A stretch of 64,000 bases of DNA from Candidatus Falkowbacteria bacterium. GTDB taxonomy: Bacteria > Patescibacteriota > Patescibacteriia > Patescibacteriales > UBA12465. The notes under the pieces were generated by a model. The model was not told the origin of the DNA, searched no databases, and saw nothing but the letters and a program-made list of their open reading frames with translations. Position numbers and translations under genes: made by a program. Below are positions 1 through 64,000 of this stretch, piece after piece (the stretch's first letter is position 1; the number at the start of each line of letters is the position of its first letter). Location: contig JBAXJX010000002.1 of NCBI GenBank assembly GCA_037137655.1, positions 293,730-357,729 on the forward strand, given 5' to 3'.

Positions 1-1
1 G

Positions 2-1057
2 TTTGATTCTAAAAATCCAGCCATGCCGGATAATTTTAAAAAACTACAAGATAAAGTTTTAACTTATACTTTTGGTGATATTGAAAGTGCCTATAAATTA
101 AAAGAAGTCGGCAACCCAAACAAAGTTGGCGCTGCCATGTTGCTTGAACCTTATTGGCCAAACAATTATATCTTTGGCGCTTTATCTTATCCAACAGTTG
201 GTTTGTATAAAGGTAAATATGCAACTAAACCAAACAGCAATACTACAGCTTGCCAAATAAATAATTTAGCTGAACGTTGTAACGGTTTTGGCTTGGATAT
301 GATTAATTTAATTCATCCAGTTCCAAGTTCTAATAATTATTTTGTCGAAAACACTAACTATAATAATTATACCAGCAGCACAGTTGTTCTTAAGGATAGT
401 ATTTCTTATATAAAATCAAATTGGAATTATAATAATTTTTGGTCAACTTTAAAAATGTTGCAATCAAGCTTGAGTGATGATCAAAGTATTCGTCCAGTTT
501 TTGCGCGCAATGATATTTATGATAAAAAAGAAATTAACCGCTCTTTGGCGACTTGGGTTAATTTACAATTACCAATGGATGTTTTTGATCCGTATAAAGA
601 AAAGACAGGTAGTGCGATGGGTGCGACGAATAATGATTATTTTAAATCAGTTCAATATGCTTATGTCGAACCTAATTTGGGTTTGATAGATGAATTAATT
701 GCCAATGCTGAGATGACTGATAAAATGTTCCAGGCTTTAAAAATCTATAATGACGTATCTTCCGCTTCAGGTGATTTACGCGATTTACTTTATCGTTTAA
801 ATATTTTGCGCGGCATTATGGTAAAAGAGTTGAACTCACAAAATATTGAGGATGCTGATTATCAATTTTTAGATAAATTAAGTAAAGAATATCAAGTTAA
901 AACTAATGCGACCAAGAGCTTTGTGATTAGTGGTAAAAATGGTTCGAGTATCACTGAGAGTTTGCCGGATATTAAATTGGAATTATTGATTCAAAAGCGA
1001 GGTAACGATTTAATCTTGAACGTTGGACCAGCATTTAATTATTGGGAAAAGAAATAA
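2..1057 (+). CDS. hypothetical protein, probably 5'-truncated by the window edge (weak DUF3160-like C-terminal region)
   Basis: Frame is open from base 2 to TAA at 1055-1057 (first ATG at 23). No catalytic motif recognised. 'INRSLATWVNLQ' and 'YAYVEPNLGLIDEL' weakly recall DUF3160-type secreted proteins. Confidence 0.5.
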   Translation, partial: FDSKNPAMPDNFKKLQDKVLTYTFGDIESAYKLKEVGNPNKVGAAMLLEPYWPNNYIFGALSYPTVGLYKGKYATKPNSNTTACQINNLAERCNGFGLDMINLIHPVPSSNNYFVENTNYNNYTSSTVVLKDSISYIKSNWNYNNFWSTLKMLQSSLSDDQSIRPVFARNDIYDKKEINRSLATWVNLQLPMDVFDPYKEKTGSAMGATNNDYFKSVQYAYVEPNLGLIDELIANAEMTDKMFQALKIYNDVSSASGDLRDLLYRLNILRGIMVKELNSQNIEDADYQFLDKLSKEYQVKTNATKSFVISGKNGSSITESLPDIKLELLIQKRGNDLILNVGPAFNYWEKK

Positions 1058-1060
1058 GGG

Positions 1061-2782
1061 TTGAATATTATGGTTAAATTTGGAAAAGATATTTTTTGGA
1101 CAAGAGCTTTGCTGTTAACGCTGGCGGTGATATTTTTTATAATGTCCGCCAGTTTTAATTATCTAAAACAATCATCCGATTTTGTGAAATGGAATTCACC
1201 TGATGAAACTGCCAATTATTTTTTTACTAAACTTTATGCTGAGACCGGCGACTTACGTTCTTATGAGAAATTCAATTTAACGGCCGATGATTTAATTCAT
1301 CCGCGCAGTGTGCGTAGTGACGATGGCGTGTTGAAACCGGTGAGTTTTTTGGGCATGATTTTACTTTATGGCACCATTGCCAAGATCGTCGGTGTCGGTG
1401 TTCTGCCATACCTTACTCCATTGTTAGGTGCTATCGGTATCATCTCCTTTTATTTACTTGTTAAAGAAATCTTTAGTCGTAAAATTGCTTTGATTTCAGC
1501 TGTGCTCTTAACTTTTTTTCCGCCCTATATTTATTATAGTGCTCGTAGTTTTTTCCATAATGTACCGTTCGTCGTTTTGGCGGTCATGGGTTTCTATTTT
1601 GTGGCCCGATTCTTGCGCCAAAAAGATTATGAAGTTACCAATCATCCTTTAGCTAAAAATAAAATCGTGGCCCAAAAGTTTATTTGGTCAGCTCTGGCCG
1701 GATTTTTTATTGGCCTAGCATTACTAACTCGAACCTCGGAGGCGATTTGGTTATTGCCAACTTTGTTTGTAGTTTGGGTGTGTAATTTGGGTCGAGTTGA
1801 TTGGTTTAAATTCGCCATCTTCTTTTGTTTTATTTGGTTAGCGCTTATCCCGATGTTTTTTTGGAACCAGGCTTTATACGGTTCAGCTTTTGCCAGTGGT
1901 TATAGCGAGATGAATACCACAGTTCAATCTCTGGTGAAGACTGGCGTCTCTGGGGCGCGACCAAGCGCTATTTTAACTAAAGTGCGCGATACGATTTTCT
2001 ATTTTGGTTACAATCCAAAACAATCTTTCAAAATGGCGTATCATTATTTTGTGGAAATGTTTTATTGGATTTTTTGGCCAGCAGTTTTAGGCTTTTTATT
2101 GTTATTGTTCCAGATTAAAAAATGGAAAGGCCGTCACTACACTTATTTTATCGCCGCGATCCCGGTCGTTTTAATTTTAATTCTTTATTACGGTTCTTGG
2201 CAGTTTAGTGATAATCCAGATCCGACTCGTTTTACAATTGGTAATTCATATACTCGTTATTGGTTACCAGTTTATCTAATGGCGATACCATTGGCGTCAT
2301 TTTTTCTTTTTCAATTTTCCCGTTGGTTTTTCCGTCGCAGTCGTTTTTTGCATCGAGTTGGATTAGCTTTTATTCTTGGAATTATTGCCGTGCTGTCGGT
2401 AAATTTTGTGCTTTTTGGCTCAGAGGAGGGTTTGATGTATGCCTTAAATAATAATACGATTGATCGCACAATTTATGATCACGTTTTGGCGCAAACCGAA
2501 CCGGAGGCCGTGATTATTACTCGTTACCATGACAAAATTTTGTGGCCAGAACGCCGCGTTATTCTTGGTACTTTGACGGATGATAATATGAACACGTACT
2601 ATGGTAAATTATTAAAAATAACTCCAGTTTATTATTTCAATTTTACTTTTTCAGAAAAAGATGTAAAATATCTCAACGACAGTAAATTAATTAAATTTGG
2701 CTTCAATATTGAACCCCTTGATAAAATTGATAGTTTCTCACTTTATCGCTTATTTGCCAGTTCGACTGCCGTTAAAAAATAA
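1061..2782 (+). CDS. GT-C fold membrane glycosyltransferase (family 39 / ArnT-PMT-like)
   Basis: 573 aa with about 10 or more hydrophobic helices. Asp-Glu motif in the first external loop ('NSPDETANYFF'), typical of GT39/ArnT-type enzymes. TTG start at 1061, alternative ATG at 1070. Confidence 0.6.
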   Translation: MNIMVKFGKDIFWTRALLLTLAVIFFIMSASFNYLKQSSDFVKWNSPDETANYFFTKLYAETGDLRSYEKFNLTADDLIHPRSVRSDDGVLKPVSFLGMILLYGTIAKIVGVGVLPYLTPLLGAIGIISFYLLVKEIFSRKIALISAVLLTFFPPYIYYSARSFFHNVPFVVLAVMGFYFVARFLRQKDYEVTNHPLAKNKIVAQKFIWSALAGFFIGLALLTRTSEAIWLLPTLFVVWVCNLGRVDWFKFAIFFCFIWLALIPMFFWNQALYGSAFASGYSEMNTTVQSLVKTGVSGARPSAILTKVRDTIFYFGYNPKQSFKMAYHYFVEMFYWIFWPAVLGFLLLLFQIKKWKGRHYTYFIAAIPVVLILILYYGSWQFSDNPDPTRFTIGNSYTRYWLPVYLMAIPLASFFLFQFSRWFFRRSRFLHRVGLAFILGIIAVLSVNFVLFGSEEGLMYALNNNTIDRTIYDHVLAQTEPEAVIITRYHDKILWPERRVILGTLTDDNMNTYYGKLLKITPVYYFNFTFSEKDVKYLNDSKLIKFGFNIEPLDKIDSFSLYRLFASSTAVKK

Positions 2783-2787
2783 AATTT

Positions 2788-4074
2788 ATGACCTATTATA
2801 TTATTGTTATCGGCTGCCAAATGAATGTGGCCGACAGTGAGCGCCTGGCAGCTTATTTAGAGTCTAATGGCTATACTTTGGCATTAGATGAGAATAAAGC
2901 TGATGTCGTGATCATTACGACCTGTGGCGTGAAGCAATCAGCCGAGGATCGGGCTTACGGCATTGTTAATCAATTGAAAAAGAAAAATAAGAAAGCGACC
3001 ATTGTGATTACTGGTTGTTTAAGTGAGCGTCCGGATGTAAAACGACGTTTGAAGGGTCAGGTTGATATTTGGTTGCCGACTATTCAAATGGAAACATTGT
3101 TGGAGCAAATAAAAAAAAGTCGTCCGAGTGATGCCAAAATTGATCCACGTAATTATCTAAAGATTGCACCAAAGTACCAATCAACTTTTACAGCTTATGT
3201 GCCTATTGGTAATGGTTGTAATAATTTTTGTTCATATTGCGCCGTGCCTTATGCGCGGGGACGTGAAGTTTATCGTCCAGCTGGAGAAATTGTGAAAGAG
3301 GTTAAAGATTTGCTGGGTCGAGGCTTTAAAGAAATTGTTTTATTGGCACAAAATGTAAATAGTTACAAATCCGGCACAGTTGATTTTCCAAAATTGTTAG
3401 AAAAAGTTAATGCCTTGCCAGGAAATTTTTGGTTACGTCTTTTTTCGAGCCATCCAAAAGATATGAGTGGGGCGCTTATTAAAACGATGGCAAAATGTGA
3501 CAAGTTATGTGAACATGTTCATTTGGCGGTTCAATCGGGTGATGACAAAATACTACAAGCTATGAATCGTAAATACACTTCAGCTCATTTTCAAGATTTA
3601 ATCGTTAAAATTCGCAAGGCCATGGCTAAACGTTCGGTGCCGGTGGCAATCACTACTGATGTGATTGTGGGTTTTCCGGGTGAAGGTAAAAAAGAATTTA
3701 AAAATACTTTGAAATTATTTAAAGATGTAAAATTCGACTTGGCTTATGTTTCCAAATACAGTCCACGCTTTGGTACAGTCGCCTCTAAAATGAAAGATGA
3801 TGTGCCTCTTGTTGAAAAGAAATTGCGCGAACAAGAGTTGGGCGCTTTATTGAAAAAAACAGCCCTGGCCAATAACAAAAGTTATTTACATAAAACGGTG
3901 GATGTTTTACTTGAAGGTCGCAATCGTCACGGTCAGTTGTATGGAAAAACTAGAACTTATAAATTTGTCACCTTAGAAGATTCCAAAAAGATTGGTGATG
4001 ATTTGATCGGACAAATTGTGAAAATAAAAATTAACCAAGTGCGCGAGTTTGCCTTGGAAGGGAAACTAGTTTAA
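2788..4074 (+). CDS. miaB: tRNA (i6A37) methylthiotransferase MiaB (radical SAM)
   Basis: N-terminal MTTase domain 'VIGCQMNVADSE', radical-SAM cluster motif 'CNNFCSYCAVPYARG', C-terminal TRAM-like region. Sits directly upstream of miaA. Confidence 0.85.
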   Translation: MTYYIIVIGCQMNVADSERLAAYLESNGYTLALDENKADVVIITTCGVKQSAEDRAYGIVNQLKKKNKKATIVITGCLSERPDVKRRLKGQVDIWLPTIQMETLLEQIKKSRPSDAKIDPRNYLKIAPKYQSTFTAYVPIGNGCNNFCSYCAVPYARGREVYRPAGEIVKEVKDLLGRGFKEIVLLAQNVNSYKSGTVDFPKLLEKVNALPGNFWLRLFSSHPKDMSGALIKTMAKCDKLCEHVHLAVQSGDDKILQAMNRKYTSAHFQDLIVKIRKAMAKRSVPVAITTDVIVGFPGEGKKEFKNTLKLFKDVKFDLAYVSKYSPRFGTVASKMKDDVPLVEKKLREQELGALLKKTALANNKSYLHKTVDVLLEGRNRHGQLYGKTRTYKFVTLEDSKKIGDDLIGQIVKIKINQVREFALEGKLV

Positions 4075-4080
4075 TTTTTT

Positions 4081-4998
4081 ATGAAGAAGACAAAGGTGGT
4101 GGTAATTTTAGGATGTACAGCCAGTGGTAAAACTGGACTAGGCATAAAACTAGCCGATTTATTTGGCGGGGAAATAATTAGCGCTGATAGCCGCCAAGTT
4201 TTTAAAGGTATGAATGTCGGCAGTGGCAAGGATTTAAAAGACTACGTTAACGCTAAAATTCCATATCACTTAATTGATGTTGTTAAACCAAATACTAAAT
4301 TTTCTCTAGCTAAATATCAACGTTTGGCCGAGGCAGCGATTAATGATATTTGGCGCCGCGGGAAATTACCTTTAATTGTCGGTGGCACTGGTTTGTATTT
4401 ACAGGCCGTGATTGAAGATTATAAATTAGCGGATGTAAAAACTGATTTTAAAAAACGGGAAGAATTGGAAGCTTTGTCGCTCGAGGAATTATTCTCACGT
4501 TTAAATTTTTTAAGCCCAGAATTTGCGACCCGATTAAATAATAGTGATCTTAATAATAAGAGACGCTTAGCTCGTTACATAGAAATTTTTTCCCAAGACG
4601 CTGATTTTGCACCGCGAAAATTTACTGCCAACACCAAATATGATTTTTTGTTAATTGGTATTGATTGGCCGATGGACGTCTTGGAAGGTCGCATTCGTCA
4701 TCGCTTAATGGAGCGCTTGGAGAAAGAAGATATGATTGGTGAAGTAAAGCAATTACATCAAGATGGTGTTTCCTGGAAACGTTTGGAAGGTTTTGGATTA
4801 GAATATAAATATGTTTCCTGGTATTTGCAGGGGAAGATGGATTATGAAGATATGGTAGAAAAATTAAATACGGCTATTCGCCAGTTCGCCAAAAAACAAA
4901 AGTCTTGGTGGAAGCGCTGGGAGAAACAAGGAGCTAAGATTAATTGGGTGAATGATTTTTTAGAAGCGAAAGATTTAGTAAAAGGATTTGTAAAATAA
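4081..4998 (+). CDS. miaA: tRNA dimethylallyltransferase MiaA
   Basis: P-loop 'GCTASGKTGLGIKLA', 'ISADSRQVFKGMNVGSGK', 'LIVGGTGLYLQAV'. Confidence 0.9.
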   Translation: MKKTKVVVILGCTASGKTGLGIKLADLFGGEIISADSRQVFKGMNVGSGKDLKDYVNAKIPYHLIDVVKPNTKFSLAKYQRLAEAAINDIWRRGKLPLIVGGTGLYLQAVIEDYKLADVKTDFKKREELEALSLEELFSRLNFLSPEFATRLNNSDLNNKRRLARYIEIFSQDADFAPRKFTANTKYDFLLIGIDWPMDVLEGRIRHRLMERLEKEDMIGEVKQLHQDGVSWKRLEGFGLEYKYVSWYLQGKMDYEDMVEKLNTAIRQFAKKQKSWWKRWEKQGAKINWVNDFLEAKDLVKGFVK

Positions 4999-5001
4999 AA
5001 A

Positions 5002-5028
5002 AGACTTCAATTTTTGAAGTCTTTTTTT
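5002..5028. terminator. bidirectional intrinsic terminator between convergent miaA and pilin gene
   Basis: Perfect 9-bp stem agacttcaa/ttgaagtct with 3-nt loop. A-run on the left and T-run on the right. Confidence 0.8.
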
Positions 5029-5045
5029 ATAGGTAAATTTGAGAG

Positions 5046-6188
5046 TTAGTTTCTTAAGCATCGGATAGAGAAGGACACATCACGGGAACTGCCAGCTCTG
5101 TACACTCCGTCATAAGTTCGGCTAACCCGGTAATAGTATGATGTGCCTTGATCTAACTCAGAGTAAGCTGACCACATATAACCATTGTCTCCATAAGCAC
5201 CACCGTTAAAGCCAGAAAGAATAAAATTAAATCCACTGCGACCACAAATATCAGTACCGCTCATATAACAGTCGGAGGCTTGTTTTAAGCTATCAGCAGC
5301 ACCGACGCAACCCCAGCCGCTAATTAGGTCGCAGCTTGTCGGACTGCTGGTGGCTACTAATTCGTGTAATTCGTTATCACTTGGGATATGCCAGCCACTT
5401 GGGCAAATGCCTTGATGTTTTTGATCTATTTTATATGTTTGTCCGCCTAAGCCACATTGGCTACCAGCTGCTTGTAGGTCGGCGTAATAAGCTGAACTAT
5501 TGCAAGCCTTTGGAAATCCCATAGCTTCCGCCCATTGATATAAACTGCCATTAGCAGTGTTGACGAATATTTTTTCTAAATTATTATCATCAGAGAAGTT
5601 CGAATTATTAACGCCGATATTCATATTTGTTTTCATCCAACATTGGGATCCGATTTGAATCGTGCCATAGGTACAAGTATCATAATCTGGTGCTCCGGTG
5701 TTGCAGTTATGCCCTTTGATTGAGGCGATAGTGATTGTTCGTCCACAAGAACTTATGCTTGGGCATTTACCCGGGACAACACCTTTAGGTGTGGCACAAT
5801 TAAGTCCAGAAGCGATATCGCTACTCGTCGCACTTAAGCAAAATTGAAGCTCGTAGCTGCCATTATCTAATTTTTGATAAGCATAATTATCGTTAGCACA
5901 AGCACCATCAGCTTGCGGGGCTGGATTGTTCGGGATAGAAGACATGTAAGTTGTTGATGATCGAGTGCCGAGTAAATCGCCGCCAAAATTTATAGAAGTC
6001 GGGTAGCTTTGTTCGTCACGATAATAATTTTCCAAGACGAGTTGAATTTTTTTAATATCAGTCACGCGTTTAGTGTCGCGCCCTTTGGCGCGGAGCGTGC
6101 TAATGGAAAAAGTGGCAATTGTAATTAAGGTGCCAATAATCGCGACCACCACCAATAATTCGATCAGTGTAAAGCCTCTTTTTTTCAT
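5046..6188 (-). CDS. prepilin-type protein with C-terminal FISUMP (Fibrobacter succinogenes major paralogous) domain
   Basis: N-terminus 'MKKRGFTLIELLVVVAIIGTL' is a class III signal (G|FTLIE, Glu5, hydrophobic helix). The C-terminal ~220 aa carries FISUMP hallmarks 'IGSQCWMKTNMN', 'LYQWAEAM', 'CPSGWHIPSDNELHEL', 'GFNFILSGF', 'GYMWSA'. Confidence 0.8.
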   Translation of the reverse strand: MKKRGFTLIELLVVVAIIGTLITIATFSISTLRAKGRDTKRVTDIKKIQLVLENYYRDEQSYPTSINFGGDLLGTRSSTTYMSSIPNNPAPQADGACANDNYAYQKLDNGSYELQFCLSATSSDIASGLNCATPKGVVPGKCPSISSCGRTITIASIKGHNCNTGAPDYDTCTYGTIQIGSQCWMKTNMNIGVNNSNFSDDNNLEKIFVNTANGSLYQWAEAMGFPKACNSSAYYADLQAAGSQCGLGGQTYKIDQKHQGICPSGWHIPSDNELHELVATSSPTSCDLISGWGCVGAADSLKQASDCYMSGTDICGRSGFNFILSGFNGGAYGDNGYMWSAYSELDQGTSYYYRVSRTYDGVYRAGSSRDVSFSIRCLRN

Positions 6189-6192
6189 AGTA

Positions 6193-7677
6193 TTAATCCA
6201 AATATTTTTTTAATAAATCAGCAACAATTGTAGGATTGGCTTTGCCTTTAGTTTTGGCCATAGTTTGTCCAACGAAGTATTGAAAAATCCCAGTCTTGCC
6301 GCTTTTGTAGGTAGCTACTTGTTCTGGGTTACTGTCGATTACATTTTTAACGATAGCTTCAAGTTCGTCACCACCACCCATTTGTTCTAAGTTTAATTCG
6401 GTCATTAAGTCGCTCGGATCTTTTTTGGTTTCGACCATGGCTTTTAGAATTGTTTGCCCGGCAGAAGAGTTTATTTTATTTTCGTAGAGCATTAATATTA
6501 ATTTAGCAAAATCACCAGCACTTGGTCGCGCCGCAGAATCATATTTTAATAGTTCGCTGGTTATCCAATTACCAGCTAAGGTTGATAGTTTCTGCTCTTG
6601 GCGCACAAAAGAATCACCTTGGGATATGATCCAAGCGTTTAATTCAGAAATAACATTTTCATACCACTCTGATAATTCTTTGTCGTTAATTAAAATCTCG
6701 GCAATTTCTTCGCGCAATTCGTATTCATGAATGAAGCGAGTTTTTTTAGCTTCTGGTAATTCGGATAACTTCGAACGCAAATTTTCTAGTAATTCATCAC
6801 TAATAATAATTGGTGGAATATCTGGTTCAGAGAAGTAGCGATAATCAGCGGAGCTTTCTTTGATGCGTTGGCGCACAGTACAATTTTTATTATCATCCCA
6901 ACCACGAGTTTCTTGCCAAAGTTTTTCATCATCAGCAATAGCTTTAGTTTGGCGCACAACTTCATAGTTAATAGCCTTTTCGAGTGAGCGGAAAGAATTA
7001 ATATTTTTCACTTCCACTTTTGGATTTAATATGGCATCACCAACTGGATCGATGCGACCATCAATATATTGCCAAGAACCTGGAGTTTGAATCGAGATAT
7101 TAGCCTCACAACGCATTTGGCCTTTTTCCATATCGGCATCACTCACGTCGAGGTAACGTAAAATTTGTTGATATTTTTGGCAGAATTTTTTAGCCGTGGC
7201 CGCATCAGGAATTAATGGTTCGGTTACTAATTCAACGAGCGGGGTGCCAGCGCGATTAAAATCAATAAGGGTGTAGTCAGTCCCAGCTGGATGAGATAAT
7301 TTTCCAGTATCTTCTTCTAAGTGAATACGGGTAATTGGAATTTTTTGGTCATCAAATTCTAGTACACCATTATAAACTAACGGTAAGTCATATTGAGAAA
7401 TCTGATAACCTTTTGGAAGATCAGGGTAAAAATAATTTTTGCGATCAAATTTGGAAATCTGGTTAATGTCGCCATTGATAGCTAGACCAATTAAAATTGT
7501 GTCTTCAATCGCTTTTTGATTAGGGCGGGGTAGGGTGCCAGGATGGCCAAGACAAATCGGGCAAACAACAGTATTAGCTGCTTTGCCTTCAGAATTATTA
7601 TTACAAGAACAAAACATTTTGCTCTTAGTTTTTAGTTCGGCGTGGATTTCCAAGCCAATAATTACGTCATATTTCAT
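6193..7677 (-). CDS. gatB: Asp/Glu-tRNA amidotransferase subunit B
   Basis: 'MKYDVIIGLEIHAELKTKSKMFCSC', 'CPICLGHPGTLP', 'NRAGTPLVELVTEP', C-terminal GatB/YqeY domain. Confidence 0.95.
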   Translation of the reverse strand: MKYDVIIGLEIHAELKTKSKMFCSCNNNSEGKAANTVVCPICLGHPGTLPRPNQKAIEDTILIGLAINGDINQISKFDRKNYFYPDLPKGYQISQYDLPLVYNGVLEFDDQKIPITRIHLEEDTGKLSHPAGTDYTLIDFNRAGTPLVELVTEPLIPDAATAKKFCQKYQQILRYLDVSDADMEKGQMRCEANISIQTPGSWQYIDGRIDPVGDAILNPKVEVKNINSFRSLEKAINYEVVRQTKAIADDEKLWQETRGWDDNKNCTVRQRIKESSADYRYFSEPDIPPIIISDELLENLRSKLSELPEAKKTRFIHEYELREEIAEILINDKELSEWYENVISELNAWIISQGDSFVRQEQKLSTLAGNWITSELLKYDSAARPSAGDFAKLILMLYENKINSSAGQTILKAMVETKKDPSDLMTELNLEQMGGGDELEAIVKNVIDSNPEQVATYKSGKTGIFQYFVGQTMAKTKGKANPTIVADLLKKYLD

Positions 7678-7722
7678 ATATTTGTTAACTTTATTGTAGC
7701 AGACTGCTTAATTTTGCGCAAT

Positions 7723-7750
7723 AAAAAAGGTCCATATTGCTATGAACCTT
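7723..7750 (-). terminator. intrinsic terminator after the 7773..8528 gene
   Basis: 10-bp stem (one mismatch) aaggtccata/tatgaacctt, followed on the minus strand by a T-run. Confidence 0.6.
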
Positions 7751-7772
7751 AGTTTGATGTTTTCAGCCGTTT

Positions 7773-8528
7773 TTAAGGGCTACTGATAGTTTTGAAAATA
7801 AAATCTTCTCTTTTAGCTCCAGTCTTAAATCCGGCGGGAATCATTTGGATATTTTCCAAACTATCACCACTTAGAAAGTAGACTAAGCCATCATCGACAT
7901 AACCACCCATTAAAAATTCATTTTTCGGAATTACCATAACAACTACATTGTTTTTGTTGTTTTCGGTAAAGGTTGAAAAAGCCAGCGCATTATCTTTATT
8001 TTTTTGTTCGTCACTAATAAAAAATGTTTTCATTTGTGAAGAAAAATTAATGCTGCGGGTAATTTTTATGGTAGTTAAGATTTCCAAGGATTCAATTATT
8101 GTTAAGGCTTCTTCTTTTCCAGATTTTAAACTGTTTTCGATTTCACGATAACTAGTAATAGTTTCTCCTTGATTTAGAGTTGAGAAGTCAATTAACCAAT
8201 ATTTTTTACGAGTTGTTTTGGAATTTGCCGGAATCTTTCCAGTCCAAACAGCTTTAGCTTCTAGGCCATTAATTCCAATTGTTGGAACTAGGTAGAAATT
8301 TCGACTATTTTTATTTTGTTCAGCGGCTAATTCTAAATCTTCACGTGAAAAATTATTGATCTCATACTCGACATTATTTTCTTTTTTGCCCCAAGCTGTC
8401 GCGGCTTCAGAAGTGGAAATAAATTTGTTTCCAAAAATTTCTCGCGCTTCATTTTCGCTGATAGCTTTGGTAATTATTGGCTTGATAATCATAATCAAGC
8501 TAACAATAAGAATTGTTAAAGGTCTCAT
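7773..8528 (-). CDS. hypothetical secreted protein
   Basis: 251-aa ORF with N-terminal signal-like helix 'MRPLTILIVSLIMIIKPIITKA'. GGAGA Shine-Dalgarno 6 nt upstream. No recognised domain. Confidence 0.7.
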   Translation of the reverse strand: MRPLTILIVSLIMIIKPIITKAISENEAREIFGNKFISTSEAATAWGKKENNVEYEINNFSREDLELAAEQNKNSRNFYLVPTIGINGLEAKAVWTGKIPANSKTTRKKYWLIDFSTLNQGETITSYREIENSLKSGKEEALTIIESLEILTTIKITRSINFSSQMKTFFISDEQKNKDNALAFSTFTENNKNNVVVMVIPKNEFLMGGYVDDGLVYFLSGDSLENIQMIPAGFKTGAKREDFIFKTISSP

Positions 8529-8613
8529 GTTAGTCTCCTTTCTTTTTAGGAAATACTGTAATTGTGAATAAATAGACTATATCATATTATTTTTGTTTTG
8601 TCAATAAAAATAA

Positions 8614-8635
8614 CAAAAAACCCGCTTTTGGCGGG
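8614..8635 (-). terminator. intrinsic terminator after the 8669..10501 gene
   Basis: GC stem cccgc/gcggg with 5-nt loop, followed on the minus strand by TTTTTT. Confidence 0.55.
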
Positions 8636-8668
8636 AGTTTTGTTGTTTTATAAAGTGTCTGGTTTTTA

Positions 8669-10501
8669 TTAGTAGACTGGAGCTTCATAACTGGCAATTT
8701 GGCCATCGTTATCAAATTCAAAGTTGCGAACCTCATGTTCTTGTTTTTCAAAGGCTACCATTTCCTTGTTGAAGTTGTTCATGAATTTTTGATCTTCCAT
8801 GCTCAACTTGTCTGGACTGATTTTTTCTAATTTAGCCATTTTAGCAACCACGGCGTGATTAGCCTTGTTCATTAGATCTTGTGCTTTTTCTAATAGATTA
8901 TCAACGGAGATTTCTACAACGCGATTATTTTCATCAAGACCCATTAATAATTTTACTTCTACGCCAGTTTTGGTTGATAGATCTTTAATTGCCTTTAAAC
9001 TGGCAACGCTAACATCTTGAATGGCCTCATCGGTGGCAACTACTAAAACTTGTTTGCCCTCTACTTTTTGACCATGATTAGCTTCTAGAATTTTTTCCAA
9101 AGCGGAAACTGTAGAGCTTAACATTTTTTCGTGAGCATAACCTAGGTTATGCTCAGCTTTAATTTTGTGGCAAGCATCTTTTAGATCACTAGCGTCTTCC
9201 ATGCTGTGTAAGGCGTCGGAGAAGAAACCGATGGCATATTTAGTTGGACTTTTAACATCCTGAATATTTTTTTCAATGTTGTCCGCAATATAATCTTTAG
9301 AATCAAACATGGAACCACTTTTATCAATTAACATTGTGACTTTATCGTAATGTTGTCCAGCTTGAGTTAGGGTAGTTGGATATTCACCAACACCTTCTAA
9401 ATTTAATTTAGTGTAGCGGCATTCTTTTAATAAATCTTGATATTTATCAGGATTGTTAGCTTTGATAGCACTAATTTCGTCGGCGGTATAATGTTGACCA
9501 GTAGCTGGATTGTTTAAATCTGTAAGATAAGTAACTCCAGCTTCGTGGCCATTTCCGCCACTTGGAATTTTTTCTCCAAAAGCTTTGTCTTTTAAGGCTT
9601 TGATCTCAGTATTACTTAGGCCACTGTGAGAAAAATCAAATTTTTCCAAAGCAGTTTGTAGTAGTGGTTTAAGAGAATTAACACGATCATGAGTTAATTT
9701 TTCATTACCACCTTCAATTGGGATCGGTCGTTCATCGCTTGAACCTTCAATTGTCCAATTTGAGAAAGCAAATTGCTTATAATTATCATGATTAATTTTA
9801 GATAAGAAATCATGAAAAGTAGCTTCAATATTTTTTTGATTTTCCGGTGAGATTATGGCTTTGGCAGTTTCAAAGCTATTGCTTAAGTCAATCTTAAGTG
9901 GACCGTTGGCATACTCGTTGTGTTCACCGCTAAGTTTTGGTTCCCATTTGATAGTTTTACCATCAGCGCTTTTGTGAGCATCGGAAGCTTTAACCTCAAT
10001 TTTATTTGGGTTACTTTCTTTGCTAGTGTTGTTTTTGGCTTCACCGGCCATAGCTGGGACGGCGAATTTTAATGATAATAAGGCAAAGATAACAGCGGCC
10101 CGACCCATTTTACCACTTTTTTTCCAGGCTTCTTGGCCTTTTATAATAAAGCCGGCTTGATCATTATTTTTTCCACCATCCTTTAATAAAACGATTTCTT
10201 TTATACTATCGTTAAAATTTTCTAATAAATGGTTAGCATCGTGATCCAATTTAATATTGGCTAAAAAGTCTTCCCAGCTTTCACCGAGATTATTCATAAT
10301 TATTTTATCAAAGTCTTTGTCGCTTAAAGTTTCTAAATTTTCATCACCTAAAGCGTTTACCGCTTCTAGTAAAGAATTTAATCTTATACCGACTTCACTG
10401 ACCTTAGCTTCGATTGATGGTTTTTTTTCGGTAACATTGTCGATGCTAGGAGTAGCTTTTTCGGATTTATTCTCATTTTTTTTTAAAAAGTTCCATTCCA
10501 T
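8669..10501 (-). CDS. membrane-anchored protein with C-terminal von Willebrand factor A-like domain
   Basis: Single TM 'AAVIFALLSLKFAVPAMA' near aa 135-152. MIDAS-type motif 'MLIDKSGSMFDS' and later 'VLVVATDE'. The central segment 'SSDERPI..GNEKLTHDRVNSL' weakly resembles an OmpA-like motif. Confidence 0.6.
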   Translation of the reverse strand: MEWNFLKKNENKSEKATPSIDNVTEKKPSIEAKVSEVGIRLNSLLEAVNALGDENLETLSDKDFDKIIMNNLGESWEDFLANIKLDHDANHLLENFNDSIKEIVLLKDGGKNNDQAGFIIKGQEAWKKSGKMGRAAVIFALLSLKFAVPAMAGEAKNNTSKESNPNKIEVKASDAHKSADGKTIKWEPKLSGEHNEYANGPLKIDLSNSFETAKAIISPENQKNIEATFHDFLSKINHDNYKQFAFSNWTIEGSSDERPIPIEGGNEKLTHDRVNSLKPLLQTALEKFDFSHSGLSNTEIKALKDKAFGEKIPSGGNGHEAGVTYLTDLNNPATGQHYTADEISAIKANNPDKYQDLLKECRYTKLNLEGVGEYPTTLTQAGQHYDKVTMLIDKSGSMFDSKDYIADNIEKNIQDVKSPTKYAIGFFSDALHSMEDASDLKDACHKIKAEHNLGYAHEKMLSSTVSALEKILEANHGQKVEGKQVLVVATDEAIQDVSVASLKAIKDLSTKTGVEVKLLMGLDENNRVVEISVDNLLEKAQDLMNKANHAVVAKMAKLEKISPDKLSMEDQKFMNNFNKEMVAFEKQEHEVRNFEFDNDGQIASYEAPVY

Positions 10502-10518
10502 ATTTTTATTGATTTGCT

Positions 10519-10857
10519 TTATTGGTTTTTATGACCAAATAATTGCAAATACTTATTTATAAGTTCTTCTTTTGAATAGTTAATTTTAGAACAAATTTTA
10601 TCCATTAGCTCGGCTTGATCATTAACATCTTCAAGTTCGGTGATGAAATCCAAAGATTCTTTTTCAGGTAGGTTTGATAATAATAAACTAACATAAGTGT
10701 TGAAGGTGACATAAATTAAAGATTTAACTTGCAGTTGTCGATCAACAGTCTCAACTCCAGAGCTTAATAATTCTTTAATTTTTTCTTCTATCTCCGCGAA
10801 AATTGGATGATTAAAGGAGAAGAAGGGTATAAAGTTGTTTTTTGGGGAATTAGCCAT
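10519..10857 (-). CDS. hypothetical protein
   Basis: 112-aa ORF in an operon-like array between tmk and the vWA gene. No motif recognised. Confidence 0.6.
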   Translation of the reverse strand: MANSPKNNFIPFFSFNHPIFAEIEEKIKELLSSGVETVDRQLQVKSLIYVTFNTYVSLLLSNLPEKESLDFITELEDVNDQAELMDKICSKINYSKEELINKYLQLFGHKNQ

Positions 10858-10877
10858 ATTTTTATATTAATATTATA

Positions 10878-11573
10878 CTATTTTTTTATGATTTTGTCAA
10901 CTTCTTGCCAGACTTTTTCATGAATATCTTCACGACTCATGATTTCGTCATTTTTTGAACATTCGACTAAATTAAAGTCGGAAAACATCTCGCAGATTTC
11001 TAAATAAACTTCTTCGGCTTTTTTGAGATGATCAAGATTACTTTCATGAATATCGCCACTATTTTTGGTATATTCTGGTTTGCGCGCAATTGCATCTTGG
11101 TTTTGGGTTAATTTTTGGGAAATTTCCGCGGGAACATGAAGAATTAAAACAGCATCGGGGCGGGGAATGGCAAAAATATTATATTCTAAATCATGGAGCC
11201 AGTTAAAATAAATTTTTCTTTCAATAGTACTGTTAATTTTACCACCTTGGTGTGCCATGTTGGCGGCTACGTAACGATTAGATAGAACAATCTTGCCTTC
11301 GTCTAACCATTTTTTAATTTTAAAGCTAGCGTCGAAGCGATCAATCGCATAGAAAATAGAGGCGCGATAAGGACCAACTTCTTCAGCTTGACCATATTTA
11401 CCGCTTAAGTATTCTTCAATTGCCCCAGCTGATTTTTGGCCATATTGAGGGAAGTCAGCCATTTCAACGTCGTGCCCCATAAATTTTAAACGTTCAGCTA
11501 ATAATTTTAGCTGGGTAGTCTTGCCGGAACCATCAGTTCCGTCAATTACAATAAATTTTCCTTTGTGAGACAT
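10878..11573 (-). CDS. tmk: thymidylate (dTMP) kinase
   Basis: 'GKFIVIDGTDGSGKTTQLKLLAERL', 'SNRYVAANMAHQG'. Ends in TAG. Confidence 0.9.
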   Translation of the reverse strand: MSHKGKFIVIDGTDGSGKTTQLKLLAERLKFMGHDVEMADFPQYGQKSAGAIEEYLSGKYGQAEEVGPYRASIFYAIDRFDASFKIKKWLDEGKIVLSNRYVAANMAHQGGKINSTIERKIYFNWLHDLEYNIFAIPRPDAVLILHVPAEISQKLTQNQDAIARKPEYTKNSGDIHESNLDHLKKAEEVYLEICEMFSDFNLVECSKNDEIMSREDIHEKVWQEVDKIIKK

Positions 11574-11578
11574 AATAT

Positions 11579-11908
11579 TTAGCGATTATCGCCGTTACCG
11601 TGAAGTACGCCACGTTCCATGCGAGAATATAGTTTATTGATATTATTTTGGGCAATATCATCGAGTTCTAATTTAAATTCACTGGCTAGTTGAGATAAAT
11701 ACCACAAAACATCGCCTAATTCTTTAGCAATTTCTTGGCGATCTTCTTCGCTGACAATGCCATTTTTATCACGCAACACCTTTTTAATTTTCTCTGCTAC
11801 TTCACCGGCTTCACCATTCAATCCTAATACTGGATAAATATAATTGTTGCCTTGGTTTGGGTAAAGGGCGGTAACACGAGATTTTTCTTGATATTCTTTA
11901 AGTGTCAT
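11579..11908 (-). CDS. small MazG-family (all-alpha) nucleoside triphosphate pyrophosphohydrolase
   Basis: 109 aa with 'LGLNGEAGEVAEKIKK' and 'ELGDVLWYLSQLA', the EExxE/D metal-binding helices of MazG / dCTPase-dUTPase-like enzymes. Confidence 0.8.
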   Translation of the reverse strand: MTLKEYQEKSRVTALYPNQGNNYIYPVLGLNGEAGEVAEKIKKVLRDKNGIVSEEDRQEIAKELGDVLWYLSQLASEFKLELDDIAQNNINKLYSRMERGVLHGNGDNR

Positions 11909-11912
11909 AGGT

Positions 11913-12500
11913 TTAGAGAGGGTAGTTATAATCAGTTTTAATTTTATTTATAACTTTATCAATATTTCTTTCTAGTTCTATAATAGTATCTTCATTGTAG
12001 ATTTCCATTTCAGCTTTAGCCATCACACGAGGAATTTCCATTTCCGCTTCCGCCTTTTCATCATTTAAAAAGTCGTCAAATGTTTTTTCATTATCACCTT
12101 TATTTTCATTGCGGAAAACTACTCGTAAAAAACGTAATTTTTCCTCCGCGACAATTCGAATTAAAATAAAACCGTGAATCTTACGTAAATATTTAATGTC
12201 GTTTAAGCGACGGATACCATCAATAATTACGATATCATGTTTATCGTTAACAATATCTTTGGCAATGGCTTTAGCTAGTAAATCATCACCGAAGGTAGTT
12301 CGAAGTGCGAGTGATATTTTTTGGAGATTTTCGCGGCCAGTTTCCACATCTAAGCGATTTAAAACGTCACGCAAAATAGTGGAGAAACGATAATCAGCTG
12401 CACGGTCGCCGTACTTGCTCATGATGTATTTTTTAGTTATACCTTTGCCACAGGCGATCTTGCCGGTTAAACCGATGATGATTTTTTTTGGAACTGCCAT
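11913..12500 (-). CDS. P-loop nucleoside/nucleotide kinase-like protein (UPF0200 / dNMP-kinase-like)
   Basis: Walker A 'IIGLTGKIACGKG', 'VIIDGIRRLNDIKYLR', typical of small adenylate/dephospho-CoA-kinase-like proteins. Substrate unknown. Confidence 0.6.
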   Translation of the reverse strand: MAVPKKIIIGLTGKIACGKGITKKYIMSKYGDRAADYRFSTILRDVLNRLDVETGRENLQKISLALRTTFGDDLLAKAIAKDIVNDKHDIVIIDGIRRLNDIKYLRKIHGFILIRIVAEEKLRFLRVVFRNENKGDNEKTFDDFLNDEKAEAEMEIPRVMAKAEMEIYNEDTIIELERNIDKVINKIKTDYNYPL

Positions 12501-12507
12501 AGTTATT

Positions 12508-13038
12508 TTAATTATTTTTTAAAACTTTGTATTTTAACATGACGCTATTGTCGCCAATTTTTTCGGCGGCTAATAATTCTAAATTAATATCAAAGTCAGT
12601 GTTAAAAAGGGATAGACCGGCGCCAAATATTTTTGGTTCAACCGTTAAAATTATTTCATCAATTAAATTATTTTTTAAAAACAGGGAATTCATAAATGAT
12701 CCACCACCAAGCAACGCTTTTTTATATCCCATAGCTTCTAATTCTTTTAAAACATCGGCTGGATCACCTTTAACCCATTTAACTCCCGTAATTTCTTCAA
12801 GATCGGTTTTTTCCGAGAAAACAACGTTAAGACGATCTTTGAGTGGTGATGGAAAAGTGCGAAAGGTAGTTTCACCCATCATAATCATGCCAAAATCACG
12901 TGAGGTTTGCACGAATAATTGTTTGTCAGCTCGACTCGTCCAATTGGCTAATTGGTTTTTGTCCTTGGCTATTTTGCCGTCAGCCGTGATGGCCATGATC
13001 ATTGTTACTGGAATCATAATTTTATAAAAATAGACCAC
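12508..13038 (-). CDS. dihydrofolate reductase-like protein (RibD C-terminal domain family)
   Basis: 'AITADGKIA', 'LLGGGSFMNSLFLKNNLIDEIILTVEPKIFG'. Sits immediately downstream of thyA. The real start may be an internal Met (MIPV.. or MIMAIT..). Confidence 0.75.
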   Translation of the reverse strand: MVYFYKIMIPVTMIMAITADGKIAKDKNQLANWTSRADKQLFVQTSRDFGMIMMGETTFRTFPSPLKDRLNVVFSEKTDLEEITGVKWVKGDPADVLKELEAMGYKKALLGGGSFMNSLFLKNNLIDEIILTVEPKIFGAGLSLFNTDFDINLELLAAEKIGDNSVMLKYKVLKNN

Positions 13039-13061
13039 TAATGTTTGGTGGTCTATTCAGT

Positions 13062-13859
13062 TTATACAGCAATAGGTGCTGAAATGTTTGGTTCTGGATC
13101 GTAACCCTCTAAGTTAAAATCTTCATACTTAAAAGCGAAGATATCTTTAACTTCTGGATTAATAATCATTTTTGGTAAAGCCTTTGGTGTGCGGGATAAT
13201 TGTAATTCTACCTGTTCGTGATGATTATTGTAAATATGAACATCACCAAAAGTGTGAACAAAGTCACCTAGTTTTAAATCGCAAACTTGGGCCACCATCA
13301 TAGTTAATAAAGCGTAAGACGCAATATTAAATGGAACACCTAAAAATAAATCCGCACTGCGTTGATAGAGCTGGCAAGATAAACGGTTATCAGCATCGAC
13401 ATAAAATTGGAAAATAGTATGACATGGTGGTAGAGCCATTTTATCAATAAATTCAACGTTCCAAGCACTAACGATTAAACGACGTGAGCTCGGATTTTTT
13501 TTGATCATTTCGATTAGATTTTTTATTTGATCAATATGACCGCCATCAGAAGTTGGCCAAGAACGCCATTGATAACCATAAACTGGTCCAAGATTTCCGT
13601 CTTCATCAGCCCATTCGTCCCAGATATGAACATTATTGTCAGATAGGTATTTGATATTAGTGCTGCCTTGTAAAAACCAAAGCAGTTCATGAATAACACC
13701 TCTTAGAAAAATCTTTTTTGTGGTTAATAAGGGGAAGCCTTCATTTAAATCATAACGATTTTGGTAGCCGAAGATACTACGGGTGCCAGTACCGGTGCGG
13801 TCTTCTTTACCTTTGCCGTTTTGGTATACGTGTTGGAGTAGGTCTAGATACTGTTTCAT
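13062..13859 (-). CDS. thyA: thymidylate synthase ThyA
   Basis: '[11 protein letters not shown]', '[12 protein letters not shown]', '[12 protein letters not shown]', '[21 protein letters not shown]'. Confidence 0.97.
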
Positions 13860-13942
13860 AAGCGTGGATTTATAAGGTTTATATATGTTTTTAAGTTACT
13901 GCCATAAACTTAGGCCTGTAACCCAAAAAAGTCAAGTAATTA

Positions 13943-14434
13943 TTATTGATTTTTATAAGTAACCATTTCATCGCTAATTAGGTCGAATTCGACGCCAGCT
14001 TCGATAAAAATTTCTTTTGATCTGGCTCCAGCATGATAATCTTGAGCACAAACCACACGCTTGATACCAGCATTAATAATCATTTTAGCGCAAACGTAGC
14101 ACGGAGTCATTTTACAGTATAAAGTTGCACCTTCTAGAGAAATGCCAAAACGAGCGGCTTGGCAAATAGCATTTTGTTCAGCATGAGTGGTACGAATACA
14201 ATGATTTGATTCGCTGCCATCACTGTGCACGACAGTGTGCATTTCATGTCCAACTTCATCACAATGTTTTAATCCAACCGGAGAGCCGGCATAACCGGTA
14301 CAAACAATTCTTTTGTCGTGGGCAATAACACAGCCAGCGCGACCGCGATCGCAAGTACCACGACTACCAACCACTTCAGTTATCTTCAAAAAGTATTCAT
14401 CCCAAGTTGGGCGAAGGTATTTTTCAGTTTCCAT
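13943..14434 (-). CDS. dCMP deaminase (ComEB-type cytidine/deoxycytidylate deaminase)
   Basis: Zinc motifs 'HAEQNAI' and 'PCYVCAKMI'. 163 aa. Confidence 0.9.
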   Translation of the reverse strand: METEKYLRPTWDEYFLKITEVVGSRGTCDRGRAGCVIAHDKRIVCTGYAGSPVGLKHCDEVGHEMHTVVHSDGSESNHCIRTTHAEQNAICQAARFGISLEGATLYCKMTPCYVCAKMIINAGIKRVVCAQDYHAGARSKEIFIEAGVEFDLISDEMVTYKNQ

Positions 14435-14518
14435 AGAGGCTAAAATTTATTTATAAGTTATTATTATTTTAGCAAAAATTAGCTTATCTTTCAATATTGA
14501 CTTTTTTTAATTTTATGG

Positions 14519-14803
14519 TTGGGCTATAATGATTCTATGATTGAACAATGGCAAAAAATATTGGCAGATAAAGGCGAACTTTACTTAAGAGTTAAGGTGC
14601 GCCCCGGTGCTAATATTAGTGAAATTAAAGGAACCATGGCTGATGAAACTGTTAAAATTGATATCAAGGCAGCACCGGAAGGTGGTCGGGCTAACCGAGA
14701 ATTGATAAATTTCTTGGCCAAAGAACTAGGACTTGCCCCGGATAATGTAAAAATCATCGTTGGTGCTGGCGAAAGAATAAAATTAGTGAAAATAAAAAAA
14801 TAA
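14519..14803 (+). CDS. DUF167 (YggU/UPF0235) family protein
   Basis: 'LYLRVKVRPGANISEIKG', 'VKIDIKAAPEGGRANRELINFLAKELG', 'VKIIVGAGERIKLVKI'. TTG at 14519; in-frame ATG at 14537 is an equally plausible start. Confidence 0.8.
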   Translation: MGYNDSMIEQWQKILADKGELYLRVKVRPGANISEIKGTMADETVKIDIKAAPEGGRANRELINFLAKELGLAPDNVKIIVGAGERIKLVKIKK

Positions 14804-14807
14804 ATTC

Positions 14808-15647
14808 ATGGACTTATCGGTAATTATTGTTTCTTGGAATGTGCGCGAGAAACTAAAAAATAATTTACAATCATTATTCGCTTCTAGTGGAAAATTATCC
14901 ATGGAAGTTTTTGTGGTAGATAATAATTCGGCCGATGGCACAGCGGCCATGGTAGCGGCACAATTTCCCCAGGTAAAATTAATTGCCAATAATGTTAATC
15001 TTGGTTTTGCTAAGGCGAATAATTTAGCGATTAAACAAGCGCAAGGCGATTTTATTTTGTTGCTTAATCCGGATATGCAATTGGCGCCCGATACTTTAAT
15101 TAAGAGTTTGGAATGGGCTAAAAATAATAGTCAGGCCACAGTTTCTTCTTGCCGCTTAGTGGATGAAAAAAATAATAATATAAAACCCGTGCGCCGCTTT
15201 CCGCGACTTTATGATCAATTAGCGATTGTCTTAAAGATTCCGCACTTTTTTCCTTTTGTTTTGAACGGCTATCTGCAAAATAAGTTTGATTATGCGATGG
15301 CCAGTAAAGTTGATTCAATTCGCGGGGCTTTTTTCTTGATTAATTCCGCTGCTTATCAAAAAATTTCCAATGGGAAATTGCCATTGCTCGATGAACGTTA
15401 TTTTTTATGGTTCGAGGAGGTTGATTTTTGTCGCGAAGTCTATAAAATGGGTGGGGAAGTTTGGTATACGCCGGTTGCCGTTTGCACGGATTATGTCGGC
15501 GCTAGTTTTTCCCAGGTAAAACGTGGCCAAACGCAACAATATTTCCGTGATTCAATGCTTAGTTATTTTCAAAAATGGGAAGCACCTTGGAAATATCAAA
15601 TTTTAAAATTGGCTTGGCGAATAATATTTTTATGTCTAAAAAAGTAG
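14808..15647 (+). CDS. family 2 glycosyltransferase
   Basis: 'LSVIIVSWNVREKL', 'VVDNNSADGT', 'NLGFAKANN', 'LLNPDMQL' (DxD-type). Confidence 0.85.
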   Translation: MDLSVIIVSWNVREKLKNNLQSLFASSGKLSMEVFVVDNNSADGTAAMVAAQFPQVKLIANNVNLGFAKANNLAIKQAQGDFILLLNPDMQLAPDTLIKSLEWAKNNSQATVSSCRLVDEKNNNIKPVRRFPRLYDQLAIVLKIPHFFPFVLNGYLQNKFDYAMASKVDSIRGAFFLINSAAYQKISNGKLPLLDERYFLWFEEVDFCREVYKMGGEVWYTPVAVCTDYVGASFSQVKRGQTQQYFRDSMLSYFQKWEAPWKYQILKLAWRIIFLCLKK

Positions 15648-16693
15648 CAATAATTTTAATTAATTATAAAGAATATGCGAACCGTTTTTTGCCGGACTGC
15701 ATCGTTTCTTTGCGTGCTCAGGATTATGTTGGAGAAACGGAAATTTTTATCGTCGATAATGCCAGCAGTGATGAATCCTATAATTTTTTAAAAGCGACCG
15801 CACCCGAAGCGCAGATTATTTGTAATAAAAATAATGATGGTTTTGCGAAAGGGAATAATGACGCTATCAATTTAGCTTTGGCACTAAACTTTGAATATAT
15901 TATTTTGTTTAATATGGATACGATTGTGGCGCCAAACGCGGTGTCAGAAATGGCTAAAGCGGCGGAAAGTTCAGAGCGAATTGGCTCGGTCCAGGCGCGG
16001 TTAATGTTGCATCCGGAAACGACAAAAGTTAATAGTCTTGGTAATTCAACTCATTTTTTAGGCTTTGGTTATTGTGAGGGTTATAATGATATTTACAAAG
16101 AAGGCGATGATAGCTTGAAAGAAATTTTTTATCCCTCCGGTGCGGCCGTTTTGTTTAAGGCCGCGACTTTGCGCGCGGTGGGTGTTTTTGATGAAAGCTT
16201 ATGGATGTATAATGAAGATCAAGATTTGGGTTGGCGCATTTGGTTAAAAAATTATACTTGTGTCATGGCGCCTCGTGCCGTGGTTTACCATAAATATGAA
16301 TTTGGCCGTTCCATCTCAAAATATTATTGGATGGACAGAAATCGGATGATCGTGATGTTAAAAAATTACAGTTGTTTAACTTTAATTTTAATTTTTCCAG
16401 CCTTATTGGTAATGGAAATTGGTTTATTTATTTTTTCTTTGCAAAATGGTTGGTTTAAGGAAAAATTAAAAGTTTGGGGCTATTTTCTAAACTTAAAAAA
16501 TTGGCAACGAATTATTAGGGAAAGAAGAAAAATCCAACGGAATCGAAAGTTAAAAGAAAGCGAAATTTTAAAAATGATTAGCGCCAAAATTTGGTATCAA
16601 GAGGTCGGTAGCAATAAGTTGCGTGTTGCTAATATTTTTTTTAGTGTATATTGGAATGTAGTGAGGTTTATTTTAAAAATTGCCCGAGCTTAA
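15632..16693 (+). CDS. family 2 glycosyltransferase with C-terminal TM region
   Basis: 'VAIILINYKEYANRF', 'IVDNASSDES', 'NDGFAKGNN', 'LFNMDT'. I prefer the ATG at 15632 (MSKKVAII), which overlaps the previous gene by 16 nt, over the ORF-track start at 15575. Confidence 0.85.
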   Translation: MSKKVAIILINYKEYANRFLPDCIVSLRAQDYVGETEIFIVDNASSDESYNFLKATAPEAQIICNKNNDGFAKGNNDAINLALALNFEYIILFNMDTIVAPNAVSEMAKAAESSERIGSVQARLMLHPETTKVNSLGNSTHFLGFGYCEGYNDIYKEGDDSLKEIFYPSGAAVLFKAATLRAVGVFDESLWMYNEDQDLGWRIWLKNYTCVMAPRAVVYHKYEFGRSISKYYWMDRNRMIVMLKNYSCLTLILIFPALLVMEIGLFIFSLQNGWFKEKLKVWGYFLNLKNWQRIIRERRKIQRNRKLKESEILKMISAKIWYQEVGSNKLRVANIFFSVYWNVVRFILKIARA

Positions 16694-16694
16694 T

Positions 16695-17477
16695 ATGGAC
16701 TTATCAATTATAATAGTTAACTATAAAAATAAAGTAAAAATCACCAAATGCTTGGCGGCGCTTTATGAATCGGATTTAAGCAATTTAAATTTTGAAGTTT
16801 TTGTGGTGGATAATAATTCGGGCGATGATTTATCGTCTTTAGCTTTTTATCCTAATTTAACCATTGTTAATTCTGATAAAAATTTAGGTATGGGCGGTGG
16901 TAATAATTTGGGACTGGAAAAATCCAGCGGCGAATTTGTATTGATTTTAAATCCAGATGCCTATGTTTCACATGATGCTATTAAAATTTTATGGCAGTAT
17001 ATAAAAGATAATAATGACGTGGCGGTAGTTGGGCCAAAACTTTTAAATTCGGATGGGAGTTTGCAAAATTCTTGCGCCCAGTTTCCGCGCGTGTATATGC
17101 CAATTTTACGCCGCACTTTTTTAGGTGATTATTTTAAAAAAATCCGTGACAACTTTATGATGACGGATTTTAACCATGATGAAATTGCCAGTGTTGATTG
17201 GTTGATGGGTTCGTGTTTAATGATTCGCCGCGATATCTGGTCGGGTTTTGATGAACGCTTTTTTATGTATTTTGAGGATGTTGATGTTTGTCGCACTTTC
17301 CGTGCTATGGGCAAAAAAGTTGTTTATAATCCCAGCGCAATTGTTGTTCATGATCATGAACGGGCTAGCGCTAAATATCCATGGTATCAAGCGATTTTTC
17401 GTGACGCCTTGGCCCGTGAACATATAAAATCATGGGTAAAATATTTTTGGAAGTGGCGCACTAAGAAAATTATTTAA
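16695..17477 (+). CDS. family 2 glycosyltransferase
   Basis: 'LSIIIVNYKNKVKI', 'VVDNNSGDD', 'NLGMGGGNN', 'ILNPDAYV', 'FMYFEDVDVC'. The ATG at 16695 follows the previous TAA by 1 nt. Confidence 0.85.
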   Translation: MDLSIIIVNYKNKVKITKCLAALYESDLSNLNFEVFVVDNNSGDDLSSLAFYPNLTIVNSDKNLGMGGGNNLGLEKSSGEFVLILNPDAYVSHDAIKILWQYIKDNNDVAVVGPKLLNSDGSLQNSCAQFPRVYMPILRRTFLGDYFKKIRDNFMMTDFNHDEIASVDWLMGSCLMIRRDIWSGFDERFFMYFEDVDVCRTFRAMGKKVVYNPSAIVVHDHERASAKYPWYQAIFRDALAREHIKSWVKYFWKWRTKKII

Positions 17478-18378
17478 TAAATAATTTATATAAGGCTTCT
17501 TGTTGACCTAGTTTAGCAGTGAAGTAAAGAGTATCGCCAGCGGCATTTAAAACCGGTGGCATTATTTTTTCTAGAGATATAAGACGTGTAAACTGGCGCT
17601 CGCCATTTAGGTTTACAATGTTGATATTTTTTTCGGTGGAGTAAATGAGATAGTTGTCTTTTTGCCAAATGATACCGGTTAGAGCCTCGCTACTTCGCGC
17701 TACCAAGGCTTTTTGATTTTGATTAATGTCAAAATGCCACACGGAAAAATCATCGGCGTATAAAAATTCGTTGGAATTAATCGGACTATAATATTTAATA
17801 CTTTTAAATTTATCTTGAACAATATCCGGAACATTAATAAGCGGATTTGAAGTTAGAAGAACATTTTCTTCTAACTCACTTTTTAGGTTTATTATTTTTT
17901 TGTCCGCATTTAAAATTAAATGGTTGCCATCACTCGTTAGCTCGATGTTTTGTAATTTAGCATCTAACACTTTAAGCGGTAAATTTTGTCGAAATAGGTA
18001 AATATTTTCTAGATAAGTTGTTTCACCTGGATAAACATTAATAGTTTTGATAATTGGCCAATAGCCCTCGAGTTCAATTTTAACTTCATAGTTTCCCGGT
18101 AAAACACTCTTTAATTTTGCAGGTGTTTTAAATTCTTTACCAGTAATCGACGGGTCGGTCACGATTCGTTGGGGGGTTTTATCAATAATTTGCACATTAG
18201 CATTGCTTGGCTCACTGCCAAGAAAAATTGCCCCATTTTTTTGTAGAAGTTGGTTGAATTGTAATGGCCAAGTTAGGTTTAGGCGATAACCGGCAGCGTA
18301 AAGAAAAATAAAAAAAGTCGTAATAAAAAATATTACTACAAAGCTCCAAAAAATATAACGACGGTGACGATGAGTCAT
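17470..18378 (-). CDS. membrane-anchored PEGA-domain protein
   Basis: N-terminal TM 'YIFWSFVVIFFITTFFIFLYAAG', then a PEGA-like segment 'SNANVQIIDK..TPAKLKSVLPGNYEVKIELEGYWP'. Its stop overlaps the convergent GT2 gene by 8 nt. Confidence 0.65.
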   Translation of the reverse strand: MTHRHRRYIFWSFVVIFFITTFFIFLYAAGYRLNLTWPLQFNQLLQKNGAIFLGSEPSNANVQIIDKTPQRIVTDPSITGKEFKTPAKLKSVLPGNYEVKIELEGYWPIIKTINVYPGETTYLENIYLFRQNLPLKVLDAKLQNIELTSDGNHLILNADKKIINLKSELEENVLLTSNPLINVPDIVQDKFKSIKYYSPINSNEFLYADDFSVWHFDINQNQKALVARSSEALTGIIWQKDNYLIYSTEKNINIVNLNGERQFTRLISLEKIMPPVLNAAGDTLYFTAKLGQQEALYKLFIK

Positions 18379-18381
18379 AGT

Positions 18382-19641
18382 TTAATCAATGCGTTTAATA
18401 TCGGCTCCGAGCGCTTGTAAGCGTTCATCGATTTTCTCGTAGCCACGTTCAATTTGATAAATATTATCAATTTCAGTTGTGCCTTTAGCGCATAAAGCCG
18501 CAATAACCAAGGCGATACCGGCACGTAAATCGGGACTAGTTAATTTTTTACCGTAAAGCTGTGTTGGGCCACTAACTACCACGCGGTGTGGATCGCACAT
18601 AATAATATTGGCGCCCATTTGGGACATCATATCAGTCCATAATAATCGACGATCATAAATATTTTCTTGTACCAAACTTGTGCCATGCGCTTGAGTCATT
18701 AAAACGACGTAGGGTGATTGCAGGTCGGTTGGAAAACCTGGGTATTCATGAGTTTTAATGTCGTACGGTTTGATGTTTTTTGACTTTTTCATTTTTATGA
18801 AATCGCTGCCAACTTCAAAATTAACGCCAATCTTTTTTAAAATAGTTAAAAGAATTTCAATGTGCGCTGGATTACAATTATTAATGGTAATTTCGGAATT
18901 GGTTGTTGCCGCCATTAAGGCAAATGAACCGGCCTCAATACGATCTGGAATAATAGTAAATTCACCGGCGGATAATTCTTTAGTACCTTCAATAATAATA
19001 GTTGGACTACCGGCGCCAGTAATTTTAGCGCCTTGAGTATTTAAGTAGGCGGCTAAAGTTTCGATTTCTGGTTCCATGGCGCAATTACGCAAAATGGTTT
19101 TATCGGGAATTAAGCAGGCAGTCATCATTAAGCTTTCAGTTCCAGTCACACTGACGGTTGGGAAAAAATAATCAGCACCATGTAATTTTTCACCTTTGAT
19201 ATGATAGTGCTTGTCGTTGGTTTCTACTTTAGCGCCAAAAGCTTGAAAGCCGTCTAAGAAGAAATCGATTGGACGTTTTACGGCGCCAATCACGCAACCA
19301 CCTGGATGAGGGAATTTAACTTCACCAAGACGAACTAAAACTGGGCCGGCAAACATCACCGAAGAACGGAATTTATTAACTAATTTTTCTGATAGTTCCA
19401 CTTGATTGATTTTGGAAGTGTCGATTTCAACAAAATCTGCTCCACGCTCCACGACGCCACCAATTTCCATGATCAAGTCCAAGGCTTTATCCACGTCCTC
19501 AATGTTCGGTAAATTTTTTATGGTAATTTTACTTTTTGATAAAATGGCTGCTGGAATTATTTTTAAGGCTTGGTTTTTGGCACCCTTAACGGTAATTTCG
19601 CCTTTTAGTTCGTTTTCGCCGGTAATTATGAATTTTGGCAT
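18382..19641 (-). CDS. murA: UDP-N-acetylglucosamine 1-carboxyvinyltransferase
   Basis: 'MPKFIITGENELKGEITVKGAKNQAL', active-site Cys in 'PHPGGCVIGAVKRPID', 'LRAGIALVIAAL'. The start is taken at the ATG at 19641 (ORF track extends to 19671). Confidence 0.95.
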   Translation of the reverse strand: MPKFIITGENELKGEITVKGAKNQALKIIPAAILSKSKITIKNLPNIEDVDKALDLIMEIGGVVERGADFVEIDTSKINQVELSEKLVNKFRSSVMFAGPVLVRLGEVKFPHPGGCVIGAVKRPIDFFLDGFQAFGAKVETNDKHYHIKGEKLHGADYFFPTVSVTGTESLMMTACLIPDKTILRNCAMEPEIETLAAYLNTQGAKITGAGSPTIIIEGTKELSAGEFTIIPDRIEAGSFALMAATTNSEITINNCNPAHIEILLTILKKIGVNFEVGSDFIKMKKSKNIKPYDIKTHEYPGFPTDLQSPYVVLMTQAHGTSLVQENIYDRRLLWTDMMSQMGANIIMCDPHRVVVSGPTQLYGKKLTSPDLRAGIALVIAALCAKGTTEIDNIYQIERGYEKIDERLQALGADIKRID

Positions 19642-19785
19642 ATTTTTTAATTTTTTTAATAATTTTAACAAGTCTTATCCTATCTTATAGTATTTATATA
19701 AATTTTTCAATTTTATGTCTTTGGTCTCGGTCTGTTTATAAAATTTTCAAATTTTGTTATAATGACTAAATAATAAAAAAATCTT

Positions 19786-21288
19786 ATGAATAATAAAAAA
19801 GTTAAAGGGTTTACATTGATCGAGCTGTTAATTGTGATCGCGATTATTGGTATTTTGGCCACAATTGCAGTTATTTCTTTGCAGAATGCTCGGGTTAAAT
19901 CTCGTGATGCGCGTCGCTTATCTGATGTTGATCAAATGCAAACTGCTTTAACGCTCTATTATCGTGATAAGGGAAAATATCCAGCTATTAGCGACTTTGT
20001 GGCTGGCGGATCACTGATAGCCACTACGAGCGCTGGCACCGTGACGTACATGGCGCTTATTCCGACCGCACCGACACCAGCCGATGGAACTTGTAGTAAT
20101 AGTGATAATGCTTATCATTATTCTCCTAGTTCTGATTTTAAAAAATACACTATTTATTATTGTTTAGGCGAAAAAACTGCCGATGTTGGGTCCGGTAATC
20201 ATGCTGCGACCAGTGATGGTATAAATGCCGCCCCCGCTTGGAGTCTTTTGGGCGTTTACGATGGTTATGTCTCTGATACGACGGTTGTTAATGGCGTGCC
20301 ATATATTTCTTATAATCTTGGCCCACAAGACGGCTATCATGGCTTTGTAAAAAGATATGTAAATGGTAATTGGGAAAATGTTGGTCTTGGTAATACCGGT
20401 ATTAGTACTGGATCGGCGGTTAGTGTTTACCTTAAAACTGCTGAAAATGGCGATCTTTATGCTTTTTACATTACTTTTGATGGTGGCTCTCACGTGGTCG
20501 CAGCTAAATACACTGGAAACGGTGCGACCGGCTGGGAAGCTTTAGGTGATTCTAGCTTTTTCCCACCTTCAAGCACTAGCTTAACCGCATCATGGACAAT
20601 TAAAAATAATACAGTCTATGCTATTTATAATTATAGTGATGGCAACATTGTAGCAGCTAAGTTTAATGGCTCTAGTTGGGTGCAAATTGGCTCGATTATT
20701 GCAGGAAACTATATTGATATTGCGGGCATTGCGGTTAATGATGATAATGAGGTTTATGTTATGTATCACAAGAAGTCTGATTACGGAATTTATGTTGATA
20801 AGTTTAATTCTGGCACTTCTAGCTGGGAGCATGTTGGTGGTTATGCTGATAGTGACTACGGTTTTTCAAGCCAAGAGCATAATCTTAAAATAGTGGCCGG
20901 AAAACCGTGTGTTTTTAGTCGCGCGCAAGCATACTCTTCATATACTTTGCATGCCATGTGTTCTGACGGCTCATCTTGGGCACCATTGGGGTATAATTTA
21001 AATCCTTATGGTCCATCTGGCTTTGTTTCGACCTATAATCCTTCATATATCTCAGTTGATTATTCTGGCGGTAAGGTCTATGTGGCCTATAAAGACGCTA
21101 ATCAGGATGGAAAAATCAGTATTTTACAAAATGGTCTAAAAACCGGTGAAGAGTGGTCGGAAGTGTCTTATCCTGGTTTATCTGATGGTGTTATTTCAGC
21201 ATCTAATATGTTTATTGATAATTCTGGGGTTCTATATCTGTCTTATAATGATGGCGGTAAAACTTATATTAAAAAGTACGCTCGCTAG
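19786..21288 (+). CDS. prepilin-type protein fused to a ~400-aa repeat (beta-propeller-like) domain
   Basis: 'NNKKVKGFTLIELLIVIAIIGILATIAV' class III signal. The C-terminal region has 6-7 repeats of ~45-50 aa, each ending in '..(Y/F)(N/T)G..W..(V/L/I)G', for example 'VYAIYNYSDGNIVAAKFNGSSWVQIG' and 'VYVMYHKKSDYGIYVDKFNSGTSSWEHVG'. Confidence 0.8.
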   Translation: MNNKKVKGFTLIELLIVIAIIGILATIAVISLQNARVKSRDARRLSDVDQMQTALTLYYRDKGKYPAISDFVAGGSLIATTSAGTVTYMALIPTAPTPADGTCSNSDNAYHYSPSSDFKKYTIYYCLGEKTADVGSGNHAATSDGINAAPAWSLLGVYDGYVSDTTVVNGVPYISYNLGPQDGYHGFVKRYVNGNWENVGLGNTGISTGSAVSVYLKTAENGDLYAFYITFDGGSHVVAAKYTGNGATGWEALGDSSFFPPSSTSLTASWTIKNNTVYAIYNYSDGNIVAAKFNGSSWVQIGSIIAGNYIDIAGIAVNDDNEVYVMYHKKSDYGIYVDKFNSGTSSWEHVGGYADSDYGFSSQEHNLKIVAGKPCVFSRAQAYSSYTLHAMCSDGSSWAPLGYNLNPYGPSGFVSTYNPSYISVDYSGGKVYVAYKDANQDGKISILQNGLKTGEEWSEVSYPGLSDGVISASNMFIDNSGVLYLSYNDGGKTYIKKYAR

Positions 21289-21291
21289 CAT

Positions 21292-21319
21292 TTGACAAAT
21301 CTAAATAATCTGTTAATAT
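21292..21319 (+). promoter_or_regulatory. sigma70-type promoter for rplU
   Basis: TTGACA (21292-21297), 16-nt spacer, then TGtTAATAT extended -10 (21314-21319). A short hairpin ctacc..ggtag lies in the 65-nt leader. Confidence 0.6.
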
Positions 21320-21384
21320 TAGGAATATTGAATAAATTTAAAATTATCTACCCCAGCACTTAGCAGCTTGGTAGTCACAAAAAT

Positions 21385-21699
21385 ATGGCAAAAATTGCAG
21401 TTATCGCGACCGGAGGAAAACAATACAAAGTTCAAGAAGGTCAAACAATCAAAATTGAAAAATTAGAAAAAAATATTTCTGACAAAGTTACTTTTGACAC
21501 TTTATTAATTTCTGATGAAAATGGTGATGCTTTACAATTAGGTACTCCATCTTTGGGAGAAAAAGTTACTGCTGAAGTTACTGATCAAGGTAAAGCGGAC
21601 AAAGTTTTAGTAGTGAAGTTTAAAAACAAAACTCGCTACAAGAGAACTTACGGTCATCGCCAACCTTTCACTGCTATCAAAATCACTTCTATTGCTTAA
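21385..21699 (+). CDS. rplU: 50S ribosomal protein L21
   Basis: 'MAKIAVIATGGKQYKVQEGQTIKIEKL', 'KFKNKTRYKRTYGHRQPFT'. No rpmA follows it. Confidence 0.95.
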   Translation: MAKIAVIATGGKQYKVQEGQTIKIEKLEKNISDKVTFDTLLISDENGDALQLGTPSLGEKVTAEVTDQGKADKVLVVKFKNKTRYKRTYGHRQPFTAIKITSIA

Positions 21700-21716
21700 G
21701 ACTCTATATATAAAAA

Positions 21717-21744
21717 ACACCTCGCATCTGCGAGGTGTTTTTTT
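21717..21744 (+). terminator. intrinsic terminator after rplU
   Basis: 9-bp GC-rich stem acacctcgc/gcgaggtgt, 4-nt loop, then TTTTTT. An A-run upstream makes it potentially bidirectional. Confidence 0.85.
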
Positions 21745-21746
21745 GT

Positions 21747-22283
21747 TTATAATTTAAATCCAATTTCTTCTCGCGGTTTTTCTTCTTGGACCAGAAGATG
21801 TCGTAAAACTTCAAAAACATCACTTAATTCTTTATCGTATTTAGATTCCATGGCTTCAATTTTATCCCAGATTAATTGATTATTAATGGCTAATTCTCTT
21901 AACTTTATAAAGGTTCGCATTATTTGGATGCTAACATTGATAGCTTTTTCACTTTTTAAAACACAGGACAACATCGCCACTCCCTGTTCTGTGAATACAT
22001 AGGTTTTATATCTTGTACCGCCCCAACTTGAGGTCACAATTTGTGACCTCAAGTTTAAAACTTCATCATTGTCTAAGGAAAACATAAAATCTTCCGGGAA
22101 GCGCTCAATATTTCGTCTAACCGCCTGATTTAATACTTTTGTTTCCACTCCATAAAGCTCGGCCAAATCGCGGTCAATCATTACTTTTTTGCCACGAATC
22201 AAAAATATTCGCCCCACAATGCGTTCACTGGGAATGGCAATAATCTTATTGTTTGATTTTTCTTTGGACATAAATATTTTCAT
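21747..22283 (-). CDS. ORF6N / KilA-N-like DNA-binding protein (phage and mobile-element associated family)
   Basis: 'IFLIRGKKVMIDRDLAELYGVETKVLNQAVRRNIERFPEDFMFSL', 'LRSQIVTSSWGGTRYKTYVFTEQGVAMLS'. Start at Met 22283 or 22271; the ORF-track extension to 22367 runs into the promoter region. Confidence 0.8.
   Translation of the reverse strand: MKIFMSKEKSNNKIIAIPSERIVGRIFLIRGKKVMIDRDLAELYGVETKVLNQAVRRNIERFPEDFMFSLDNDEVLNLRSQIVTSSWGGTRYKTYVFTEQGVAMLSCVLKSEKAINVSIQIMRTFIKLRELAINNQLIWDKIEAMESKYDKELSDVFEVLRHLLVQEEKPREEIGFKL
22025..22055. repeat. 31-bp perfect palindrome (copy 1), inside the ORF6N CDS
   Basis: AACTTGAGGTCACAA-T-TTGTGACCTCAAGTT. It encodes the conserved 'LRSQIVTSSW' motif. About 44 nt including flanks recur in inverted orientation at 23430-23470. 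Confidence 0.9.
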
Positions 22284-22360
22284 TAATTGTAAATGATTAT
22301 AATTATGCCAAAAGTGAGATAAACCTTTTCTAAACAAAAAATGACAAAAATCACCAGATA

Positions 22361-22390
22361 TTGACAAAAAGATTCGGGGGGGGGTATAAT
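22361..22390 (+). promoter_or_regulatory. sigma70-type promoter with a G9 homopolymer in the spacer
   Basis: TTGACA (22361-22366), 18-nt spacer aaaagattcGGGGGGGGG (G-run 22376-22384), TATAAT (22385-22390). It lies 50 nt upstream of the ATG at 22441. Confidence 0.7.
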
Positions 22391-22440
22391 AACATTATAA
22401 GCAATATGTCAAGTTACAACTTATAATTAATTTTAAAAGT

Positions 22441-23364
22441 ATGGGAATGGAAAATTTTAATGCTCAAGGTTATCGTGATCAACTCGCCAAGGATATTAAG
22501 AGTGAGTCGGATCACGAAAAACGCCAAGAAATTTTGGAAGGTGAGAAAAATACAGTACGTTACGATGTGGCGGAGAATAAAAGTTTTGCCAAACGTGAAT
22601 ATGCAATGAATCAAAATAAAGAGAAAAAAGAAGCTATAAAACAAAAAGAATTAAAAGAATTGGAAATTATTGGGTGTACTACCGAAGAAATCGCTTATGG
22701 ATTAGACAAGGTGAATGAAAAAAAGAAGGTTTATGTTGGTGAATGGAATTTAGAAATTTTTAAAAAAATGCCAAAAAATATAGAACATATTTATACGTCA
22801 TTTCCAGAAGTAAAAATAGTTAAAGAAAATATAAAATTATCAAATAGTACCTCCGAAGAATATTTGGACAAATTAAAAAAAGATGGAATTAAGGTCTCGG
22901 CCTTTGCCGAAGAAGCAATACTTCCAAAAATGCCACAAATAAACGATGGCCGTGTTGTTTCTTTGATCCAATTTTCTATTAGCCAACTAGGTTTTTCTGG
23001 TGATGCTTCTTTGTCTGAGATTTATAAAAAGGCGGTGGAGTCTGGATTGATTTTATGTCCTCCACAGGTTGGACCAGAAATTTGCTTGAAATATAATAAT
23101 AGCCCAATTTGCGAACATTTTAATTATTTGAATATTGCGATGGATCCGGTACCTGACGGTGATGGTAATCTTAATAATACTAATAATGGTATGACACTTT
23201 TTCATATTAATTCACGTGAAAATAATAAACTTGAACTTAATGATATGTATTCAGGTTCAGGAATGGACTATCCTTGGCATAATGGTTCCGCTAATGATTC
23301 CAGTAAATTTGTCTTTTGTGTTTCAGAATCAAAAAAAGCAGATAATGAGAATGTTGAAAAATAA
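22441..23364 (+). CDS. hypothetical protein (307 aa), no recognised domain
   Basis: Long ORF with a Lys/Glu-rich N-terminal third and an Asn/Gly/Ser-rich C-terminus. It has its own promoter and terminator. Confidence 0.7.
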   Translation: MGMENFNAQGYRDQLAKDIKSESDHEKRQEILEGEKNTVRYDVAENKSFAKREYAMNQNKEKKEAIKQKELKELEIIGCTTEEIAYGLDKVNEKKKVYVGEWNLEIFKKMPKNIEHIYTSFPEVKIVKENIKLSNSTSEEYLDKLKKDGIKVSAFAEEAILPKMPQINDGRVVSLIQFSISQLGFSGDASLSEIYKKAVESGLILCPPQVGPEICLKYNNSPICEHFNYLNIAMDPVPDGDGNLNNTNNGMTLFHINSRENNKLELNDMYSGSGMDYPWHNGSANDSSKFVFCVSESKKADNENVEK

Positions 23365-23382
23365 TATTTTGTAGATATAAAA

Positions 23383-23412
23383 AACTCGAGCCGTACACGG
23401 CTCGAGTTTTTT
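23383..23412 (+). terminator. intrinsic terminator after the 307-aa gene
   Basis: 10-bp stem actcgagccg/cggctcgagt, loop taca, then TTTTTT. Confidence 0.85.
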
Positions 23413-23437
23413 GTTTGAGTAATTTATAGAAAGTTTA

Positions 23438-23468
23438 AACTTGAAGTCACAATTTGTGACCTCAAGTT
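23438..23468. repeat. 31-bp palindrome (copy 2, one mismatch), 4 nt beyond the recR stop
   Basis: AACTTGAAGTCACAA-T-TTGTGACCTCAAGTT. On the + strand it reads 'NLKSQFVTSSW' and then hits a stop, so it looks like a relic of an ORF6N motif or a dedicated repeat. Confidence 0.85.
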
Positions 23469-23472
23469 GGAT

Positions 23473-24081
23473 TTAAATAATATTCCGATACTTCAAGGCA
23501 TTACCGAGCGTCATCTCATCGACATATTCTAAATTCGCACCCATCGGCAAGCCACGGGCGAGACGGGAAATTTTTATCTTGGGATTTTTTAAAAGTTTAC
23601 TTAAATACATCGCCGTGCTTTCACCTTCCATGGTTGGGGAGAGCGCTAAAATAATTTCAATATTATTTTTTACTTTTAATAAGGCATTAATTTTCTCGGC
23701 CAATTTTCTGATATTTAAATCTTCCGGTTTAATACCATCAATCGCATTGATTAAACCGCCAAGCACAAAATACTGACCATTGAATTGGTTGGTGTTTTCC
23801 ATGCTAATTAAATCTTGTAAATTGGCGACGATACAAATTAGGGCTTCATCTCTTTTTTTGTCGCTACAAATTTCACATGGATCGCTTTCGGAAATTCGTT
23901 GGCAGGAAGAACAGACGGTAATATTATTTTTTAGTTCACTTAAATAATGCCCGAACATTTTTAATCTTTCTGGACTTTGTTTTAAGAGATAAAAAACATA
24001 ACGTTCGGCTGTTTTAGGGCCGACCGTTGGAAGTTTCGAGAATTGCTCGATTAAATTTTTGATGCTGGCCGGATATTTCAT
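23473..24081 (-). CDS. recR: recombination protein RecR
   Basis: 'LIEQFSKLPTVGPKTAERYVFYLL', Cys4 zinc finger 'CSSCQRISESDPCEIC', Toprim region. Confidence 0.95.
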   Translation of the reverse strand: MKYPASIKNLIEQFSKLPTVGPKTAERYVFYLLKQSPERLKMFGHYLSELKNNITVCSSCQRISESDPCEICSDKKRDEALICIVANLQDLISMENTNQFNGQYFVLGGLINAIDGIKPEDLNIRKLAEKINALLKVKNNIEIILALSPTMEGESTAMYLSKLLKNPKIKISRLARGLPMGANLEYVDEMTLGNALKYRNII

Positions 24082-24096
24082 ACGGCGTAAGAATTA

Positions 24097-24372
24097 TTAG
24101 TTTAAGCCTGGAAAACCGCCCATTTCTTGCATTTTTTTAGCCATTAATCTTTGAGTTTGTTTCATGGCATCGTTCACAGCAGTTTTAATAGCGCTCTCTA
24201 AACTAGCTTTATCAAGTTCGGAATTAACAACAACTTCAGTTATTTCCATATTACCATTCATGGCAATTTTCACGCCATTTTTTTCGGCGCTAATAGTTTC
24301 GCCGGCTAAAGCTCCTTGCATTTTTTTAGCTTGGTCACGTAAATCTTTGATTTGTTTTAATTTGTTGAACAT
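24097..24372 (-). CDS. YbaB/EbfC family nucleoid-associated protein
   Basis: 91 aa: 'MFNKLKQIKDLRDQAKKMQGAL', 'GNMEITEVVVNSEL'. The ybaB-recR pairing is conserved. Confidence 0.85.
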   Translation of the reverse strand: MFNKLKQIKDLRDQAKKMQGALAGETISAEKNGVKIAMNGNMEITEVVVNSELDKASLESAIKTAVNDAMKQTQRLMAKKMQEMGGFPGLN

Positions 24373-24426
24373 AAGTTTAAAATTATTATTTTTTAATTAT
24401 AGCAATAATTAGCTTTTTTCGCTAGT

Positions 24427-25833
24427 TTAAAATTGAACCGGTTTTTCATTATCACTATATTGTTTGGCCATGTTTTTAAAGCTGGCTGTTTCATCGGAGA
24501 AATATAAATCAACTTTTCCAGTTGGCCCATTACGGTGCTTGGCGATATGAATTTCCGCCTTGTGTCTTTCTTCAGCTGGTAAATCCTGTGGGTTGTAGGT
24601 CCGATCAGCCGCTTTACGATAAATGAACATTACGATATCAGCATCTTGCTCAATCGAACCAGAGTCACGTAAATGAGATAATTTTGGAATCGCTGGACCA
24701 CCTTGTTGTTCAACGCCACGAGATAACTGGGCAAGGGCTAATACGGGAACATTTAATTCACGGGCAATACCTTTTAGACCACGACTGATTTCAGAAATTT
24801 CTTGCACCCGATTATCTTGAAATTTACCGCGACCTTCCATTAACTGCAAGTAATCGATTACAATTAAACCTAAACCTTTTTCAGTTTGCAGGCGACGGCA
24901 TTTAGCGCGAATTTCCATAACAGTCACATTTGGGGAATCATCAATATAAATTTTGGCCTCAGATAATTGGCCCATCGCTTCTGATAGTTTAGCAAAGTCA
25001 TTACTCTCTGGTTTGTCAGATAGATTACCAGTACGCATGTTCCAGGCGTTAATATTGGATTGAGCACAAAGCATACGATCAACTAATTGTTCCTTACTCA
25101 TTTCGAGTGAGAAAATACCAACACCTTCTCCGGTTTTAATAGCAGCTTGGCGGACAATATCTAGGGCAAAAGCGGTTTTACCAACAGAAGGACGAGCCGC
25201 TAAAATAACTAAATCGGATTTTTGCAAACCGGAAAGTAAATTGTCCAATTCGATAAAACCAGTTGGCATGCCACGTAATTTTCCACCTTTTTTTTGTAAT
25301 TCATCAATTCTTTCAAAGGCGGCATTAAGCAGGGAATCGATTGGTAAAAAAGAATTTTTTAAATATTTACGGGAAACGCCAAAGATTTTTTGTTCGACAG
25401 TATCTAAAATATTTTCAATTTCTTGTTCTTCATCAAAACTTAAATCCATGATTTCCGAAGCAGCTGATTGTAATCTTCTTAAAGTCGCCTTGCGTTGAAT
25501 CAGGGCAGCATAGTTGGTGATGTTGGCAGAAGTGGTGGCAAAATTGGAGAGTTTAGCGAGGTAGGTGCGACCGCCAGCAGATTCTAATTTTTTTCGCTCA
25601 TCTAATTTAGAACTGAGTGTAATAATATCAATTGGCTCACGAGCCTCATAAAGAGCGCAAATCGCCTCATAGATAAGTTGATGAGAGCTTAAATAAAAAT
25701 CAGTTGGCATCATGCTGTCAGCAACTTTGTTGATAGAGTCCTTGTCAATTAAAAGACAGCTTAATAAATATTGTTCCGCTTCAATGTTTTGTGGCGGGAT
25801 TTTTTCAATTAAGTTTTTATTGCGATCGTCCAT
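24427..25833 (-). CDS. dnaB: replicative DNA helicase DnaB
   Basis: 'PQNIEAEQYLLSCLL', Walker A 'AARPSVGKTAFALD', 'IVIDYLQLM', 'SGSIEQDADIVMFIYR'. Confidence 0.95.
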   Translation of the reverse strand: MDDRNKNLIEKIPPQNIEAEQYLLSCLLIDKDSINKVADSMMPTDFYLSSHQLIYEAICALYEAREPIDIITLSSKLDERKKLESAGGRTYLAKLSNFATTSANITNYAALIQRKATLRRLQSAASEIMDLSFDEEQEIENILDTVEQKIFGVSRKYLKNSFLPIDSLLNAAFERIDELQKKGGKLRGMPTGFIELDNLLSGLQKSDLVILAARPSVGKTAFALDIVRQAAIKTGEGVGIFSLEMSKEQLVDRMLCAQSNINAWNMRTGNLSDKPESNDFAKLSEAMGQLSEAKIYIDDSPNVTVMEIRAKCRRLQTEKGLGLIVIDYLQLMEGRGKFQDNRVQEISEISRGLKGIARELNVPVLALAQLSRGVEQQGGPAIPKLSHLRDSGSIEQDADIVMFIYRKAADRTYNPQDLPAEERHKAEIHIAKHRNGPTGKVDLYFSDETASFKNMAKQYSDNEKPVQF

Positions 25834-26019
25834 ATTTTTTTGGGTTTAATTTTTCTTTATCTTATCTGATAATCTGTCAAAGTTCAACCGGTATTTGTCC
25901 CCCGGTTTTACCCACTTTAAGCACAGGGGCGTTTACTCTTGCCAAAATTATTTTTCTTTGTTATTATTCTTACAAGAAACAGATTTCCTGTTTTTTTGCT
26001 TAAAACACTAGTTTTTTAA

Positions 26020-26091
26020 GCGCTGTTAGCTCAGCGGTAGAGCAGATCCCTTTTAAGGATAAGGTCGAAAGTTCGAATCTTTCACGGCGCA
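26020..26091 (+). tRNA. tRNA-Lys (anticodon UUU)
   Basis: Manual cloverleaf: acceptor GCGCTGT/ACGGCGC (one G-U), D arm GCTC-AGCGGTA-GAGC, anticodon loop CT-TTT-AA, T arm GAAAG-TTCGAAT-CTTTC. CCA is not encoded. Confidence 0.85.
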
Positions 26092-26126
26092 CATTCCGTT
26101 CATTAGTAATGACGGGTTTTAAAAAA

Positions 26127-26199
26127 GCCATCTTAGCTCAGCTGGTAGAGCAGCTGTCTTGTAAACAGCAGGTCGTCGGTCCGAATCCGACAGATGGCT
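26127..26199 (+). tRNA. tRNA-Thr (anticodon UGU)
   Basis: Manual cloverleaf: acceptor GCCATCT/AGATGGC, D arm GCTC-AGCTGGTA-GAGC, anticodon stem GCTGT/ACAGC with loop CT-TGT-AA, T arm GTCGG-TCCGAAT-CCGAC. Confidence 0.85.
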
Positions 26200-26293
26200 C
26201 ACATAAAAAACATCAAAAGGCGCAAGCCTTTTTTTGTTTGGCGGATTTATTAAAATGTGTTATATTATTATCATAGTTTCTTATGTTTAAAAT

Positions 26294-27775
26294 ATGGTAA
26301 AAATATTTACAAATTTTAGTGATTTAAAAATTTCTCGAAAAATTTTTTTAACTTTTTTCACGTTGTTTTTTTTAGCAATTACTAGTTTGATTCTCAACAA
26401 CTATATATTTTTTAATGAGGCGGTACATCGCGTCGTTGAAGCTAAGGCGGATTATGGCAATCGGCAGTTTTATAGTGCCATATCTAACCAATTTGACGTG
26501 CTATCAGCTCTCTCAGGCTCAGCCGGTGATGATGCTAAACTCCAGTCTTTATTTATTGCTGGTGATCGTGAAGCTTTGTATTCATACACCAAGCCACTAT
26601 TTGAAACATATAAATTGCGCTATGGAATTTCGGGTTGGTATTTTCTTGATTTAAACGGACAAAGAGTTTTGCGCGTTCAGCAAAAAGATTTATTTGGCGA
26701 CATTGATAATACGGAATTATTTAAGGGGGCGCAATCCAGTTCTGAGGCGGTTTATGGTTTTGGTATGAATGAAAAGGCTTTTTCCTTTCGAGTGGTTTCA
26801 CCTCTAAGTTATCAAGGTAAAGTTGTTGGCTATTTGGAGTTTGAAGAAGGCATTGACGATCTTCTTGCTCGCAGTGAAAAGAACTCTGATTTTAAATTTG
26901 CTTTTATTGCCAACAAGAAATATGTTGATAAAAATAATTTTTTCGTGAGCAAGAAAAAAGCAGCTTCACGTAATAATTGGGGTGATATGCCGGATGATGT
27001 GATGGTTAATAATATAGTTTATTCACCTGATCAAGATCAATGTTTTAGCGAGGACAATGTTAATAGTTTGCAAACGAAAAAGTTCACTTTTCAACAGATA
27101 AATTGGAGTGGTAAGACTGAGGAGTGTGCTGGTTTTTTATTCTTTTCACCCTATTATGAAGACCCTTTTAAGATCCTTTATTTGGTTGATGTGAGCGAAC
27201 AAGTTGGTCTGTTTAATCAAAATATGATCGTTGCTATAATATTTTTATTTATTACTTTGATTTTAGTAACACTGGCGATTGTTCTTGTTTCTCGCATGAT
27301 TACTGCGCCGATGCGTAGTCTATTGTCGGTTATTAGAAATTTTACCAAGGGTGATTTGAAGCGTCGTTTTGATCCGTCTGGTCACGATGAAACTGGTGAG
27401 TTGGGAGTAAATTTTAATTTAATGGCAGATGTTTTGGAAAAAAATAAAGTTGATTTGGAAAAGAAAAATATAGAACTACAAAATATTAATAATGATTTAA
27501 AAAACCAAGATGAAATTTTGGAAAAGAAAGTGGTTGAACGCACAGCCGACTTAATGGCCGAGCGTGACAATTTAGAAAAGAAGGTAACTGAACGTACTAC
27601 TGATTTAACAACCCTTAATAAATCTTTGGAGGAGCGCGTAGCCGAGCGCACAGTTGAATTACAAAAAAAGATTACTGAATTATCAAAGTTTAATCGCATC
27701 GCGGTTAATCGTGAGTTGAAGATGGTGGAACTTAAAAAGGAAATTAAGCAACTCAAAAACACTGATAAATTATAA
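26294..27775 (+). CDS. membrane sensor protein: extracytoplasmic domain, HAMP, coiled coil (no kinase domain)
   Basis: TM1 'IFLTFFTLFFLAITSLILNNYIFF', a ~270-aa external domain, TM2 'MIVAIIFLFITLILVTLAIVLV', HAMP 'APMRSLLSVIRNFTKGDLKRRF..ETGELGVNFNLMADVL'. Then three 'ERT..L' heptad-type repeats and 'NRELKMVELKKEIKQL'. Confidence 0.8.
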   Translation: MVKIFTNFSDLKISRKIFLTFFTLFFLAITSLILNNYIFFNEAVHRVVEAKADYGNRQFYSAISNQFDVLSALSGSAGDDAKLQSLFIAGDREALYSYTKPLFETYKLRYGISGWYFLDLNGQRVLRVQQKDLFGDIDNTELFKGAQSSSEAVYGFGMNEKAFSFRVVSPLSYQGKVVGYLEFEEGIDDLLARSEKNSDFKFAFIANKKYVDKNNFFVSKKKAASRNNWGDMPDDVMVNNIVYSPDQDQCFSEDNVNSLQTKKFTFQQINWSGKTEECAGFLFFSPYYEDPFKILYLVDVSEQVGLFNQNMIVAIIFLFITLILVTLAIVLVSRMITAPMRSLLSVIRNFTKGDLKRRFDPSGHDETGELGVNFNLMADVLEKNKVDLEKKNIELQNINNDLKNQDEILEKKVVERTADLMAERDNLEKKVTERTTDLTTLNKSLEERVAERTVELQKKITELSKFNRIAVNRELKMVELKKEIKQLKNTDKL

Positions 27776-27779
27776 TATT

Positions 27780-29591
27780 ATGCCAGAAGAAATTAAAGAT
27801 GAAAATAATTTGGAAGATAATATTAAGCTTGCTCAGTCTTCTGAACCGGAGGCTTATTTGCTGAAGATTTTGAAAGATGCACAGCAAGAAAAAAAGAGAT
27901 TGGAAGAACAAAAAATCGCTACTCTAAATATTTTAGAGGATATGAGCGAATCACAAGAAGAGCTCCGAATTAAATATCAGGAGGTAAAAATTATCAAAGA
28001 ATTGGTGCAGAGAATTGGCACTAGTTTTGATCCGATGGAAATTATTACCAATATTGCCAAATCGGTTTTGGGTGCTTTGCCGGATATGAAAATCGCTTGT
28101 GTTAATTTTTTGTCATTTGGACCGAACAATGTAAAAACAGTTATGTTTTTTAGTGATGGCGGTATTGGTGTTGATTATATGGCAGCTGTAAAAAACAGCT
28201 TATTTGAATTTATTGGTACCCAAAAAACATTGTTAGCTGATGAATGGACGATGAAGGAATGGAAAAATTATAGTAATATTGAAGCTAAGATTGTGATGGG
28301 CATTGCCGAGATTACTCCATCTTTGCCGGTTAACAGTGTAAATATTCCAATTAATATTGAAGGTTTAATTTCTGGTTTTTTTAATTTTTCCTCACCTCAC
28401 AATTCTATTTCCGATCGAGAGATTAGCTTTTTTTCTGAATTGCTTGATAGCGCCGCTCAAACGGTTGTCCATTTGCGCCAATTAGTTTTTTCTGAGCACT
28501 CTCGTCTGCGTGATTTAATTCAAAGCATGACTAATGGTGTTTTAAGATTTGATAGTGACTGGCTTATTACAGCGGTTAATCCAATTTTTTTGAAGATGGT
28601 GGCAAAGTTGGATGTTGGTTATAACCTTAAAGAATTTTTAGAATATTTTACAGAACAACAACGAGCTGCTACCACCAAAGAACTGGATTTAAAATATTGT
28701 ATTGAAAAAACTTTAAAAAGCGGCCGTCCAACTTTTATTGATGAGGTTTATTTTAATAAGTCGGTTTTTCAAGTTTCAGTTGTGCCGGTACATGATTATG
28801 TTGGTCGAGTTACTGGCGGTGCGATTATTTTACACGATATCACACATATTAAAGAAATCGATCAACTTAAAACAGAGTTTGTGTCCGTGGCTTCACATCA
28901 ACTTCGTACGCCATTAACAGCCATAAAACTTTTTGTGGAAATGCTTTTGGGTGATGACGTTGGCCCTTTAAATGCTGATCAAAGAGATTATCTTACTAAT
29001 ATTCAAGAATCATCTTTACGTATGATTCGTTTGGTTAATAATTTGTTGAATGTTTCTCGCATTGAAACTGATCGTTTAAAAATTGAACCGGAAGATACTG
29101 ATATCGTGGCTTTTGTGACTCAAGCTATTGATGAAATTATTAGTCTGGCCGAACTTAAAAAGTGTAAGATAAAGTTTAATAAGCCAAAATTGGATATAAA
29201 AATTTTATCAATCGATCAAACTTTAATGCATCAGGTTTTTCATAATTTGTTAACTAATGCTATAAATTACTCTAAACCAAGTGGCGGAAATATTATTATT
29301 GAAATGTCTGAAACTCATGAAGATGTTATAATTTCCGTAAAAGATGATGGTATTGGTATTCCACTAATTGCACAAAAGAAAATTTTTCAGAAATTTTTCC
29401 GAGCCGATAATGCCGCTAAAGCTTCAACTGAAGGATCGGGTTTAGGCATGTATGTTGTTAAAATGATTATTGAGGCTTCGGGTGGTAGAATTTGGTTTGA
29501 GTCACAGGAAAATGTGGGCACAGCTTTTTATGTTGCGATCAAAAAAACAGGTATGAGACGGAAGGAAGGGGAGAAGGCTTTGGTTGCCTAA
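27780..29591 (+). CDS. cytoplasmic sensor histidine kinase (GAF/PAS-like N-terminus, HisKA, HATPase_c)
   Basis: H-box 'FVSVASHQLRTPLTAI', N-box 'HNLLTNAINYS', G1 'VKDDGIGIP', G2 'GSGLGMYVV'. No TM helix. Starts 4 nt after the sensor gene. Confidence 0.9.
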   Translation: MPEEIKDENNLEDNIKLAQSSEPEAYLLKILKDAQQEKKRLEEQKIATLNILEDMSESQEELRIKYQEVKIIKELVQRIGTSFDPMEIITNIAKSVLGALPDMKIACVNFLSFGPNNVKTVMFFSDGGIGVDYMAAVKNSLFEFIGTQKTLLADEWTMKEWKNYSNIEAKIVMGIAEITPSLPVNSVNIPINIEGLISGFFNFSSPHNSISDREISFFSELLDSAAQTVVHLRQLVFSEHSRLRDLIQSMTNGVLRFDSDWLITAVNPIFLKMVAKLDVGYNLKEFLEYFTEQQRAATTKELDLKYCIEKTLKSGRPTFIDEVYFNKSVFQVSVVPVHDYVGRVTGGAIILHDITHIKEIDQLKTEFVSVASHQLRTPLTAIKLFVEMLLGDDVGPLNADQRDYLTNIQESSLRMIRLVNNLLNVSRIETDRLKIEPEDTDIVAFVTQAIDEIISLAELKKCKIKFNKPKLDIKILSIDQTLMHQVFHNLLTNAINYSKPSGGNIIIEMSETHEDVIISVKDDGIGIPLIAQKKIFQKFFRADNAAKASTEGSGLGMYVVKMIIEASGGRIWFESQENVGTAFYVAIKKTGMRRKEGEKALVA

Positions 29592-29636
29592 ACTTTTAAT
29601 TTTTGTTAAGATAATAAGGAATAATAAAAAAAATAT

Positions 29637-30011
29637 ATGAAAAACGGACAAGGAAAAATTTTATTAGTCGAGGATGATAAGTTTATTTCTCGCGCTTTTA
29701 AAGACGGCTTGACTCGTGCCGGGTTTGAAGTAATTCAGGCCATGGATGGAGTCGAAGCTTTAGAGAAAGTTAAAACCGAAAGCCCTGACTTGATGTTGTT
29801 GGATTTAATTATGCCAACTAAAAATGGTTTTGATGTTTTGGAAGAAATGAATGCTAAAAATTTAAAAAAATTTCCAGTAGTAATTTTATCAAATTTAGGA
29901 CAAGAGCTTGATATTAAGAGATCTAAAGAGCTCAACGCTGATGATTATTTGATAAAGTCAAACGTGACGTTAAAGGAAGTGGTGGATAAGGCGAAGTCTT
30001 TTTTGAAATAA
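29637..30011 (+). CDS. stand-alone response-regulator receiver (CheY/PilH-like)
   Basis: 124 aa: 'ILLVEDD', phospho-acceptor context 'DLMLLDLIMP', 'VVILSN', 'DYLIKS'. No output domain. Confidence 0.9.
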   Translation: MKNGQGKILLVEDDKFISRAFKDGLTRAGFEVIQAMDGVEALEKVKTESPDLMLLDLIMPTKNGFDVLEEMNAKNLKKFPVVILSNLGQELDIKRSKELNADDYLIKSNVTLKEVVDKAKSFLK

Positions 30012-30035
30012 TTTTTAGATCCTTAACTTTAAGCT

Positions 30036-31727
30036 ATGTTGGTAACCAACTCCAAGTTACACGAATTATTAGTCGACCGTGGATATATATCTGAGGCCGA
30101 TTTTAATGCTGCCATAACTCGGGCGGAGGCGGAAAAAAGTAGTGTGGAAGAGGCTTTATTTGGCGCTGATTTAATTCATGACGATCAATTGGGCCGTTTG
30201 GTGGCAGATGATTTTGGTTATCGTTTCATTGAACTCAAAAGAGAAAATATTGATCAAGAAGTTTTTGCCTTAATTCCAGAATCAATGGCGGTGTCTCGTG
30301 GTATTGTGGCACTTGGTCATGATGGAGATTCATTTAAGGTTGGTATGCGCAATCCGGATGACCTAGAAACAATTTCGCTAATTGAAAAACGTTTAGGTGG
30401 ACCGATTATACCATATTATATTACAGCGCGTGATTTTGAAGATAGTGTCTTTAAATATAAAAGTGGTTTGTCTGGTGAGTTTAAGGGAATTATAAAAACT
30501 TTAAAAGATAAAAATACTAAGCGAGAAGTTAAGGATGAGCTAATCGTAAAAATTGTAAATATTCTTTTAACTTATGGTTACAAGGATAATGCGTCTGATG
30601 TGCACATCGAACCTTATGCTAGCAAAATTGTTATTCGCTTTCGTGTTGATGGCGTGATGAGTGATGTTTTGGAAATTCCGAAAGAGTTGGCCGAATTTAT
30701 CGTGGCGCGTATCAAGATTTTAGCGAAGTTAAGAATTGATGAACATCAAACTGCACAGGACGGAAAATTCCGCTATGATGTTGGTGGAGAAGTCTTTGAT
30801 GTTCGTGTTTCCATTTTGCCGGTGAGTAATGGTGAAAACGTAGTGATGCGTTTGTTGTCCGCTAAAAATCGTCAAATTGGTTTGCTTGATTTAGGTTTGG
30901 CGGAAAAAGATTTAAATAAGGTTAAAAAGATGGCAGCCTTTCCTCATGGTATGATTTTGGCGGTGGGACCAACTGGTGCTGGTAAAACCTCCACTCTGTA
31001 TTCTATTTTGAAAATTTTAAACACGCGTGATGTTCATATCTCCACGATTGAAGATCCAATTGAATATAATATTGAAGGTATTTCGCAAATTCAAGTTAAT
31101 GCCAAGGCTAAGTTAACTTTTGCTAAAGGTTTGCGTTCTATTTTGCGTCAAGATCCGGATGTGATCATGGTCGGAGAAATTCGTGATGAAGAAACGGCGG
31201 ATATCGCTATCAACTCAGCTTTGACTGGTCACTTGGTGTTATCAACTTTACATACCAATAATGCTGTTACTTCTGTGCCACGTTTGATTGATATGAAAAT
31301 CCAACCATTTATTTTGGCTTCGACTATGAATTTGGTTATTGCTCAAAGATTGGTGCGTAAAATTTGTGAAACCTGTCGCGAATCTTATGTGGCTGATGAT
31401 GCTACAGTGGAATTAATTCACACTGATCCGCTTGTCGAAGAAATTTTGAAAAATACTGGACACAAAGATTTTAAGAAAATTCGTTTTTATCGTGGCGCTG
31501 GTTGCCGCGCTTGTAATAATAGTGGCTACACTGGTCGTATCGGTGTTTTTGAGGTTTTAGAAATTAGTCCTAAGATTAAAGATTTGATTTCCAAGCAAGC
31601 CTCAGATGATGAAATTATGGTGGTGGCTAAATCAGAGGGCATGACCACGATGTTAGAGGATGGTGTTAATAAAGCATTAAACGGTTTAGTGTCGCTAGAA
31701 GAGGTGATTAAGAATGTTAAAGAATAA
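30036..31727 (+). CDS. pilB: type IV pilus assembly ATPase PilB (GspE family)
   Basis: N-terminal T2SSE_N-type domain, Walker A 'VGPTGAGKTSTLYS', 'RQDPDVIMVGEIRD', tetracysteine 'CETC..CRAC'. Confidence 0.9.
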   Translation: MLVTNSKLHELLVDRGYISEADFNAAITRAEAEKSSVEEALFGADLIHDDQLGRLVADDFGYRFIELKRENIDQEVFALIPESMAVSRGIVALGHDGDSFKVGMRNPDDLETISLIEKRLGGPIIPYYITARDFEDSVFKYKSGLSGEFKGIIKTLKDKNTKREVKDELIVKIVNILLTYGYKDNASDVHIEPYASKIVIRFRVDGVMSDVLEIPKELAEFIVARIKILAKLRIDEHQTAQDGKFRYDVGGEVFDVRVSILPVSNGENVVMRLLSAKNRQIGLLDLGLAEKDLNKVKKMAAFPHGMILAVGPTGAGKTSTLYSILKILNTRDVHISTIEDPIEYNIEGISQIQVNAKAKLTFAKGLRSILRQDPDVIMVGEIRDEETADIAINSALTGHLVLSTLHTNNAVTSVPRLIDMKIQPFILASTMNLVIAQRLVRKICETCRESYVADDATVELIHTDPLVEEILKNTGHKDFKKIRFYRGAGCRACNNSGYTGRIGVFEVLEISPKIKDLISKQASDDEIMVVAKSEGMTTMLEDGVNKALNGLVSLEEVIKNVKE

Positions 31728-31744
31728 ATTTAAATATAAAAAAT

Positions 31745-32920
31745 ATGGCAAAAGAAATGTCCGCACAAAATATTGGTTCGGCCGACTCCTCGGCTAGTGG
31801 ATCGTTTTCAAGCTCGGCAAAAAAATTAGCAGCACCAAAAGAACATAAATTGGAAAAAATGTTTAACATTAATCTTGGTGGCGGCAAAGTTAATATTTCT
31901 CAAAAAGCGGTTTTTGCTAAAAATATGGCGATCATGTTGCGCTCTGGTTTAAATATTTCTGAAGCCCTAGATATTATTGCCAGTTCTTCTTCGGGATATT
32001 TTAGAAAAGTTATCATGGATATTTATGAATCGGTTTCTTCTGGTAATTCTTTTTCCAATTCTTTGGCGCGTTTTCCAAGAATTTTCTCAGGCATGTTTAT
32101 TAATACAACTTATGCCGGTGAATCGTCTGGTACTTTAGAGGCTAACTTTGAAGCAATTGCTGTTCAACTTGAAAAAGATAAAGAATTATCTTCTAAAATT
32201 AAGCAGGCTTTAATGTATCCAGTTATTGTGTTGGTGGCCGCTTTGGTTTTGGGTTTAGGTATTTCATTTTTTGTCTTACCGCAAATTGTGGTGTTGTTTC
32301 AGGGTATGCGCACTGAATTGCCACTGTCCACTCGAATGTTAATTGGTTTTGCTGATTTCATGCGTAACTATGGTGGAATTTTTATTATTTTTTTAATGGT
32401 GTTTGCTATTTTTATGGCGTGGTTATTGCGTCAGAAATTTGTTAAACCATTTACTCATGCTCTCGCTTTAAAAACTCCAATCATCAGTGGTCTAACTCGT
32501 GGTGCAAATTTATCTCATTTTTGCCGCAACTTAAGTTTGTTGTTACAGAGTGGTATTAGTATTGATCGTTCTCTTAAAATTACTAAAGATACTTTGAGTA
32601 ATTATTATTATAGTAAGGCAGTAGAAGAAATTTCTTCTCGGATTAGTAAGGGTATGTCACTTTCTGATGATTTGCGCCAATACCAAAATTTATTTCCGCC
32701 GATGATGATTAAAATGATTATGGTGGGTGAACGCTCTGGCCAAATGGAAGATACTTTAACTTATCTCTCTAATTTTTATGAAGGCGATGTGGATACTTCC
32801 GCTAAAACCTTAACGGTGATTATTGAACCGATTCTACTTTTATTTATTGGTGCGATTGTCGCCTTTTTAGTGTTATCAATTATTACTCCGATTTACAACG
32901 TGACCGGCAACATGAAATAA
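31745..32920 (+). CDS. pilC: type IV pilus platform protein PilC (GspF family)
   Basis: Two T2SSF-type repeats ('FAKNMAIMLRSGLNISEAL', 'FCRNLSLLLQSGISIDRSL') and three TM helices. Confidence 0.9.
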   Translation: MAKEMSAQNIGSADSSASGSFSSSAKKLAAPKEHKLEKMFNINLGGGKVNISQKAVFAKNMAIMLRSGLNISEALDIIASSSSGYFRKVIMDIYESVSSGNSFSNSLARFPRIFSGMFINTTYAGESSGTLEANFEAIAVQLEKDKELSSKIKQALMYPVIVLVAALVLGLGISFFVLPQIVVLFQGMRTELPLSTRMLIGFADFMRNYGGIFIIFLMVFAIFMAWLLRQKFVKPFTHALALKTPIISGLTRGANLSHFCRNLSLLLQSGISIDRSLKITKDTLSNYYYSKAVEEISSRISKGMSLSDDLRQYQNLFPPMMIKMIMVGERSGQMEDTLTYLSNFYEGDVDTSAKTLTVIIEPILLLFIGAIVAFLVLSIITPIYNVTGNMK

Positions 32921-32927
32921 TTTTTGT

Positions 32928-34403
32928 ATGATTAAAAAAAACAAAAACTTGCGCGGTTTTTCCTTGGTGGAAATGTTGATAGTTGTGGCGATTGTCTCAA
33001 TCTTGGCTGCAGCATCTTTGCCGGTGTATAGTAATTTTTATGGTCGCGCCCAACTTAATGAAGGTTCGCTTGCTATTACACAAGCCTTGCGCCAAGCCAG
33101 GGAATCAAGTTTTGTCCGTTATAATAATTCTAATTACGGTGTTAAATTTTTATCAAATAGCTATGTTCTTTATACTGGAACATCTTATGCTTCACGCACG
33201 ACTAGCTCGGATTTAACTTATAGTTTAGATAAATCTTTATCTATAACGACCACGCTAAGTAATAGTGAAGTAAATTTTTCCAAGGGGTTGGGCAAGCCAA
33301 ACACTAGCGGTACAATCACTTTAACTAATGTTACCTTAGGGGATAAAGTTGTCAGTGTTAACTCTAGCGGCTTGATTGGACTTGGCGCCTCCTGGTCTCT
33401 TCCTTCATGGTCTTATCGTCGCACTCTTACCATTAATCATAATTATGTTTCTAGTTCGCTCGCTAACTTTCCAGTTTTAGTTTCTGTTTCTGGCCTTTCT
33501 AATGTAAATTCAGATGGCTCTGATATTGTGTTTACTGCCTCTGATGGCGTTACCAGGCTACCAGCCGAAATAACATCATATAATTCTAGCACTGGATCAC
33601 TTGTAGCTTGGGTTAAGATGAGTCTTGTAAAATATAGCGCCAGTTCGGCCGATGATATTTTTTATATGTATTATGGAAATCCTTTAGCGGCGACTCCGGC
33701 TGCTAATTCTACTTATGGATCGCAAAATGTTTGGACATCTTATTATGGCGGCGTGTGGCACTTAGATGATTCAGCTAATGAATCAGTTGGCGCTTATAAT
33801 GGCACTCCTGCTAATACCACTAATGTCGCCGGAAAGATTGGTGACGCACTCAGTTTTATAGCAGCCTCAAGTTCTAGTGTTACTCTGCCAGTAGCGCCAT
33901 TTTCCGGCATTACAACAGAGGTAACTATTTCCGCTTGGCAATATGGTGCTACTGTTCAACCAGCACAGGGTGTCTTTTTTTATGCCAATTCGGCTGACGG
34001 TCTAAGACAATTTAATATTCATATACCATGGAGTGGTAGCGTTTATTGGGACGCTTTTGGTACGGTTGGTGTTTATGATAGACTTCAAAAGGCGGCGATC
34101 GTATCTGAATATAAAGGCCAGTGGAATTACTGGAGTTTTGTTAAGAATCAAGCTACTGGTGATATGAAAATATACTTAAATGGAAATTTATGGGCTTCTG
34201 GTACAGGAAAGGTTAAGACATATCAAACAATTGTTTCTGCGATTTTGCAAAATGGATCTTCATGTAACGATGGCTATGTTGACGAGTTCCGAGTTTCGAA
34301 TACTGCGCGTAATGCTGATTGGATTGCCACTGAATATAATAATCAATCAGCACCATCATCTTTTATTACCATGGGAAGTCAAGGAACAATATCAACTCAA
34401 TAA
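32928..34403 (+). CDS. prepilin-type minor pilin carrying DUF2341 and LamG (concanavalin A-like lectin) domains
   Basis: 'NLRGFSLVEMLIVVAIVSILAA' class III signal. DUF2341-like 'WSYRRTLTINHNYVSSSLANFPVLVSV..GSDIVFT..LPAEITSYNSSTGSLVAWVKM'. LamG 'GVWHLDDSANESVGAYNGT..GKIGDALSF..GYVDEFRVSNTARNADWIATEYNNQS'. Confidence 0.85.
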   Translation: MIKKNKNLRGFSLVEMLIVVAIVSILAAASLPVYSNFYGRAQLNEGSLAITQALRQARESSFVRYNNSNYGVKFLSNSYVLYTGTSYASRTTSSDLTYSLDKSLSITTTLSNSEVNFSKGLGKPNTSGTITLTNVTLGDKVVSVNSSGLIGLGASWSLPSWSYRRTLTINHNYVSSSLANFPVLVSVSGLSNVNSDGSDIVFTASDGVTRLPAEITSYNSSTGSLVAWVKMSLVKYSASSADDIFYMYYGNPLAATPAANSTYGSQNVWTSYYGGVWHLDDSANESVGAYNGTPANTTNVAGKIGDALSFIAASSSSVTLPVAPFSGITTEVTISAWQYGATVQPAQGVFFYANSADGLRQFNIHIPWSGSVYWDAFGTVGVYDRLQKAAIVSEYKGQWNYWSFVKNQATGDMKIYLNGNLWASGTGKVKTYQTIVSAILQNGSSCNDGYVDEFRVSNTARNADWIATEYNNQSAPSSFITMGSQGTISTQ

Positions 34404-34411
34404 TTAATAAA

Positions 34412-37400
34412 ATGAAAACAGTAAATATCAAATCAAAAAATAAACCAGCTATGTCGCTCGTGGAATTAATAATTGCCATGGCGATTTTTGCTTTGATTGT
34501 TATGGGTTTGACTGGGATGGCGGTCGGCGGTTATACAGCACTGGATCGCAGCGGTGAACAAACTGAAGCAGCTAGTTTGGCACAAGAGGGAATTGAAGCG
34601 GTGCGTGCGATTAAAAGCCAGGCTTGGAATAATTTATCTTATAGTACGAGCGGAGTGCAAATCGTTGGTGGCCAATGGGCGTTTACGGGCGAGGGTACGA
34701 CTGATACGATCGGTAGATATACTCGCACAATTAGCTTTGCCAATGTTTGCTTAAATAGTGACAATATTACTATTGCTGCTTGTCCAGCAGATCATGTTGA
34801 CCCGCTTTCTAAAATGGTGACGGTGGATGTAGCTTGGTCAGCTGGTACCAAAACTAGTCATGTTATTCGTCAACAATATTTAACTAATTATCTCGGTCAC
34901 TTTTTTAAACAAACTGATTGGGCAGGCAGTTCCGGCCAAAGTATTTGGTCGGTGGCTAATAAATATTTTAGTGATAATGCTAGTATTAATACGAGCACGG
35001 CTGGGCAAATTTCTTTGATTGCGGCGAGTGGCGCCACCTCAACAGCTAGCAATGATTGGACCTACACTAATGCCTCTGACTATACTTATAATTCTGGTTC
35101 AATTTCGGTGGCTGGCGGTTTGGCTCAACTAAAAATTGTGACTACGACACCCGACGCTTCAACCATGGGTTTGTGGCACATGAACGATGCTTCTGGTAAT
35201 TTTGTTGATTCCGGTCAGTATGCTTATAATTTAAATATTGGTGGAACTCCAACAACTTATGCGACTTCCGGTAAATTCGATACATCAATTTATTTCAATA
35301 ATAATGGCCAGGCTCGTGGTATCGTTGATGGTTCATCGACCAATTTAAGACTTACTGGGGCAAAGTGGACGGTCGAGGCTTGGGTTTATAAAACAGCTGC
35401 CGCCACTACCACTGAGACAATTTTGTCTAAGTGGAATGAGACCGGTAATATGCGAGCTTATATTCTATATATTGATTCTACTAACCACCCATGCCTTTGG
35501 TTATCTAATAATGGTGTTAACAACACTTTAACTTTGTGTTCACCTAATACTTTAACTCTAAGTCAGTGGGTACATATCGCAGCCGTTTACGATCAGGGTT
35601 CATCAAATATTACTTATTTATTTGTGGGCGGCGCCTTGCTTGCCCAAAGTAATTATTCTAATGGCAATTATAGTGCCACGGCCGCTAATTTTTATATTGG
35701 TGGTGCACAAAATTTTTCTGGCGCCAGCTCAACGTTTAGAGGAAAAATTGACGAAGTGCGTCTTTCTAATGTGGCGCGTTGGACCGCCGGATTTACACCA
35801 ACAACTACGCCTTATGCCTCATCTTATCCGACGACCTCACCATCAATTTACCAAACCAGTACTTACGCGACTACATCAGTTTTAAATTGGTCACATTTTA
35901 CAGAAACTGCCACTACTAATGGCGGATCAATTTCCTATCAGTTATCACCAGACAATAGTAATTGGTGGTGGTGGAATGGTTCGAAATGGGCGACAACTAC
36001 CAGTAGTTATAATACTTCCTCGGTTATTGATACTAATATTCCAACATTTACTACTTCCACTAATCAAATAAATGTTAAAGCTTTTTTAACTAGTAACGGT
36101 GCACAACTTGTGCAACTTGATAATATTAATATTGCTTATGTAAAACAAGGTGCGGCTGGATGCAGTCAGGTGCAAAATCCATATAGTTATGATTTTACTT
36201 TTGCTAATTCTACCGATTATACTTATAACGCAACAACTATTGAATTTGTGGCTGGCCAAGCTCAATTAAAATTGGTGAGCGCTGGTGCTGGTAATACGAT
36301 GGGTTTGTGGCATATGGATGACGCGAGTGGTAATTTTGTAGATTCTTCTGGTAGTGGTTATAATTTAAGCACTGCTTATGGCGCTGGTACACCAACTTAT
36401 GCGACTTCGGGTAAATTTAGCACTTCAATATTTTTTAATAAAGATTATGGTCGTGGTATTTTAAATGCTTCGGCGCCAAATTTACAAATCACTGGTCCGA
36501 TGACAATTGAAGCTTGGGTCTATAAACCATCAGCGTTAACTGGTTATAATTTTGAAGAGATTGCTGGAAAATGGAATGACACTTATAATGCGACCGATGG
36601 TTCTGCGGCAGCTTGTTATAATTTAGCGATGGATTATTCAGAAAAAGTCCGCTTCGATGTTTCTAGTAATGGTAATAATAATACTACTTATGTTATGTCT
36701 TCCGGGGCCCTACCCCTCGATCAATGGGTGCATTTAGCTGGTGTGTATGATGGTACTAATTTGTATATTTTTGTTAATGGTACTTTAAGTGGAACTTATG
36801 CTTATACTGCTGGTATTGCCAATAAAACCCAATCCAATTTTACCATTGGTTATACCCCAAGTTTTAATAGTGCGGCCTGGTATTTCGGTGGTAGAGTCGA
36901 TGAGGTGCGTGTGTCCAATGTTGCTCGTTGGACATCAACTTTTGTTCCATCGGCCTCAGCTTATTCTCCGGAGGGTGGTTCAGCTTATTCAACAACGTCA
37001 CCATCAGTTAATGCGACGGTTGGTTTTAGCACCTCTTCAGCAATAGCTAGTTGGACACATTTTACTGAAACGGCGACTGTTAATGGCGGATCAATTTCTT
37101 ATCAACTATCTTCTGATGGTGGAACAACGTGGACTTATTGGAATGGCTCATCCTGGGCTACGGCCGGAGCAGGCAATTATAATTCGGCTGCCGTAATTGA
37201 TACTAACATCCCAACATTCACGACCAGTACTAAACAAATTAATGCGCGGGCTTTTTTAACAAGTAACGGTGCGCAACTTGTGCAACTGGATAATATTAAT
37301 ATTTCCTACTTGGTTAATGGTGGAATGTTTTGCGGCGGTACTGGTTCACTTATTTCTTCAGCGATTAATATGAGTACAAGTTCAGCGGTTTCTGATATTG

Positions 37401-37663
37401 CTTGGGATGAAGACTTATCTTCCTGCACACCAAATTGTTCTGTGAAAATGCAATTACGGACTGCGCCAGATAGTAGCGGCGCACCGGGAACCTGGACCGG
37501 TTGGTATGGAGCTAGTGGAGTGGGAACTTATTTCACTAATCATTGGGGCACAATAACTAATGCCGCTTTAAATGGTAATCAATGGTTGCAATACCAGGCC
37601 TTTTTATATAGCAGTAGCACTGGCAACCCGATATTGCAAGAAGTGCGAGTTGATTTTCAATAA
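34412..37663 (+). CDS. giant (1083 aa) prepilin-type protein with two LamG modules and a C-terminal beta-rich domain
   Basis: 'KPAMSLVELIIAMAIFALIVMG' (Glu5). Two copies of 'MGLWHM(N/D)DASGNFVDS..TYATSGKF..EAWVYK..QWVH(I/L)A(A/G)VYD..G(K/R)(I/V)DEVR(L/V)SNVARWT' (Laminin_G_3-type), each followed by 'NGGSISYQLS..VIDTNIPTFTTST.QIN..AFLTSNGAQLVQLDNINI'. Confidence 0.85.
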   Translation: MKTVNIKSKNKPAMSLVELIIAMAIFALIVMGLTGMAVGGYTALDRSGEQTEAASLAQEGIEAVRAIKSQAWNNLSYSTSGVQIVGGQWAFTGEGTTDTIGRYTRTISFANVCLNSDNITIAACPADHVDPLSKMVTVDVAWSAGTKTSHVIRQQYLTNYLGHFFKQTDWAGSSGQSIWSVANKYFSDNASINTSTAGQISLIAASGATSTASNDWTYTNASDYTYNSGSISVAGGLAQLKIVTTTPDASTMGLWHMNDASGNFVDSGQYAYNLNIGGTPTTYATSGKFDTSIYFNNNGQARGIVDGSSTNLRLTGAKWTVEAWVYKTAAATTTETILSKWNETGNMRAYILYIDSTNHPCLWLSNNGVNNTLTLCSPNTLTLSQWVHIAAVYDQGSSNITYLFVGGALLAQSNYSNGNYSATAANFYIGGAQNFSGASSTFRGKIDEVRLSNVARWTAGFTPTTTPYASSYPTTSPSIYQTSTYATTSVLNWSHFTETATTNGGSISYQLSPDNSNWWWWNGSKWATTTSSYNTSSVIDTNIPTFTTSTNQINVKAFLTSNGAQLVQLDNINIAYVKQGAAGCSQVQNPYSYDFTFANSTDYTYNATTIEFVAGQAQLKLVSAGAGNTMGLWHMDDASGNFVDSSGSGYNLSTAYGAGTPTYATSGKFSTSIFFNKDYGRGILNASAPNLQITGPMTIEAWVYKPSALTGYNFEEIAGKWNDTYNATDGSAAACYNLAMDYSEKVRFDVSSNGNNNTTYVMSSGALPLDQWVHLAGVYDGTNLYIFVNGTLSGTYAYTAGIANKTQSNFTIGYTPSFNSAAWYFGGRVDEVRVSNVARWTSTFVPSASAYSPEGGSAYSTTSPSVNATVGFSTSSAIASWTHFTETATVNGGSISYQLSSDGGTTWTYWNGSSWATAGAGNYNSAAVIDTNIPTFTTSTKQINARAFLTSNGAQLVQLDNINISYLVNGGMFCGGTGSLISSAINMSTSSAVSDIAWDEDLSSCTPNCSVKMQLRTAPDSSGAPGTWTGWYGASGVGTYFTNHWGTITNAALNGNQWLQYQAFLYSSSTGNPILQEVRVDFQ
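35051..37312 (+). repeat. internal tandem duplication within the giant pilin gene (units 35051-36142 and 36176-37312)
   Basis: The two ~365-380-aa units align end to end (LamG plus a following ~90-aa module). The last ~120 nt of each unit are near-identical at DNA level (ttttttaac.agtaacggtgc.caacttgtgcaac). Confidence 0.85.
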
Positions 37664-37670
37664 TTAATTT

Positions 37671-38183
37671 ATGAAAAACAAAAACGGATTTACACTAGTC
37701 GAGACCATGGTCTACATTGCGATTTTAAGTATGGCTATGGTTGGTTTTATTACTTTTGTCATGTCGATTTCCGCGGCTCGTAATAAAAATTATACGGTAT
37801 TGGAAGTTCAAGCTAACACCAGACAAGCGATGGAAATAATTAGTCAAAAAATTCGTGATGCGGCTGATGTTAAAATTGCCTCCTCAACTTTTGGAAGTGA
37901 TCCGGGAAAATTAACTTTAATTACGACCAACACTTCAACTAATCCAACGGTGATTGATTTAACTACTCAAGATGGATCATTGCGCATTACGGAAGGGACA
38001 AGTAGTCCGATAATTATTACGGCCAATAAAGTTTTAGTAAGCAATTTAGTTTTTTATAATTATACTGGCACTAGTCGACGTGACAGCATTGGGATTGCGG
38101 CGACGTTCTCTTATTATAATCCAGGTAACGATATTGATTATAATTTTTCTCAGTCAGTTCGTTCCAATATTAGTTTGCATTAA
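37671..38183 (+). CDS. prepilin-type minor pilin
   Basis: 'KNKNGFTLVETMVYIAILSMAMVGF' (G|FTLVE). 170 aa. Confidence 0.8.
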   Translation: MKNKNGFTLVETMVYIAILSMAMVGFITFVMSISAARNKNYTVLEVQANTRQAMEIISQKIRDAADVKIASSTFGSDPGKLTLITTNTSTNPTVIDLTTQDGSLRITEGTSSPIIITANKVLVSNLVFYNYTGTSRRDSIGIAATFSYYNPGNDIDYNFSQSVRSNISLH

Positions 38184-38191
38184 ATTTTTTT

Positions 38192-38605
38192 ATGAAAATA
38201 ATTAATAAAAATAAATCTGGAGTTATTGCTTTGATGATGGTGGTAATAATTGGTGCCGCCGCTTTAGTGATGGCCTATGCTGCCTCCTTTTTAAGTTTGG
38301 GGAATTTAACCACTTCTTATGATGCGCACAACGGTAGCGAAGTTTATTCTATGTCTGATGGTTGCGTGGAGACGGCCATGAAAAAATTTCGTTTAAATCC
38401 TGGAACATACACTGGTGAAACTTTGAACTTTTCTTCTGGCTCATGTATAATAAGTATTAGCGGTTCTGGTGCGACACGCACTATTACTTCCACGGCGACT
38501 CGCGGCAATTATACCGCGATTCTTGACGTCGTTATTTCTTACTCCACCGGAACTTACGGTGAAACAATCGTTACTGTAAATTCCTGGACAGAGCGAGAGA
38601 ATTAA
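38192..38605 (+). CDS. minor pilin-like protein lacking Glu5 (PilX/GspK-position)
   Basis: N-terminal hydrophobic helix 'SGVIALMMVVIIGAAALVMAYAA' with no conserved Glu. 137 aa. Position is in the minor-pilin block. Confidence 0.55.
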   Translation: MKIINKNKSGVIALMMVVIIGAAALVMAYAASFLSLGNLTTSYDAHNGSEVYSMSDGCVETAMKKFRLNPGTYTGETLNFSSGSCIISISGSGATRTITSTATRGNYTAILDVVISYSTGTYGETIVTVNSWTEREN

Positions 38606-38614
38606 TTTTTTAAA

Positions 38615-40342
38615 ATGGCTTTTAAAAAATCAGTTGGTTTGGATATTGCCGACCACACAATCGAGATCTTAGAACTATCGCGCGGTTTTGTTGGTGCCGT
38701 TACGGTGTCAGCTGCTGGGCGCATGTCGCTAAGCCCTGGCGTTGTATCTAATGGTCGGATTATAAATGCTGAAGCGCTTAAAGCGGCTTTACAAAAATTA
38801 TTTAGCCAAGCTAAGCCAGCAGCAATTGTCGCGGATGAAATTTGTTTCGGTTTACCCGATAGTCAAATCTACACCCGTGTTTTTGCGTTGCCACCACATC
38901 ACCCGAATGATTTAGAAAGTTTAGTTTTGCAGGAGGCGATAAATAGTATTCCGATTGATGAAGATAATTTAAATTACTCATATAAAGTTTTACACGAAAC
39001 ACCGGCCGGCACCGAAATTCTTTTGGCCGCGGCCGACGGTGAAGTGATAAAAGAATGGCACGATTTTTTCGTTGATTTGAAAATTAAAAATATTACTTTT
39101 GATCTTGAGCCATTAGCTTTGGCGCGCGGTTTGTTACTAAAAGATTCTGGTACCACCATGATTTTGGATATCGGTTCAGCCACGACCAGCTTGTTTATTT
39201 TTAGTGATGGTAATTTGGCTTATAGTCGATCTTTGATTGTGGCTGGCGATTACTTAACCAAGAAAATTTCACTTGATTTACAAATTAGTCTAGCTGAGGC
39301 AGAAGAGCAGAAAGTAAAATTTGGTTTGTCGTATCCAGATAATAAAGTTGTTAATCCAATCATGGATGTTTTAAAAGAAATTTCACTTAAAGCAAAAGAG
39401 TCAATTAATTATTTTGAAGAACGTAAAAAAACTAAAGTGACAAATTTTATTTTGGTTGGTGGCACGAGTCAAATGTTTGGATTGCTCGAATACGTAAAAG
39501 CCGAATTAAAACTCCCGGGCATTATCGGCCAGATGAAATTTGATGATAAAGTTATTCCATTGCTTTACGTGGAATCAGCTGGTTTAGCTTTGCGCCTCAT
39601 AGATGATAAATATAAAGATGATTTAAAAATATCTTTTACGCCCAATAAAGTTGCGCCAGCACTGTTACCACAAGAAGAGTTGGTAATTGCGGCTAGCGAA
39701 TCTTATGATAACGGTGAATCAAATGAAGAGGGAGCACAAATTTTAAAATCATTAACACCACCGCCAGTTAAAGAAGAAAAAGTTAAATCAAAATTATTAT
39801 TATTGGTAGATATTTTAATTGTGGGTGTTGTGCTTATTGGTTTGTCTTGGCAATATCGTACTTACAATGATAAAAAACAAGCGCTTGATTTACAAGCGAG
39901 TATTGTACAGCATATTAATTTGCAAACACTAAATACTAAAATTGAAGTCTCGACGATTGGTCTAGAGAATACTGCTGATCGTGTTCTAGGTCGTGTTGTT
40001 CGGGTAACCGTTGCTTCTAGCACTGATTTAGCTACAGCGGAAAATACCGCCAAAGATTTGTTGGCACCGCAGTTAAATTCTGGGGAAAAATATTTCCGTG
40101 AGCCAATTAATCGTGACACCTTGTTGAATAAATTAGAATTTCCGGTTATTTTTGAGTGGCTAGTTTATGATCAACGCAGTTATTTGGCGATTGTTAATAA
40201 ACGGCTTGAGTCAATTAATCCTAATAAAATCCCTGCGGATTTAAATGGGGCCGAGCTAATTGCGCTTAATAAAACTGCTTCGCAGGATGTTTTCTCCTTT
40301 GATTGTCGAATTAGTTTTTATGCTAATGAAACTTTAAAATAG
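38615..40342 (+). CDS. pilM: PilM actin-like ATPase fused to a TM helix and a PilN/PilO-position external domain
   Basis: 'VGLDIADHTIEILEL', 'ILDIGSATTSLFIF', 'ILVGGTSQMFGL' (PilM/FtsA-like). TM 'LLLLVDILIVGVVLIGLSW' near aa 395-413, then ~160 aa. Confidence 0.8.
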   Translation: MAFKKSVGLDIADHTIEILELSRGFVGAVTVSAAGRMSLSPGVVSNGRIINAEALKAALQKLFSQAKPAAIVADEICFGLPDSQIYTRVFALPPHHPNDLESLVLQEAINSIPIDEDNLNYSYKVLHETPAGTEILLAAADGEVIKEWHDFFVDLKIKNITFDLEPLALARGLLLKDSGTTMILDIGSATTSLFIFSDGNLAYSRSLIVAGDYLTKKISLDLQISLAEAEEQKVKFGLSYPDNKVVNPIMDVLKEISLKAKESINYFEERKKTKVTNFILVGGTSQMFGLLEYVKAELKLPGIIGQMKFDDKVIPLLYVESAGLALRLIDDKYKDDLKISFTPNKVAPALLPQEELVIAASESYDNGESNEEGAQILKSLTPPPVKEEKVKSKLLLLVDILIVGVVLIGLSWQYRTYNDKKQALDLQASIVQHINLQTLNTKIEVSTIGLENTADRVLGRVVRVTVASSTDLATAENTAKDLLAPQLNSGEKYFREPINRDTLLNKLEFPVIFEWLVYDQRSYLAIVNKRLESINPNKIPADLNGAELIALNKTASQDVFSFDCRISFYANETLK

Positions 40343-40356
40343 TTTATTTTAAGCGC

Positions 40357-40385
40357 TTGTAGAAAATATTGATATTTGTTATAAT
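40357..40385 (+). promoter_or_regulatory. sigma70-type promoter of pilin paralog 1
   Basis: TTGTAG (40357-40362), 17-nt spacer, TATAAT (40380-40385). About 70-nt leader to the ATG at 40462. Confidence 0.6.
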
Positions 40386-40461
40386 TAAGTTGTTAATAAA
40401 AAATTGGTCATGTTTTACTGGATTTTATATTATTATAAATCCGCGTGCCAAGAAAAATTTT

Positions 40462-40947
40462 ATGAAAAACAAAAAAGCTTTTACATTGATTGAGCTTTTG
40501 ATCGTTATTGCGATCATTGCCATCATTGCTGGAATCGTTTTTGTCGCCTTGAATCCCTTGGCAAGATTCGCCGCGGCCAGAACATCACGACGTTGGGCTG
40601 ACGCTTCAGCTGTATTAACCGCTATCAAGGTTAATCAAATTGATAATGGTGGTGCTTATTGTACCTCTATTACTGCCATGCAAAATGGTATCGTTTACAT
40701 GATTGGTACTAGTACTACTGGCGCTCAACAAACTTGTCAAACAACTATCGGTACTTCAAGTGCAGTTGATTTAACAGCTTTAGTTACTGGTGGTTACCTA
40801 GGTAGTGTTCCAGTAAGTCCAAGCGGAAATTACACTTACTACAATGGAAGCACAACTGGTTACACTTTAACAAAAGCAACTAGTGGTTTAATCACTATTA
40901 CTGCTTGTGATACTGAATCAACTCCTCAACCTTCAGTTTCTAGATAG
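40462..40947 (+). CDS. type IV pilin paralog 1
   Basis: 'MKNKKAFTLIELLIVIAIIAIIAGIVFVAL' (Ala at -1, Glu5). Shared motifs 'RRWADA', 'IKVNQIDNGG', 'GGYLGSVPVSPSG', C-terminal 'ACDTES'. The ORF-track TTG start at 40369 is rejected. Confidence 0.85.
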   Translation: MKNKKAFTLIELLIVIAIIAIIAGIVFVALNPLARFAAARTSRRWADASAVLTAIKVNQIDNGGAYCTSITAMQNGIVYMIGTSTTGAQQTCQTTIGTSSAVDLTALVTGGYLGSVPVSPSGNYTYYNGSTTGYTLTKATSGLITITACDTESTPQPSVSR

Positions 40948-40965
40948 TTTTTAACAAAACTATTT

Positions 40966-41466
40966 ATGTCTAAAAAGGATCGATCTGGTTTTACTTTGCT
41001 CGAGATATTAATCGTAATTGCGATAATTGCGATTGTTCTTGCCTTAGTTTATGCCACGGTCGATCCTTTTGCTCGTTTTAAGGCGGCGCGTGATGCGCGT
41101 CGCTGGTCGGATGCTGAGAATTTATTAAATGCCATTAAAGTTAATCAAGTTGACAATAGTGGTCATTATATTAGTGCCATCGAATCGCTACCAGCTGCTA
41201 CGGTCTTTATGATTGGGACCTCGACAAGTGCTTGTGATTCACAAAACGCTAACTGTCTTATTGATCCAGCTAGTTCAACGGCCTGTGTTGATTTGAGTCA
41301 GTTAATCTCCAGCGGTTATATTGGTGCTTTACCAGTTAGTCCGCGCGGTAATGGAACTTGGAATGCTAGTTTAAGTGGATATACTTTGCAGAAGAATGCT
41401 AATGGTAGTATGATTGTGCGCGCCTGTGAGAATGAGGGGGCTCAACCTGTTAGTTTGACTAGATAA
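40966..41466 (+). CDS. type IV pilin paralog 2
   Basis: 'KDRSGFTLLEILIVIAIIAIVLALVYA', 'RRWSDA', 'IKVNQVDNSG', 'SGYIGALPVSPRG', 'ACENEG'. Confidence 0.85.
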   Translation: MSKKDRSGFTLLEILIVIAIIAIVLALVYATVDPFARFKAARDARRWSDAENLLNAIKVNQVDNSGHYISAIESLPAATVFMIGTSTSACDSQNANCLIDPASSTACVDLSQLISSGYIGALPVSPRGNGTWNASLSGYTLQKNANGSMIVRACENEGAQPVSLTR

Positions 41467-41470
41467 TTTT

Positions 41471-41971
41471 ATGAAAAATAAACGAGGCTTTACTTTAATA
41501 GAACTTTTAATTGTGATTGCTATTATTGCAATTTTAGCATCAATTGTTTTTGTAGCTTTAAATCCGCTAACTCGTTTTCGTGATGCTCGTGATTCGCGTC
41601 GCTGGGCTGATGTCCATTCCGTGTTAAATGCTATTCGTATTAATCAAGTTGATCATAAAGGTGCCTTTTTAACTCCGGTCGCCTCTATGGAAACAGGGAC
41701 GGTTTACATGATAACTAATGCCGCAGTTTCCAGTGGTTGCGCTAACTACAATAATAATTGTAAGGTTGACGTTACGGGTGATAATTATTGTGTTAATTTG
41801 GGGCAACTTTTAATTGACGGTTATTTGGGTAATGTGCCGGTTAGTCCAAGTGCTGGGGGAACATGGAGTGATTATGCTACTGGCTATACTTTGGAAAAAG
41901 ACAGTAATGATATTTTAATTGTGCGCGCCTGTGAATCAGAGGATACTCCAGAAATAAAATTAGCTAGATAA
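41471..41971 (+). CDS. type IV pilin paralog 3
   Basis: 'MKNKRGFTLIELLIVIAIIAILASIVFVAL', 'RRWADV', 'IRINQVDHKG', 'DGYLGNVPVSPSA', 'ACESED'. Confidence 0.85.
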   Translation: MKNKRGFTLIELLIVIAIIAILASIVFVALNPLTRFRDARDSRRWADVHSVLNAIRINQVDHKGAFLTPVASMETGTVYMITNAAVSSGCANYNNNCKVDVTGDNYCVNLGQLLIDGYLGNVPVSPSAGGTWSDYATGYTLEKDSNDILIVRACESEDTPEIKLAR

Positions 41972-41984
41972 TAGAGTTTTTGAA

Positions 41985-42017
41985 AACACGACTTGTAGTA
42001 AGAAGTGTTTTTTTTTT
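41985..42017 (+). terminator. probable intrinsic terminator after pilin paralog 3
   Basis: Interrupted stem aacac..ctt/aag..gtgtt followed by a T10 run (42008-42017). Confidence 0.55.
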
Positions 42018-42043
42018 GACGAAATTAATAAATCTGATATAAT
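42016..42043 (+). promoter_or_regulatory. promoter of pilin paralog 4 (first of three tandem extended -10 boxes)
   Basis: TTGACG (42016-42021), 16-nt spacer, TGaTATAAT (42035-42043). Confidence 0.55.
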
Positions 42044-42075
42044 AAATTTGATATAATAAATTTGATATAATAATT
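42034..42075 (+). repeat. 3 x 14-bp tandem repeat (c/t)TGATATAATAA(A/T)T
   Basis: Units at 42034-42047, 42048-42061 and 42062-42075. Each contains an extended -10 consensus TGATATAAT. The last TATAAT ends 6 nt before the ATG at 42078. Confidence 0.9.
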
Positions 42076-42077
42076 TT

Positions 42078-42566
42078 ATGAAAAACAAAAAAGCCTTTAC
42101 CTTAATCGAGCTTTTGATCGTAATCGCGATTATTGCTATCGTTGCCGGAATCGTTTTTGTTGCCTTAAATCCATTGGCAAGATTCGTCACGGCCAGAACA
42201 TCACGACGCCTAGCTGACGCCTCAGCTGTTTTGACTGCTATTAAAGTTCATCAAATCGATAATGGCGGTGCTTATTGTACTTCAATCACTGCTTTGGCGA
42301 GTGGGGTGACTTATATGATTGGTACTTCAACTTCTGTAACAACTGGAACAGCGGCTTGTGCTTTAAGCAGCATTGGATCTACTACAGCTGTTGATTTGTC
42401 TGCCTTAATATCTGGTGGATACTTGGGTAATGTCCCGGTAAGTCCAAAGGGTAATAGTGCCTATTCTTTTGCTTTAACTGGATATACCTTGACCAAGAAT
42501 GCTAATGGTTTAATTACTATTGCTGCTTGTGATTCTGAGTCAGGCCAACTTTCAATTTCTCGTTAA
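42078..42566 (+). CDS. type IV pilin paralog 4 (closest to paralog 1)
   Basis: 'MKNKKAFTLIELLIVIAIIAIVAGIVFVAL', 'IKVHQIDNGGAYCTSITA', 'GGYLGNVPVSPKG', 'ACDSES'. Confidence 0.85.
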   Translation: MKNKKAFTLIELLIVIAIIAIVAGIVFVALNPLARFVTARTSRRLADASAVLTAIKVHQIDNGGAYCTSITALASGVTYMIGTSTSVTTGTAACALSSIGSTTAVDLSALISGGYLGNVPVSPKGNSAYSFALTGYTLTKNANGLITIAACDSESGQLSISR

Positions 42567-42586
42567 TATTTTCTTCTTATAAAAAA

Positions 42587-42612
42587 AGAACTCCACATTG
42601 GAGTTCTTTTTT
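42587..42612 (+). terminator. intrinsic terminator closing the pilus locus
   Basis: 9-bp stem agaactcca/tggagttct, loop cat, then TTTTT. An A7 run upstream. Confidence 0.85.
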
Positions 42613-42618
42613 GTTTTG

Positions 42619-42690
42619 TAGTCTCTAGGGGAATCGAACCCCTGTTACCAGGATGAGAACCTGGCGTCCTAACCGTTAGACGAAGAGACC
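42619..42690 (-). tRNA. tRNA-Glu (anticodon CUC)
   Basis: Reverse complement folds as GGTCTCT-TC-GTCT-AACGGTTA-GGAC-G-CCAGG-TT-CTC-AT-CCTGG-TAAC-AGGGG-TTCGATT-CCCCT-AGAGACT-A. It starts 4 nt after the fmt stop. Confidence 0.8.
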
Positions 42691-42694
42691 ATTA

Positions 42695-43660
42695 TTATTT
42701 TAGGATTGAACCATAAATACCTTTGTTGCCACGTAAAAACTCATCAACATCCATGGCCTTACGACCCTCTAGTTGTAATTTAGATATAATTAAAGCTTGG
42801 CCGTTGCCACATTTTACGGCTAAGGCGCCATTATAATTAAAAATTTCACCAGATGCGTGTTGCTTGTTTTTTATAGCTTTTGGTCGGACTGATAGTATCT
42901 TAAACAAAACTGAATTAATTTTCAAGTCCGGGCAACTTAAAAGACTGTAAGTGCCTGGCCATGGGTTTAGAGCGCGGACCATTCTTTCGATTTTTTTGGC
43001 TGGTAAGTGCCAATCAATTTTGCCATCTTCCTTTTTTAACATCTTAACATAAGACGCACGATAATTGCTTTGGGCTTGAGGTTTAATTTTTCCGGCACAG
43101 TATTTTATTAAAGTTGGAATTAATATTTTAGCACCAAGCTCACTTAACTTATCATGCAAAGTTTCAACGCTTTCTTCCTTAGCTAATTTGATTTTGGCTT
43201 TCTTTAAAATTGGACCAGTGTCCAGACCGGCATCCATTTTCATAATAGTGACACCACTATAGCGATTGCCATTTAAAATTGGCGCCTGCAAACAAGCTGC
43301 GCCACGATATTGCGGCAAAAGGGAACCATGAACATTAACACAGGCAAATTTTGGTATTTCCAAAATTGCCGGTGGAATTATTTGACCATAAGCGGTAACC
43401 ACAATTAAATCCGGTTGCAAATGTTTTATTTTTTCCACCTCAGTCCGAATTTTTTCCGGTTGATAAATTTCAATATTATGTTTGCTGGCAATCTTTTTGA
43501 TAGGCGGCGGTAAGAGTTCTTGATGACGGCCAATTTTTTTGTCGGGTTGGGTGATAATAGCTATAACCTCAAATTCTTCCGCGCTAATTAAAGCCTCTAA
43601 GCTGGCTACAGCAAAGTCGGGCGTACCTAAAAATATAGTGCGGATTTTTTTATGAGACAT
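42695..43660 (-). CDS. fmt: methionyl-tRNA formyltransferase
   Basis: 'IRTIFLGTPDFAV', 'VNVHGSLLPQYRGAA', 'TGVTIMKMDAGLDTGPIL'. Confidence 0.95.
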   Translation of the reverse strand: MSHKKIRTIFLGTPDFAVASLEALISAEEFEVIAIITQPDKKIGRHQELLPPPIKKIASKHNIEIYQPEKIRTEVEKIKHLQPDLIVVTAYGQIIPPAILEIPKFACVNVHGSLLPQYRGAACLQAPILNGNRYSGVTIMKMDAGLDTGPILKKAKIKLAKEESVETLHDKLSELGAKILIPTLIKYCAGKIKPQAQSNYRASYVKMLKKEDGKIDWHLPAKKIERMVRALNPWPGTYSLLSCPDLKINSVLFKILSVRPKAIKNKQHASGEIFNYNGALAVKCGNGQALIISKLQLEGRKAMDVDEFLRGNKGIYGSILK

Positions 43661-43661
43661 A

Positions 43662-44195
43662 TTATTTTTTTTGAGGGTTTACTTTGTTCGGAGCCGTTTC
43701 CTCCTCCATGGTTTTTAATTCCGCGCCAGCTGTTAGGCGATCAATAAATAGTACGCCGTCTAAGTGGTCGAGTTCATGTTGAATGATGCGAGCTAGTAAT
43801 TTTTCGGCCGCGATTTTTTTCTTTTGTCCTTTGTCGTCGGTGTAATGGCAAATTATTTTTTTATGGCGACTAACTGGACCATATAGAATTTCACCTTTTT
43901 CGTTTAAAACTGAAAGACAACCTTCTTCATCAACTTCCTTGGCCCAAGATTTTTTAGTAATAGTTGGGTTTATTAAGATATATAGTTGTTGATCATGGTT
44001 AACAACGGCGACTCGAATATTGTGTCCGATTTGGGGCGCAGCGAGTCCGGCGCCGTCTTTATCCATCATAGTTTTGACCATATCAGAAATCAGCCGAGTA
44101 AAAGCCTTGTCTTTGGCTTCGGTTTTTTTGACTTCTACGGATTTTTTCCTTAGAATTGGATTAGGGTTATTTATGATTGGTAAAATTTTAGGCAT
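43662..44195 (-). CDS. def: peptide deformylase
   Basis: 'GAGLAAPQIG', 'EGCLS', 'QHELDHLDG'. Confidence 0.95.
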   Translation of the reverse strand: MPKILPIINNPNPILRKKSVEVKKTEAKDKAFTRLISDMVKTMMDKDGAGLAAPQIGHNIRVAVVNHDQQLYILINPTITKKSWAKEVDEEGCLSVLNEKGEILYGPVSRHKKIICHYTDDKGQKKKIAAEKLLARIIQHELDHLDGVLFIDRLTAGAELKTMEEETAPNKVNPQKK

Positions 44196-44212
44196 AAAAT
44201 AAAAATAAATAT

Positions 44213-44500
44213 ATGGATGATAATGATTTTGGACAGATTAGTAATATACTAATAAATCGTAAGGTTGTCAAAGCTCCGGCTTATGAATGGCAGGATTTTG
44301 CTTTGCGCGTCATCAAGGAGCTAAACGCTCCGCCATTTAAACGTTCCTCGGTTTTTAAGATTTGTAAGGACTTGCCTCGACCGCTGGTAGAACAAGCGCT
44401 AAATGATACGAAAGAACTTTGTAAAGGTGGACAATCTTGGATGTATTTTTTTAAGATTATTGAAGGTATTGGAAAAAATAATCCACCGGTAAAAAATTAA
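44213..44500 (+). CDS. hypothetical protein (95 aa)
   Basis: ORF with no recognised motif. Its TAA overlaps the stop of the convergent gene in a shared TTAA. Confidence 0.55.
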   Translation: MDDNDFGQISNILINRKVVKAPAYEWQDFALRVIKELNAPPFKRSSVFKICKDLPRPLVEQALNDTKELCKGGQSWMYFFKIIEGIGKNNPPVKN

Positions 44501-45294
44501 GCTTCAATATTCATATCCATAGTTAGATAACCAATACCGAAATCGGTTTGGTAGGCCAACATTTTTGGATCAAAATTACTTTCATCCAAAATCCCTAAAA
44601 GCAGGGAAATTGGTTTTAAACCACACTCCATAACATCAGAAATTGTTTTAGTGTCCATCTTTAAAATATTGGCCATGGCTGTTTTTGGACTATTTAAATA
44701 CTCAATTACTTTATTATCAAATTTGGCGCCCTTCGGTGAATATCCAGCCGGGGAGCGTCTTTTTAATTTATGTGATAAGTCGCCCGAAGCAATCACGGCG
44801 ATATTTTCGTCTTGGCCTTGTAATACTTCTTTAAGTTTTTTACCAAATTCAAAATAGTCAGCTAAATTGCCAGCGCCACTAGGAATAGATATTATTTTAA
44901 CATTTTTTAAAGCCTCAGCCAGTAAATAAATTGGGATACCACTACCATAATCTAAATCGGTTTCACTAATAAGGCGAATATTAAAATCACTTTTCAAAGT
45001 ATCTTTTATAGTTTGAGCTAAATTTTGATCACCGGCGATTGTCATCTTGGTGGCAAAGTCACCGAAGGTTTCAAAATTGATTTCGAACTCTGGGGCTACA
45101 TTTAAAGTTAAACCTTCGTCATGTGTTCGGCCGTGGGGTGAAATTATTATTAACTTGTCGATATTCATGGCACTTAATTTTTCCTCAATTTTTTTGTAAG
45201 CTTCGAGCGTTTTAGCTAAAAGCGTAGTGTTGGCCTTGCCAATACTAGGAATAAGAATTGGGGAGTGCGGGGTTATAAAGGCAGCTTTAATCAT
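44497..45294 (-). CDS. LigB-superfamily (class III extradiol dioxygenase / MEMO-like) protein
   Basis: 'AAFITPHSPILIP', 'LIIISPHG', 'IASGDLSHKL' resemble the metal-binding His pattern of this superfamily. Function uncertain. Confidence 0.55.
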   Translation of the reverse strand: MIKAAFITPHSPILIPSIGKANTTLLAKTLEAYKKIEEKLSAMNIDKLIIISPHGRTHDEGLTLNVAPEFEINFETFGDFATKMTIAGDQNLAQTIKDTLKSDFNIRLISETDLDYGSGIPIYLLAEALKNVKIISIPSGAGNLADYFEFGKKLKEVLQGQDENIAVIASGDLSHKLKRRSPAGYSPKGAKFDNKVIEYLNSPKTAMANILKMDTKTISDVMECGLKPISLLLGILDESNFDPKMLAYQTDFGIGYLTMDMNIEA

Positions 45295-45299
45295 ATAAT

Positions 45300-46790
45300 T
45301 TATTTAAGACTGATAGCGTCACCGTTTGGATAAAGCGCCAGAAGTTGTGGTGAGACAGTTATAACATTGGTCCATTTGTAACCTAAACTTTCAAAAGTAT
45401 CACCACTATCAAATGATCTTTTTTTGCCATTATCAATTAGGTAAACGGCTGGGTTGGTGTTGGAGCGTAATAGTTCGCCGTCATCAAAAATAACTGGGGC
45501 AACAGTTGTATATTTAGCTAATTCTTTTTCTGTCTTTTTGATAACTGTTTTGCCTTTGAATTTGGTCTTTAGTAAAACCTTATCAATGACTGGAGCTTTA
45601 GTGTCTTCACTAACATAATACACTCCACCATTTTTACTGTTTTGAATAAGGGCGCCGTAAGCATAAGTGGAAGTGGCAGTTAAATTTGTACTTGTGCTGT
45701 AAGCGGCCAGTTCGGCAATTGTGCCATTTATGATTTCATCCTTGCTGAAGCCAATTTTTTTGAAAACAGCCTCAGTGGTAATTAAACGTTTTTTATCATC
45801 AACCAGTAACCAGATTTTTTTATCAGGAGTTTTAATTAGGGAATAGTTGGGATATTTAATTGGGGTACCGGTCGCGTATTTATTTAAAATATCAGGGTTG
45901 ACGGTAATGATTTTATTTTGATCGAAGCGGGAAATAAGTGCGCCAAAATTATCAAAAGGATTTTTTTGACCATTATCAATCAACCAAACTTTAGAACTGC
46001 TGGCAGCACGTAATAGGGTGCCGGAAGGATAAGAGATTTTTATTTCCTCTTTGCTCCAATCACCGTTTTCACCGAAGTATTTATTCCAAAGTTTGTAGAA
46101 ATTATAATTACCGTTGTAAACGTGAGGAGTGTAATTATATAAACCGGCCGTGGCAATATTTTCAATTGTAACCGTGCTTGGGTCGGCGTTGGTATTGGAA
46201 ACAGTATACGTGTTGTCTGGTTTAAAGTTGTAGGAATTTGGGTGGTCCATGTAATAACGGAATTGTAAGGCGGCACTGTTTATTTGTTTGCCGAAACCTT
46301 TATAGTAAGGGTTTGGTGACCAGTTGTCGGGGCAACCATAGCCAGTGGCCCAGTCAAGTTGGCTTTGTTGTGGGCTAGTGTCGGTAATTAAACTTTGTTC
46401 TTTTTGGGCTAGGACTAATAAAAATTTTGGGCTAACCGTTTGAGCTGGTCGGCATTTAGCTTTCTTTTCATCTTCGGTTGGCTTATCGCTTAAAGTCACA
46501 CCATCACAATCATAGTTATTAGAAGCTGCGTCATAAATGATTTCGGCGGCGGATTTATTAGCGGTGCCGTGAGCGTTGGTAGTAAAATAATTAGCCAAAA
46601 AACTATTATGATCATCTAAAAATCTTTGAATGTCGTTTTTATTCATGGAGCTATAGTCCAAAATTGCTTGGTCAGAGATGATATTACCTGGGTTAAAATT
46701 AGGGTCAACGGCCACTTGTGCATGACTTATAGCTGGCAAGGAAATGCCGGCTAAAAGGAGTAAAAGGCTTAATTTATTGATGTTTTTCAT
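45300..46790 (-). CDS. secreted protein with four C-terminal ~45-aa repeats
   Basis: Signal peptide 'KLSLLLLLAGISLPAISHA'. Repeats 'KVWLIDNGQKNPFDNFGALISRF', 'KIWLLVDDKKRLITTEAVFKKIGF', 'GVYYVSEDTKAPVID', 'AVYLIDNGKKRSFDSGDTFESLGY'. The N-terminal part has 'LLVLAQKEQSLI'. Confidence 0.7.
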   Translation of the reverse strand: MKNINKLSLLLLLAGISLPAISHAQVAVDPNFNPGNIISDQAILDYSSMNKNDIQRFLDDHNSFLANYFTTNAHGTANKSAAEIIYDAASNNYDCDGVTLSDKPTEDEKKAKCRPAQTVSPKFLLVLAQKEQSLITDTSPQQSQLDWATGYGCPDNWSPNPYYKGFGKQINSAALQFRYYMDHPNSYNFKPDNTYTVSNTNADPSTVTIENIATAGLYNYTPHVYNGNYNFYKLWNKYFGENGDWSKEEIKISYPSGTLLRAASSSKVWLIDNGQKNPFDNFGALISRFDQNKIITVNPDILNKYATGTPIKYPNYSLIKTPDKKIWLLVDDKKRLITTEAVFKKIGFSKDEIINGTIAELAAYSTSTNLTATSTYAYGALIQNSKNGGVYYVSEDTKAPVIDKVLLKTKFKGKTVIKKTEKELAKYTTVAPVIFDDGELLRSNTNPAVYLIDNGKKRSFDSGDTFESLGYKWTNVITVSPQLLALYPNGDAISLK

Positions 46791-46860
46791 GTATTTAAAG
46801 TGTTAAATTTTACCTTTTCATTATAGTACATGTCGGCAAAAATTTCAATTTAATCTCGGA

Positions 46861-46930
46861 AACCCGACCTTCACCAAAGGCTACGGCGGGTGAAATAAAA
46901 AAGCTACTATTTTTGCAGATAGTAGCTTGG
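46861..46930 (-). repeat. bipartite hairpin element, copy 1 (terminator module downstream of the Nudix gene)
   Basis: aacccgacc..ggcgggt (hairpin 1), gaaataaaaaa, then agctactat-ttttgcag-atagtagct (hairpin 2). On the minus strand hairpin 2 is followed by TTTTTTATTT. Confidence 0.85.
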
Positions 46931-46949
46931 AGACGTTGAAAATAATTTT

Positions 46950-47474
46950 TTAAAGCTTTTTTATTTTAGCCAAAGCTTGCAGATTGGCTGGATCGGTCAC
47001 AATTTCTTCGGCCTCAGCGAAAGTCAGCCATTTGGTGTCCAAAAATTCTCGCGGATCAATATTGAAATCGGCGCCGTCAGTTGAAACTAAATACCAAACG
47101 TCATAATGAGTTTTGCAGGGTTGGACTTCATTTTCAATCGGTGTAATTGTGAGTAGAAAAGGCATGACCAATTCTTTGAAAAAATCTTTAACGCCGAGCT
47201 CTTCGTTTATTTCGCGATTTAAAGCTCCTAAAATTGTTTCGCCAGCATCGATGTGTCCGCCAGGTGAGATCCATAGTCCGGATTTTTTGTGGTGCACGAT
47301 AAAGACTTTTTTCGTGCTTGGATTGTAAGGCAAAAAGTAAGCACAAAAATGGTTGGCCGGATCCTCATCGCGAGTTGGCAAACCTGCGGCTAATTTTTGT
47401 TGATAAGCTTGGTAAGTTGCCGCATCACATAATGATGGGTTTATGACATTGATAATTGATTCAATTGTTTTCAT
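46950..47474 (-). CDS. Nudix hydrolase
   Basis: Full Nudix box 'GGHIDAGETILGALNREINEELGV'. Confidence 0.9.
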   Translation of the reverse strand: MKTIESIINVINPSLCDAATYQAYQQKLAAGLPTRDEDPANHFCAYFLPYNPSTKKVFIVHHKKSGLWISPGGHIDAGETILGALNREINEELGVKDFFKELVMPFLLTITPIENEVQPCKTHYDVWYLVSTDGADFNIDPREFLDTKWLTFAEAEEIVTDPANLQALAKIKKL

Positions 47475-47584
47475 GTTATTGATTTTTAATGAATGTTTCT
47501 TTGTAATTTAACTCTAGCACGGATGTATTTTTATGTTAAGTGCTTTTTATAAAAAGTTTATACCGCCATTGGTTTAATGGTTGC

Positions 47585-48595
47585 ATGGCTAAAATAAAAA
47601 ATGGTAAAAAATCAATCTTCGGCGGTGAAATTGTGATTTATAAGACTAAAGACGGTAATCCTGATTTAATTGTGAAAATGGAGAAAGAGACTATTTGGTT
47701 AACGCAAGCGCAAATCGCCAATCTTTTTTGTGTTGAGAGAAGTGTAATTACGAAACATTTGCGTAATATTTTTAACGATTTTGAATTAAACGAAAAAAGC
47801 AATGTGCATTTTTTGCACATTGCTAATTCTGGTAAACCAGTTAAATTTTATAGCTTGGATGCTATTATCTCCGTCGGTTATCGTGTTAACTCTAGGCGTG
47901 CGACTCAATTCAGAATTTGGGCGACTAAAGTTTTGAAAAATTACATTATAAAAGGCTACGCAATTAATGAGAGAGGTTTAAGGGAAAACAAGAATTTAAG
48001 ATTGGACGAATTAGAGAAAACAATTAATTTTTTGCAAAGAATTATTAGCACCAAACAATTAAAATCAATTGAAGCCAACGGTTTATTAAAAGTGATAACT
48101 GATTATGCTAATTCTTGGATAGTTTTGCAAAAATATGACGAGAGAAAGTTAAAACTTGTAAGTCGTGGCAAGATTATTAATAATCTGAATTATGATTTTT
48201 CTAAAAGTGAAATAAATGAACTTAAGGCCAAGTTAATTAAGGAAAAACAGGCGACTGACATTTTTGGTTTGGAGCGGGAAGGTGCCTTGGAAATGATTAT
48301 TAAAAATTTAGCTCAAACTTTTGCGGGGAAAAATTTATATTCAAGCGTGGAAGAACGCGCCGCTCATTTATTATATTTTGTAATTAAAGATCATCCATTT
48401 GTTGACGGCAACAAGCGCATCGGTTCATTTTTGTTTATTTTGTTTTTGCTTAAGAATAACTATCTTTACAATAAAAAAGGCGAGAAGAAAATTAATGATA
48501 GCGCCTTAACGTCGTTGGCGCTGTTAATTGCCGAAAGTGACCCAAAGGAAAAGGACATGATGGTGGCGCTGATATCGAATTTGTTGATTAATTAA
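47585..48595 (+). CDS. RhuM-family N-terminal domain fused to a Fic/Doc (death-on-curing type) domain
   Basis: 'IWLTQAQIANLFCVERSVITKHLRNIF', 'KFYSLDAIISVGYRVNSRRATQFRIWATKVL' (RhuM-like). C-terminal 'HPFVDGNKRIGSFLF' matches the Doc-type H-x-F-x-D-G-N-K-R motif. Start at ATG 47585 rather than GTG 47540. Confidence 0.8.
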   Translation: MAKIKNGKKSIFGGEIVIYKTKDGNPDLIVKMEKETIWLTQAQIANLFCVERSVITKHLRNIFNDFELNEKSNVHFLHIANSGKPVKFYSLDAIISVGYRVNSRRATQFRIWATKVLKNYIIKGYAINERGLRENKNLRLDELEKTINFLQRIISTKQLKSIEANGLLKVITDYANSWIVLQKYDERKLKLVSRGKIINNLNYDFSKSEINELKAKLIKEKQATDIFGLEREGALEMIIKNLAQTFAGKNLYSSVEERAAHLLYFVIKDHPFVDGNKRIGSFLFILFLLKNNYLYNKKGEKKINDSALTSLALLIAESDPKEKDMMVALISNLLIN

Positions 48596-48662
48596 ACCCG
48601 ACCTTCGCTAAAGCTACGGCGGGTGAAATAAAAAAGCTACTATTTTTGCAGATAGTAGCTTT
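48595..48662 (-). repeat. bipartite hairpin element, copy 2
   Basis: aacccgaccttcgctaaagctacggcgggtgaaataaaaaagctactatttttgcagatagtagct. Near-identical to copy 1 except in the loop of hairpin 1. Overlaps the RhuM-Doc stop codon. Confidence 0.85.
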
Positions 48663-48685
48663 AAGGGAATTAGAAATATGATCAT

Positions 48686-49447
48686 TTAAACTCCTATTTC
48701 TTTGTTGGCGCTAAATACTGGGTCATCTAAAGTAATTCTAGTGTTTATTGTGTTAGAAATTATTTTTTTTGGAAAACCAGTTAAAGCAATGATTTTATTC
48801 AGAAAATCAATAGTTGAAATTACTTGCTTAGAATATTCTTCGGTTAGCCGGTTTATTTCTTCTTGATTGGAAGCATTATGTTCTTGAAAAATTTCGATTA
48901 AATACGCTTCAATGCTTAGATAATCACGATCTTTGTATTTTTCGAGTAAAATTTCAAACACTTCCAACCAGTCTAATTCCGAATTTAATATTATTTCTAT
49001 TCTTGCTGGTATTTCTGCGCGTGCGTTTTCGCACTCGCCAATAATACTAGTTAAAATAACAAATAACACCCCATTATTATTGTTCAAGGTCCAGTGTAAT
49101 CGCTTAAGAGAGTATTCTTTTCCTTTGGCCCAAACTGGTTCGTGTTTAACAATAATTTTTTGCCCGTCTTTTGTAACTAATCCCGTGTAATCGTCGCAAG
49201 AGAGACTGTCATTATTTGTTGTTATATATCTATTTTTTACGACATATATGGCAATTATATTTACGGAAGCAAAAATCAAGACATAAATCATTATTGGATT
49301 TTTTATAATATCCATAAATTCTGGTTCATGATTTTCACCTCTACTGCAAAAAGCAATACCAAGCGTTGTGAAAAATAACAATAAAAAATTAACAAGTATT
49401 GGAAAGTTGCTAAAGAATAAAAAATAGCTTCTAATAAATTTTTTCAT
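48686..49447 (-). CDS. hypothetical membrane protein (2 N-terminal TM helices plus a ~170-aa soluble domain)
   Basis: 'FLFFSNFPILVNFLLLFFTTLGIAF' and 'IMIYVLIFASVNIIAIYVV'. No recognised domain. Confidence 0.7.
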   Translation of the reverse strand: MKKFIRSYFLFFSNFPILVNFLLLFFTTLGIAFCSRGENHEPEFMDIIKNPIMIYVLIFASVNIIAIYVVKNRYITTNNDSLSCDDYTGLVTKDGQKIIVKHEPVWAKGKEYSLKRLHWTLNNNNGVLFVILTSIIGECENARAEIPARIEIILNSELDWLEVFEILLEKYKDRDYLSIEAYLIEIFQEHNASNQEEINRLTEEYSKQVISTIDFLNKIIALTGFPKKIISNTINTRITLDDPVFSANKEIGV

Positions 49448-49534
49448 GATTTCTAGATTTTTGGTGAGACATTTATTTAGTTGTCAAACAACAAGTTTGA
49501 TTTTTTAAATTATCATTTTAACTAATGTTTGTCA

Positions 49535-49580
49535 AGGCGCCAAATAAAAAAGCTACTATTTTTGAAGATAGTAGCTTGGA
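49535..49580 (-). repeat. bipartite hairpin element, copy 3 (hairpin 2 intact, hairpin 1 reduced to 'ggcgcc')
   Basis: ggcgccaaataaaaaagctactat-ttttgaag-atagtagcttgg. Confidence 0.8.
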
Positions 49581-49608
49581 TTTTGTAAGTCTATATTTGC
49601 TTTTCAGT

Positions 49609-49824
49609 TTATTTAAGCCCTCTAAGTCTTATATTGCTCTTTATAGTGAGTGAAAAAGTTATAAAACTACAAGCAAAACTAATTACTGTTAGTATGGCAC
49701 CGAATAAGCTTGGCTTATCGATAAACAATAAACCACAAAAGATAAAACTACAAATACCGAGAATTGTGGTATATATGCCTTTGTTGCGATATCGTTTTTC
49801 TCTAAAATAATGTACATTTTTCAT
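49609..49824 (-). CDS. small 2-TM membrane protein (71 aa)
   Basis: Basic N-terminus 'FREKRYRNK', TM 'IYTTILGICSFIFCGLLFI' and 'LFGAILTVISFACSFITFSLTI'. Second gene of module A. Confidence 0.6.
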   Translation of the reverse strand: MKNVHYFREKRYRNKGIYTTILGICSFIFCGLLFIDKPSLFGAILTVISFACSFITFSLTIKSNIRLRGLK

Positions 49825-49850
49825 CGTTGCTAGATTTTTTGATTAAACAC

Positions 49851-50060
49851 TTATTCGCTTTTTGGTTCTTTTGGTTCTTTTGACCCATCTTTTGCTTTTA
49901 ATACTTCTTCTTTGATGGCATCAATTGCAAATGATGTTGCGAGTGAAGCAAGTCCACATGCCAGTAACGCGTAAAAAGTAGAATGTTTTGTTATGGCATT
50001 ATAGAGTGAGAAAATAGTGCCGGCAGCAGCAAAACTTGCTATGAATTTTAAAATGTTCAT
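49851..50060 (-). CDS. small 2-TM membrane protein with charged C-tail (69 aa), paralog of 50428..50646
   Basis: 'GLASLATSFAIDAIKEEV' aligns with 'GSTLATMGFTLDAIEKMI' of the paralog. Tail 'KAKDGSKEPKEPKSE' versus 'KPVETKRPKSE'. Confidence 0.65.
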   Translation of the reverse strand: MNILKFIASFAAAGTIFSLYNAITKHSTFYALLACGLASLATSFAIDAIKEEVLKAKDGSKEPKEPKSE

Positions 50061-50108
50061 AATGTATGGTTTTTTTGGTGAGTATTTATATGTGAAATAA
50101 CTGCCAAT

Positions 50109-50137
50109 AATGTATCATGAATACCTATGGTTGTCAA
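50109..50137 (-). promoter_or_regulatory. promoter of small-TM module A
   Basis: Minus strand: TTGACA (50137-50132), 17-nt spacer, TACATT (50114-50109). It directly abuts terminator copy 4. Confidence 0.6.
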
Positions 50138-50140
50138 ATA

Positions 50141-50180
50141 GAAAATAAAAAAGCTACTATTTTTGAAGATAGTAGCCTGG
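50141..50180 (-). repeat. bipartite hairpin element, copy 4 (hairpin 2 only)
   Basis: gaaaataaaaaagctactat-ttttgaag-atagtagcctgg. Confidence 0.8.
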
Positions 50181-50197
50181 TGTGTCGAGATTGTTTT

Positions 50198-50395
50198 TTA
50201 TTTGCCTTTAATAATTTTTTTTAGGCAGGTTAAGAATCCATACATGAAAACGCCTCCTCCGATTGGTGCAAATAAAACTGGTATCATGTGACTTATAATA
50301 GATAGATCTAGAACGTCTATTGTAAAGCACGTCAATGTTAGTATAAATGCTCCAAATGCTGTTGATGCTCCGATTATTGTTCCGTTAGGGTTCAT
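50198..50395 (-). CDS. small 2-TM membrane protein (65 aa)
   Basis: TM 'IIGASTAFGAFILTLTCFTIDVL' and 'MIPVLFAPIGGGVFMYGFLTCL'. Second gene of module B. Confidence 0.6.
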   Translation of the reverse strand: MNPNGTIIGASTAFGAFILTLTCFTIDVLDLSIISHMIPVLFAPIGGGVFMYGFLTCLKKIIKGK

Positions 50396-50427
50396 TTCTA
50401 TAAATTTTAGGTGAGTGTTAAAATTGT

Positions 50428-50646
50428 TTATTCGCTTTTTGGTCTTTTTGTTTCTACTGGTTTATTTGCGACAGCATTATTAATCATTTTTTCGATTGCA
50501 TCAAGAGTAAAGCCCATCGTTGCTAAAGTGCTGCCAGCGGAGCCTATCATGAAAAAAAAATTGTGATTTTCTATAAAAGCACAAAGGTTAACAATAATTA
50601 AGACGGCGCATAGTGTCGCCATGGAAATGGAAATTGAGATTCTCAT
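50428..50646 (-). CDS. small 2-TM membrane protein with charged C-tail (72 aa), paralog of 49851..50060
   Basis: See 49851..50060. The 3' ends share the DNA ttattcgctttttgg(t/c)c. Confidence 0.65.
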   Translation of the reverse strand: MRISISISMATLCAVLIIVNLCAFIENHNFFFMIGSAGSTLATMGFTLDAIEKMINNAVANKPVETKRPKSE

Positions 50647-50693
50647 GATATATGGTTTTTAGGTGAATATTAAAATGTGAAATAACTGCCGAT

Positions 50694-50722
50694 ATTGTAT
50701 CACGTTTTTAGTAAAAAGTCAA
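50694..50722 (-). promoter_or_regulatory. promoter of small-TM module B
   Basis: Minus strand: TTGACT (50722-50717), 17-nt spacer, TACAAT (50699-50694). The leader shares GGCAGTTATTTCACAT with module A. Confidence 0.6.
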
Positions 50723-50733
50723 TATGTGGCAAA

Positions 50734-50761
50734 ATAAAAAACCCAATCGTGATGATTGGGT
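50734..50761 (-). terminator. intrinsic terminator after the 50780..51541 gene
   Basis: 8-bp stem acccaatc/gattgggt, loop gtgat, with a T-run on the minus strand. Confidence 0.75.
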
Positions 50762-50779
50762 TTTAAGGAATAGTTTGTT

Positions 50780-51541
50780 TTATTGTTCTTGGAATTCTAC
50801 TCCGGCCGTAAAATATTCGGCAAAAGTTTCTTTGATTTCTGGGATTAATTCTTCCCAAGAAGAAGTTTTATCTTTGGTAAATTCAATTTGATAATTGCCG
50901 GGACGTTCTGCACAAATGGTGCCGTTAGCAACAAATAAGCCGTGAATTTTACACATTTTTCTGCCCAACTCCAAATGGCGAAAAGTCTCAAAGTTTACAA
51001 TGAATTTCATAAAATTTCCGTTGGGAGATTTTTCAATTATGATTTTTTGTTTATCACCAATTTCTTTGGTAACTTGGATAGACTCCGCACATAAATGACC
51101 AAAGATAAATTTCAAGATAGTGTCTAATAATTGATCAAAGTTGGTGGCTGGAGATTTCATAATATTTAATTCATGTGAACTGGAATAACCAATTTTTACC
51201 AGCTGTGGCACTTCCATCATTAGATCGTTAATGCTTGATTGGTTGAAATTGTGAGGCATTGAAGTTGCAAACATTAAGACGTCTTTAGCCTTGATGGAAT
51301 TTTTAGAAACGCGAATGGAAAATTTTAGATCTTTTAAACTGTGAAAAAGATTTTTATCTAAATCATCAACTTTGTAAGCGTCTAATGAAACCTCTGAAAC
51401 ATCTTTCAGTGCTTCACTTTTTTTATTTTTCTTTCCGTAAGAAAAAATCGCCATGACTCCGAACAATGCTCCCGCAAAAATAACCATGCCTAATCCGATG
51501 TAATAACCAGTCGTACTGGCTAAAATAATATTTATTACCAT
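50780..51541 (-). CDS. membrane-anchored protein with C-terminal Nfu_N-like domain (tentative)
   Basis: N-terminal TM 'YYIGLGMVIFAGALFGVMAIF'. The C-terminal 'IIIEKSPNGNFMKFIVN..IHGLFVANGTICAERPGNYQIEFTKDKTSSWEELIPEIKETFAEYF' resembles the Nfu/NifU N-terminal scaffold domain pattern. Confidence 0.6.
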   Translation of the reverse strand: MVINIILASTTGYYIGLGMVIFAGALFGVMAIFSYGKKNKKSEALKDVSEVSLDAYKVDDLDKNLFHSLKDLKFSIRVSKNSIKAKDVLMFATSMPHNFNQSSINDLMMEVPQLVKIGYSSSHELNIMKSPATNFDQLLDTILKFIFGHLCAESIQVTKEIGDKQKIIIEKSPNGNFMKFIVNFETFRHLELGRKMCKIHGLFVANGTICAERPGNYQIEFTKDKTSSWEELIPEIKETFAEYFTAGVEFQEQ

Positions 51542-51675
51542 TTGTTAAAGTACCATTTTATCGTCCCAGCACTATACGGGACTAGTCTAATAACCGCTAC
51601 TAGACAGGCGGATTTTGTTGGCTACACGCCGTTCAAGATATGTGTCTTTACCTCATAATTCCAAACCTTAGGAAT
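51542..51675 (-). ncRNA. candidate structured 5' leader (unclassified cis-regulatory RNA)
   Basis: A ~134-nt leader between the predicted promoter and the ATG at 51541. Locally GC-rich with stems gtccc/gggac (51563-51582), ctagt/actag (51582-51603), ggcg/cgcc (51607-51630) and a competing ccgc/gcgg pairing (51594-51611). No Shine-Dalgarno. Confidence 0.35.
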
Positions 51676-51681
51676 ACAGAA

Positions 51682-51710
51682 TTTATATCATAACCATTAA
51701 TATTTGTCAA
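51682..51710 (-). promoter_or_regulatory. promoter of the 50780..51541 gene
   Basis: Minus strand: TTGACA (51710-51705), 17-nt spacer, TATAAA (51687-51682). Confidence 0.6.
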
Positions 51711-51719
51711 TAACATAAC

Positions 51720-51749
51720 AAAAAAATGAGCCATTTCTGGCTCATTTTT
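51720..51749 (-). terminator. intrinsic terminator after clpB (potentially bidirectional)
   Basis: 8-bp stem atgagcca/tggctcat, loop tttc, flanked by A7 and T5 runs. Confidence 0.8.
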
Positions 51750-51761
51750 GTATAGCGGCTT

Positions 51762-54404
51762 TTATTTCACATTCAAAAGAATTTCATCTTTTAGACCAAG
51801 GTCAATCGTCACCTTATCGCCGTCTTTAATTTTGCCCTCCACAATATTCATCGCTAATTCATCTAAAATTAGAGTTTGAATCACGCGTTTAAGTGGTCGA
51901 GCACCATAAGTAATATCAAAGCCTTTTTCAGCTAAAAGTTTCTTCACCTTCTGACTAATCTTAATAGTCACGCTGCGGTTAAGTAGGCGACTAGCCACTT
52001 TAGCTAATTCCAATTCCACGATTTCACCCAAAGCTTCTTTGCTTAAATTCTTGAAGATTACAATTTCATCAATACGATTTAAGAATTCTAATTTGAAATA
52101 TTCTTTTAGAACTTTATCAATCTTTTCTTTCATCTCGCCTTCATGAATTTTTTGTTCTTCAGCCTCATTTTGACCGTCATTAAAACCAATAGAGAATTGT
52201 TTGATAACTTCATTGCCCAAATTAGAAGTCATGATGATAATAGTGTTTTTGAAGTTCACGATGCGACCCTTGGAATCGGTTAAGCGGCCATCATCTAAAA
52301 TCTGCAACAACATGTTGAAAGTTTCAGGATGAGCTTTTTCAATTTCATCAAAGAGCACGACACTATATGGACGACGACGAATTTTTTCGGTTAATTGTCC
52401 ACCTTCTTCATGACCGATGTAGCCCGGAGGGGAACCGATTAATTTAGCCACACTATGTTTTTCCATGAACTCACTCATATCCAAGCGGATCAAAGCGTTT
52501 TCATCATTAAACATAAAGTGCGCTAAAGATTTAGCCAGTTCTGTTTTACCGACACCGGTTGGACCAACGAACATGAAAGAACCAATCGGTTTTTTCTCTT
52601 CGTTAATACCAGCACGACTACGACGCAAAGCATTAGCAATGGCATGAATCGCTTCATCTTGGCCGATAACATATTTCTTTAATTCATCTTCGGCGTGGGC
52701 TAATTTCTTGATTTCATTTTCCATCATTTTTACGACCGGCACACCAGTCCAACGGGAAACAACTTTGGCGATATCTTCTTCGTCCACTTCTTCCTTCAAA
52801 ATGCGTTGGCCCTTTTTCTGAATCTTAATTAATTCTTCTTCTTGTTGTTTAATTTCTTTTTCTAATTTTGGAATTAAGTCGTAACGAATTTGGGCGACCT
52901 TAGTTAGGTCATCGCCGCGCCGTTGAATAATTTCGGAATTAGTTTTTAACTCTTCAATTTTCTTTTTATTGTCACGGATTTTACTGATAATACTTTTTTC
53001 GTTATTCCAATGTAATTCTAATTGACCAGCCTTTTCTTTTATTTCCGCTAATTGTTTACTGATAGTTTTTATTTTACTGGCGCTATTTTTATCTTTAGTG
53101 GCTCCGATACCAGCCTTGGCAATTTCCAGTCGTCGAGTTTCACGCTTTAAATTATCAAGTTCTTCGGGCATGGAATCAATTTCCATGCGCAATGAAGATG
53201 TGGCTTCATCCATTAAATCCACCGCCTTATCTGGCAAGAAACGATCTGTGATATAGCGACCAGAAAGTTGCGCCGCCGCAATTAAAGCATTGTCGGTAAT
53301 GCGAACGCCATGATGCACTTCATATTTTTCTTTGATGCCACGCAAAATCGCGACCGTGTCTTCGATGCTCGGTTCATTCACCATAATCGGTTGGAAGCGA
53401 CGTTCGAGCGCTTGATCCTTTTCAATATATTTTTGATATTCTTTGGTGGTGGTTGCGCCAATAGTTCTGATTTCACCGCGAGCCAAGGCTGGTTTTAACA
53501 TGTTAGAAGCATCCATTGAACCTTCGGATGATCCGGTACCAACAATGGTATGTAATTCGTCGATGAATAAAATTATTTTACCTTCTTGCGCTTGGACTTC
53601 TTTTAAAACTGCCTTTAATCTTTCTTCAAATTCACCACGGAATTTAGCACCAGCCACAAGTGCGCCCAAATCAAGTGATACCACTTCTTTGGACTTCAAC
53701 ATTTCTGGCACATCACCAGCGACAATGCGTTGGGCTAAACCTTCAACGATAGCAGTTTTTCCAGTTCCAGCTTCACCGATTAACACCGGATTATTTTTGG
53801 TCCGACGAAGAAGTACTTGCATGATGCGACGAATTTCACTATCACGACCGATAACCGGGTCAAGCTTTTCTTCGCGCGCCAAGGCAGTTAAATTGATAGT
53901 ATATTTTTCTAACACACGGAATTTAGTGTCTGGATCTGGGTCGGAAATTTTTTGGTTGCCGCGTAATTCTTTTAAGATATTTAAAACTTTATTATGTTCG
54001 ATCTTAAAGTTTAATAAGATTTTTTGCGCAGAAGAATTAACGCCGATTAAAGCGAGTAAAATGTGTTCGGTGGAAATATATTCATCACCCATACCATCGG
54101 CTTCTTTTTTGGCGCGTTCAAGTATCATGGCTACCTCATTAGTGCCTTGAACAGCTTGAACCGGGCCAATGGAAGGGGAGACCTTGCCTTTAGGTAATTT
54201 GTTGATGCCCTTTAGCACAAAATCCTCGATCATATCAGGATCGATTTTGGCCTTTTCTAGAATCGGGCGAATTAAGCTCTCGTTTTGTTGGAGTAGCGCT
54301 AAAAGTAAATGAAGCGCCTCAATGTATTCTTGCCCGAAATCTTGGGCGATAATTTGGGCGTTAATAATCGCTTCTTGCGATTTGCTGGTAAATTTGTTGA
54401 ACAT
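51762..54404 (-). CDS. clpB: ClpB-type AAA+ disaggregase (long M-domain) with a ClpC-like 'IGF' loop
   Basis: N-domain 'HLLLALLQQ'. D1 '[20 protein letters not shown]' and '[12 protein letters not shown]'. ~130-aa coiled-coil M-domain. D2 '[17 protein letters not shown]' and '[11 protein letters not shown]'. '[14 protein letters not shown]' lies between 'TSNLGNE' and 'FLNRIDE'. Confidence 0.9.
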
Positions 54405-54455
54405 ATTATTTAAACTGTCATCCTCGTGAATACGGGGATTCAGGATTAATTGTTA

Positions 54456-54482
54456 TTAGCACTCTAATGTTAAGACTGCTAA
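54456..54482 (-). promoter_or_regulatory. CIRCE-like HrcA operator upstream of clpB
   Basis: TTAGCACTC-taatgttaa-GACTGCTAA versus consensus TTAGCACTC-N9-GAGTGCTAA (one mismatch). It sits immediately downstream of the clpB promoter. Confidence 0.75.
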
Positions 54483-54486
54483 TTTA

Positions 54487-54515
54487 AATATAGTATAGGC
54501 GGAAAATATTGTCAA
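54487..54515 (-). promoter_or_regulatory. clpB promoter
   Basis: Minus strand: TTGACA (54515-54510), 17-nt spacer, TATATT (54492-54487). Confidence 0.7.
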
Positions 54516-54528
54516 TAATTAAGACAAA

Positions 54529-54557
54529 TAAAAACAGCAAACTTTTGGTTTGCTGTT
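54529..54557 (-). terminator. intrinsic terminator after the 54580..54819 gene
   Basis: 10-bp stem aacagcaaac/gtttgctgtt, with a T/A-rich run on the minus strand. Confidence 0.75.
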
Positions 54558-54579
54558 TTGGGTATATGAACTGAAAGAA

Positions 54580-54819
54580 TTACTCTTGCTCCATGAGCTT
54601 TAGAACTTCTTCTGAGAGTTTTGTTTGCAAATCTTTTAATTTGCTTAACTCTGTTTGAAGATTCTCTTTGACTTCAACTTGTTCAACGTCGAGGGCAATA
54701 CTGTCCAATCGTTGCAAAGTGTTGTCAATCTGTACGGTGATTTCTTCTACTTTATTCATTAGTTCCTGTTTTAATTCTGCTTTGCTTTTTGGTTGATTTG
54801 TTGGAGTTTCGAAATTCAT
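54580..54819 (-). CDS. small coiled-coil protein (79 aa)
   Basis: Heptad-like, Glu/Lys/Leu/Gln-rich ('LQTELSKLKDLQTKLSEEVLKLMEQE'). Its own TTGACA-17-TAAAAT promoter lies at about 54878-54906. Confidence 0.55.
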   Translation of the reverse strand: MNFETPTNQPKSKAELKQELMNKVEEITVQIDNTLQRLDSIALDVEQVEVKENLQTELSKLKDLQTKLSEEVLKLMEQE

Positions 54820-54954
54820 ATTATTTATTACTTAAGCGCTTGGTGGCTTAAATTTATTAATTATTAAGATGCTCTCATTTTAGCATATTAATATAGTTAT
54901 GTCAAATAAATGAAAAAGCCCAGGTTTTTAGCCGGGCTTTTATTGTTTAATTGT

Positions 54955-55419
54955 TTATTCTTTTTCTTCTTCTTGGTCCTTGTCTCTTATTTCTTCGTAT
55001 TCGTAGAAGCTCAGTTGTTTTATCAATTCTTTTATTACGGCCACGTGTCGTTTAACGTAAAGTGGATCAACGGAGTCATCTTCGATTACGGGCATCTCCA
55101 CAAGGTCTTCGCTTGGGGCAATACTATTTTTTATTACCGGAATTATCTTTGGGAGTAAATCGTCCCATTCAAAACACTTGCCTTTTTCGAAACCAATTTC
55201 ATAAGGGCTGATGGTCATAGCGGCCACTCCTTTTATTTTCATTATATTCCTACCTAAACATTCTAACGTTTCCCGGTATTTTTCGTAACATTCGCTGTAG
55301 TCAGCGGTTAAAACACAATTCGTTGATTCAAACATTATGTTGGGAATATTAAGTAGTTTTCTATCCACGCTGATATACATATAGTGAGGATCACCTGTTT
55401 TTTCAACTCTTATTTTCAT
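54955..55419 (-). CDS. Nfu_N-like (Nfu/NifU N-terminal scaffold-type) domain protein with acidic tail (tentative)
   Basis: 'MKIRVEKTGDPHYMYISV' and 'IKGVAAMTISPYEIGFEKGKCFEWDDLLPKIIPVI' match the Nfu_N pattern (I.GV....F.PDFITV.K....W..L.P.I). Strong SD: AAAGGAGGTCGAG-ATG. Confidence 0.6.
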   Translation of the reverse strand: MKIRVEKTGDPHYMYISVDRKLLNIPNIMFESTNCVLTADYSECYEKYRETLECLGRNIMKIKGVAAMTISPYEIGFEKGKCFEWDDLLPKIIPVIKNSIAPSEDLVEMPVIEDDSVDPLYVKRHVAVIKELIKQLSFYEYEEIRDKDQEEEKE

Positions 55420-55490
55420 CTCGACCTCCTTTTTATATTGTTAAATTACTAAAAAACCTTGATTATATATTAAAGCCTTATTTTTAATTT

Positions 55491-55523
55491 TTGTCAATTA
55501 TTTGTGATTGTCAAACTTGACAA
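55491..55523. promoter_or_regulatory. divergent promoter/operator region with three TTGTCAA/TTGACAA heptamers
   Basis: TTGTCAA (55491-55497), then TTGTCAA-ac-TTGACAA (55508-55523), a 16-bp inverted repeat. The heptamers double as -35 boxes for both divergent genes. Confidence 0.5.
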
Positions 55524-55614
55524 AAAATTAATTAAGTGGTAATTTTAGGCTAGTAATTGGGCACGGTGTTCGTCCATATACAGTTCTTTTAAACTTCTTA
55601 AAAATATTAGAGTC

Positions 55615-56046
55615 ATGGATAGCAAGGGGTATTCGGCAATTATAGTATTGCCAGCAAAAAAAACTTGGCCTTATTTTAAAATGTTTTCTAGTGAGGCTGG
55701 TCTTAATCTGAGAATTATTGCCGTCTTACTGGAGGCAATGAAAAATAGTCTTAGTTCTAAAAAAATTCCAGTATTAATAGGTAGTACTTTGGGGGATGTT
55801 AGAATAACGATGGCTGAAGATTTTGTATTTTACGGATTTGAAGCGCATCAAAATTTTTTCAATATTTCCTTTGCCATGTTAAGACCTAAAATAATTCTAG
55901 ATACGGTCTTAGAAGTGGTGGAGGAGCACTGCTTAGAAGAAAATAAAATTTTGCTTATTGTTAGTAAGCACCAAGAACAAGAAGTGCGCAGCGAGCTTAA
56001 AAATTTTTTTACTTCCGATAAAATAGAAATCGAAGCCGTTGCTTAA
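55615..56046 (+). CDS. hypothetical protein (143 aa)
   Basis: ORF with its own terminator. No motif recognised. Confidence 0.6.
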   Translation: MDSKGYSAIIVLPAKKTWPYFKMFSSEAGLNLRIIAVLLEAMKNSLSSKKIPVLIGSTLGDVRITMAEDFVFYGFEAHQNFFNISFAMLRPKIILDTVLEVVEEHCLEENKILLIVSKHQEQEVRSELKNFFTSDKIEIEAVA

Positions 56047-56065
56047 AATATTTTTAAATTTAGGG

Positions 56066-56094
56066 AGCCAGTTCAAATAGAACTGGCTTTTTTA
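56066..56094 (+). terminator. intrinsic terminator after the 55615..56046 gene
   Basis: 9-bp stem agccagttc/gaactggct, loop aaata, then TTTTTT. Confidence 0.85.
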
Positions 56095-56163
56095 TTTTGT
56101 CTCCCAAATATTTTGTGCTATTATATAGAGGTGAAAGACTTCAATCTTAAGATCAATTTTAAA

Positions 56164-56535
56164 ATGAATAAAAACAATTTTTTAATTTACGCTCCGAAAG
56201 TTTTGTTAATTATCGCTTGGGAAATAGTTTATTTTCCACTCTGGTGGTATAGCGCTGGCTTTGGGCGTATGGCTATGGGTGTTTTTGGAGCGATTAAGCG
56301 AAAGTTTATTAGCTTGGCGCTAGGTGTTTGGCTAAAAAATTTATTTGTCCCGATGTATGGTCAACATGATTTTGCCGGACGATGCATCAGTTTTTTTATG
56401 CGCTTCTTTCAGATTATTTTTCGGGGCATCGCCTTTTTGTTTTATACTTGTTTTTCCTTACTCCTTATTATTTTTTGGTTGATCTTGCCACCGCTAGTTA
56501 TTTATCTTATTTATCTGGAATTAAATTTAAAATAG
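56164..56535 (+). CDS. small polytopic membrane protein (123 aa), adjacent to and likely translationally coupled with the AAA+ gene
   Basis: 3-4 TM helices ('VLLIIAWEIVYFPLWWY', 'ISLALGVWLKNLFVP', 'IAFLFYTCFSLLLIIFWLILPPLVIYLIYL'). Its TAG at 56533-56535 is followed by the next gene's ATG at 56537. ATG 56164 is preferred to the TTG at 56113. Confidence 0.65.
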   Translation: MNKNNFLIYAPKVLLIIAWEIVYFPLWWYSAGFGRMAMGVFGAIKRKFISLALGVWLKNLFVPMYGQHDFAGRCISFFMRFFQIIFRGIAFLFYTCFSLLLIIFWLILPPLVIYLIYLELNLK

Positions 56536-56536
56536 T

Positions 56537-59185
56537 ATGAAGATAAATTTTAAAAAAGTTGAAGATAAATTCGGCGCAGAACTTAACGGTGGATTTTTTT
56601 ATTGGAATGCGACCTTAAGTCAATCAGCTATATTTTTAAATCGCTTGCGTCGGCAGGTGAATAAACTAATTAATTTTAGCGCCGCGCTTGTTGGTGCGGC
56701 TGGTCTCTTGTCTTTAGCTTATTATTTTTATCAAAACTTCCAAACGATTAATAGTTTTTCTTTAGCGCAAATAAGTTTTTTAATCCAAACTCCAAGTGTT
56801 TGGATTTTGTTGTTTTTATTTTCAATTTTGGTTGATACTTTTTTGTTTTATCGTTTAACGGAAGAGGAATATCAATTGGGACGAATTAAAAATTTCTCTG
56901 TCGATGATTTTGGTGGTGATAAAATTGCAGTGGATCTTGGATTTAGTACTAATAGCTTGATTATTGTGGAAAATGCCTATGAGTTGGCCGAAAAATTAAA
57001 ACAAAGTGAGGTTAATCCCCGCCATTTATTTTGGGTACTTTTACGTAATAATAAAGTGCGCACTTTATTCTCACGTTTAAATGTTGATTATGCCGCCTTG
57101 GTTGATAAATTAAAGCGTCATCTTTTAGTGACTGATCCGGCGAGCGCCCAGAATTTAATTCTTTCCGAGAAAACCCAGGAAGTTTTAATTCAAGCCTATC
57201 TTAATGCTTACAATGACAAACGCCGCGCAGTTGATGTTTTGGATCTTTTAGATTTTTGTTATAACGCTGATGATCTTTTGGGAGAAATTTTATTTGACTG
57301 TGAAATTAGTCAAGAAAAATTAGTTAATGCCATTGCCTGGTTTCGTTCGAATGATAAAGTTATTATTGATCGTAAAATTTTCCGAGAGATGGCGCGCTTA
57401 AAACCGGGCAGCTCTATGGATCGCGCGTACACAGCGCTGTCGACACCAACTCTTGATTATTTTTCCGAGGATTTAACCTTGCGCGCTAAATATAATTATT
57501 TTGGTATTTGTTTAAATCGCGATAAAGAGATAAAAGATATTTTTGATACTTTTGCTAGTGGCTGTTTTGGCGCTTTGTTGGTTGGTTCAGTTGGGGTTGG
57601 TAAGCGAACAATCGTAGAGGGCATCGCGCAGTTAATGGTGAAAGAAGATGTGCCGGAAATTTTTAAAGACAAGCGTTTAGTGGAATTGGATGCGGCCCGA
57701 CTTATTGGCGGTGTGAGCGCGGCTGAGGCTGAAGAAAGATTAATGACAATTATCAGTGAGATTGTTCATGCTAAAAATGTGATTTTATTTGTTGATAATA
57801 TTTCCGCGATTACCGGTATTAGTTCTGGTGGCGACGGCAGCTTGGATTTGGCTCAAGTTTTTGCCAATCTCTTAACCCGTGGCAACGTCTATTGTTTAGC
57901 GACAATTAGTCCGGAGAATTATGCCGAATTTGTGGAAGGCAGTGCTTTAGGTAATGCTATGCCGAAAATTGAAGTGCGCGAACCGGATCACAATAGCGCT
58001 ATTCAAATGCTTCAAACTAAGGTGGCTTATTTTGAAAGTAAGTATGGTATTTATTTTGATTATGATGCTATTGCTAGTGTAGTAGAACTATCGGCGCGTT
58101 ACGTGAATGATAAATTTTTACCGGAAAAAGCCATTGATATTTTGCGCTTAGCGGCGGTTCGAGTGGCTAATATTTGTAAACATGATAAGAAACATTGTTT
58201 TTGTTCTCAAGACGACGTGGCTGATATTATTGCGGAGTTTACTGGTGTACCAGTAGCTCGAGTTGGAGAAAAAGAAACAGAAAAACTTTTGAATCTAGAG
58301 GCGAGTATTCATCAACGCATGATTGGTCAAGAAGAAGCGGTTAATGCTATCTCTGGTAGTTTGCGTCGGGCGCGGGCGGAAATGCGTGAAGGGAAGCGAC
58401 CAATTGCTAGTTTTTTATTTTTAGGACCAACCGGTGTGGGTAAAACAGAATTAGCCAAAACAGTCGCAGAGGTTTATTTTGGTGATGAAAAAAATATGGT
58501 TCGTTTGGATATGAGTGAATATCAAATGTCAGATAGCGTTGTGAAAATGATTGGTGATAGCGCCGGTAATTTAGGTTATTTAACTGAAGCCGTACGTCAT
58601 CATCCTTTTTCTCTAATCTTGTTTGATGAAATTGAAAAGGCTAATCCGGATGTTTTAAATTTATTTTTGCAATTAATGGATGATGGACGATTAACTGACG
58701 GCAGCGGCCGCACGATTGATTTTACTAATGCGATTATTGTGGCGACTTCTAATGCTGGAGCTTTATATATTGAAGAGGCGGTGGAGACGGGTGTGGATAT
58801 TAACATTATTAAACAAGAGATTATTGATAACCAGTTAAATAAGTTTATGCGCCCAGAACTTATTAATCGTTTTGACGGGGTGATAGTTTTTAAACCTTTA
58901 TCTTTTGCTAATGTGGTCGAAATTGCTAAATTGATGTTAAATAAGATTGGTCGGAGCTTGGAGGAAAAAGGAATTGTCTTTGCGCCGACTCAATCCGGGG
59001 TGGAGCGTTTGGCCCAACTAGGTTATGATCCAAAATTCGGTGCTCGCCCGCTTCGTCGTTTATTGCAAGATAGAATTGAAAATGAAGTGGCTAATTTATT
59101 GTTGGCTAAAAAAATTCGTCGCCGAGACACTATTATAGTTAATGATAAAGGAGAATTAGAGGTTGGCAAGGCGAATGAGTTGTAG
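56537..59185 (+). CDS. membrane-anchored ClpB/ClpC-like AAA+ protein with a degenerate first nucleotide-binding domain
   Basis: Two N-terminal TM helices (aa ~46-66 and ~85-105), and a Clp_N-like repeat 'NPRHLFWVLLRNNKVRTLFSRLNVD'. D1 Walker A is 'GSVGVGKRT' (Lys-Arg instead of Lys-Thr), Walker B is 'ILFVDNIS' (DN instead of DE), and the Arg-finger position is 'ALGNAMPK'. D2 is canonical: '[13 protein letters not shown]', '[10 protein letters not shown]', 'GARPLRR'. Confidence 0.85.
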   Translation: MKINFKKVEDKFGAELNGGFFYWNATLSQSAIFLNRLRRQVNKLINFSAALVGAAGLLSLAYYFYQNFQTINSFSLAQISFLIQTPSVWILLFLFSILVDTFLFYRLTEEEYQLGRIKNFSVDDFGGDKIAVDLGFSTNSLIIVENAYELAEKLKQSEVNPRHLFWVLLRNNKVRTLFSRLNVDYAALVDKLKRHLLVTDPASAQNLILSEKTQEVLIQAYLNAYNDKRRAVDVLDLLDFCYNADDLLGEILFDCEISQEKLVNAIAWFRSNDKVIIDRKIFREMARLKPGSSMDRAYTALSTPTLDYFSEDLTLRAKYNYFGICLNRDKEIKDIFDTFASGCFGALLVGSVGVGKRTIVEGIAQLMVKEDVPEIFKDKRLVELDAARLIGGVSAAEAEERLMTIISEIVHAKNVILFVDNISAITGISSGGDGSLDLAQVFANLLTRGNVYCLATISPENYAEFVEGSALGNAMPKIEVREPDHNSAIQMLQTKVAYFESKYGIYFDYDAIASVVELSARYVNDKFLPEKAIDILRLAAVRVANICKHDKKHCFCSQDDVADIIAEFTGVPVARVGEKETEKLLNLEASIHQRMIGQEEAVNAISGSLRRARAEMREGKRPIASFLFLGPTGVGKTELAKTVAEVYFGDEKNMVRLDMSEYQMSDSVVKMIGDSAGNLGYLTEAVRHHPFSLILFDEIEKANPDVLNLFLQLMDDGRLTDGSGRTIDFTNAIIVATSNAGALYIEEAVETGVDINIIKQEIIDNQLNKFMRPELINRFDGVIVFKPLSFANVVEIAKLMLNKIGRSLEEKGIVFAPTQSGVERLAQLGYDPKFGARPLRRLLQDRIENEVANLLLAKKIRRRDTIIVNDKGELEVGKANEL

Positions 59186-59193
59186 TTTTAAAA

Positions 59194-59256
59194 AACCCAC
59201 CGACGCTAAAGTTTTGGCGGGTGAAATAAAAAAGGACCATCGTTTTTTGATGGTCC
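59194..59256 (-). repeat. bipartite hairpin element, copy 5 (divergent)
   Basis: aacccaccg..tggcgggt (hairpin 1), gaaataaaaaa, then ggaccatc-gtttttt-gatggtcc (hairpin 2 with a different stem sequence but the same architecture). Confidence 0.7.
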
Positions 59257-59280
59257 AATTAATGAGTGTTGAAAGTTACT

Positions 59281-59625
59281 TTAACAACTCGGTGTTAATT
59301 GAAAACTTTCTTTTTGTTCGATCTTTGCCATAATTTTTTCTAGACCAATTTTATCTGGGCCAAAATCAATTATGCAATGTGTTCCTTTAATAGTCTCAAT
59401 TTTCTCGCCGTACAAGCTTGATAATATTTCCTCAACTTTGTTTTTTGTGAGTAATTTTGCTTTTACGATGTTTTGGTTGCCACGAACTAAAATTGACTCG
59501 ATTACGCCTTCTTTGTCGTAATCGTGTAGATAGTCCATCACCTCTTTAATGATTAATAATGATGTTTCAATTGCGATCACTGTCGCATTGTCTCCTTGTA
59601 CTAGAATAATTGAGCTGAATAACAT
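59281..59625 (-). CDS. hypothetical protein (114 aa)
   Basis: ORF followed by terminator module copy 5. No motif recognised. Confidence 0.55.
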   Translation of the reverse strand: MLFSSIILVQGDNATVIAIETSLLIIKEVMDYLHDYDKEGVIESILVRGNQNIVKAKLLTKNKVEEILSSLYGEKIETIKGTHCIIDFGPDKIGLEKIMAKIEQKESFQLTPSC

Positions 59626-59714
59626 TTTTTTTCCTTTCTTTTTTTAAGGGTTAGTATTTATTTTTTTAATGAGCTAATGTATTATAAACTATTGTTATAA
59701 AACTGTCAACACTT

Positions 59715-61259
59715 ATGTCTATATATTTCTTTATTTTATCATTATTACTGGCTTTTATCTTTACGCTCGTTGTTAAAATGGTGGCGATAAAGTTTAAAAT
59801 CGTTGATAATCCTGATAATAAACGCAAGATTCATCTTAAACCAATTCCGCTTTTGGGCGGTTTGGCTGTCTTTTTGGCTTTTTTTACAACAATTTTTATT
59901 GGTCATGACTATATTTTGTCCGGCAATTTAACTTGGCACCACTGGTTAGGGGTATTAGTTGGGGCAATTTTTTTAATGATTGGCGGTTTTTTGGACGATA
60001 AATACAATTTTAAACCAACTTGGCAGCTAATTTGGCCAGTTTTAGCTATTATTTCAGTAATTGTTGGCGGCGTGGAGATTCAAAAGATTAGTAATCCTTT
60101 TGGCAATCATTTATTATTACCGGGTTTTGTTAGTTCATTATTTATTGCTGTGTGGTTAATGGGTATGATGTATACCACCAAACTCTTAGATGGCGTTGAT
60201 GGTTTGGTTAGTGGTATCACGGCAATCGCCGCTTTGGTAATTTTTCTCTTTACGGCCACAACTAAATATTTACAACCCGATATTTCTTTCGCCGCTTTAG
60301 TTTTGGCGGGCGCAGCTCTGGGATTTTTAATTTTAAACTTTAATCCGGCCAAGATATTTCTCGGGGAAGGCGGTTCGCTGTTTATGGGTTATATTTTGGG
60401 TGTTTTGGCGATTATCTCAGGTGCTAAAATTGCCATCGCGCTCTTGGTGATGGGAATTCCAATTTTGGACGTCGCCTGGACAATTATCCGTCGTTTGGTT
60501 CATGGTAAAAATCCGTTTCGTTTTGCCGACCGGGAACATCTTCATCATAAATTGCTGGATTTGGGCTTAGGGCCAAAGAAAACGGTGCTAGTTTTTTATG
60601 CTTTGTCGATAATTTTTGGACTTAGTGGCTTATTTTTACAAAGTCAGGGTAAGGCTTGGGCGTTACTAGCCTTGTTTGTTATTATGATTGCTTTGGTTGT
60701 TTTTTTAAACACCATCAAAAAGAAACCACGTTTATTGCTGCACACTTGCTGTGCGCCATGCGCTGCTTATACGGTAGTGGAAGTTTTACGCCAGAAATAT
60801 GATGTGACATTGTATTTTTTAAATTCAAATATCGATAGCCAAGAAGAATATGATCGTCGCTTGGATTCGGTCCGGATTTTAACTGATAAGTATCATTTAC
60901 CGCTCATTGTGGCGCCCTATGATAGGTCTGGATGGTTAAAGGAGGCGGCTGGCTTGGAAAGCGAACCAGAAGGTGGTCGTCGTTGTTTATCGTGTTATGC
61001 AGCTCGCTTGCGCCAAACCGCCGTTTTAGCCCAGCTTAAGCGGTTTGATATTTTTGGCACCAGCCTAACTCTTAGTCCGTTTAAAAATAGTCGCTTAATT
61101 TTGGATATGGAGAAGAAGATTGGGGAGGAATTAGGGATGGATTTTTTGGATTATGATTTTAAAGAGAATGATGGCATAAAAAAATCACAAGACTTTGCCA
61201 AGACTCTGGGTGTTTATCGCCAAAAATATTGTGGTTGTGAGTTTAGTAAGAAAAAATAA
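59715..61259 (+). CDS. fusion protein: GT4-family polyprenyl-phosphate HexNAc-1-phosphate transferase (WecA/MraY-like) plus epoxyqueuosine reductase QueH (DUF208)
   Basis: N-terminal ~335 aa polytopic with 'HLKPIPLLGGLAVF', 'GFLDDKYNF', 'KLLDGVDGLVSG', 'NFNPAKIFLGEGGSLFMGY', 'DREHLHH'. C-terminal ~175 aa with 'LLLHTCCAPCAAY', 'YFLNSNIDSQEEYDRRL', 'EPEGGRRCLSCYAARL', 'LTLSPFKN', 'YRQKYCGCEFS'. Confidence 0.85.
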   Translation: MSIYFFILSLLLAFIFTLVVKMVAIKFKIVDNPDNKRKIHLKPIPLLGGLAVFLAFFTTIFIGHDYILSGNLTWHHWLGVLVGAIFLMIGGFLDDKYNFKPTWQLIWPVLAIISVIVGGVEIQKISNPFGNHLLLPGFVSSLFIAVWLMGMMYTTKLLDGVDGLVSGITAIAALVIFLFTATTKYLQPDISFAALVLAGAALGFLILNFNPAKIFLGEGGSLFMGYILGVLAIISGAKIAIALLVMGIPILDVAWTIIRRLVHGKNPFRFADREHLHHKLLDLGLGPKKTVLVFYALSIIFGLSGLFLQSQGKAWALLALFVIMIALVVFLNTIKKKPRLLLHTCCAPCAAYTVVEVLRQKYDVTLYFLNSNIDSQEEYDRRLDSVRILTDKYHLPLIVAPYDRSGWLKEAAGLESEPEGGRRCLSCYAARLRQTAVLAQLKRFDIFGTSLTLSPFKNSRLILDMEKKIGEELGMDFLDYDFKENDGIKKSQDFAKTLGVYRQKYCGCEFSKKK

Positions 61260-61302
61260 ATTGTGCTATAATAGGAGTAATAATTAATTTAATTTTAATA
61301 CT

Positions 61303-63606
61303 ATGCAAAATTCTTTTGGGCCCAAGAAAATTGTTTTGTTTTTTATTTTGCTTGTCATGGTTGGTAGTTTTGCTTTTTTGAAAATTAAGCAGACCATGGA
61401 TTCTAATCGAAGTGCAGGTAATAGTATTAATAATATAAAAAATGCTAGCTCGACTCCAGATAATTCCGCTATGATTAATAAAATCTCCGGTGATTCCAAG
61501 ATGCTTAAGTTTAATAACGGGGAAGAGTTGAAAGCTTTCTTGGAGGCGAATGCTAATGGCGGCGGATCTATGGCTAATGGCAATGGTGGTATTGCTGGTG
61601 GTGTAATGATCAAAAATTCTTTAGCACCAACAGCTTCGGCTGGTAGTGTTGGCGAAATGGTCACAAAAGATACAGTAACTGGCGCTCCGGACGCTCCCGG
61701 TACCGGCTTGGGTGGCGCTGGAACTACTCCAAATTATTCTGCGACCAATGTGCAGGTGGCTGGAGTGGATGAGGCAGATATTGTAAAGACGGACGGTAAT
61801 TATATTTATGTTGTTTCTGGTCAAAGCTTATTTATTGTTAAAGCTTATCCAGGTGAACAAGCCGAGATTGTTTCTAAAATAACTTTTGCTAATCAACCCC
61901 AAGATATTTATATTAATGGTGATAGCTTAACTGTTTTTGGTTATGATAATCGTTTGTATGCCACACCGATGTATAAGACTTTTATCCGTCAAAACCAATA
62001 CACTTTTTTCAAAGTCTTTGATATTTCTGATAAAAAAAATCCAAAGCAAACTCGTAATTTAGATTTTGAGGGAAACTATTTAGATTCTCGTCAGATTGGG
62101 GATTATGTTTATTTCTTTGTTAATAATTATAATTACTACACCAGTGCTGATCCAGTTTTACCACGGGTTTTAGATGGCGATCAAGTGTTAAGTGATAAAT
62201 GCGCAAGCGATAAAACAAAATGTTTCGCGCCAAATATTTATTATTTTGACATGCCATATAACTCTTATAATTTTACAACGATTGTAGCGGTTAATACTAA
62301 AAAAGCGGATGAGCCAATTTCCGGTGATATTTATTTAATGGATTCCGGGCAAAATTCCTATGTTTCAGAAAAAAATATTTATATCACCAATACTCGTTAT
62401 TTAAATGAGTATGATATTGAAACGGCATTAGCGCGAGAAATAATTTACCCACGCTTAAGTGCCGGTGATCAAAACAAGATTACACGCATTGAGGCAGCCG
62501 AGGACTACGTTTTAAATCGTTACGAGAAACAATCTAAAGTGGCGCAAATTATTGATCGCTTTGTGACGTCTTTAAGTAAAGATGATCAAGATAAGTATAA
62601 TGCGGAATTAGAACAAAAATTACGCCAGAAATATATTGCTTTAGCCAAAGATATGGAGAAGACAATCGTGTATAAGATTGCCATCGATAACGGTAAACTA
62701 GAATATAAAACTTCAGGTGAGGTAACTGGCAGTGTTTTAAATCAATTTTCAATGGACGAGAATGGCGATTATTTCCGCATTGCCACAACTCGTAATCAAA
62801 CCTGGTCTCGTTTCCCGGATTTAAATTCTAATTCTTATAATAATCTTTACGTACTTGGTGCTGATCTAAAAATTGTCGGCAGTCTGGAAAATCTAGCGCC
62901 AAATGAGAGAATTTTTTCAGCGCGTTTTATGGGTAATCGGGCTTACCTAACAACTTTTAAACAAACTGATCCGCTATTTGCGATTGATTTAACAACTCCA
63001 AGTAACCCACAAATTTTGGGAGAATTAAAAGTCCCAGGATTCTCTAATTATTTACACCCATATGATGAAAATATGTTAATTGGCTTTGGCAAAGATGCTA
63101 TTGATATGGGTGACAAGGGCGTTAAGGTTGGCGGTTTGAAATTGAGCTTGTTTGATGTGCGTGACATTAAGAATCCAAAAGTTTTAGATGAATACACTGT
63201 GGGTGATGTTGGCAGTGATTCTGTGGCTCTTTTTGAGCACAAAGCTTTTTTATTTTCAAAAGAGAAAAACCTTTTAGTTTTACCAGTATCATTACGTAAG
63301 TCAGCTGGATTGGATATGTGGGGCGATATTACGTTTAATGGCGCCATGGTTTGGCAAATTAAAAATGACAAATTTGAGCTACAAGGAAAAATTGATCATA
63401 ATGATGGTAAAAGTGTGAATAAAGTTGACTATTTCTATGGCTATGGCTATTATGACAGCTCAGTGAAGCGCAGTCTTTATATTAACGATAAGTTATATAC
63501 AGTCTCTGATAAATTCTTGAAAATTAATAATTTATCTGACTTGAAAGAAGTTAAGAGTCTAGAATTGCAAAAAACTAGCAAAAGTGATTTTCAAGTTGTA
63601 AATTAA
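61303..63606 (+). CDS. secreted/anchored beta-propeller domain protein (PF09826-like)
   Basis: N-terminal TM/signal 'IVLFFILLVMVGSFAFL'. 'NVQVAGVDEADIVKTDGNYIYVV', 'DPLFAIDLTTPSNPQILGELKVPGFSNYLHPYDENMLIGFG', 'GLKLSLFDVRDIKNPK'. Confidence 0.75.
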   Translation: MQNSFGPKKIVLFFILLVMVGSFAFLKIKQTMDSNRSAGNSINNIKNASSTPDNSAMINKISGDSKMLKFNNGEELKAFLEANANGGGSMANGNGGIAGGVMIKNSLAPTASAGSVGEMVTKDTVTGAPDAPGTGLGGAGTTPNYSATNVQVAGVDEADIVKTDGNYIYVVSGQSLFIVKAYPGEQAEIVSKITFANQPQDIYINGDSLTVFGYDNRLYATPMYKTFIRQNQYTFFKVFDISDKKNPKQTRNLDFEGNYLDSRQIGDYVYFFVNNYNYYTSADPVLPRVLDGDQVLSDKCASDKTKCFAPNIYYFDMPYNSYNFTTIVAVNTKKADEPISGDIYLMDSGQNSYVSEKNIYITNTRYLNEYDIETALAREIIYPRLSAGDQNKITRIEAAEDYVLNRYEKQSKVAQIIDRFVTSLSKDDQDKYNAELEQKLRQKYIALAKDMEKTIVYKIAIDNGKLEYKTSGEVTGSVLNQFSMDENGDYFRIATTRNQTWSRFPDLNSNSYNNLYVLGADLKIVGSLENLAPNERIFSARFMGNRAYLTTFKQTDPLFAIDLTTPSNPQILGELKVPGFSNYLHPYDENMLIGFGKDAIDMGDKGVKVGGLKLSLFDVRDIKNPKVLDEYTVGDVGSDSVALFEHKAFLFSKEKNLLVLPVSLRKSAGLDMWGDITFNGAMVWQIKNDKFELQGKIDHNDGKSVNKVDYFYGYGYYDSSVKRSLYINDKLYTVSDKFLKINNLSDLKEVKSLELQKTSKSDFQVVN

Positions 63607-63613
63607 AGCATTT

Positions 63614-64000
63614 ATGAAAAGTAGCGTTGTAGCATTATTAAGCGGATTAATTATTATTTTAGGCTTGGAGGCAATGCTTCTTTGGCCAACGCTTTTTTTG
63701 GTGCCTCTAATTATAATAAATTTAGCAATCTTTTTTTCCGTATTCCTGTTGGTGCGAGAAAATAACTTACGTTGGCGTTGGATAGTTTTTTCCGCCTTGC
63801 CAATAATTTTTATAAACGCGCTAGTGGTGTCTTGCGGATTAATTCCGCAAATAACCTTGTGGAATAAAATTTTGTTGCAAATTATTTTTTTTGCCGCCGT
63901 TTATTTCTTTTTGTTCTATATTAGAAATCTTTGGCTTTATTTTAATTTCCCGGAGCGCCCGAATAATTTAGATAATTTTTCTTTTGGCATGGCAATCGTC
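63614..64000 (+). CDS. membrane protein, 3'-truncated by the window edge
   Basis: ATG at 63614 and the frame is open to base 64000 (129 codons). Several TM helices ('VVALLSGLIIILGLEAMLLW', 'LFLVPLIIINLAIFFSVFLLV'). Not in the ORF track because no stop is reached. Confidence 0.6.
   Translation, partial: MKSSVVALLSGLIIILGLEAMLLWPTLFLVPLIIINLAIFFSVFLLVRENNLRWRWIVFSALPIIFINALVVSCGLIPQITLWNKILLQIIFFAAVYFFLFYIRNLWLYFNFPERPNNLDNFSFGMAIV

Follow-up and report, generated by a model that had tools for sequence, protein, structure and literature searches.

The entericidin locus ecnAB of enterobacteria encodes very small envelope proteins in tandem paralogous genes that have separate expression signals, and the products have been proposed to form an antidote/toxin pair; entericidins are lipoproteins of 41–48 aa. 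In the rAID-type islands of Bacteroidales, orphan immunity genes form arrays whose intergenic sequences are repeated and carry promoters. Two reports (PMC7312051; PMC13056207) describe class II holins and pinholins as proteins of ~70 aa with two transmembrane (TM) helices, an N-in/C-in topology, and a charged C-terminal tail, and they mention two adjacent small TM genes in some phages. Type I toxin loci, as portrayed in PMC2887945 and PMC3919570, occur as single or tandem copies in close relatives, show a narrow vertical distribution, and often contain ORFs that have not been annotated.

Here, we describe a tandem pair of small expression cassettes, modules A and B, in a 64,000-nt stretch of DNA (the window) from a chromosome of Candidatus Falkowbacteria, a member of the Candidate Phyla Radiation (CPR), and not from a phage. 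The two modules are copies of a genus-restricted, self-contained expression cassette, in which a near-consensus promoter with an extended −10 is followed by a short leader that is unstructured and A/U-rich, by one or two small ORFs, and by a common intrinsic terminator. Within one Candidatus Falkowbacteria lineage, the cassettes occupy a fixed site, with clpB on one side and a RhuM-Fic gene on the other. Gene 1 forms the core and occurs in all 5 sequence versions seen, while gene 2 is optional and exchangeable: an A2-type gene is found in module A and in the relative L002, module B has the unrelated B2, and the sister species (L003/L026) has no gene 2. We are highly confident of the anatomy and evolutionary history proposed below. 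As the best explanation of the locus as a whole, we tentatively put forward a duplicated cassette with a membrane-active, strictly controlled gene 1.

Anatomy of the cassettes and their surroundings

A preliminary description of this DNA had proposed a two-module plan on the minus strand with units of ~0.6 kb in tandem, and every feature that it listed was located (Table 1). Specifically, the TTGAC(A/T)-17-TACA(T/A)T promoters are present in both modules and constitute the two best promoter-like sites within 48.0–52.5 kb. The leader motif GGCAGTTATTTCACAT (16 nt) is identical at 50090–50105 (A) and 50675–50690 (B), inside a 47-nt block with 87% identity between the modules; the common hairpin terminator is 97% identical over 38 nt; and the gap of ~30 nt between the first and second genes measures 26 nt in module A and 32 nt in module B. 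Since the conserved blocks of the two modules are spaced 577–601 nt apart, modules A and B are in register. The first genes, which had been called paralogs, are related at 34% identity over 65 aa (E = 1e-6), with a 28-nt block of 89% identity at their 3′ ends. The second genes, which had been regarded as strongly diverged copies of each other, do differ strongly, but A2 and B2 share no detectable homology (BLASTP E = 0.24; hhalign of a profile of A2 plus the L002 gene 2 against B2), so that duplication can be demonstrated for the promoter/leader, gene 1, and the terminator only. B2 showed no detectable similarity to gene 1 either, and hhalign comparisons for a subset of the pairings among the gene-1 family, the A2 family, B2, C253, and U253 revealed no relationship. 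A2 has one known relative, located in L002. Both A2 and B2 are apparently missing from the annotation of the NCBI record.

Table 1. Positions of the cassette features and related elements within the window
Feature	Position	Strand	Basis or property
Module B promoter, TTGACT-17-(TG)TACAAT	50694..50722	−	Score 10/12, TG extension
Module B leader, GGCAGTTATTTCACAT + TTCACCTAAAA	50647..50693	−	Predicted 5′ UTR of ~42–45 nt
B1, 72 aa, gene-1 family, helical hairpin, charged tail ending RPKSE	50428..50646	−	Comparison with relatives, AlphaFold2
B1–B2 spacer with gene-1-type leader fragment CTCACCTAAAA	50396..50427	−	20 nt, 80–90% identity to A and B leaders
B2, 65 aa, putative gene (singleton ORF), two predicted TM helices	50198..50395	−	ORF and hydropathy
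Module B terminator hairpin	50143..50180	−	Module A vs B identity, terminator scan
Module A promoter, TTGACA-17-(TG)TACATT	50109..50137	−	Score 10/12, TG extension
Module A leader, GGCAGTTATTTCACAT + CTCACCAAAAA	50061..50108	−	Motif matches
A1, 69 aa, divergent gene-1 paralogue, tail ending EPKSE	49851..50060	−	34% identity to B1
A1–A2 junction	49825..49850	−	Sliding 20-nt windows vs L002
A2, 71 aa, helical hairpin, strongly basic N-terminus	49609..49824	−	55% identity to L002 gene 2
Module A terminator hairpin	49541..49580	−	97.6% identity to hairpin after gene 1 in L003/L026
C253, 253-aa membrane-anchored ORFan	48686..49447	−	Own promoter-like site ~49507–49543, leader motif CTCACCAAAAA
Third hairpin + 35-nt extension	48593..48663 (hairpin 48626–48663)	−	Between C253 and convergent Fic gene
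Fourth hairpin + same 35-nt extension	46860..46931 (hairpin 46893–46931)	−	After NUDIX gene

The preliminary description assigned two TM segments to all four proteins. A1 displays two hydrophobic stretches, and A2 and B2 each display one long merged stretch covering both helices, whereas the second helix of B1 (~29–48) falls below the hydropathy threshold. AlphaFold2 models B1 (helices 2–27 and 30–60; pLDDT 83) and A2 (helices 3–32 and 38–69) as helical hairpins, and a Foldseek comparison of the B1 model with the PDB returned generic helical hairpins only (every E > 2). The cassette proteins are predicted to insert in the cytoplasmic membrane as N-in/C-in helical hairpins, with the topology read from a charge distribution that is clear in A2 and B2 and weak in A1 and B1.

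The leaders are predicted to be unstructured in module B (z = 0.05) and not significantly structured in module A (z = −1.0), and most genes of the window have no Shine-Dalgarno sequence. The leader motif TCACCWAAAA has three exact matches (upstream of A1, B2, and C253) vs 0.1 expected by chance; the B1 leader has TTCACCTAAAA in its place. Exact DNA patterns for the leader and hairpin found no match in GTDB species genomes or JGI metagenome contigs, the short carrier contigs evidently being outside both collections, and nhmmer profiles of both elements detected no further diverged copies in the window or L026/L027. Pairing of the leader with the 3′ end of the clpB mRNA was considered and rejected, as complementarity of this extent (19 of 22 nt) is expected by chance and the sister species preserves only 9 nt. 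An RNA basis for leader conservation was likewise dismissed: the leaders are unstructured, match no Rfam family, and the structure at the A1 3′ end is not common to B1.

The hairpin is not restricted to modules A and B. The window contains four copies and the sister species two, while no copy is expected by chance, and identity is 95–100% at every unit boundary. The fourth copy is ancestral since it is present in L026 too. With a 10-bp stem and a T-run after it, the hairpin has the look of an ordinary intrinsic terminator.

The surroundings are chromosomal (a type IV pilus cluster, fmt, def, and clpB), and the cassettes have as neighbors clpB, which is a CIRCE-controlled stress gene, as well as membrane ORFans, RhuM-Fic, NUDIX, def, and fmt. 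The RhuM-Fic gene matches the PADLOC candidate defense family PDC-S23 (E = 5e-119), and the NUDIX gene shows a weak match to PDC-S07. The start region of C253 is 87% identical to that of A2, and C253 is absent from the sister locus (loci searched, L026 gene list, and L026–window alignment). A 496-aa secreted neighbor was considered as a lysin and rejected, with no PDB or Pfam match. Reading from clpB, the L026 locus has 660 nt of noncoding DNA, then a single copy of gene 1 and the hairpin, followed by the convergent Fic gene, NUDIX, a second hairpin, an ORF of 499 aa, Memo, def, and fmt. Gene 1 thus occurs without gene 2 in the sister species, where it holds the equivalent syntenic place, and the two genes do not form an obligatory pair; in L002, a B1-like gene 1 is paired with an A2-like gene 2.

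Searches of 1.84 billion cluster representatives and 5.8 billion clusters yielded A1, B1, P0004, and P0005 as the only true gene-1 family matches, and all four clusters come from this genus and lie between clpB and the RhuM-Fic gene. Two further hits of the profile search of the 1.84 billion representatives (P0003 and P0006, large repeat proteins) were discarded, as their sequences indicate that the scores are inflated by repeats. The cassette family is a genus-restricted orphan, and such families are common in CPR genomes. The view that no described family matches also stood up to searches of Pfam, PHROGs, PADLOC, and NCBIfam, in which all four small proteins and both 253-aa neighbors, including C253, came nowhere near the thresholds.

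Conservation of regulatory and coding DNA

The sense frame alone stays open across all homologues. That the small ORFs are coding, as the preliminary description assumed, is borne out for the B1 type and A2, in which variation relative to the relatives is biased toward synonymous changes (dN/dS 0.35–0.43; Fisher p = 0.0009–0.006). Specifically, dN/dS is about 0.37–0.43 for B1 vs gene 1 of L002/L003 and 0.35 for A2 vs gene 2 of L002 (p = 0.0009). Gene 1 is also the fastest-evolving protein of the locus: between the window and the sister species (L003/L026), identity is 49% for B1 and 31% for A1 vs 76–98% for the neighbors, and dN is 0.39 for gene 1 vs 0.02 for ClpB and Fic at a similar dS (about 0.9–1.2). 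When both relatives are included, B1 is 47–50% identical to gene 1 of L002/L003, and A1 is 25–35% identical to gene 1 of its relatives. Because transmembrane segments accept many substitutions, a fast dN with dN/dS < 1 can be explained without conflict.

The best-conserved DNA of the locus is the promoter and leader of module B (91–93.5% vs L002/L003) together with the hairpin (95–97.5%). In comparison, identities are 74–87% for coding DNA and 55–79% for other intergenic DNA, with the other promoters of the locus reaching only 55–69%, and the DNA directly after the clpB stop codon, including the clpB terminator, is unalignable between species. The block conserved between module B and its relatives starts exactly at the −35 hexamer. 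Between module B and L002, identity is 95–100% across most of the promoter and leader and 40–65% through most of the CDS, except for the codons of the juxtamembrane helix (75–90%). Module A shows a different pattern against L002, with only 73% identity in the promoter and leader (to both module B and L002) and 75–95% identity in 20-nt windows from the last gene-1 codons through ~14 codons of gene 2.

These patterns suggest that an ancestral unit (promoter, gene 1, A2-like gene 2, terminator) was duplicated in tandem and that each copy may have retained one conserved half. Copy B would have kept the promoter, leader, and gene 1, and copy A the 3′ end of gene 1, the junction, and gene 2, while the other halves (A1 with the module A promoter, and the B2 position) probably diverged or were replaced. 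This scenario of complementary retention draws on three lineages with saturated dS.

Possible functions of the cassette proteins

Under our favored explanation, gene 1 would encode a small, membrane-active protein akin to type I toxins or holins, whose activity would depend on bulk properties of the hairpin, the conserved juxtamembrane helix (AIExMINNAxxNK), and the charged tail. A putative repressor or RNA that recognizes the sequence of the promoter/5′ UTR would have to control synthesis of the protein, which would account for 76 nt remaining near-frozen while the protein drifts, and gene 2 would act as a dispensable modulator. The locus displays the features used as heuristics for type I toxins (PMC2887945), i.e., a short ORF with a TM segment and a charged C-terminus, copies arranged in tandem within a single intergenic region and similar to each other beyond the ORF itself, relatives with either one copy or a tandem, and unannotated ORFs; the proteins (69–74 aa, two helices, charged tail) are at the upper size limit given there, and two helices are atypical. 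A promoter scan and a reading of A, B, L002, and L003 found no conserved antisense promoter that could serve an antisense or divergent sRNA partner. There is no conserved structured RNA besides the terminators, no Rfam family match, and no regulator gene nearby. Taken by itself, a toxin-like function of the cassette proteins is doubtful, and benign small membrane proteins are almost as likely as type-I-toxin-like ones. The strong promoter and open leader suit an abundant harmless protein equally well.

Two other types of small conflict protein found no counterpart. With respect to SLATT and other two-TM effectors, A2 scored 13.1 bits against SLATT_4 (cut-off 55), the hit of A2 to PADLOC CARF_TM had an E-value of 0.012, and there is no partner gene. 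As for a bacteriocin/microcin pair, the sequences show no GG leader, the neighbors include no ABC/C39 exporter, and the sole family signal came from B1, which scored 15.6 bits with the E492 microcin model (cut-off 50).

It is possible, though we would not expect it, that the cassettes encode harmless, abundant small membrane proteins, e.g., lineage-specific accessory or stabilizing subunits or stress proteins, made constitutively from a strong promoter. The promoter and leader would then have been conserved through selection for high expression in a genome mostly devoid of Shine-Dalgarno sequences, a proposition we regard as possible to the same limited degree. The near-consensus promoters and unstructured leaders fit this picture, and since most window genes have no Shine-Dalgarno sequence, A/U-rich open leaders would matter for translation. 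The viability of gene 1 alone in the sister species, dN/dS < 1, and the position next to the stress gene clpB point the same way. However, selection for promoter strength leaves unexplained why the −35/−10 spacer and nearly every leader base are conserved when the other promoters of the locus are not (55–69%), and a subunit of a conserved complex would be expected neither in a single genus nor at 49% identity vs 76–98% for its neighbors. Constitutive-looking expression signals, gene 1 standing alone in some genomes, fast protein evolution, and copy-number differences among close relatives would also suit protective or immunity membrane proteins directed against a membrane toxin of a competitor or host, or phage exclusion factors, with copy number and partner content varying by strain as in orphan-immunity arrays. 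The immunity proteins of class II microcins are inner-membrane proteins of ~50–100 aa with two or three TM helices, and the cassettes adjoin the PDC-S23 (RhuM-Fic) and PDC-S07 (NUDIX) candidates. This reading is nevertheless unlikely: no cognate toxin, exporter, or peptidase gene lies nearby, the predicted external loops of only ~4–10 residues would expose little surface, and no immunity or defense family matches. Moreover, a conserved functional link to Fic was rejected because all 21 metagenome loci with RhuM-Fic homologues (≤76% identity) have no cassettes.

The preliminary description had listed a holin/antiholin-like pair among its suggestions, beside toxin/immunity and abortive-infection effector pairs, which are both conceivable, and a remnant of a phage lysis cassette, whether holin plus antiholin or two holin-like proteins, would account for the two TM helices, the probable N-in/C-in topology, the charged C-terminal tail, and the pairing of small TM genes; PMC13056207 describes some phage lysis cassettes with two holin-like proteins. 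This likeness is of generic shape only, and we consider such an origin very improbable. The annotated neighborhood lacks endolysin, spanin, and other phage genes, the holin families of PHROGs and Pfam gave no match, tblastn of B1 and A2 against 50,697 phage records and a scan of IMG/VR with the gene-1 profile returned no match, gene 1 is syntenic in the sister species amid housekeeping genes, and every unit possesses a promoter and terminator of its own, both of housekeeping type. A different view takes the locus as a cassette-exchange site, at which the promoter/leader and hairpin are fixed handles between which homologous or site-specific recombination swaps or inserts unrelated small membrane ORFs (gene 1, A2, B2, and C253). 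It agrees with the hairpin being 95–100% identical at every unit boundary next to an unalignable clpB terminator, with unrelated ORFs having TCACCWAAAA and start-region blocks in common, and with gene 2 being cleanly present or absent between conserved junction sequences. We find this quite unlikely, since the ORFs scanned (31.7 to 63.6 kb) included neither a recombinase nor an integrase, the hairpin resembles a plain intrinsic terminator, exchange events cannot be counted with only three lineages, and serial local duplication is a simpler account of the copies. The broader notion of an integrase-free CPR cassette platform, in which a frozen promoter/5′ UTR and hairpin would act as sockets for ORFs that are duplicated, swapped, or newly born, is improbable to the same extent.

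Little is known about conflict and dormancy systems in CPR organisms, whose genomes are tiny. Should gene 1 prove to be a membrane toxin under tight control, as we tentatively propose, this would be among the first candidate small-toxin loci in the CPR; if the cassette platform exists, the lineage would gain a rapidly diversifying repertoire of membrane-active proteins. Whatever the function, the locus offers a clean natural case of regulatory DNA far better conserved than its protein, an operon-scale duplication in which each copy seemingly retains a different half, and real small genes skipped by standard annotation (A2, which has comparative support and is apparently absent from the NCBI record).

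Comparison with known systems

Like rAID-type islands and integron arrays, the cassettes comprise unrelated small ORFs split by repeated conserved noncoding elements, with content that varies in close relatives. Unlike in these arrays, no recombinase occurs among the ORFs scanned, there are two to four units only, and the 3′ repeat resembles a plain terminator. Integron cassettes are promoterless, end in attC, and depend on IntI/attI, whereas each unit here has its own promoter and a terminator-like hairpin, with no integrase in the ORFs scanned from 31.7 to 63.6 kb. Class II holins and pinholins resemble the cassette proteins in size, two TM helices, predicted N-in/C-in topology, and charged tail. 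However, in contrast to holin cassettes, the units lie outside any endolysin or phage context, match no holin family, and lack phage homologues; they are chromosomal, syntenic in the sister species, and equipped with their own promoter and terminator. The ecnAB locus shares with them tandem paralogous small-protein genes with separate expression signals, but the cassette proteins are two-TM hairpins with no sequence relationship to entericidins, and each paralogue is the first gene of a separate bicistronic unit.

Classical type I toxins have one helix and <60 aa, whereas the cassette proteins have two TM helices and 65–74 aa. The cassette units, unlike type I loci, are bicistronic; their leader is short and unstructured, in contrast to the long folded leaders of typical type I toxin mRNAs; and no antisense or divergent sRNA gene is detectable at the cassettes, where toxicity is putative. 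What the cassettes have in common with the tandem type I loci ldr/rdl, ibs/sib, and zorO-orzO/zorP-orzP are small hydrophobic proteins whose C-termini are charged or polar and units of ~0.3–0.6 kb repeated in one intergenic region, with similarity reaching into the untranslated regions. They also share with type I loci the occurrence of single or tandem copies in relatives, a narrow vertical distribution, and unannotated ORFs.

Anatomy and coding status of the two modules

All features of the two cassettes, modules A and B, fall on the minus strand, within the interval 49541-50722, and the two-module plan of the preliminary description proved accurate, with promoters, leaders, ORF pairs and hairpins all located. 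The two promoters are the top two sigma-70-like sites of the region in a promoter scan, and the leaders 3′ of them share an exact 16-mer (GGCAGTTATTTCACAT) within a 47-nt block of 87% identity. Each module ends in a terminator hairpin (AAGCTACTATCTTCAAAAATAGTAGCTT plus a T-run; 97% identity over 38 nt). Shine-Dalgarno sequences are mostly missing from this genome, so their absence at the cassettes is normal.

Judged by their sequences, the first genes A1 and B1 are paralogues, as proposed (34% identity, E=1e-6), and their final codons are near-identical in nucleotide sequence (repeat block D6). Pairwise and profile comparison of the second genes, A2 and B2, detected no similarity, and the duplication claimed for the cassette can thus be demonstrated at promoter/leader, gene 1 and terminator only. 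The two-TM shape held up: hydropathy and AlphaFold2 indicate hairpins, with helices 2-27 and 30-60 in B1 (pLDDT 83) and 3-32 and 38-69 in A2 (pLDDT 75).

The sense frame is the sole frame open in all homologues. Synonymous change was in excess for B1 against gene 1 of the sister-species locus L003 (dS 1.06, dN 0.39, Fisher p 0.001) and of the related locus L002 (dS 0.91, dN 0.39, p 0.006), and for A2 against gene 2 of L002 (dS 0.85, dN 0.30, p 0.0009), A1 versus B1 being saturated and B2, a putative gene, without a comparator. The preliminary description had held that a lack of coding conservation would count against these ORFs; for B1-type genes and A2 the excess (p 0.0009-0.006) therefore speaks against such a lack, and A2, with this comparative support, appears to be a real gene. 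In a Candidatus Falkowbacteria MAG (965-kb contig), A1 carries the locus tag WCK37_04715 and B1 the tag WCK37_04720. Since NCBI locus tags run consecutively through C253, A1, B1 and U253 (C253 and U253 being flanking 253-aa membrane ORFans) and NCBI lists no accession for either A2 or B2, the second genes appear to be unannotated in the deposited record.

Features of the cassette locus and its surroundings (window coordinates unless a relative's locus is named)
Feature	Coordinates	Strand	Detail
Type IV pilus cluster	26294-42566	plus	T2SSF/PilC-like gene, PilM, at least six prepilin-type N-methylation-motif proteins, large Laminin_G_3-domain proteins
95-aa ORF	44213-44500	plus	between Memo-like gene and def, opposite strand
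Direct repeats, ~70 nt	46860-46931, 48593-48663		hairpin + 35-nt extension
Fourth hairpin copy	46893-46931		after NUDIX gene
NUDIX gene	46950-47474	minus	weak PDC-S07 match, E=7e-10
RhuM-Fic/Doc gene	47540-48595	plus	PADLOC candidate defence family PDC-S23, E=5e-119
Third hairpin copy	48626-48663		after C253
Hairpin inside C253	48960-49075	both	long, imperfect; MFE -26.9 kcal/mol
A2	49609-49824	minus	71 aa, 26 nt after A1
A1		minus	69 aa, next after leader
Module A promoter	50137-50109	minus	TTGACA-17-TACATT, sigma-70-like, TG extension
B2	50198-50395	minus	65 aa, 32 nt after B1
B1		minus	72 aa, next after leader
Module B leader start	50674-50695	minus	complementary to clpB mRNA 3′ end
Module B promoter	50722-50694	minus	TTGACT-17-TACAAT, sigma-70-like, TG extension
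U253	50780-51541	minus	between cassettes and clpB
clpB mRNA 3′ end	51752-51773	minus	NVK-stop codons + 9 nt
clpB	51762-54404	minus	ClpB-like AAA+
CIRCE-type repeat	54456-54482	minus	TTAGCAGTC-N9-GAGTGCTAA, upstream of clpB
154-aa ORF	54955-55419	minus	across clpB from U253
Second ClpB-like AAA+ gene	56537-59185	plus	~2 kb from clpB, opposite strand
GC-richer element	L003 514-857; L002 8-305; L004 364-531		inverted repeat

Relatives and history of the duplication

A gene-1 profile run against 1.84 billion representatives, together with an indexed search across 5.8 billion clusters, added no more than two gene-1 clusters to the family, P0004 and P0005, both with MRFSTIM as their true start. One relative was found for A2 and none for B2, and the cassettes are missing from loci whose Fic homologues are more distant (≤76% identity). 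A syntenic 13.4-kb sister-species contig, L026, reads clpB, a noncoding stretch of 660 nt, a lone gene 1, hairpin, convergent Fic, NUDIX, hairpin with extension, a 499-aa ORF, Memo, def and fmt, and is missing U253; in L002 and L029 a B1-like gene 1 precedes an A2-like gene 2. By these contexts, the cassette has gene 1 as its core and an optional gene 2, and U253, B2, the whole of module A and C253 were added in the lineage of the window.

Set against L002, module B has kept gene 1, with 95-100% identity in most sliding segments of promoter and leader, while module A has kept A2, with 75-95% identity and no synonymous differences from the end of gene 1 across the junction to A2 codon 14. A unit of gene 1 plus an A2-like gene 2 would have duplicated in tandem, followed by complementary retention in the two modules, a history drawn from three lineages at saturated dS.

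Three exact TCACCWAAAA matches occur in the 64-kb window (0.1 expected by chance), 5′ of A1, B2 and C253, and the B1 leader has the same core in the form TTCACCTAAAA; the leader fragment carried by B2 is therefore of the gene-1 type and not an A2-type junction. The C253 start region resembles that of A2 (block D7), and the third and fourth hairpin copies have a 35-nt extension in common.

Within the 660 nt that separate clpB from gene 1 in sister lineages lies a GC-richer element whose inverted repeat arms measure ~75-80 nt and which could be MITE-like or invertible. In L004 its flanking part is inverted (85% identity) and another gene stands upstream, although identity to L003 reaches 99.9% on the gene-1 side.

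Chromosomal surroundings

The surroundings are chromosomal, and no phage gene, lysin or recombinase was present among the neighbourhood ORFs scanned; further neighbours are tRNA-Glu, fmt, def, a Memo-like gene and a secreted 496-aa protein. The CIRCE repeat sits immediately 3′ of the clpB promoter (TTGACA-17-TATATT), and with this operator upstream the cassette-adjoining clpB is probably under HrcA heat-shock control. ORFs of 79 (coiled-coil-like), 154, 143 and 140 aa, none with a clear family, lie between the ClpB-like genes. U253 (C-terminal residues 220-247; 25.4 bits) and the 154-aa ORF (22.1) have sub-threshold Nfu_N matches (cut-off 27). The 95-aa ORF shares 90.5% identity with a 99-aa gene call in L026 and thus is probably a real small gene. 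Direct repeats flank the Fic and NUDIX pair, and the C253-internal hairpin scored z=-2.7 by the folding tool and about -5 in a sliding scan. The clpB mRNA 3′ end is complementary to the leader start of module B (19/22) and of module A (17/21), a chance-level match (~1 per window) of which only 9 nt are kept in the sister species.

Conserved control DNA and possible roles

Protein identity between window and sister species is 76-98% for neighbours, 49% for B1 and 31% for A1. At the DNA level, the 76-nt stretch running from the -35 hexamer up to the gene-1 ATG (91-93.5%) and the hairpin (95-97.5%) exceed the gene-1 CDS (66-67%), neighbouring coding DNA (74-87%) and other intergenic regions (55-79%); DNA immediately 3′ of the clpB stop codon is unalignable. 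Conservation sets in exactly at the -35 hexamer and stops a few codons inside the ORF. Because structure prediction gives unfolded leaders (z-scores between -1 and 0), RNA structure does not explain this conservation, and the simplest reading is that a putative partner recognises the sequence specifically, as DNA or as RNA. That regulatory DNA is conserved while the protein diverges is the point most worth follow-up.

As previously stated, no described family matches, and neither family, fold nor neighbourhood context points directly to a function. The suggested holin/antiholin pair failed the context and family tests, and no computational test run on the cassettes identified them as a holin pair. 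Overall, the preliminary description captured accurately a real duplication of an orphan cassette, which is genus-restricted. A near-frozen control region beside a freely drifting hydrophobic protein would be expected where mis-expression is dangerous, and a tightly controlled membrane-active protein is therefore our tentative first choice. Close behind come a harmless, abundant membrane protein, about equally likely, and, with less probability, an immunity-type protein. Relative to type I toxin systems, the locus shows no sign of the defining sRNA and its units are atypical in encoding two-helix proteins and being bicistronic, yet it broadly agrees with the heuristics that have been published for recognising candidate type I toxins (PMC2887945).

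Follow-up and report, generated by a model that had tools for sequence, protein, structure and literature searches.

The open reading frame at positions 59715..61259 (+ strand) of the window, by which we mean the whole 64,000-nt stretch of DNA analysed, raises the question of whether a membrane-bound sugar-phosphate transferase and the tRNA-modification enzyme QueH are truly encoded as one protein, and of what such a protein would do. The frame opens with ATG at 59715 and closes with TAA at 61257-61259, encoding 514 aa plus the stop codon with zero internal stops. An earlier note on this DNA had proposed that a membrane transferase of the WecA/MraY family is joined in frame to a complete QueH, and the uninterrupted frame and the Pfam domains of its product bear this out. 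The identical 514-aa protein occurs in independent assemblies; it is found on six contigs, including ENA ERZ4224321, Logan SRR12676970 and SRR12676969, and a 965,192-bp NCBI contig, which encodes protein MEI7452480.1. Both Pfam domains are present in all 120 of the 120 best database homologues (56-100% identity).

The N-terminal domain (aa 1-333, 59715..60713, +) is a WecA/TagO-like polyprenyl-phosphate sugar-1-phosphate transferase, as judged from its Pfam Glycos_transf_4 and NCBIfam matches, hydropathy and fold. Pfam PF00953 was matched at aa 77-235 (E 1.4e-29, 103.6 bits versus a cut-off of 27). The hydropathy and positive-inside pattern predict 11 membrane helices, an external N terminus and an internal C terminus, the same topology as in the WecA/TagO type, which would place both the catalytic loops and QueH in the cytoplasm. 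The domain is 28% identical to E. coli WecA and has the motifs RKxH...P..GG, DD, DGxDGL, FxGxxGS and DRxH[IL]HH in common with it. In the alignment, the first cytoplasmic-loop motif RKIHLKPIPLLGG (59823..59861, +) is common to both proteins, D94-D95 (59994..59999, +) lies opposite WecA D90/D91, which we take to be the Mg2+-site aspartates, and D159-G-V-D162-G-L (60189..60206, +) lies opposite WecA D156/D159; all three motifs are invariant in the fused family. The motif FLGEGGS (60357..60377, +), which is conserved in the fused family, corresponds to FMGDAGS in WecA, with E218 in place of Asp and invariant across the family. Also conserved is the fifth cytoplasmic-loop motif DREHLHH (60528..60548, +), opposite WecA DRQHIHH. 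Thus D94, D95, D159, D162 and H275-L-H-H278 all have counterparts in E. coli WecA, and none of them varies in the fused family apart from H278, which is conserved at 90% or above.

The domain nevertheless differs from WecA proper (TIGR02380, UDP-GlcNAc:undecaprenyl-P GlcNAc-1-P transferase) in scoring 126.8 bits against an equivalog cut-off of 326.05, in the Glu that replaces Asp in the FMGD motif and in carrying a C-terminal QueH. MraY (phospho-MurNAc-pentapeptide translocase) belongs to the same superfamily and has the same overall fold, and its structures are the best structural matches of the N-terminal domain in a Foldseek search with the AlphaFold2 model (TM 0.65-0.77, target-normalised), which also returned DPAGT1. 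But the fusion scores 70.4 bits against the MraY cut-off of 192.05 (TIGR00445), its loop-1 motif is of the WecA type, and it has 11 predicted helices instead of the 10 of MraY, so that its C terminus would be cytoplasmic. The transferase is WecA/TagO-like and not MraY; it lies under the WecA equivalog cut-off too, and its likeness to WecA does not imply the same substrate.

The C-terminal domain (aa 340-514, 60732..61256, +) is a full-length QueH (DUF208) fold, as indicated by Pfam, by a PDB sequence match and by its predicted structure. PF02677 covers aa 340-513 with model positions 1-174 of 175 (E 1.6e-57, 194.9 bits versus a cut-off of 23.5), and the PDB sequence match is T. maritima QueH (E 5e-23). 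The AlphaFold2 model of the fusion (pLDDT 88.7) superposes on T. maritima QueH (7LC5) with a Foldseek probability of 1.00, TM 0.89 (target-normalised) and an rmsd of 1.5 A over 175 columns. The motifs lie where the earlier note had placed them, with KKKPR from nt 60717, CCAPC at aa 345-349, RCLSCY at aa 423-428 and YCGCEFS at aa 505-511. In the alignment, C345-C346-A-P-C349 (60747..60761, +) stands opposite T. maritima C9, C10 and D13, C424-x-x-C427 (60984..60995, +) opposite C87 and C90, and Y501-R-Q503-K-Y-C506-G-C508 (61215..61238, +) opposite Y164...C169 and C171. All six cysteines of the T. maritima enzyme, together with the other family-wide conserved residues, are thus present in the fusion. 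In contrast to Asp13 of T. maritima, the fusion has Cys at that metal-site position; the third position of the CCxxC/D motif is Cys in 94% of standalone QueH. The conserved QueH cysteines (CCxxC/D, CxxC and CxC) are presumably the ligands of a [4Fe-4S] cluster and an adjacent iron, and 83 fused sequences show no variation at C345, C346, C349, C424, C427, C506 or C508.

Conservation extends beyond these cysteines. With 93 standalone QueH as the reference, all positions that are at least 92% conserved there are kept in the fused family, namely C345, C346, C349, N370, N372, E378, R382, E419, G421, R423, C424, C427, L451, S454, P455, K457, Y501, R502, Q503, C506, G507 and C508; all of these are invariant except R502 and G507, which stand at 93%. 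The fused clade departs from other QueH groups at the DFKK motif, whose site is K483-E484 in the alignment (61161..61166, +) and R146-K147 in T. maritima QueH. The motif is kept in those other groups and relaxed in the transferase-fused clade, where the consensus is DFQA: the lysine pair is found in 87% of standalone QueH, in roughly 75% of those fused to VanZ and in roughly 85% of those with other partners, whereas in the transferase-fused proteins the two lysines fall to 22% and 11%.

The fusion's QueH further differs from the T. maritima enzyme in its covalent attachment to a membrane protein of 11 helices. The claim that there is no linker was essentially right: about six basic residues (IKKKPR, aa 334-339, 60714..60731, +) separate the last membrane helix from the first QueH strand. 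By sequence and family comparison this linker is short and basic, and its length across the family is 5-21 residues with a mode of 9.

A species-representative genome collection contains 406 stretches encoding a relative, and the earlier note's question of fusion versus adjacent separate genes was addressed in the best 80 of these loci: the fused ORF is intact in 77, divided into two neighbouring genes in 2 and frameshifted in 1. An unbootstrapped neighbour-joining tree with star-like deep branching was used for two points only, whether the fused clade is monophyletic and where the split pair falls. In it, every transferase-fused protein groups by its QueH domain in a single clade of 88 tips. 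Nested 12 nodes deep within this clade are the two split cases (L035 and L052), which are sisters, and because of this position we regard them as one secondary fission, a single reversal to two genes. In both, a TAA is followed two codons on by an ATG exactly at the domain boundary, so each half can stand alone. Within the fused family, the transferase halves share 67% identity and the QueH halves 56% (pairwise means), thus indicating that both halves are under constraint. The fusion is old, has a single origin and is carried by a whole Falkowbacteria-type clade of Patescibacteria. It is genuine, and the alternative of a recent stop-codon loss unique to one assembly is refuted. That the ORF should stem from an error of assembly or annotation, or that two adjacent genes of a single genome have recently come to be read through in a pseudogene-like manner, is practically out of the question, because although separate adjacent genes do exist in two relatives, independent assemblies contain the identical ORF, the intact species-level relatives are 52-63% identical, both halves are under purifying selection and the split pair is nested within the fused clade.

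Both halves come from well-known families and fused proteins are already present in public databases, where, among the best 120 homologues, each bears the name 'QueH' or 'GlcNAc-1-P transferase' and never both. The finding is hence mainly an annotation correction, as well as a clean case of stable fusion in reduced genomes.

Our preferred reading, to which we assign a probability of roughly 60%, is that of a true bifunctional membrane protein, old in origin and stably passed on, whose two activities are most likely independent of each other on one membrane-anchored polypeptide. At the inner membrane face, the transferase half would use a UDP-sugar to load polyprenyl phosphate with a sugar-1-phosphate, thereby priming an envelope glycan. 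Its last helix would end in the cytoplasm, with a complete QueH starting about six basic residues on. The QueH half would keep a [4Fe-4S] cluster and a second iron, and would reduce the epoxyqueuosine at position 34 of tRNA-Asp, -Asn, -His and -Tyr to queuosine. Since the tether is attached where the first QueH strand begins, the fold topology suggests that the cluster end of this strand points away from the membrane and leaves the active site open to tRNA. Tgt and QueA would be encoded elsewhere in the genome. The fusion arose once, probably between genes that already shared a conserved neighbourhood made up of tgt, queH, the small membrane protein, the ClpB-like protein and the transferase, and could have persisted because it is harmless or slightly beneficial (e.g., through co-expression or stability, or by saving a gene in a genome of roughly 1 Mb). 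The same reaction as that of QueH is catalysed by QueG (PMC5372724). This cobalamin-dependent epoxyqueuosine reductase differs from QueH in its unrelated fold and cofactors, and none is encoded in the 64-kb window.

The neighbourhood itself is well conserved. A small membrane protein (56113..56535, +) and a membrane-anchored ClpB-like AAA+ protein (56537..59185, +) lie upstream, the former preceding the fusion gene in 73 and the latter in 78 of the 80 relatives, and the same pair adjoins tgt in more distant Patescibacteria. In one of these (L098) the order is tgt, 19 nt, a standalone queH and then the small-membrane-protein/ClpB-like pair, with this queH 55% identical to the QueH domain of a fusion protein (L018). 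The transferase also has unfused orthologues with 47-50% identity along the full length; in L207 this gene shares a cluster with tgt, and in L211-213 it directly follows tgt. Given a tgt-adjacent transferase and a tgt-adjacent queH in sister Patescibacteria, the fusion probably arose within an old tgt/queH/transferase neighbourhood. The view that the two activities are without known link is therefore softened at the genomic level, tgt adjoining both the orthologous unfused transferase and a related standalone queH in sister lineages, and the gene-order link between this transferase subfamily and tgt is a testable hypothesis for comparative genomics.

Such links could be taken further, in that the WecA-like transferase and the late queuosine enzymes might form one membrane-associated module, for example by siting tRNA maturation where a salvaged precursor enters the cell, or by tying envelope glycan priming to the status of queuosine-modified tRNA. 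All three pairwise links do occur in Patescibacteria (tgt with queH in L098, tgt with the transferase in L211-213 and, as a cluster, in L207, and the transferase with QueH in the fusion), and a second, more diverse family has QueH tethered to the membrane via a VanZ-like domain. However, these links may represent inherited synteny and not selected adjacency. Neither transferase nor QueH lies beside tgt in three other Patescibacteria contexts (L205, L214 and L215), nor is there a tgt beside QueH in one VanZ-QueH context (L217), and the split species indicate that the covalent linkage is dispensable. Moreover, QueH is fused with many unrelated partners, including VanZ-like proteins, UDG, RNase HII, Sua5, the CCA-adding enzyme, alanine racemase, Amidase_3, radical SAM proteins and others, so that being fused says little by itself about a functional link. 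We know of no biochemical rationale for coupling the transferase to QueH. Overall, functional coupling of this kind seems quite improbable to us.

The substrate of QueH is made by Tgt and QueA, so that the presence of these two enzymes bears on whether the QueH half still acts in queuosine synthesis. A tblastn search with E. coli QueA and Tgt gave no match to either in the 64-kb window and 83 related loci (1.5 Mb in total), which are strongly syntenic and thus sample essentially one genomic region. Nor is tgt present at either of the sites that it occupies in relatives, one of them upstream of the small-membrane-protein/ClpB-like pair, the other upstream of L21-RecR-YbaB-DnaB. An Rfam search of the window gave three tRNAs as the only matches and no preQ1 riboswitch. 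A metagenome scan with an AT-rich DMFDCV pattern yielded 80 Tgt loci, two Patescibacteria Tgt from which served as queries for a further search (best 120 matches each). Tgt is common in Patescibacteria, and none of the approximately 240 Patescibacteria Tgt clusters listed in these two sets of best matches is labelled Falkowbacteria. One apparent co-occurrence of a Tgt (P0364, on a 626,281-bp contig) with a fusion gene (L071, on a 626,278-bp contig) was rejected, as the GC contents are 35% and 44%, respectively, and exact proteins are not shared.

These absences, at both syntenic positions and in all Falkowbacteria sequence examined as well as among the Tgt clusters, would fit a different history, in which Tgt and QueA were lost or never kept in the Falkowbacteria clade and the tethered Fe-S domain was repurposed. 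It would then have a non-tRNA target, such as an epoxide, either lipid-linked or a small molecule, or a related membrane-face substrate, or would tune the transferase in a redox- or iron-sensing role. Loss of DFKK specifically in the transferase-fused clade points the same way, as do the recurrent joins of QueH to cell-envelope proteins, i.e., VanZ-like proteins, YkuD L,D-transpeptidase (7 of 80 loci), Amidase_3 and alanine racemase. A change of substrate, however, usually reshapes the binding pocket, whereas here all other family-wide conserved QueH residues are invariant, beyond the metal ligands, and the QueH domain of the fused clade retains a net positive charge (mean +6.7). Two species with the halves as separate proteins are a poor fit to an obligate intramolecular regulator, and tgt adjoins the transferase in the lineage just outside the fused clade, thus suggesting a pathway still in place not long before the genes fused. 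The absence of Tgt also weighs lightly, being drawn from syntenic flanks and the best 120 matches per search. We consider repurposing doubtful, though it is the likeliest of the alternatives. Its most far-reaching form appears unlikely, namely that the queuosine pathway is gone in the clade and a catalytically intact QueH was kept over hundreds of species' divergence for a new membrane-face Fe-S redox reaction or sensing role linked to envelope glycan priming; we judge in the same way its milder form, in which the transferase and the late queuosine enzymes are a real membrane-associated module in Patescibacteria. If the clade proves to be without Tgt and QueA, this would be the first conserved QueH without a known substrate, hinting at a second activity of an unusual Fe-S enzyme.

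Among the proteins compared with the fusion are the VanZ-like/QueH proteins of uncultured bacteria. They are among the nearest relatives of the fusion's QueH domain, VanZ-like membrane proteins being the commonest partner there (18 of the 150 nearest cluster representatives), and in them too the N terminus of QueH is tethered to a membrane domain. We found no mention in the searchable literature of this repeated membrane tethering of QueH in uncultured bacteria. The VanZ-fused proteins differ from the transferase fusion in two respects: their membrane partner is a small VanZ-like domain of 2-4 helices and not a WecA-family enzyme, and the DFKK motif is kept.

The fusion gene (59715-61259, +) is a single ORF of 514 aa that runs from ATG to TAA with zero internal stops. 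In Pfam, aa 77-235 match Glycos_transf_4 (PF00953) and aa 340-513 match QueH (PF02677), the latter at full length (model positions 1-174 of 175, 194.9 bits), which bears out the earlier note's claim of an in-frame fusion of a WecA/MraY-type transferase with a complete QueH. The top NCBIfam match for aa 6-336 is WecA, which scores 126.8 bits (cut-off 326), and the MraY model scores 70 bits on the N-terminal half against a cut-off of 192. Because both scores fall under their cut-offs, this half is best described as WecA-like, neither WecA proper nor MraY. In an AlphaFold2 model built with 83 homologues (pLDDT 88.7, pTM 0.71), the C-terminal domain superimposes on T. maritima QueH (7LC5) at 1.5 A with a target-normalised TM of 0.89, and the fold matches of the N-terminal domain are MraY and human DPAGT1. 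Each half is a member of a known family.

Hydropathy analysis indicates 11 membrane helices, with the K/R-rich loops that carry the DD, DGxDGL, FLGEGGS and DREHLHH motifs all on the same side. This side is taken to be the cytoplasm, so that the N terminus is predicted to lie outside and the C terminus inside. Fe-S domains have to be cytoplasmic, and the predicted topology is therefore self-consistent. Helix 11 ends at about aa 333 and is followed by IKKKPR and then by strand 1 of QueH, LLLHTCCAPC; across the fused family the linker has 5-21 residues (mode 9) and a net positive charge. Since the tether is attached where strand 1 begins, and the CC that binds the cluster sits at the opposite end of that strand, the fold suggests that the QueH active site should face away from the membrane.

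A recent loss of a stop codon, unique to this assembly, is contradicted by gene calls of the identical protein on six contigs, among them an NCBI contig of 965,192 bp, ENA ERZ4224321, and Logan SRR12676970 and SRR12676969, and by an intact fused ORF in 77 of the 80 best related loci. Both domains are present in all 120 best homologues (56-100% identity). Relatives are encoded on 406 stretches of a one-genome-per-species collection, of which we inspected the best 80 (52-63% identical to the query). Records are labelled Candidatus Falkowbacteria or "Patescibacteria group", and many others have names such as "uncultured Gammaproteobacteria", which we took as placeholders. The halves are separate neighbouring genes in only two of these loci, L035 (9980-11590) and L052 (679-2268), where an in-frame TAA, with an ATG two codons on, falls precisely at the domain boundary (...SKIN*FIMENIKPKLLLQICCAPC and ...AKIS*LFMPRLLLHICCAPC). 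In the remaining locus (L082, 10001-10240) the transferase part is frameshifted, which could reflect an assembly error or a pseudogene. When 233 QueH domains were placed in a neighbour-joining tree, without bootstrap support and with star-like deep branches, all the transferase-linked ones formed a single clade of 88 tips, and L035 and L052 are sisters nested 12 nodes deep within it. The fusion therefore has a single origin, and one sub-lineage went back to two genes afterwards.

The architecture is already in public databases under one-sided names, such as [quoted passage not shown] for MEI7452480.1. Full-text literature searches on QueH (DUF208) turned up no transferase-QueH fusion, no VanZ-QueH proteins and no queuosine in Patescibacteria; the nearest report describes QueA/QueH/Tgt clusters of bacterial type from DPANN archaea.

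Over 83 fused sequences, mean identity is 67% for the transferase half and 56% for the QueH half. When aligned with E. coli WecA, R37-K38-x-H40...P45..G48-G49, D94-D95, D159-x-x-D162-G-L, G217-x-x-G220-S221 and D272-R-x-H275-x-H277 are invariant in the fused family, and E218 takes the place of the Asp of WecA FMGD; the literature assigns catalytic roles to the equivalent WecA residues. The comparison set for the 83 fused QueH domains was made up of 93 cluster representatives of standalone QueH, together with T. maritima QueH and the standalone QueH of locus L098. Positions at least 92% conserved in standalone QueH are all invariant in the fused set, except R502 and G507 at 93%. The conserved positions are C345, C346, C349, N370, N372, E378, R382, E419, G421, R423, C424, C427, L451, S454, P455, K457, Y501, R502, Q503, C506, G507 and C508. 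The single clear departure is the DFKK motif (R146-K147 in T. maritima, K483-E484 in the query): its K/K is kept in 87% of domains that stand alone, in about 75% of those fused to VanZ and in about 85% of those with other partners, but in only 22% and 11% of the transferase-fused clade, where the consensus is DFQA.

The order small membrane protein (56113-56535, +), ClpB-like AAA+ protein (56537-59185, +; 882 aa with an N-terminal membrane region) and fusion gene is shared by 73-78 of the 80 loci. The first two are tightly packed, and in Patescibacteria that are less closely related (L098, L132/L207) this pair adjoins tgt. The window also encodes a canonical ClpB, at 51762-54404 (-). Between the ClpB-like and fusion genes lies an uncharacterized 114-aa ORF (59281-59625, -) with its own terminator (59256-59234, -) and a promoter (59709-59681, -) that matches the sigma-70 consensus perfectly (12/12, TTGACA-17-TATAAT). 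Since no homologue of it turned up at any of the 80 related loci, it appears to be an insertion specific to this lineage, parting the fusion gene from the genes that normally precede it.

A metagenome scan with the AT-rich DMFDCV motif gave 80 Tgt loci, two of which (L098 and L132) were informative after comparison with the Falkowbacteria loci. In L098, tgt is followed 19 nt on by a standalone queH and then by the small-membrane-protein/ClpB-like pair; this QueH is 55% identical to the QueH domain of the L018 fusion protein, and the L098 Tgt clusters with Minisyncoccia and Paceibacteria. L132, extended as L207, has the order mraZ, rsmH, ..., tgt, small membrane protein, ClpB-like, DUF559, an unfused 364-aa transferase and rplU. 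Its relative L211-213 has mraZ, rsmH, x, tgt, an unfused 360-aa transferase 22 nt on, HTH, rplU, ..., recR, ybaB and dnaB. Over their full length, the unfused transferases of both have 47-50% identity with the fused one; they share its signature motifs and end just past helix 11. The rplU...recR-ybaB-dnaB block of the window (21385-25833) is syntenic with L211 13093-16912 (DnaB 59% identical), with two extra genes between rplU and recR (21747-22367, ORF6N-like, and 22441-23364). Neither tgt nor a transferase lies upstream of this block; the slot upstream of rplU is occupied by murA (18382-19671, -) and a pilin-like gene of 500 aa (19786-21288). Tgt-queH, tgt-transferase and transferase-QueH links are thus all found in Patescibacteria, and the simplest history suggested by these gene orders would be a fusion within one ancestral neighbourhood. 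Such adjacency is not general: one VanZ-QueH locus and three further tgt loci from Patescibacteria do not show it.

With the QueH domain alone as query, 4081 relatives turned up among 1.84 billion cluster representatives. Among the nearest 150, sorted by domain make-up, 96 are standalone, 3 are transferase-fused (one partial) and 18 carry a VanZ-like N-terminal membrane domain of 2-4 helices (P0122, P0126, P0133 and 15 others; locus L217, 10001-11020), a diverse family. Partners in the rest include uracil-DNA glycosylase, RNase HII, 5-formyl-THF cyclo-ligase, alanine racemase, Sua5/TsaC, Amidase_3, a PLP enzyme, radical SAM domains, CCA-adding enzyme, HAD hydrolase and a methyltransferase. With so many partners, a fusion by itself is a weak sign of a shared pathway, yet membrane tethering of QueH is recurrent. 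In 7 of the 80 loci (L016, L027, L031, L051, L056, L062 and L080; ORFs of 763-808 aa; proteins P0052, P0111 and P0128) the fusion extends into an extra membrane helix, then TSP3 repeats and a YkuD L,D-transpeptidase domain placed outside the cytoplasm, so that QueH is flanked by two cell-envelope enzymes.

The only known QueH substrate is produced by Tgt and QueA (PMC5372724). Neither tgt nor queA was found in the window or in 83 loci, all of which sample one syntenic region, and tgt is missing from both slots where relatives keep it. Among about 240 clusters, the best 120 matches of each of two Patescibacteria-Tgt queries, there was no Falkowbacteria-labelled Tgt and none on a contig that matched a fusion-bearing one, though a Falkowbacteria Tgt could rank just under the best 120. 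One apparent co-occurrence of Tgt with a fusion contig was disproved. The window holds no preQ1 riboswitch. On balance, the QueH domain probably still serves queuosine synthesis, with tgt relocated, because its core residues stay invariant down to 42% identity and because tgt adjoins the transferase in the lineage immediately outside the clade. A repurposed QueH domain stays a live alternative, favoured by the missing tgt together with the lost KK motif; if the clade truly lacks Tgt and QueA, the fusion becomes considerably more interesting. Adjacent miaB and miaA genes (2788-4998, +), recognized by eye from translations, indicate that the genome keeps other elaborate anticodon-loop modifications.

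Elsewhere in the window, a 351-aa ORF with the Fic/Doc-type motif HPFVDGNKR (47540-48595, +) and the ORF6N-like gene may be bits of mobile or toxin-antitoxin-like elements. About 1.3 kb (49447-50780) is devoid of ORFs of at least 100 aa, and gene calls on the same genome (L001, 137-932) put no more than three small genes, of 65-72 aa, in this stretch. A large type IV pilus/pseudopilin cluster (30036-42566, +) encodes an ATPase, a platform protein, many prepilin-like proteins with a GFTLIELLIV-type N terminus, and a 1083-aa protein whose two halves are similar.
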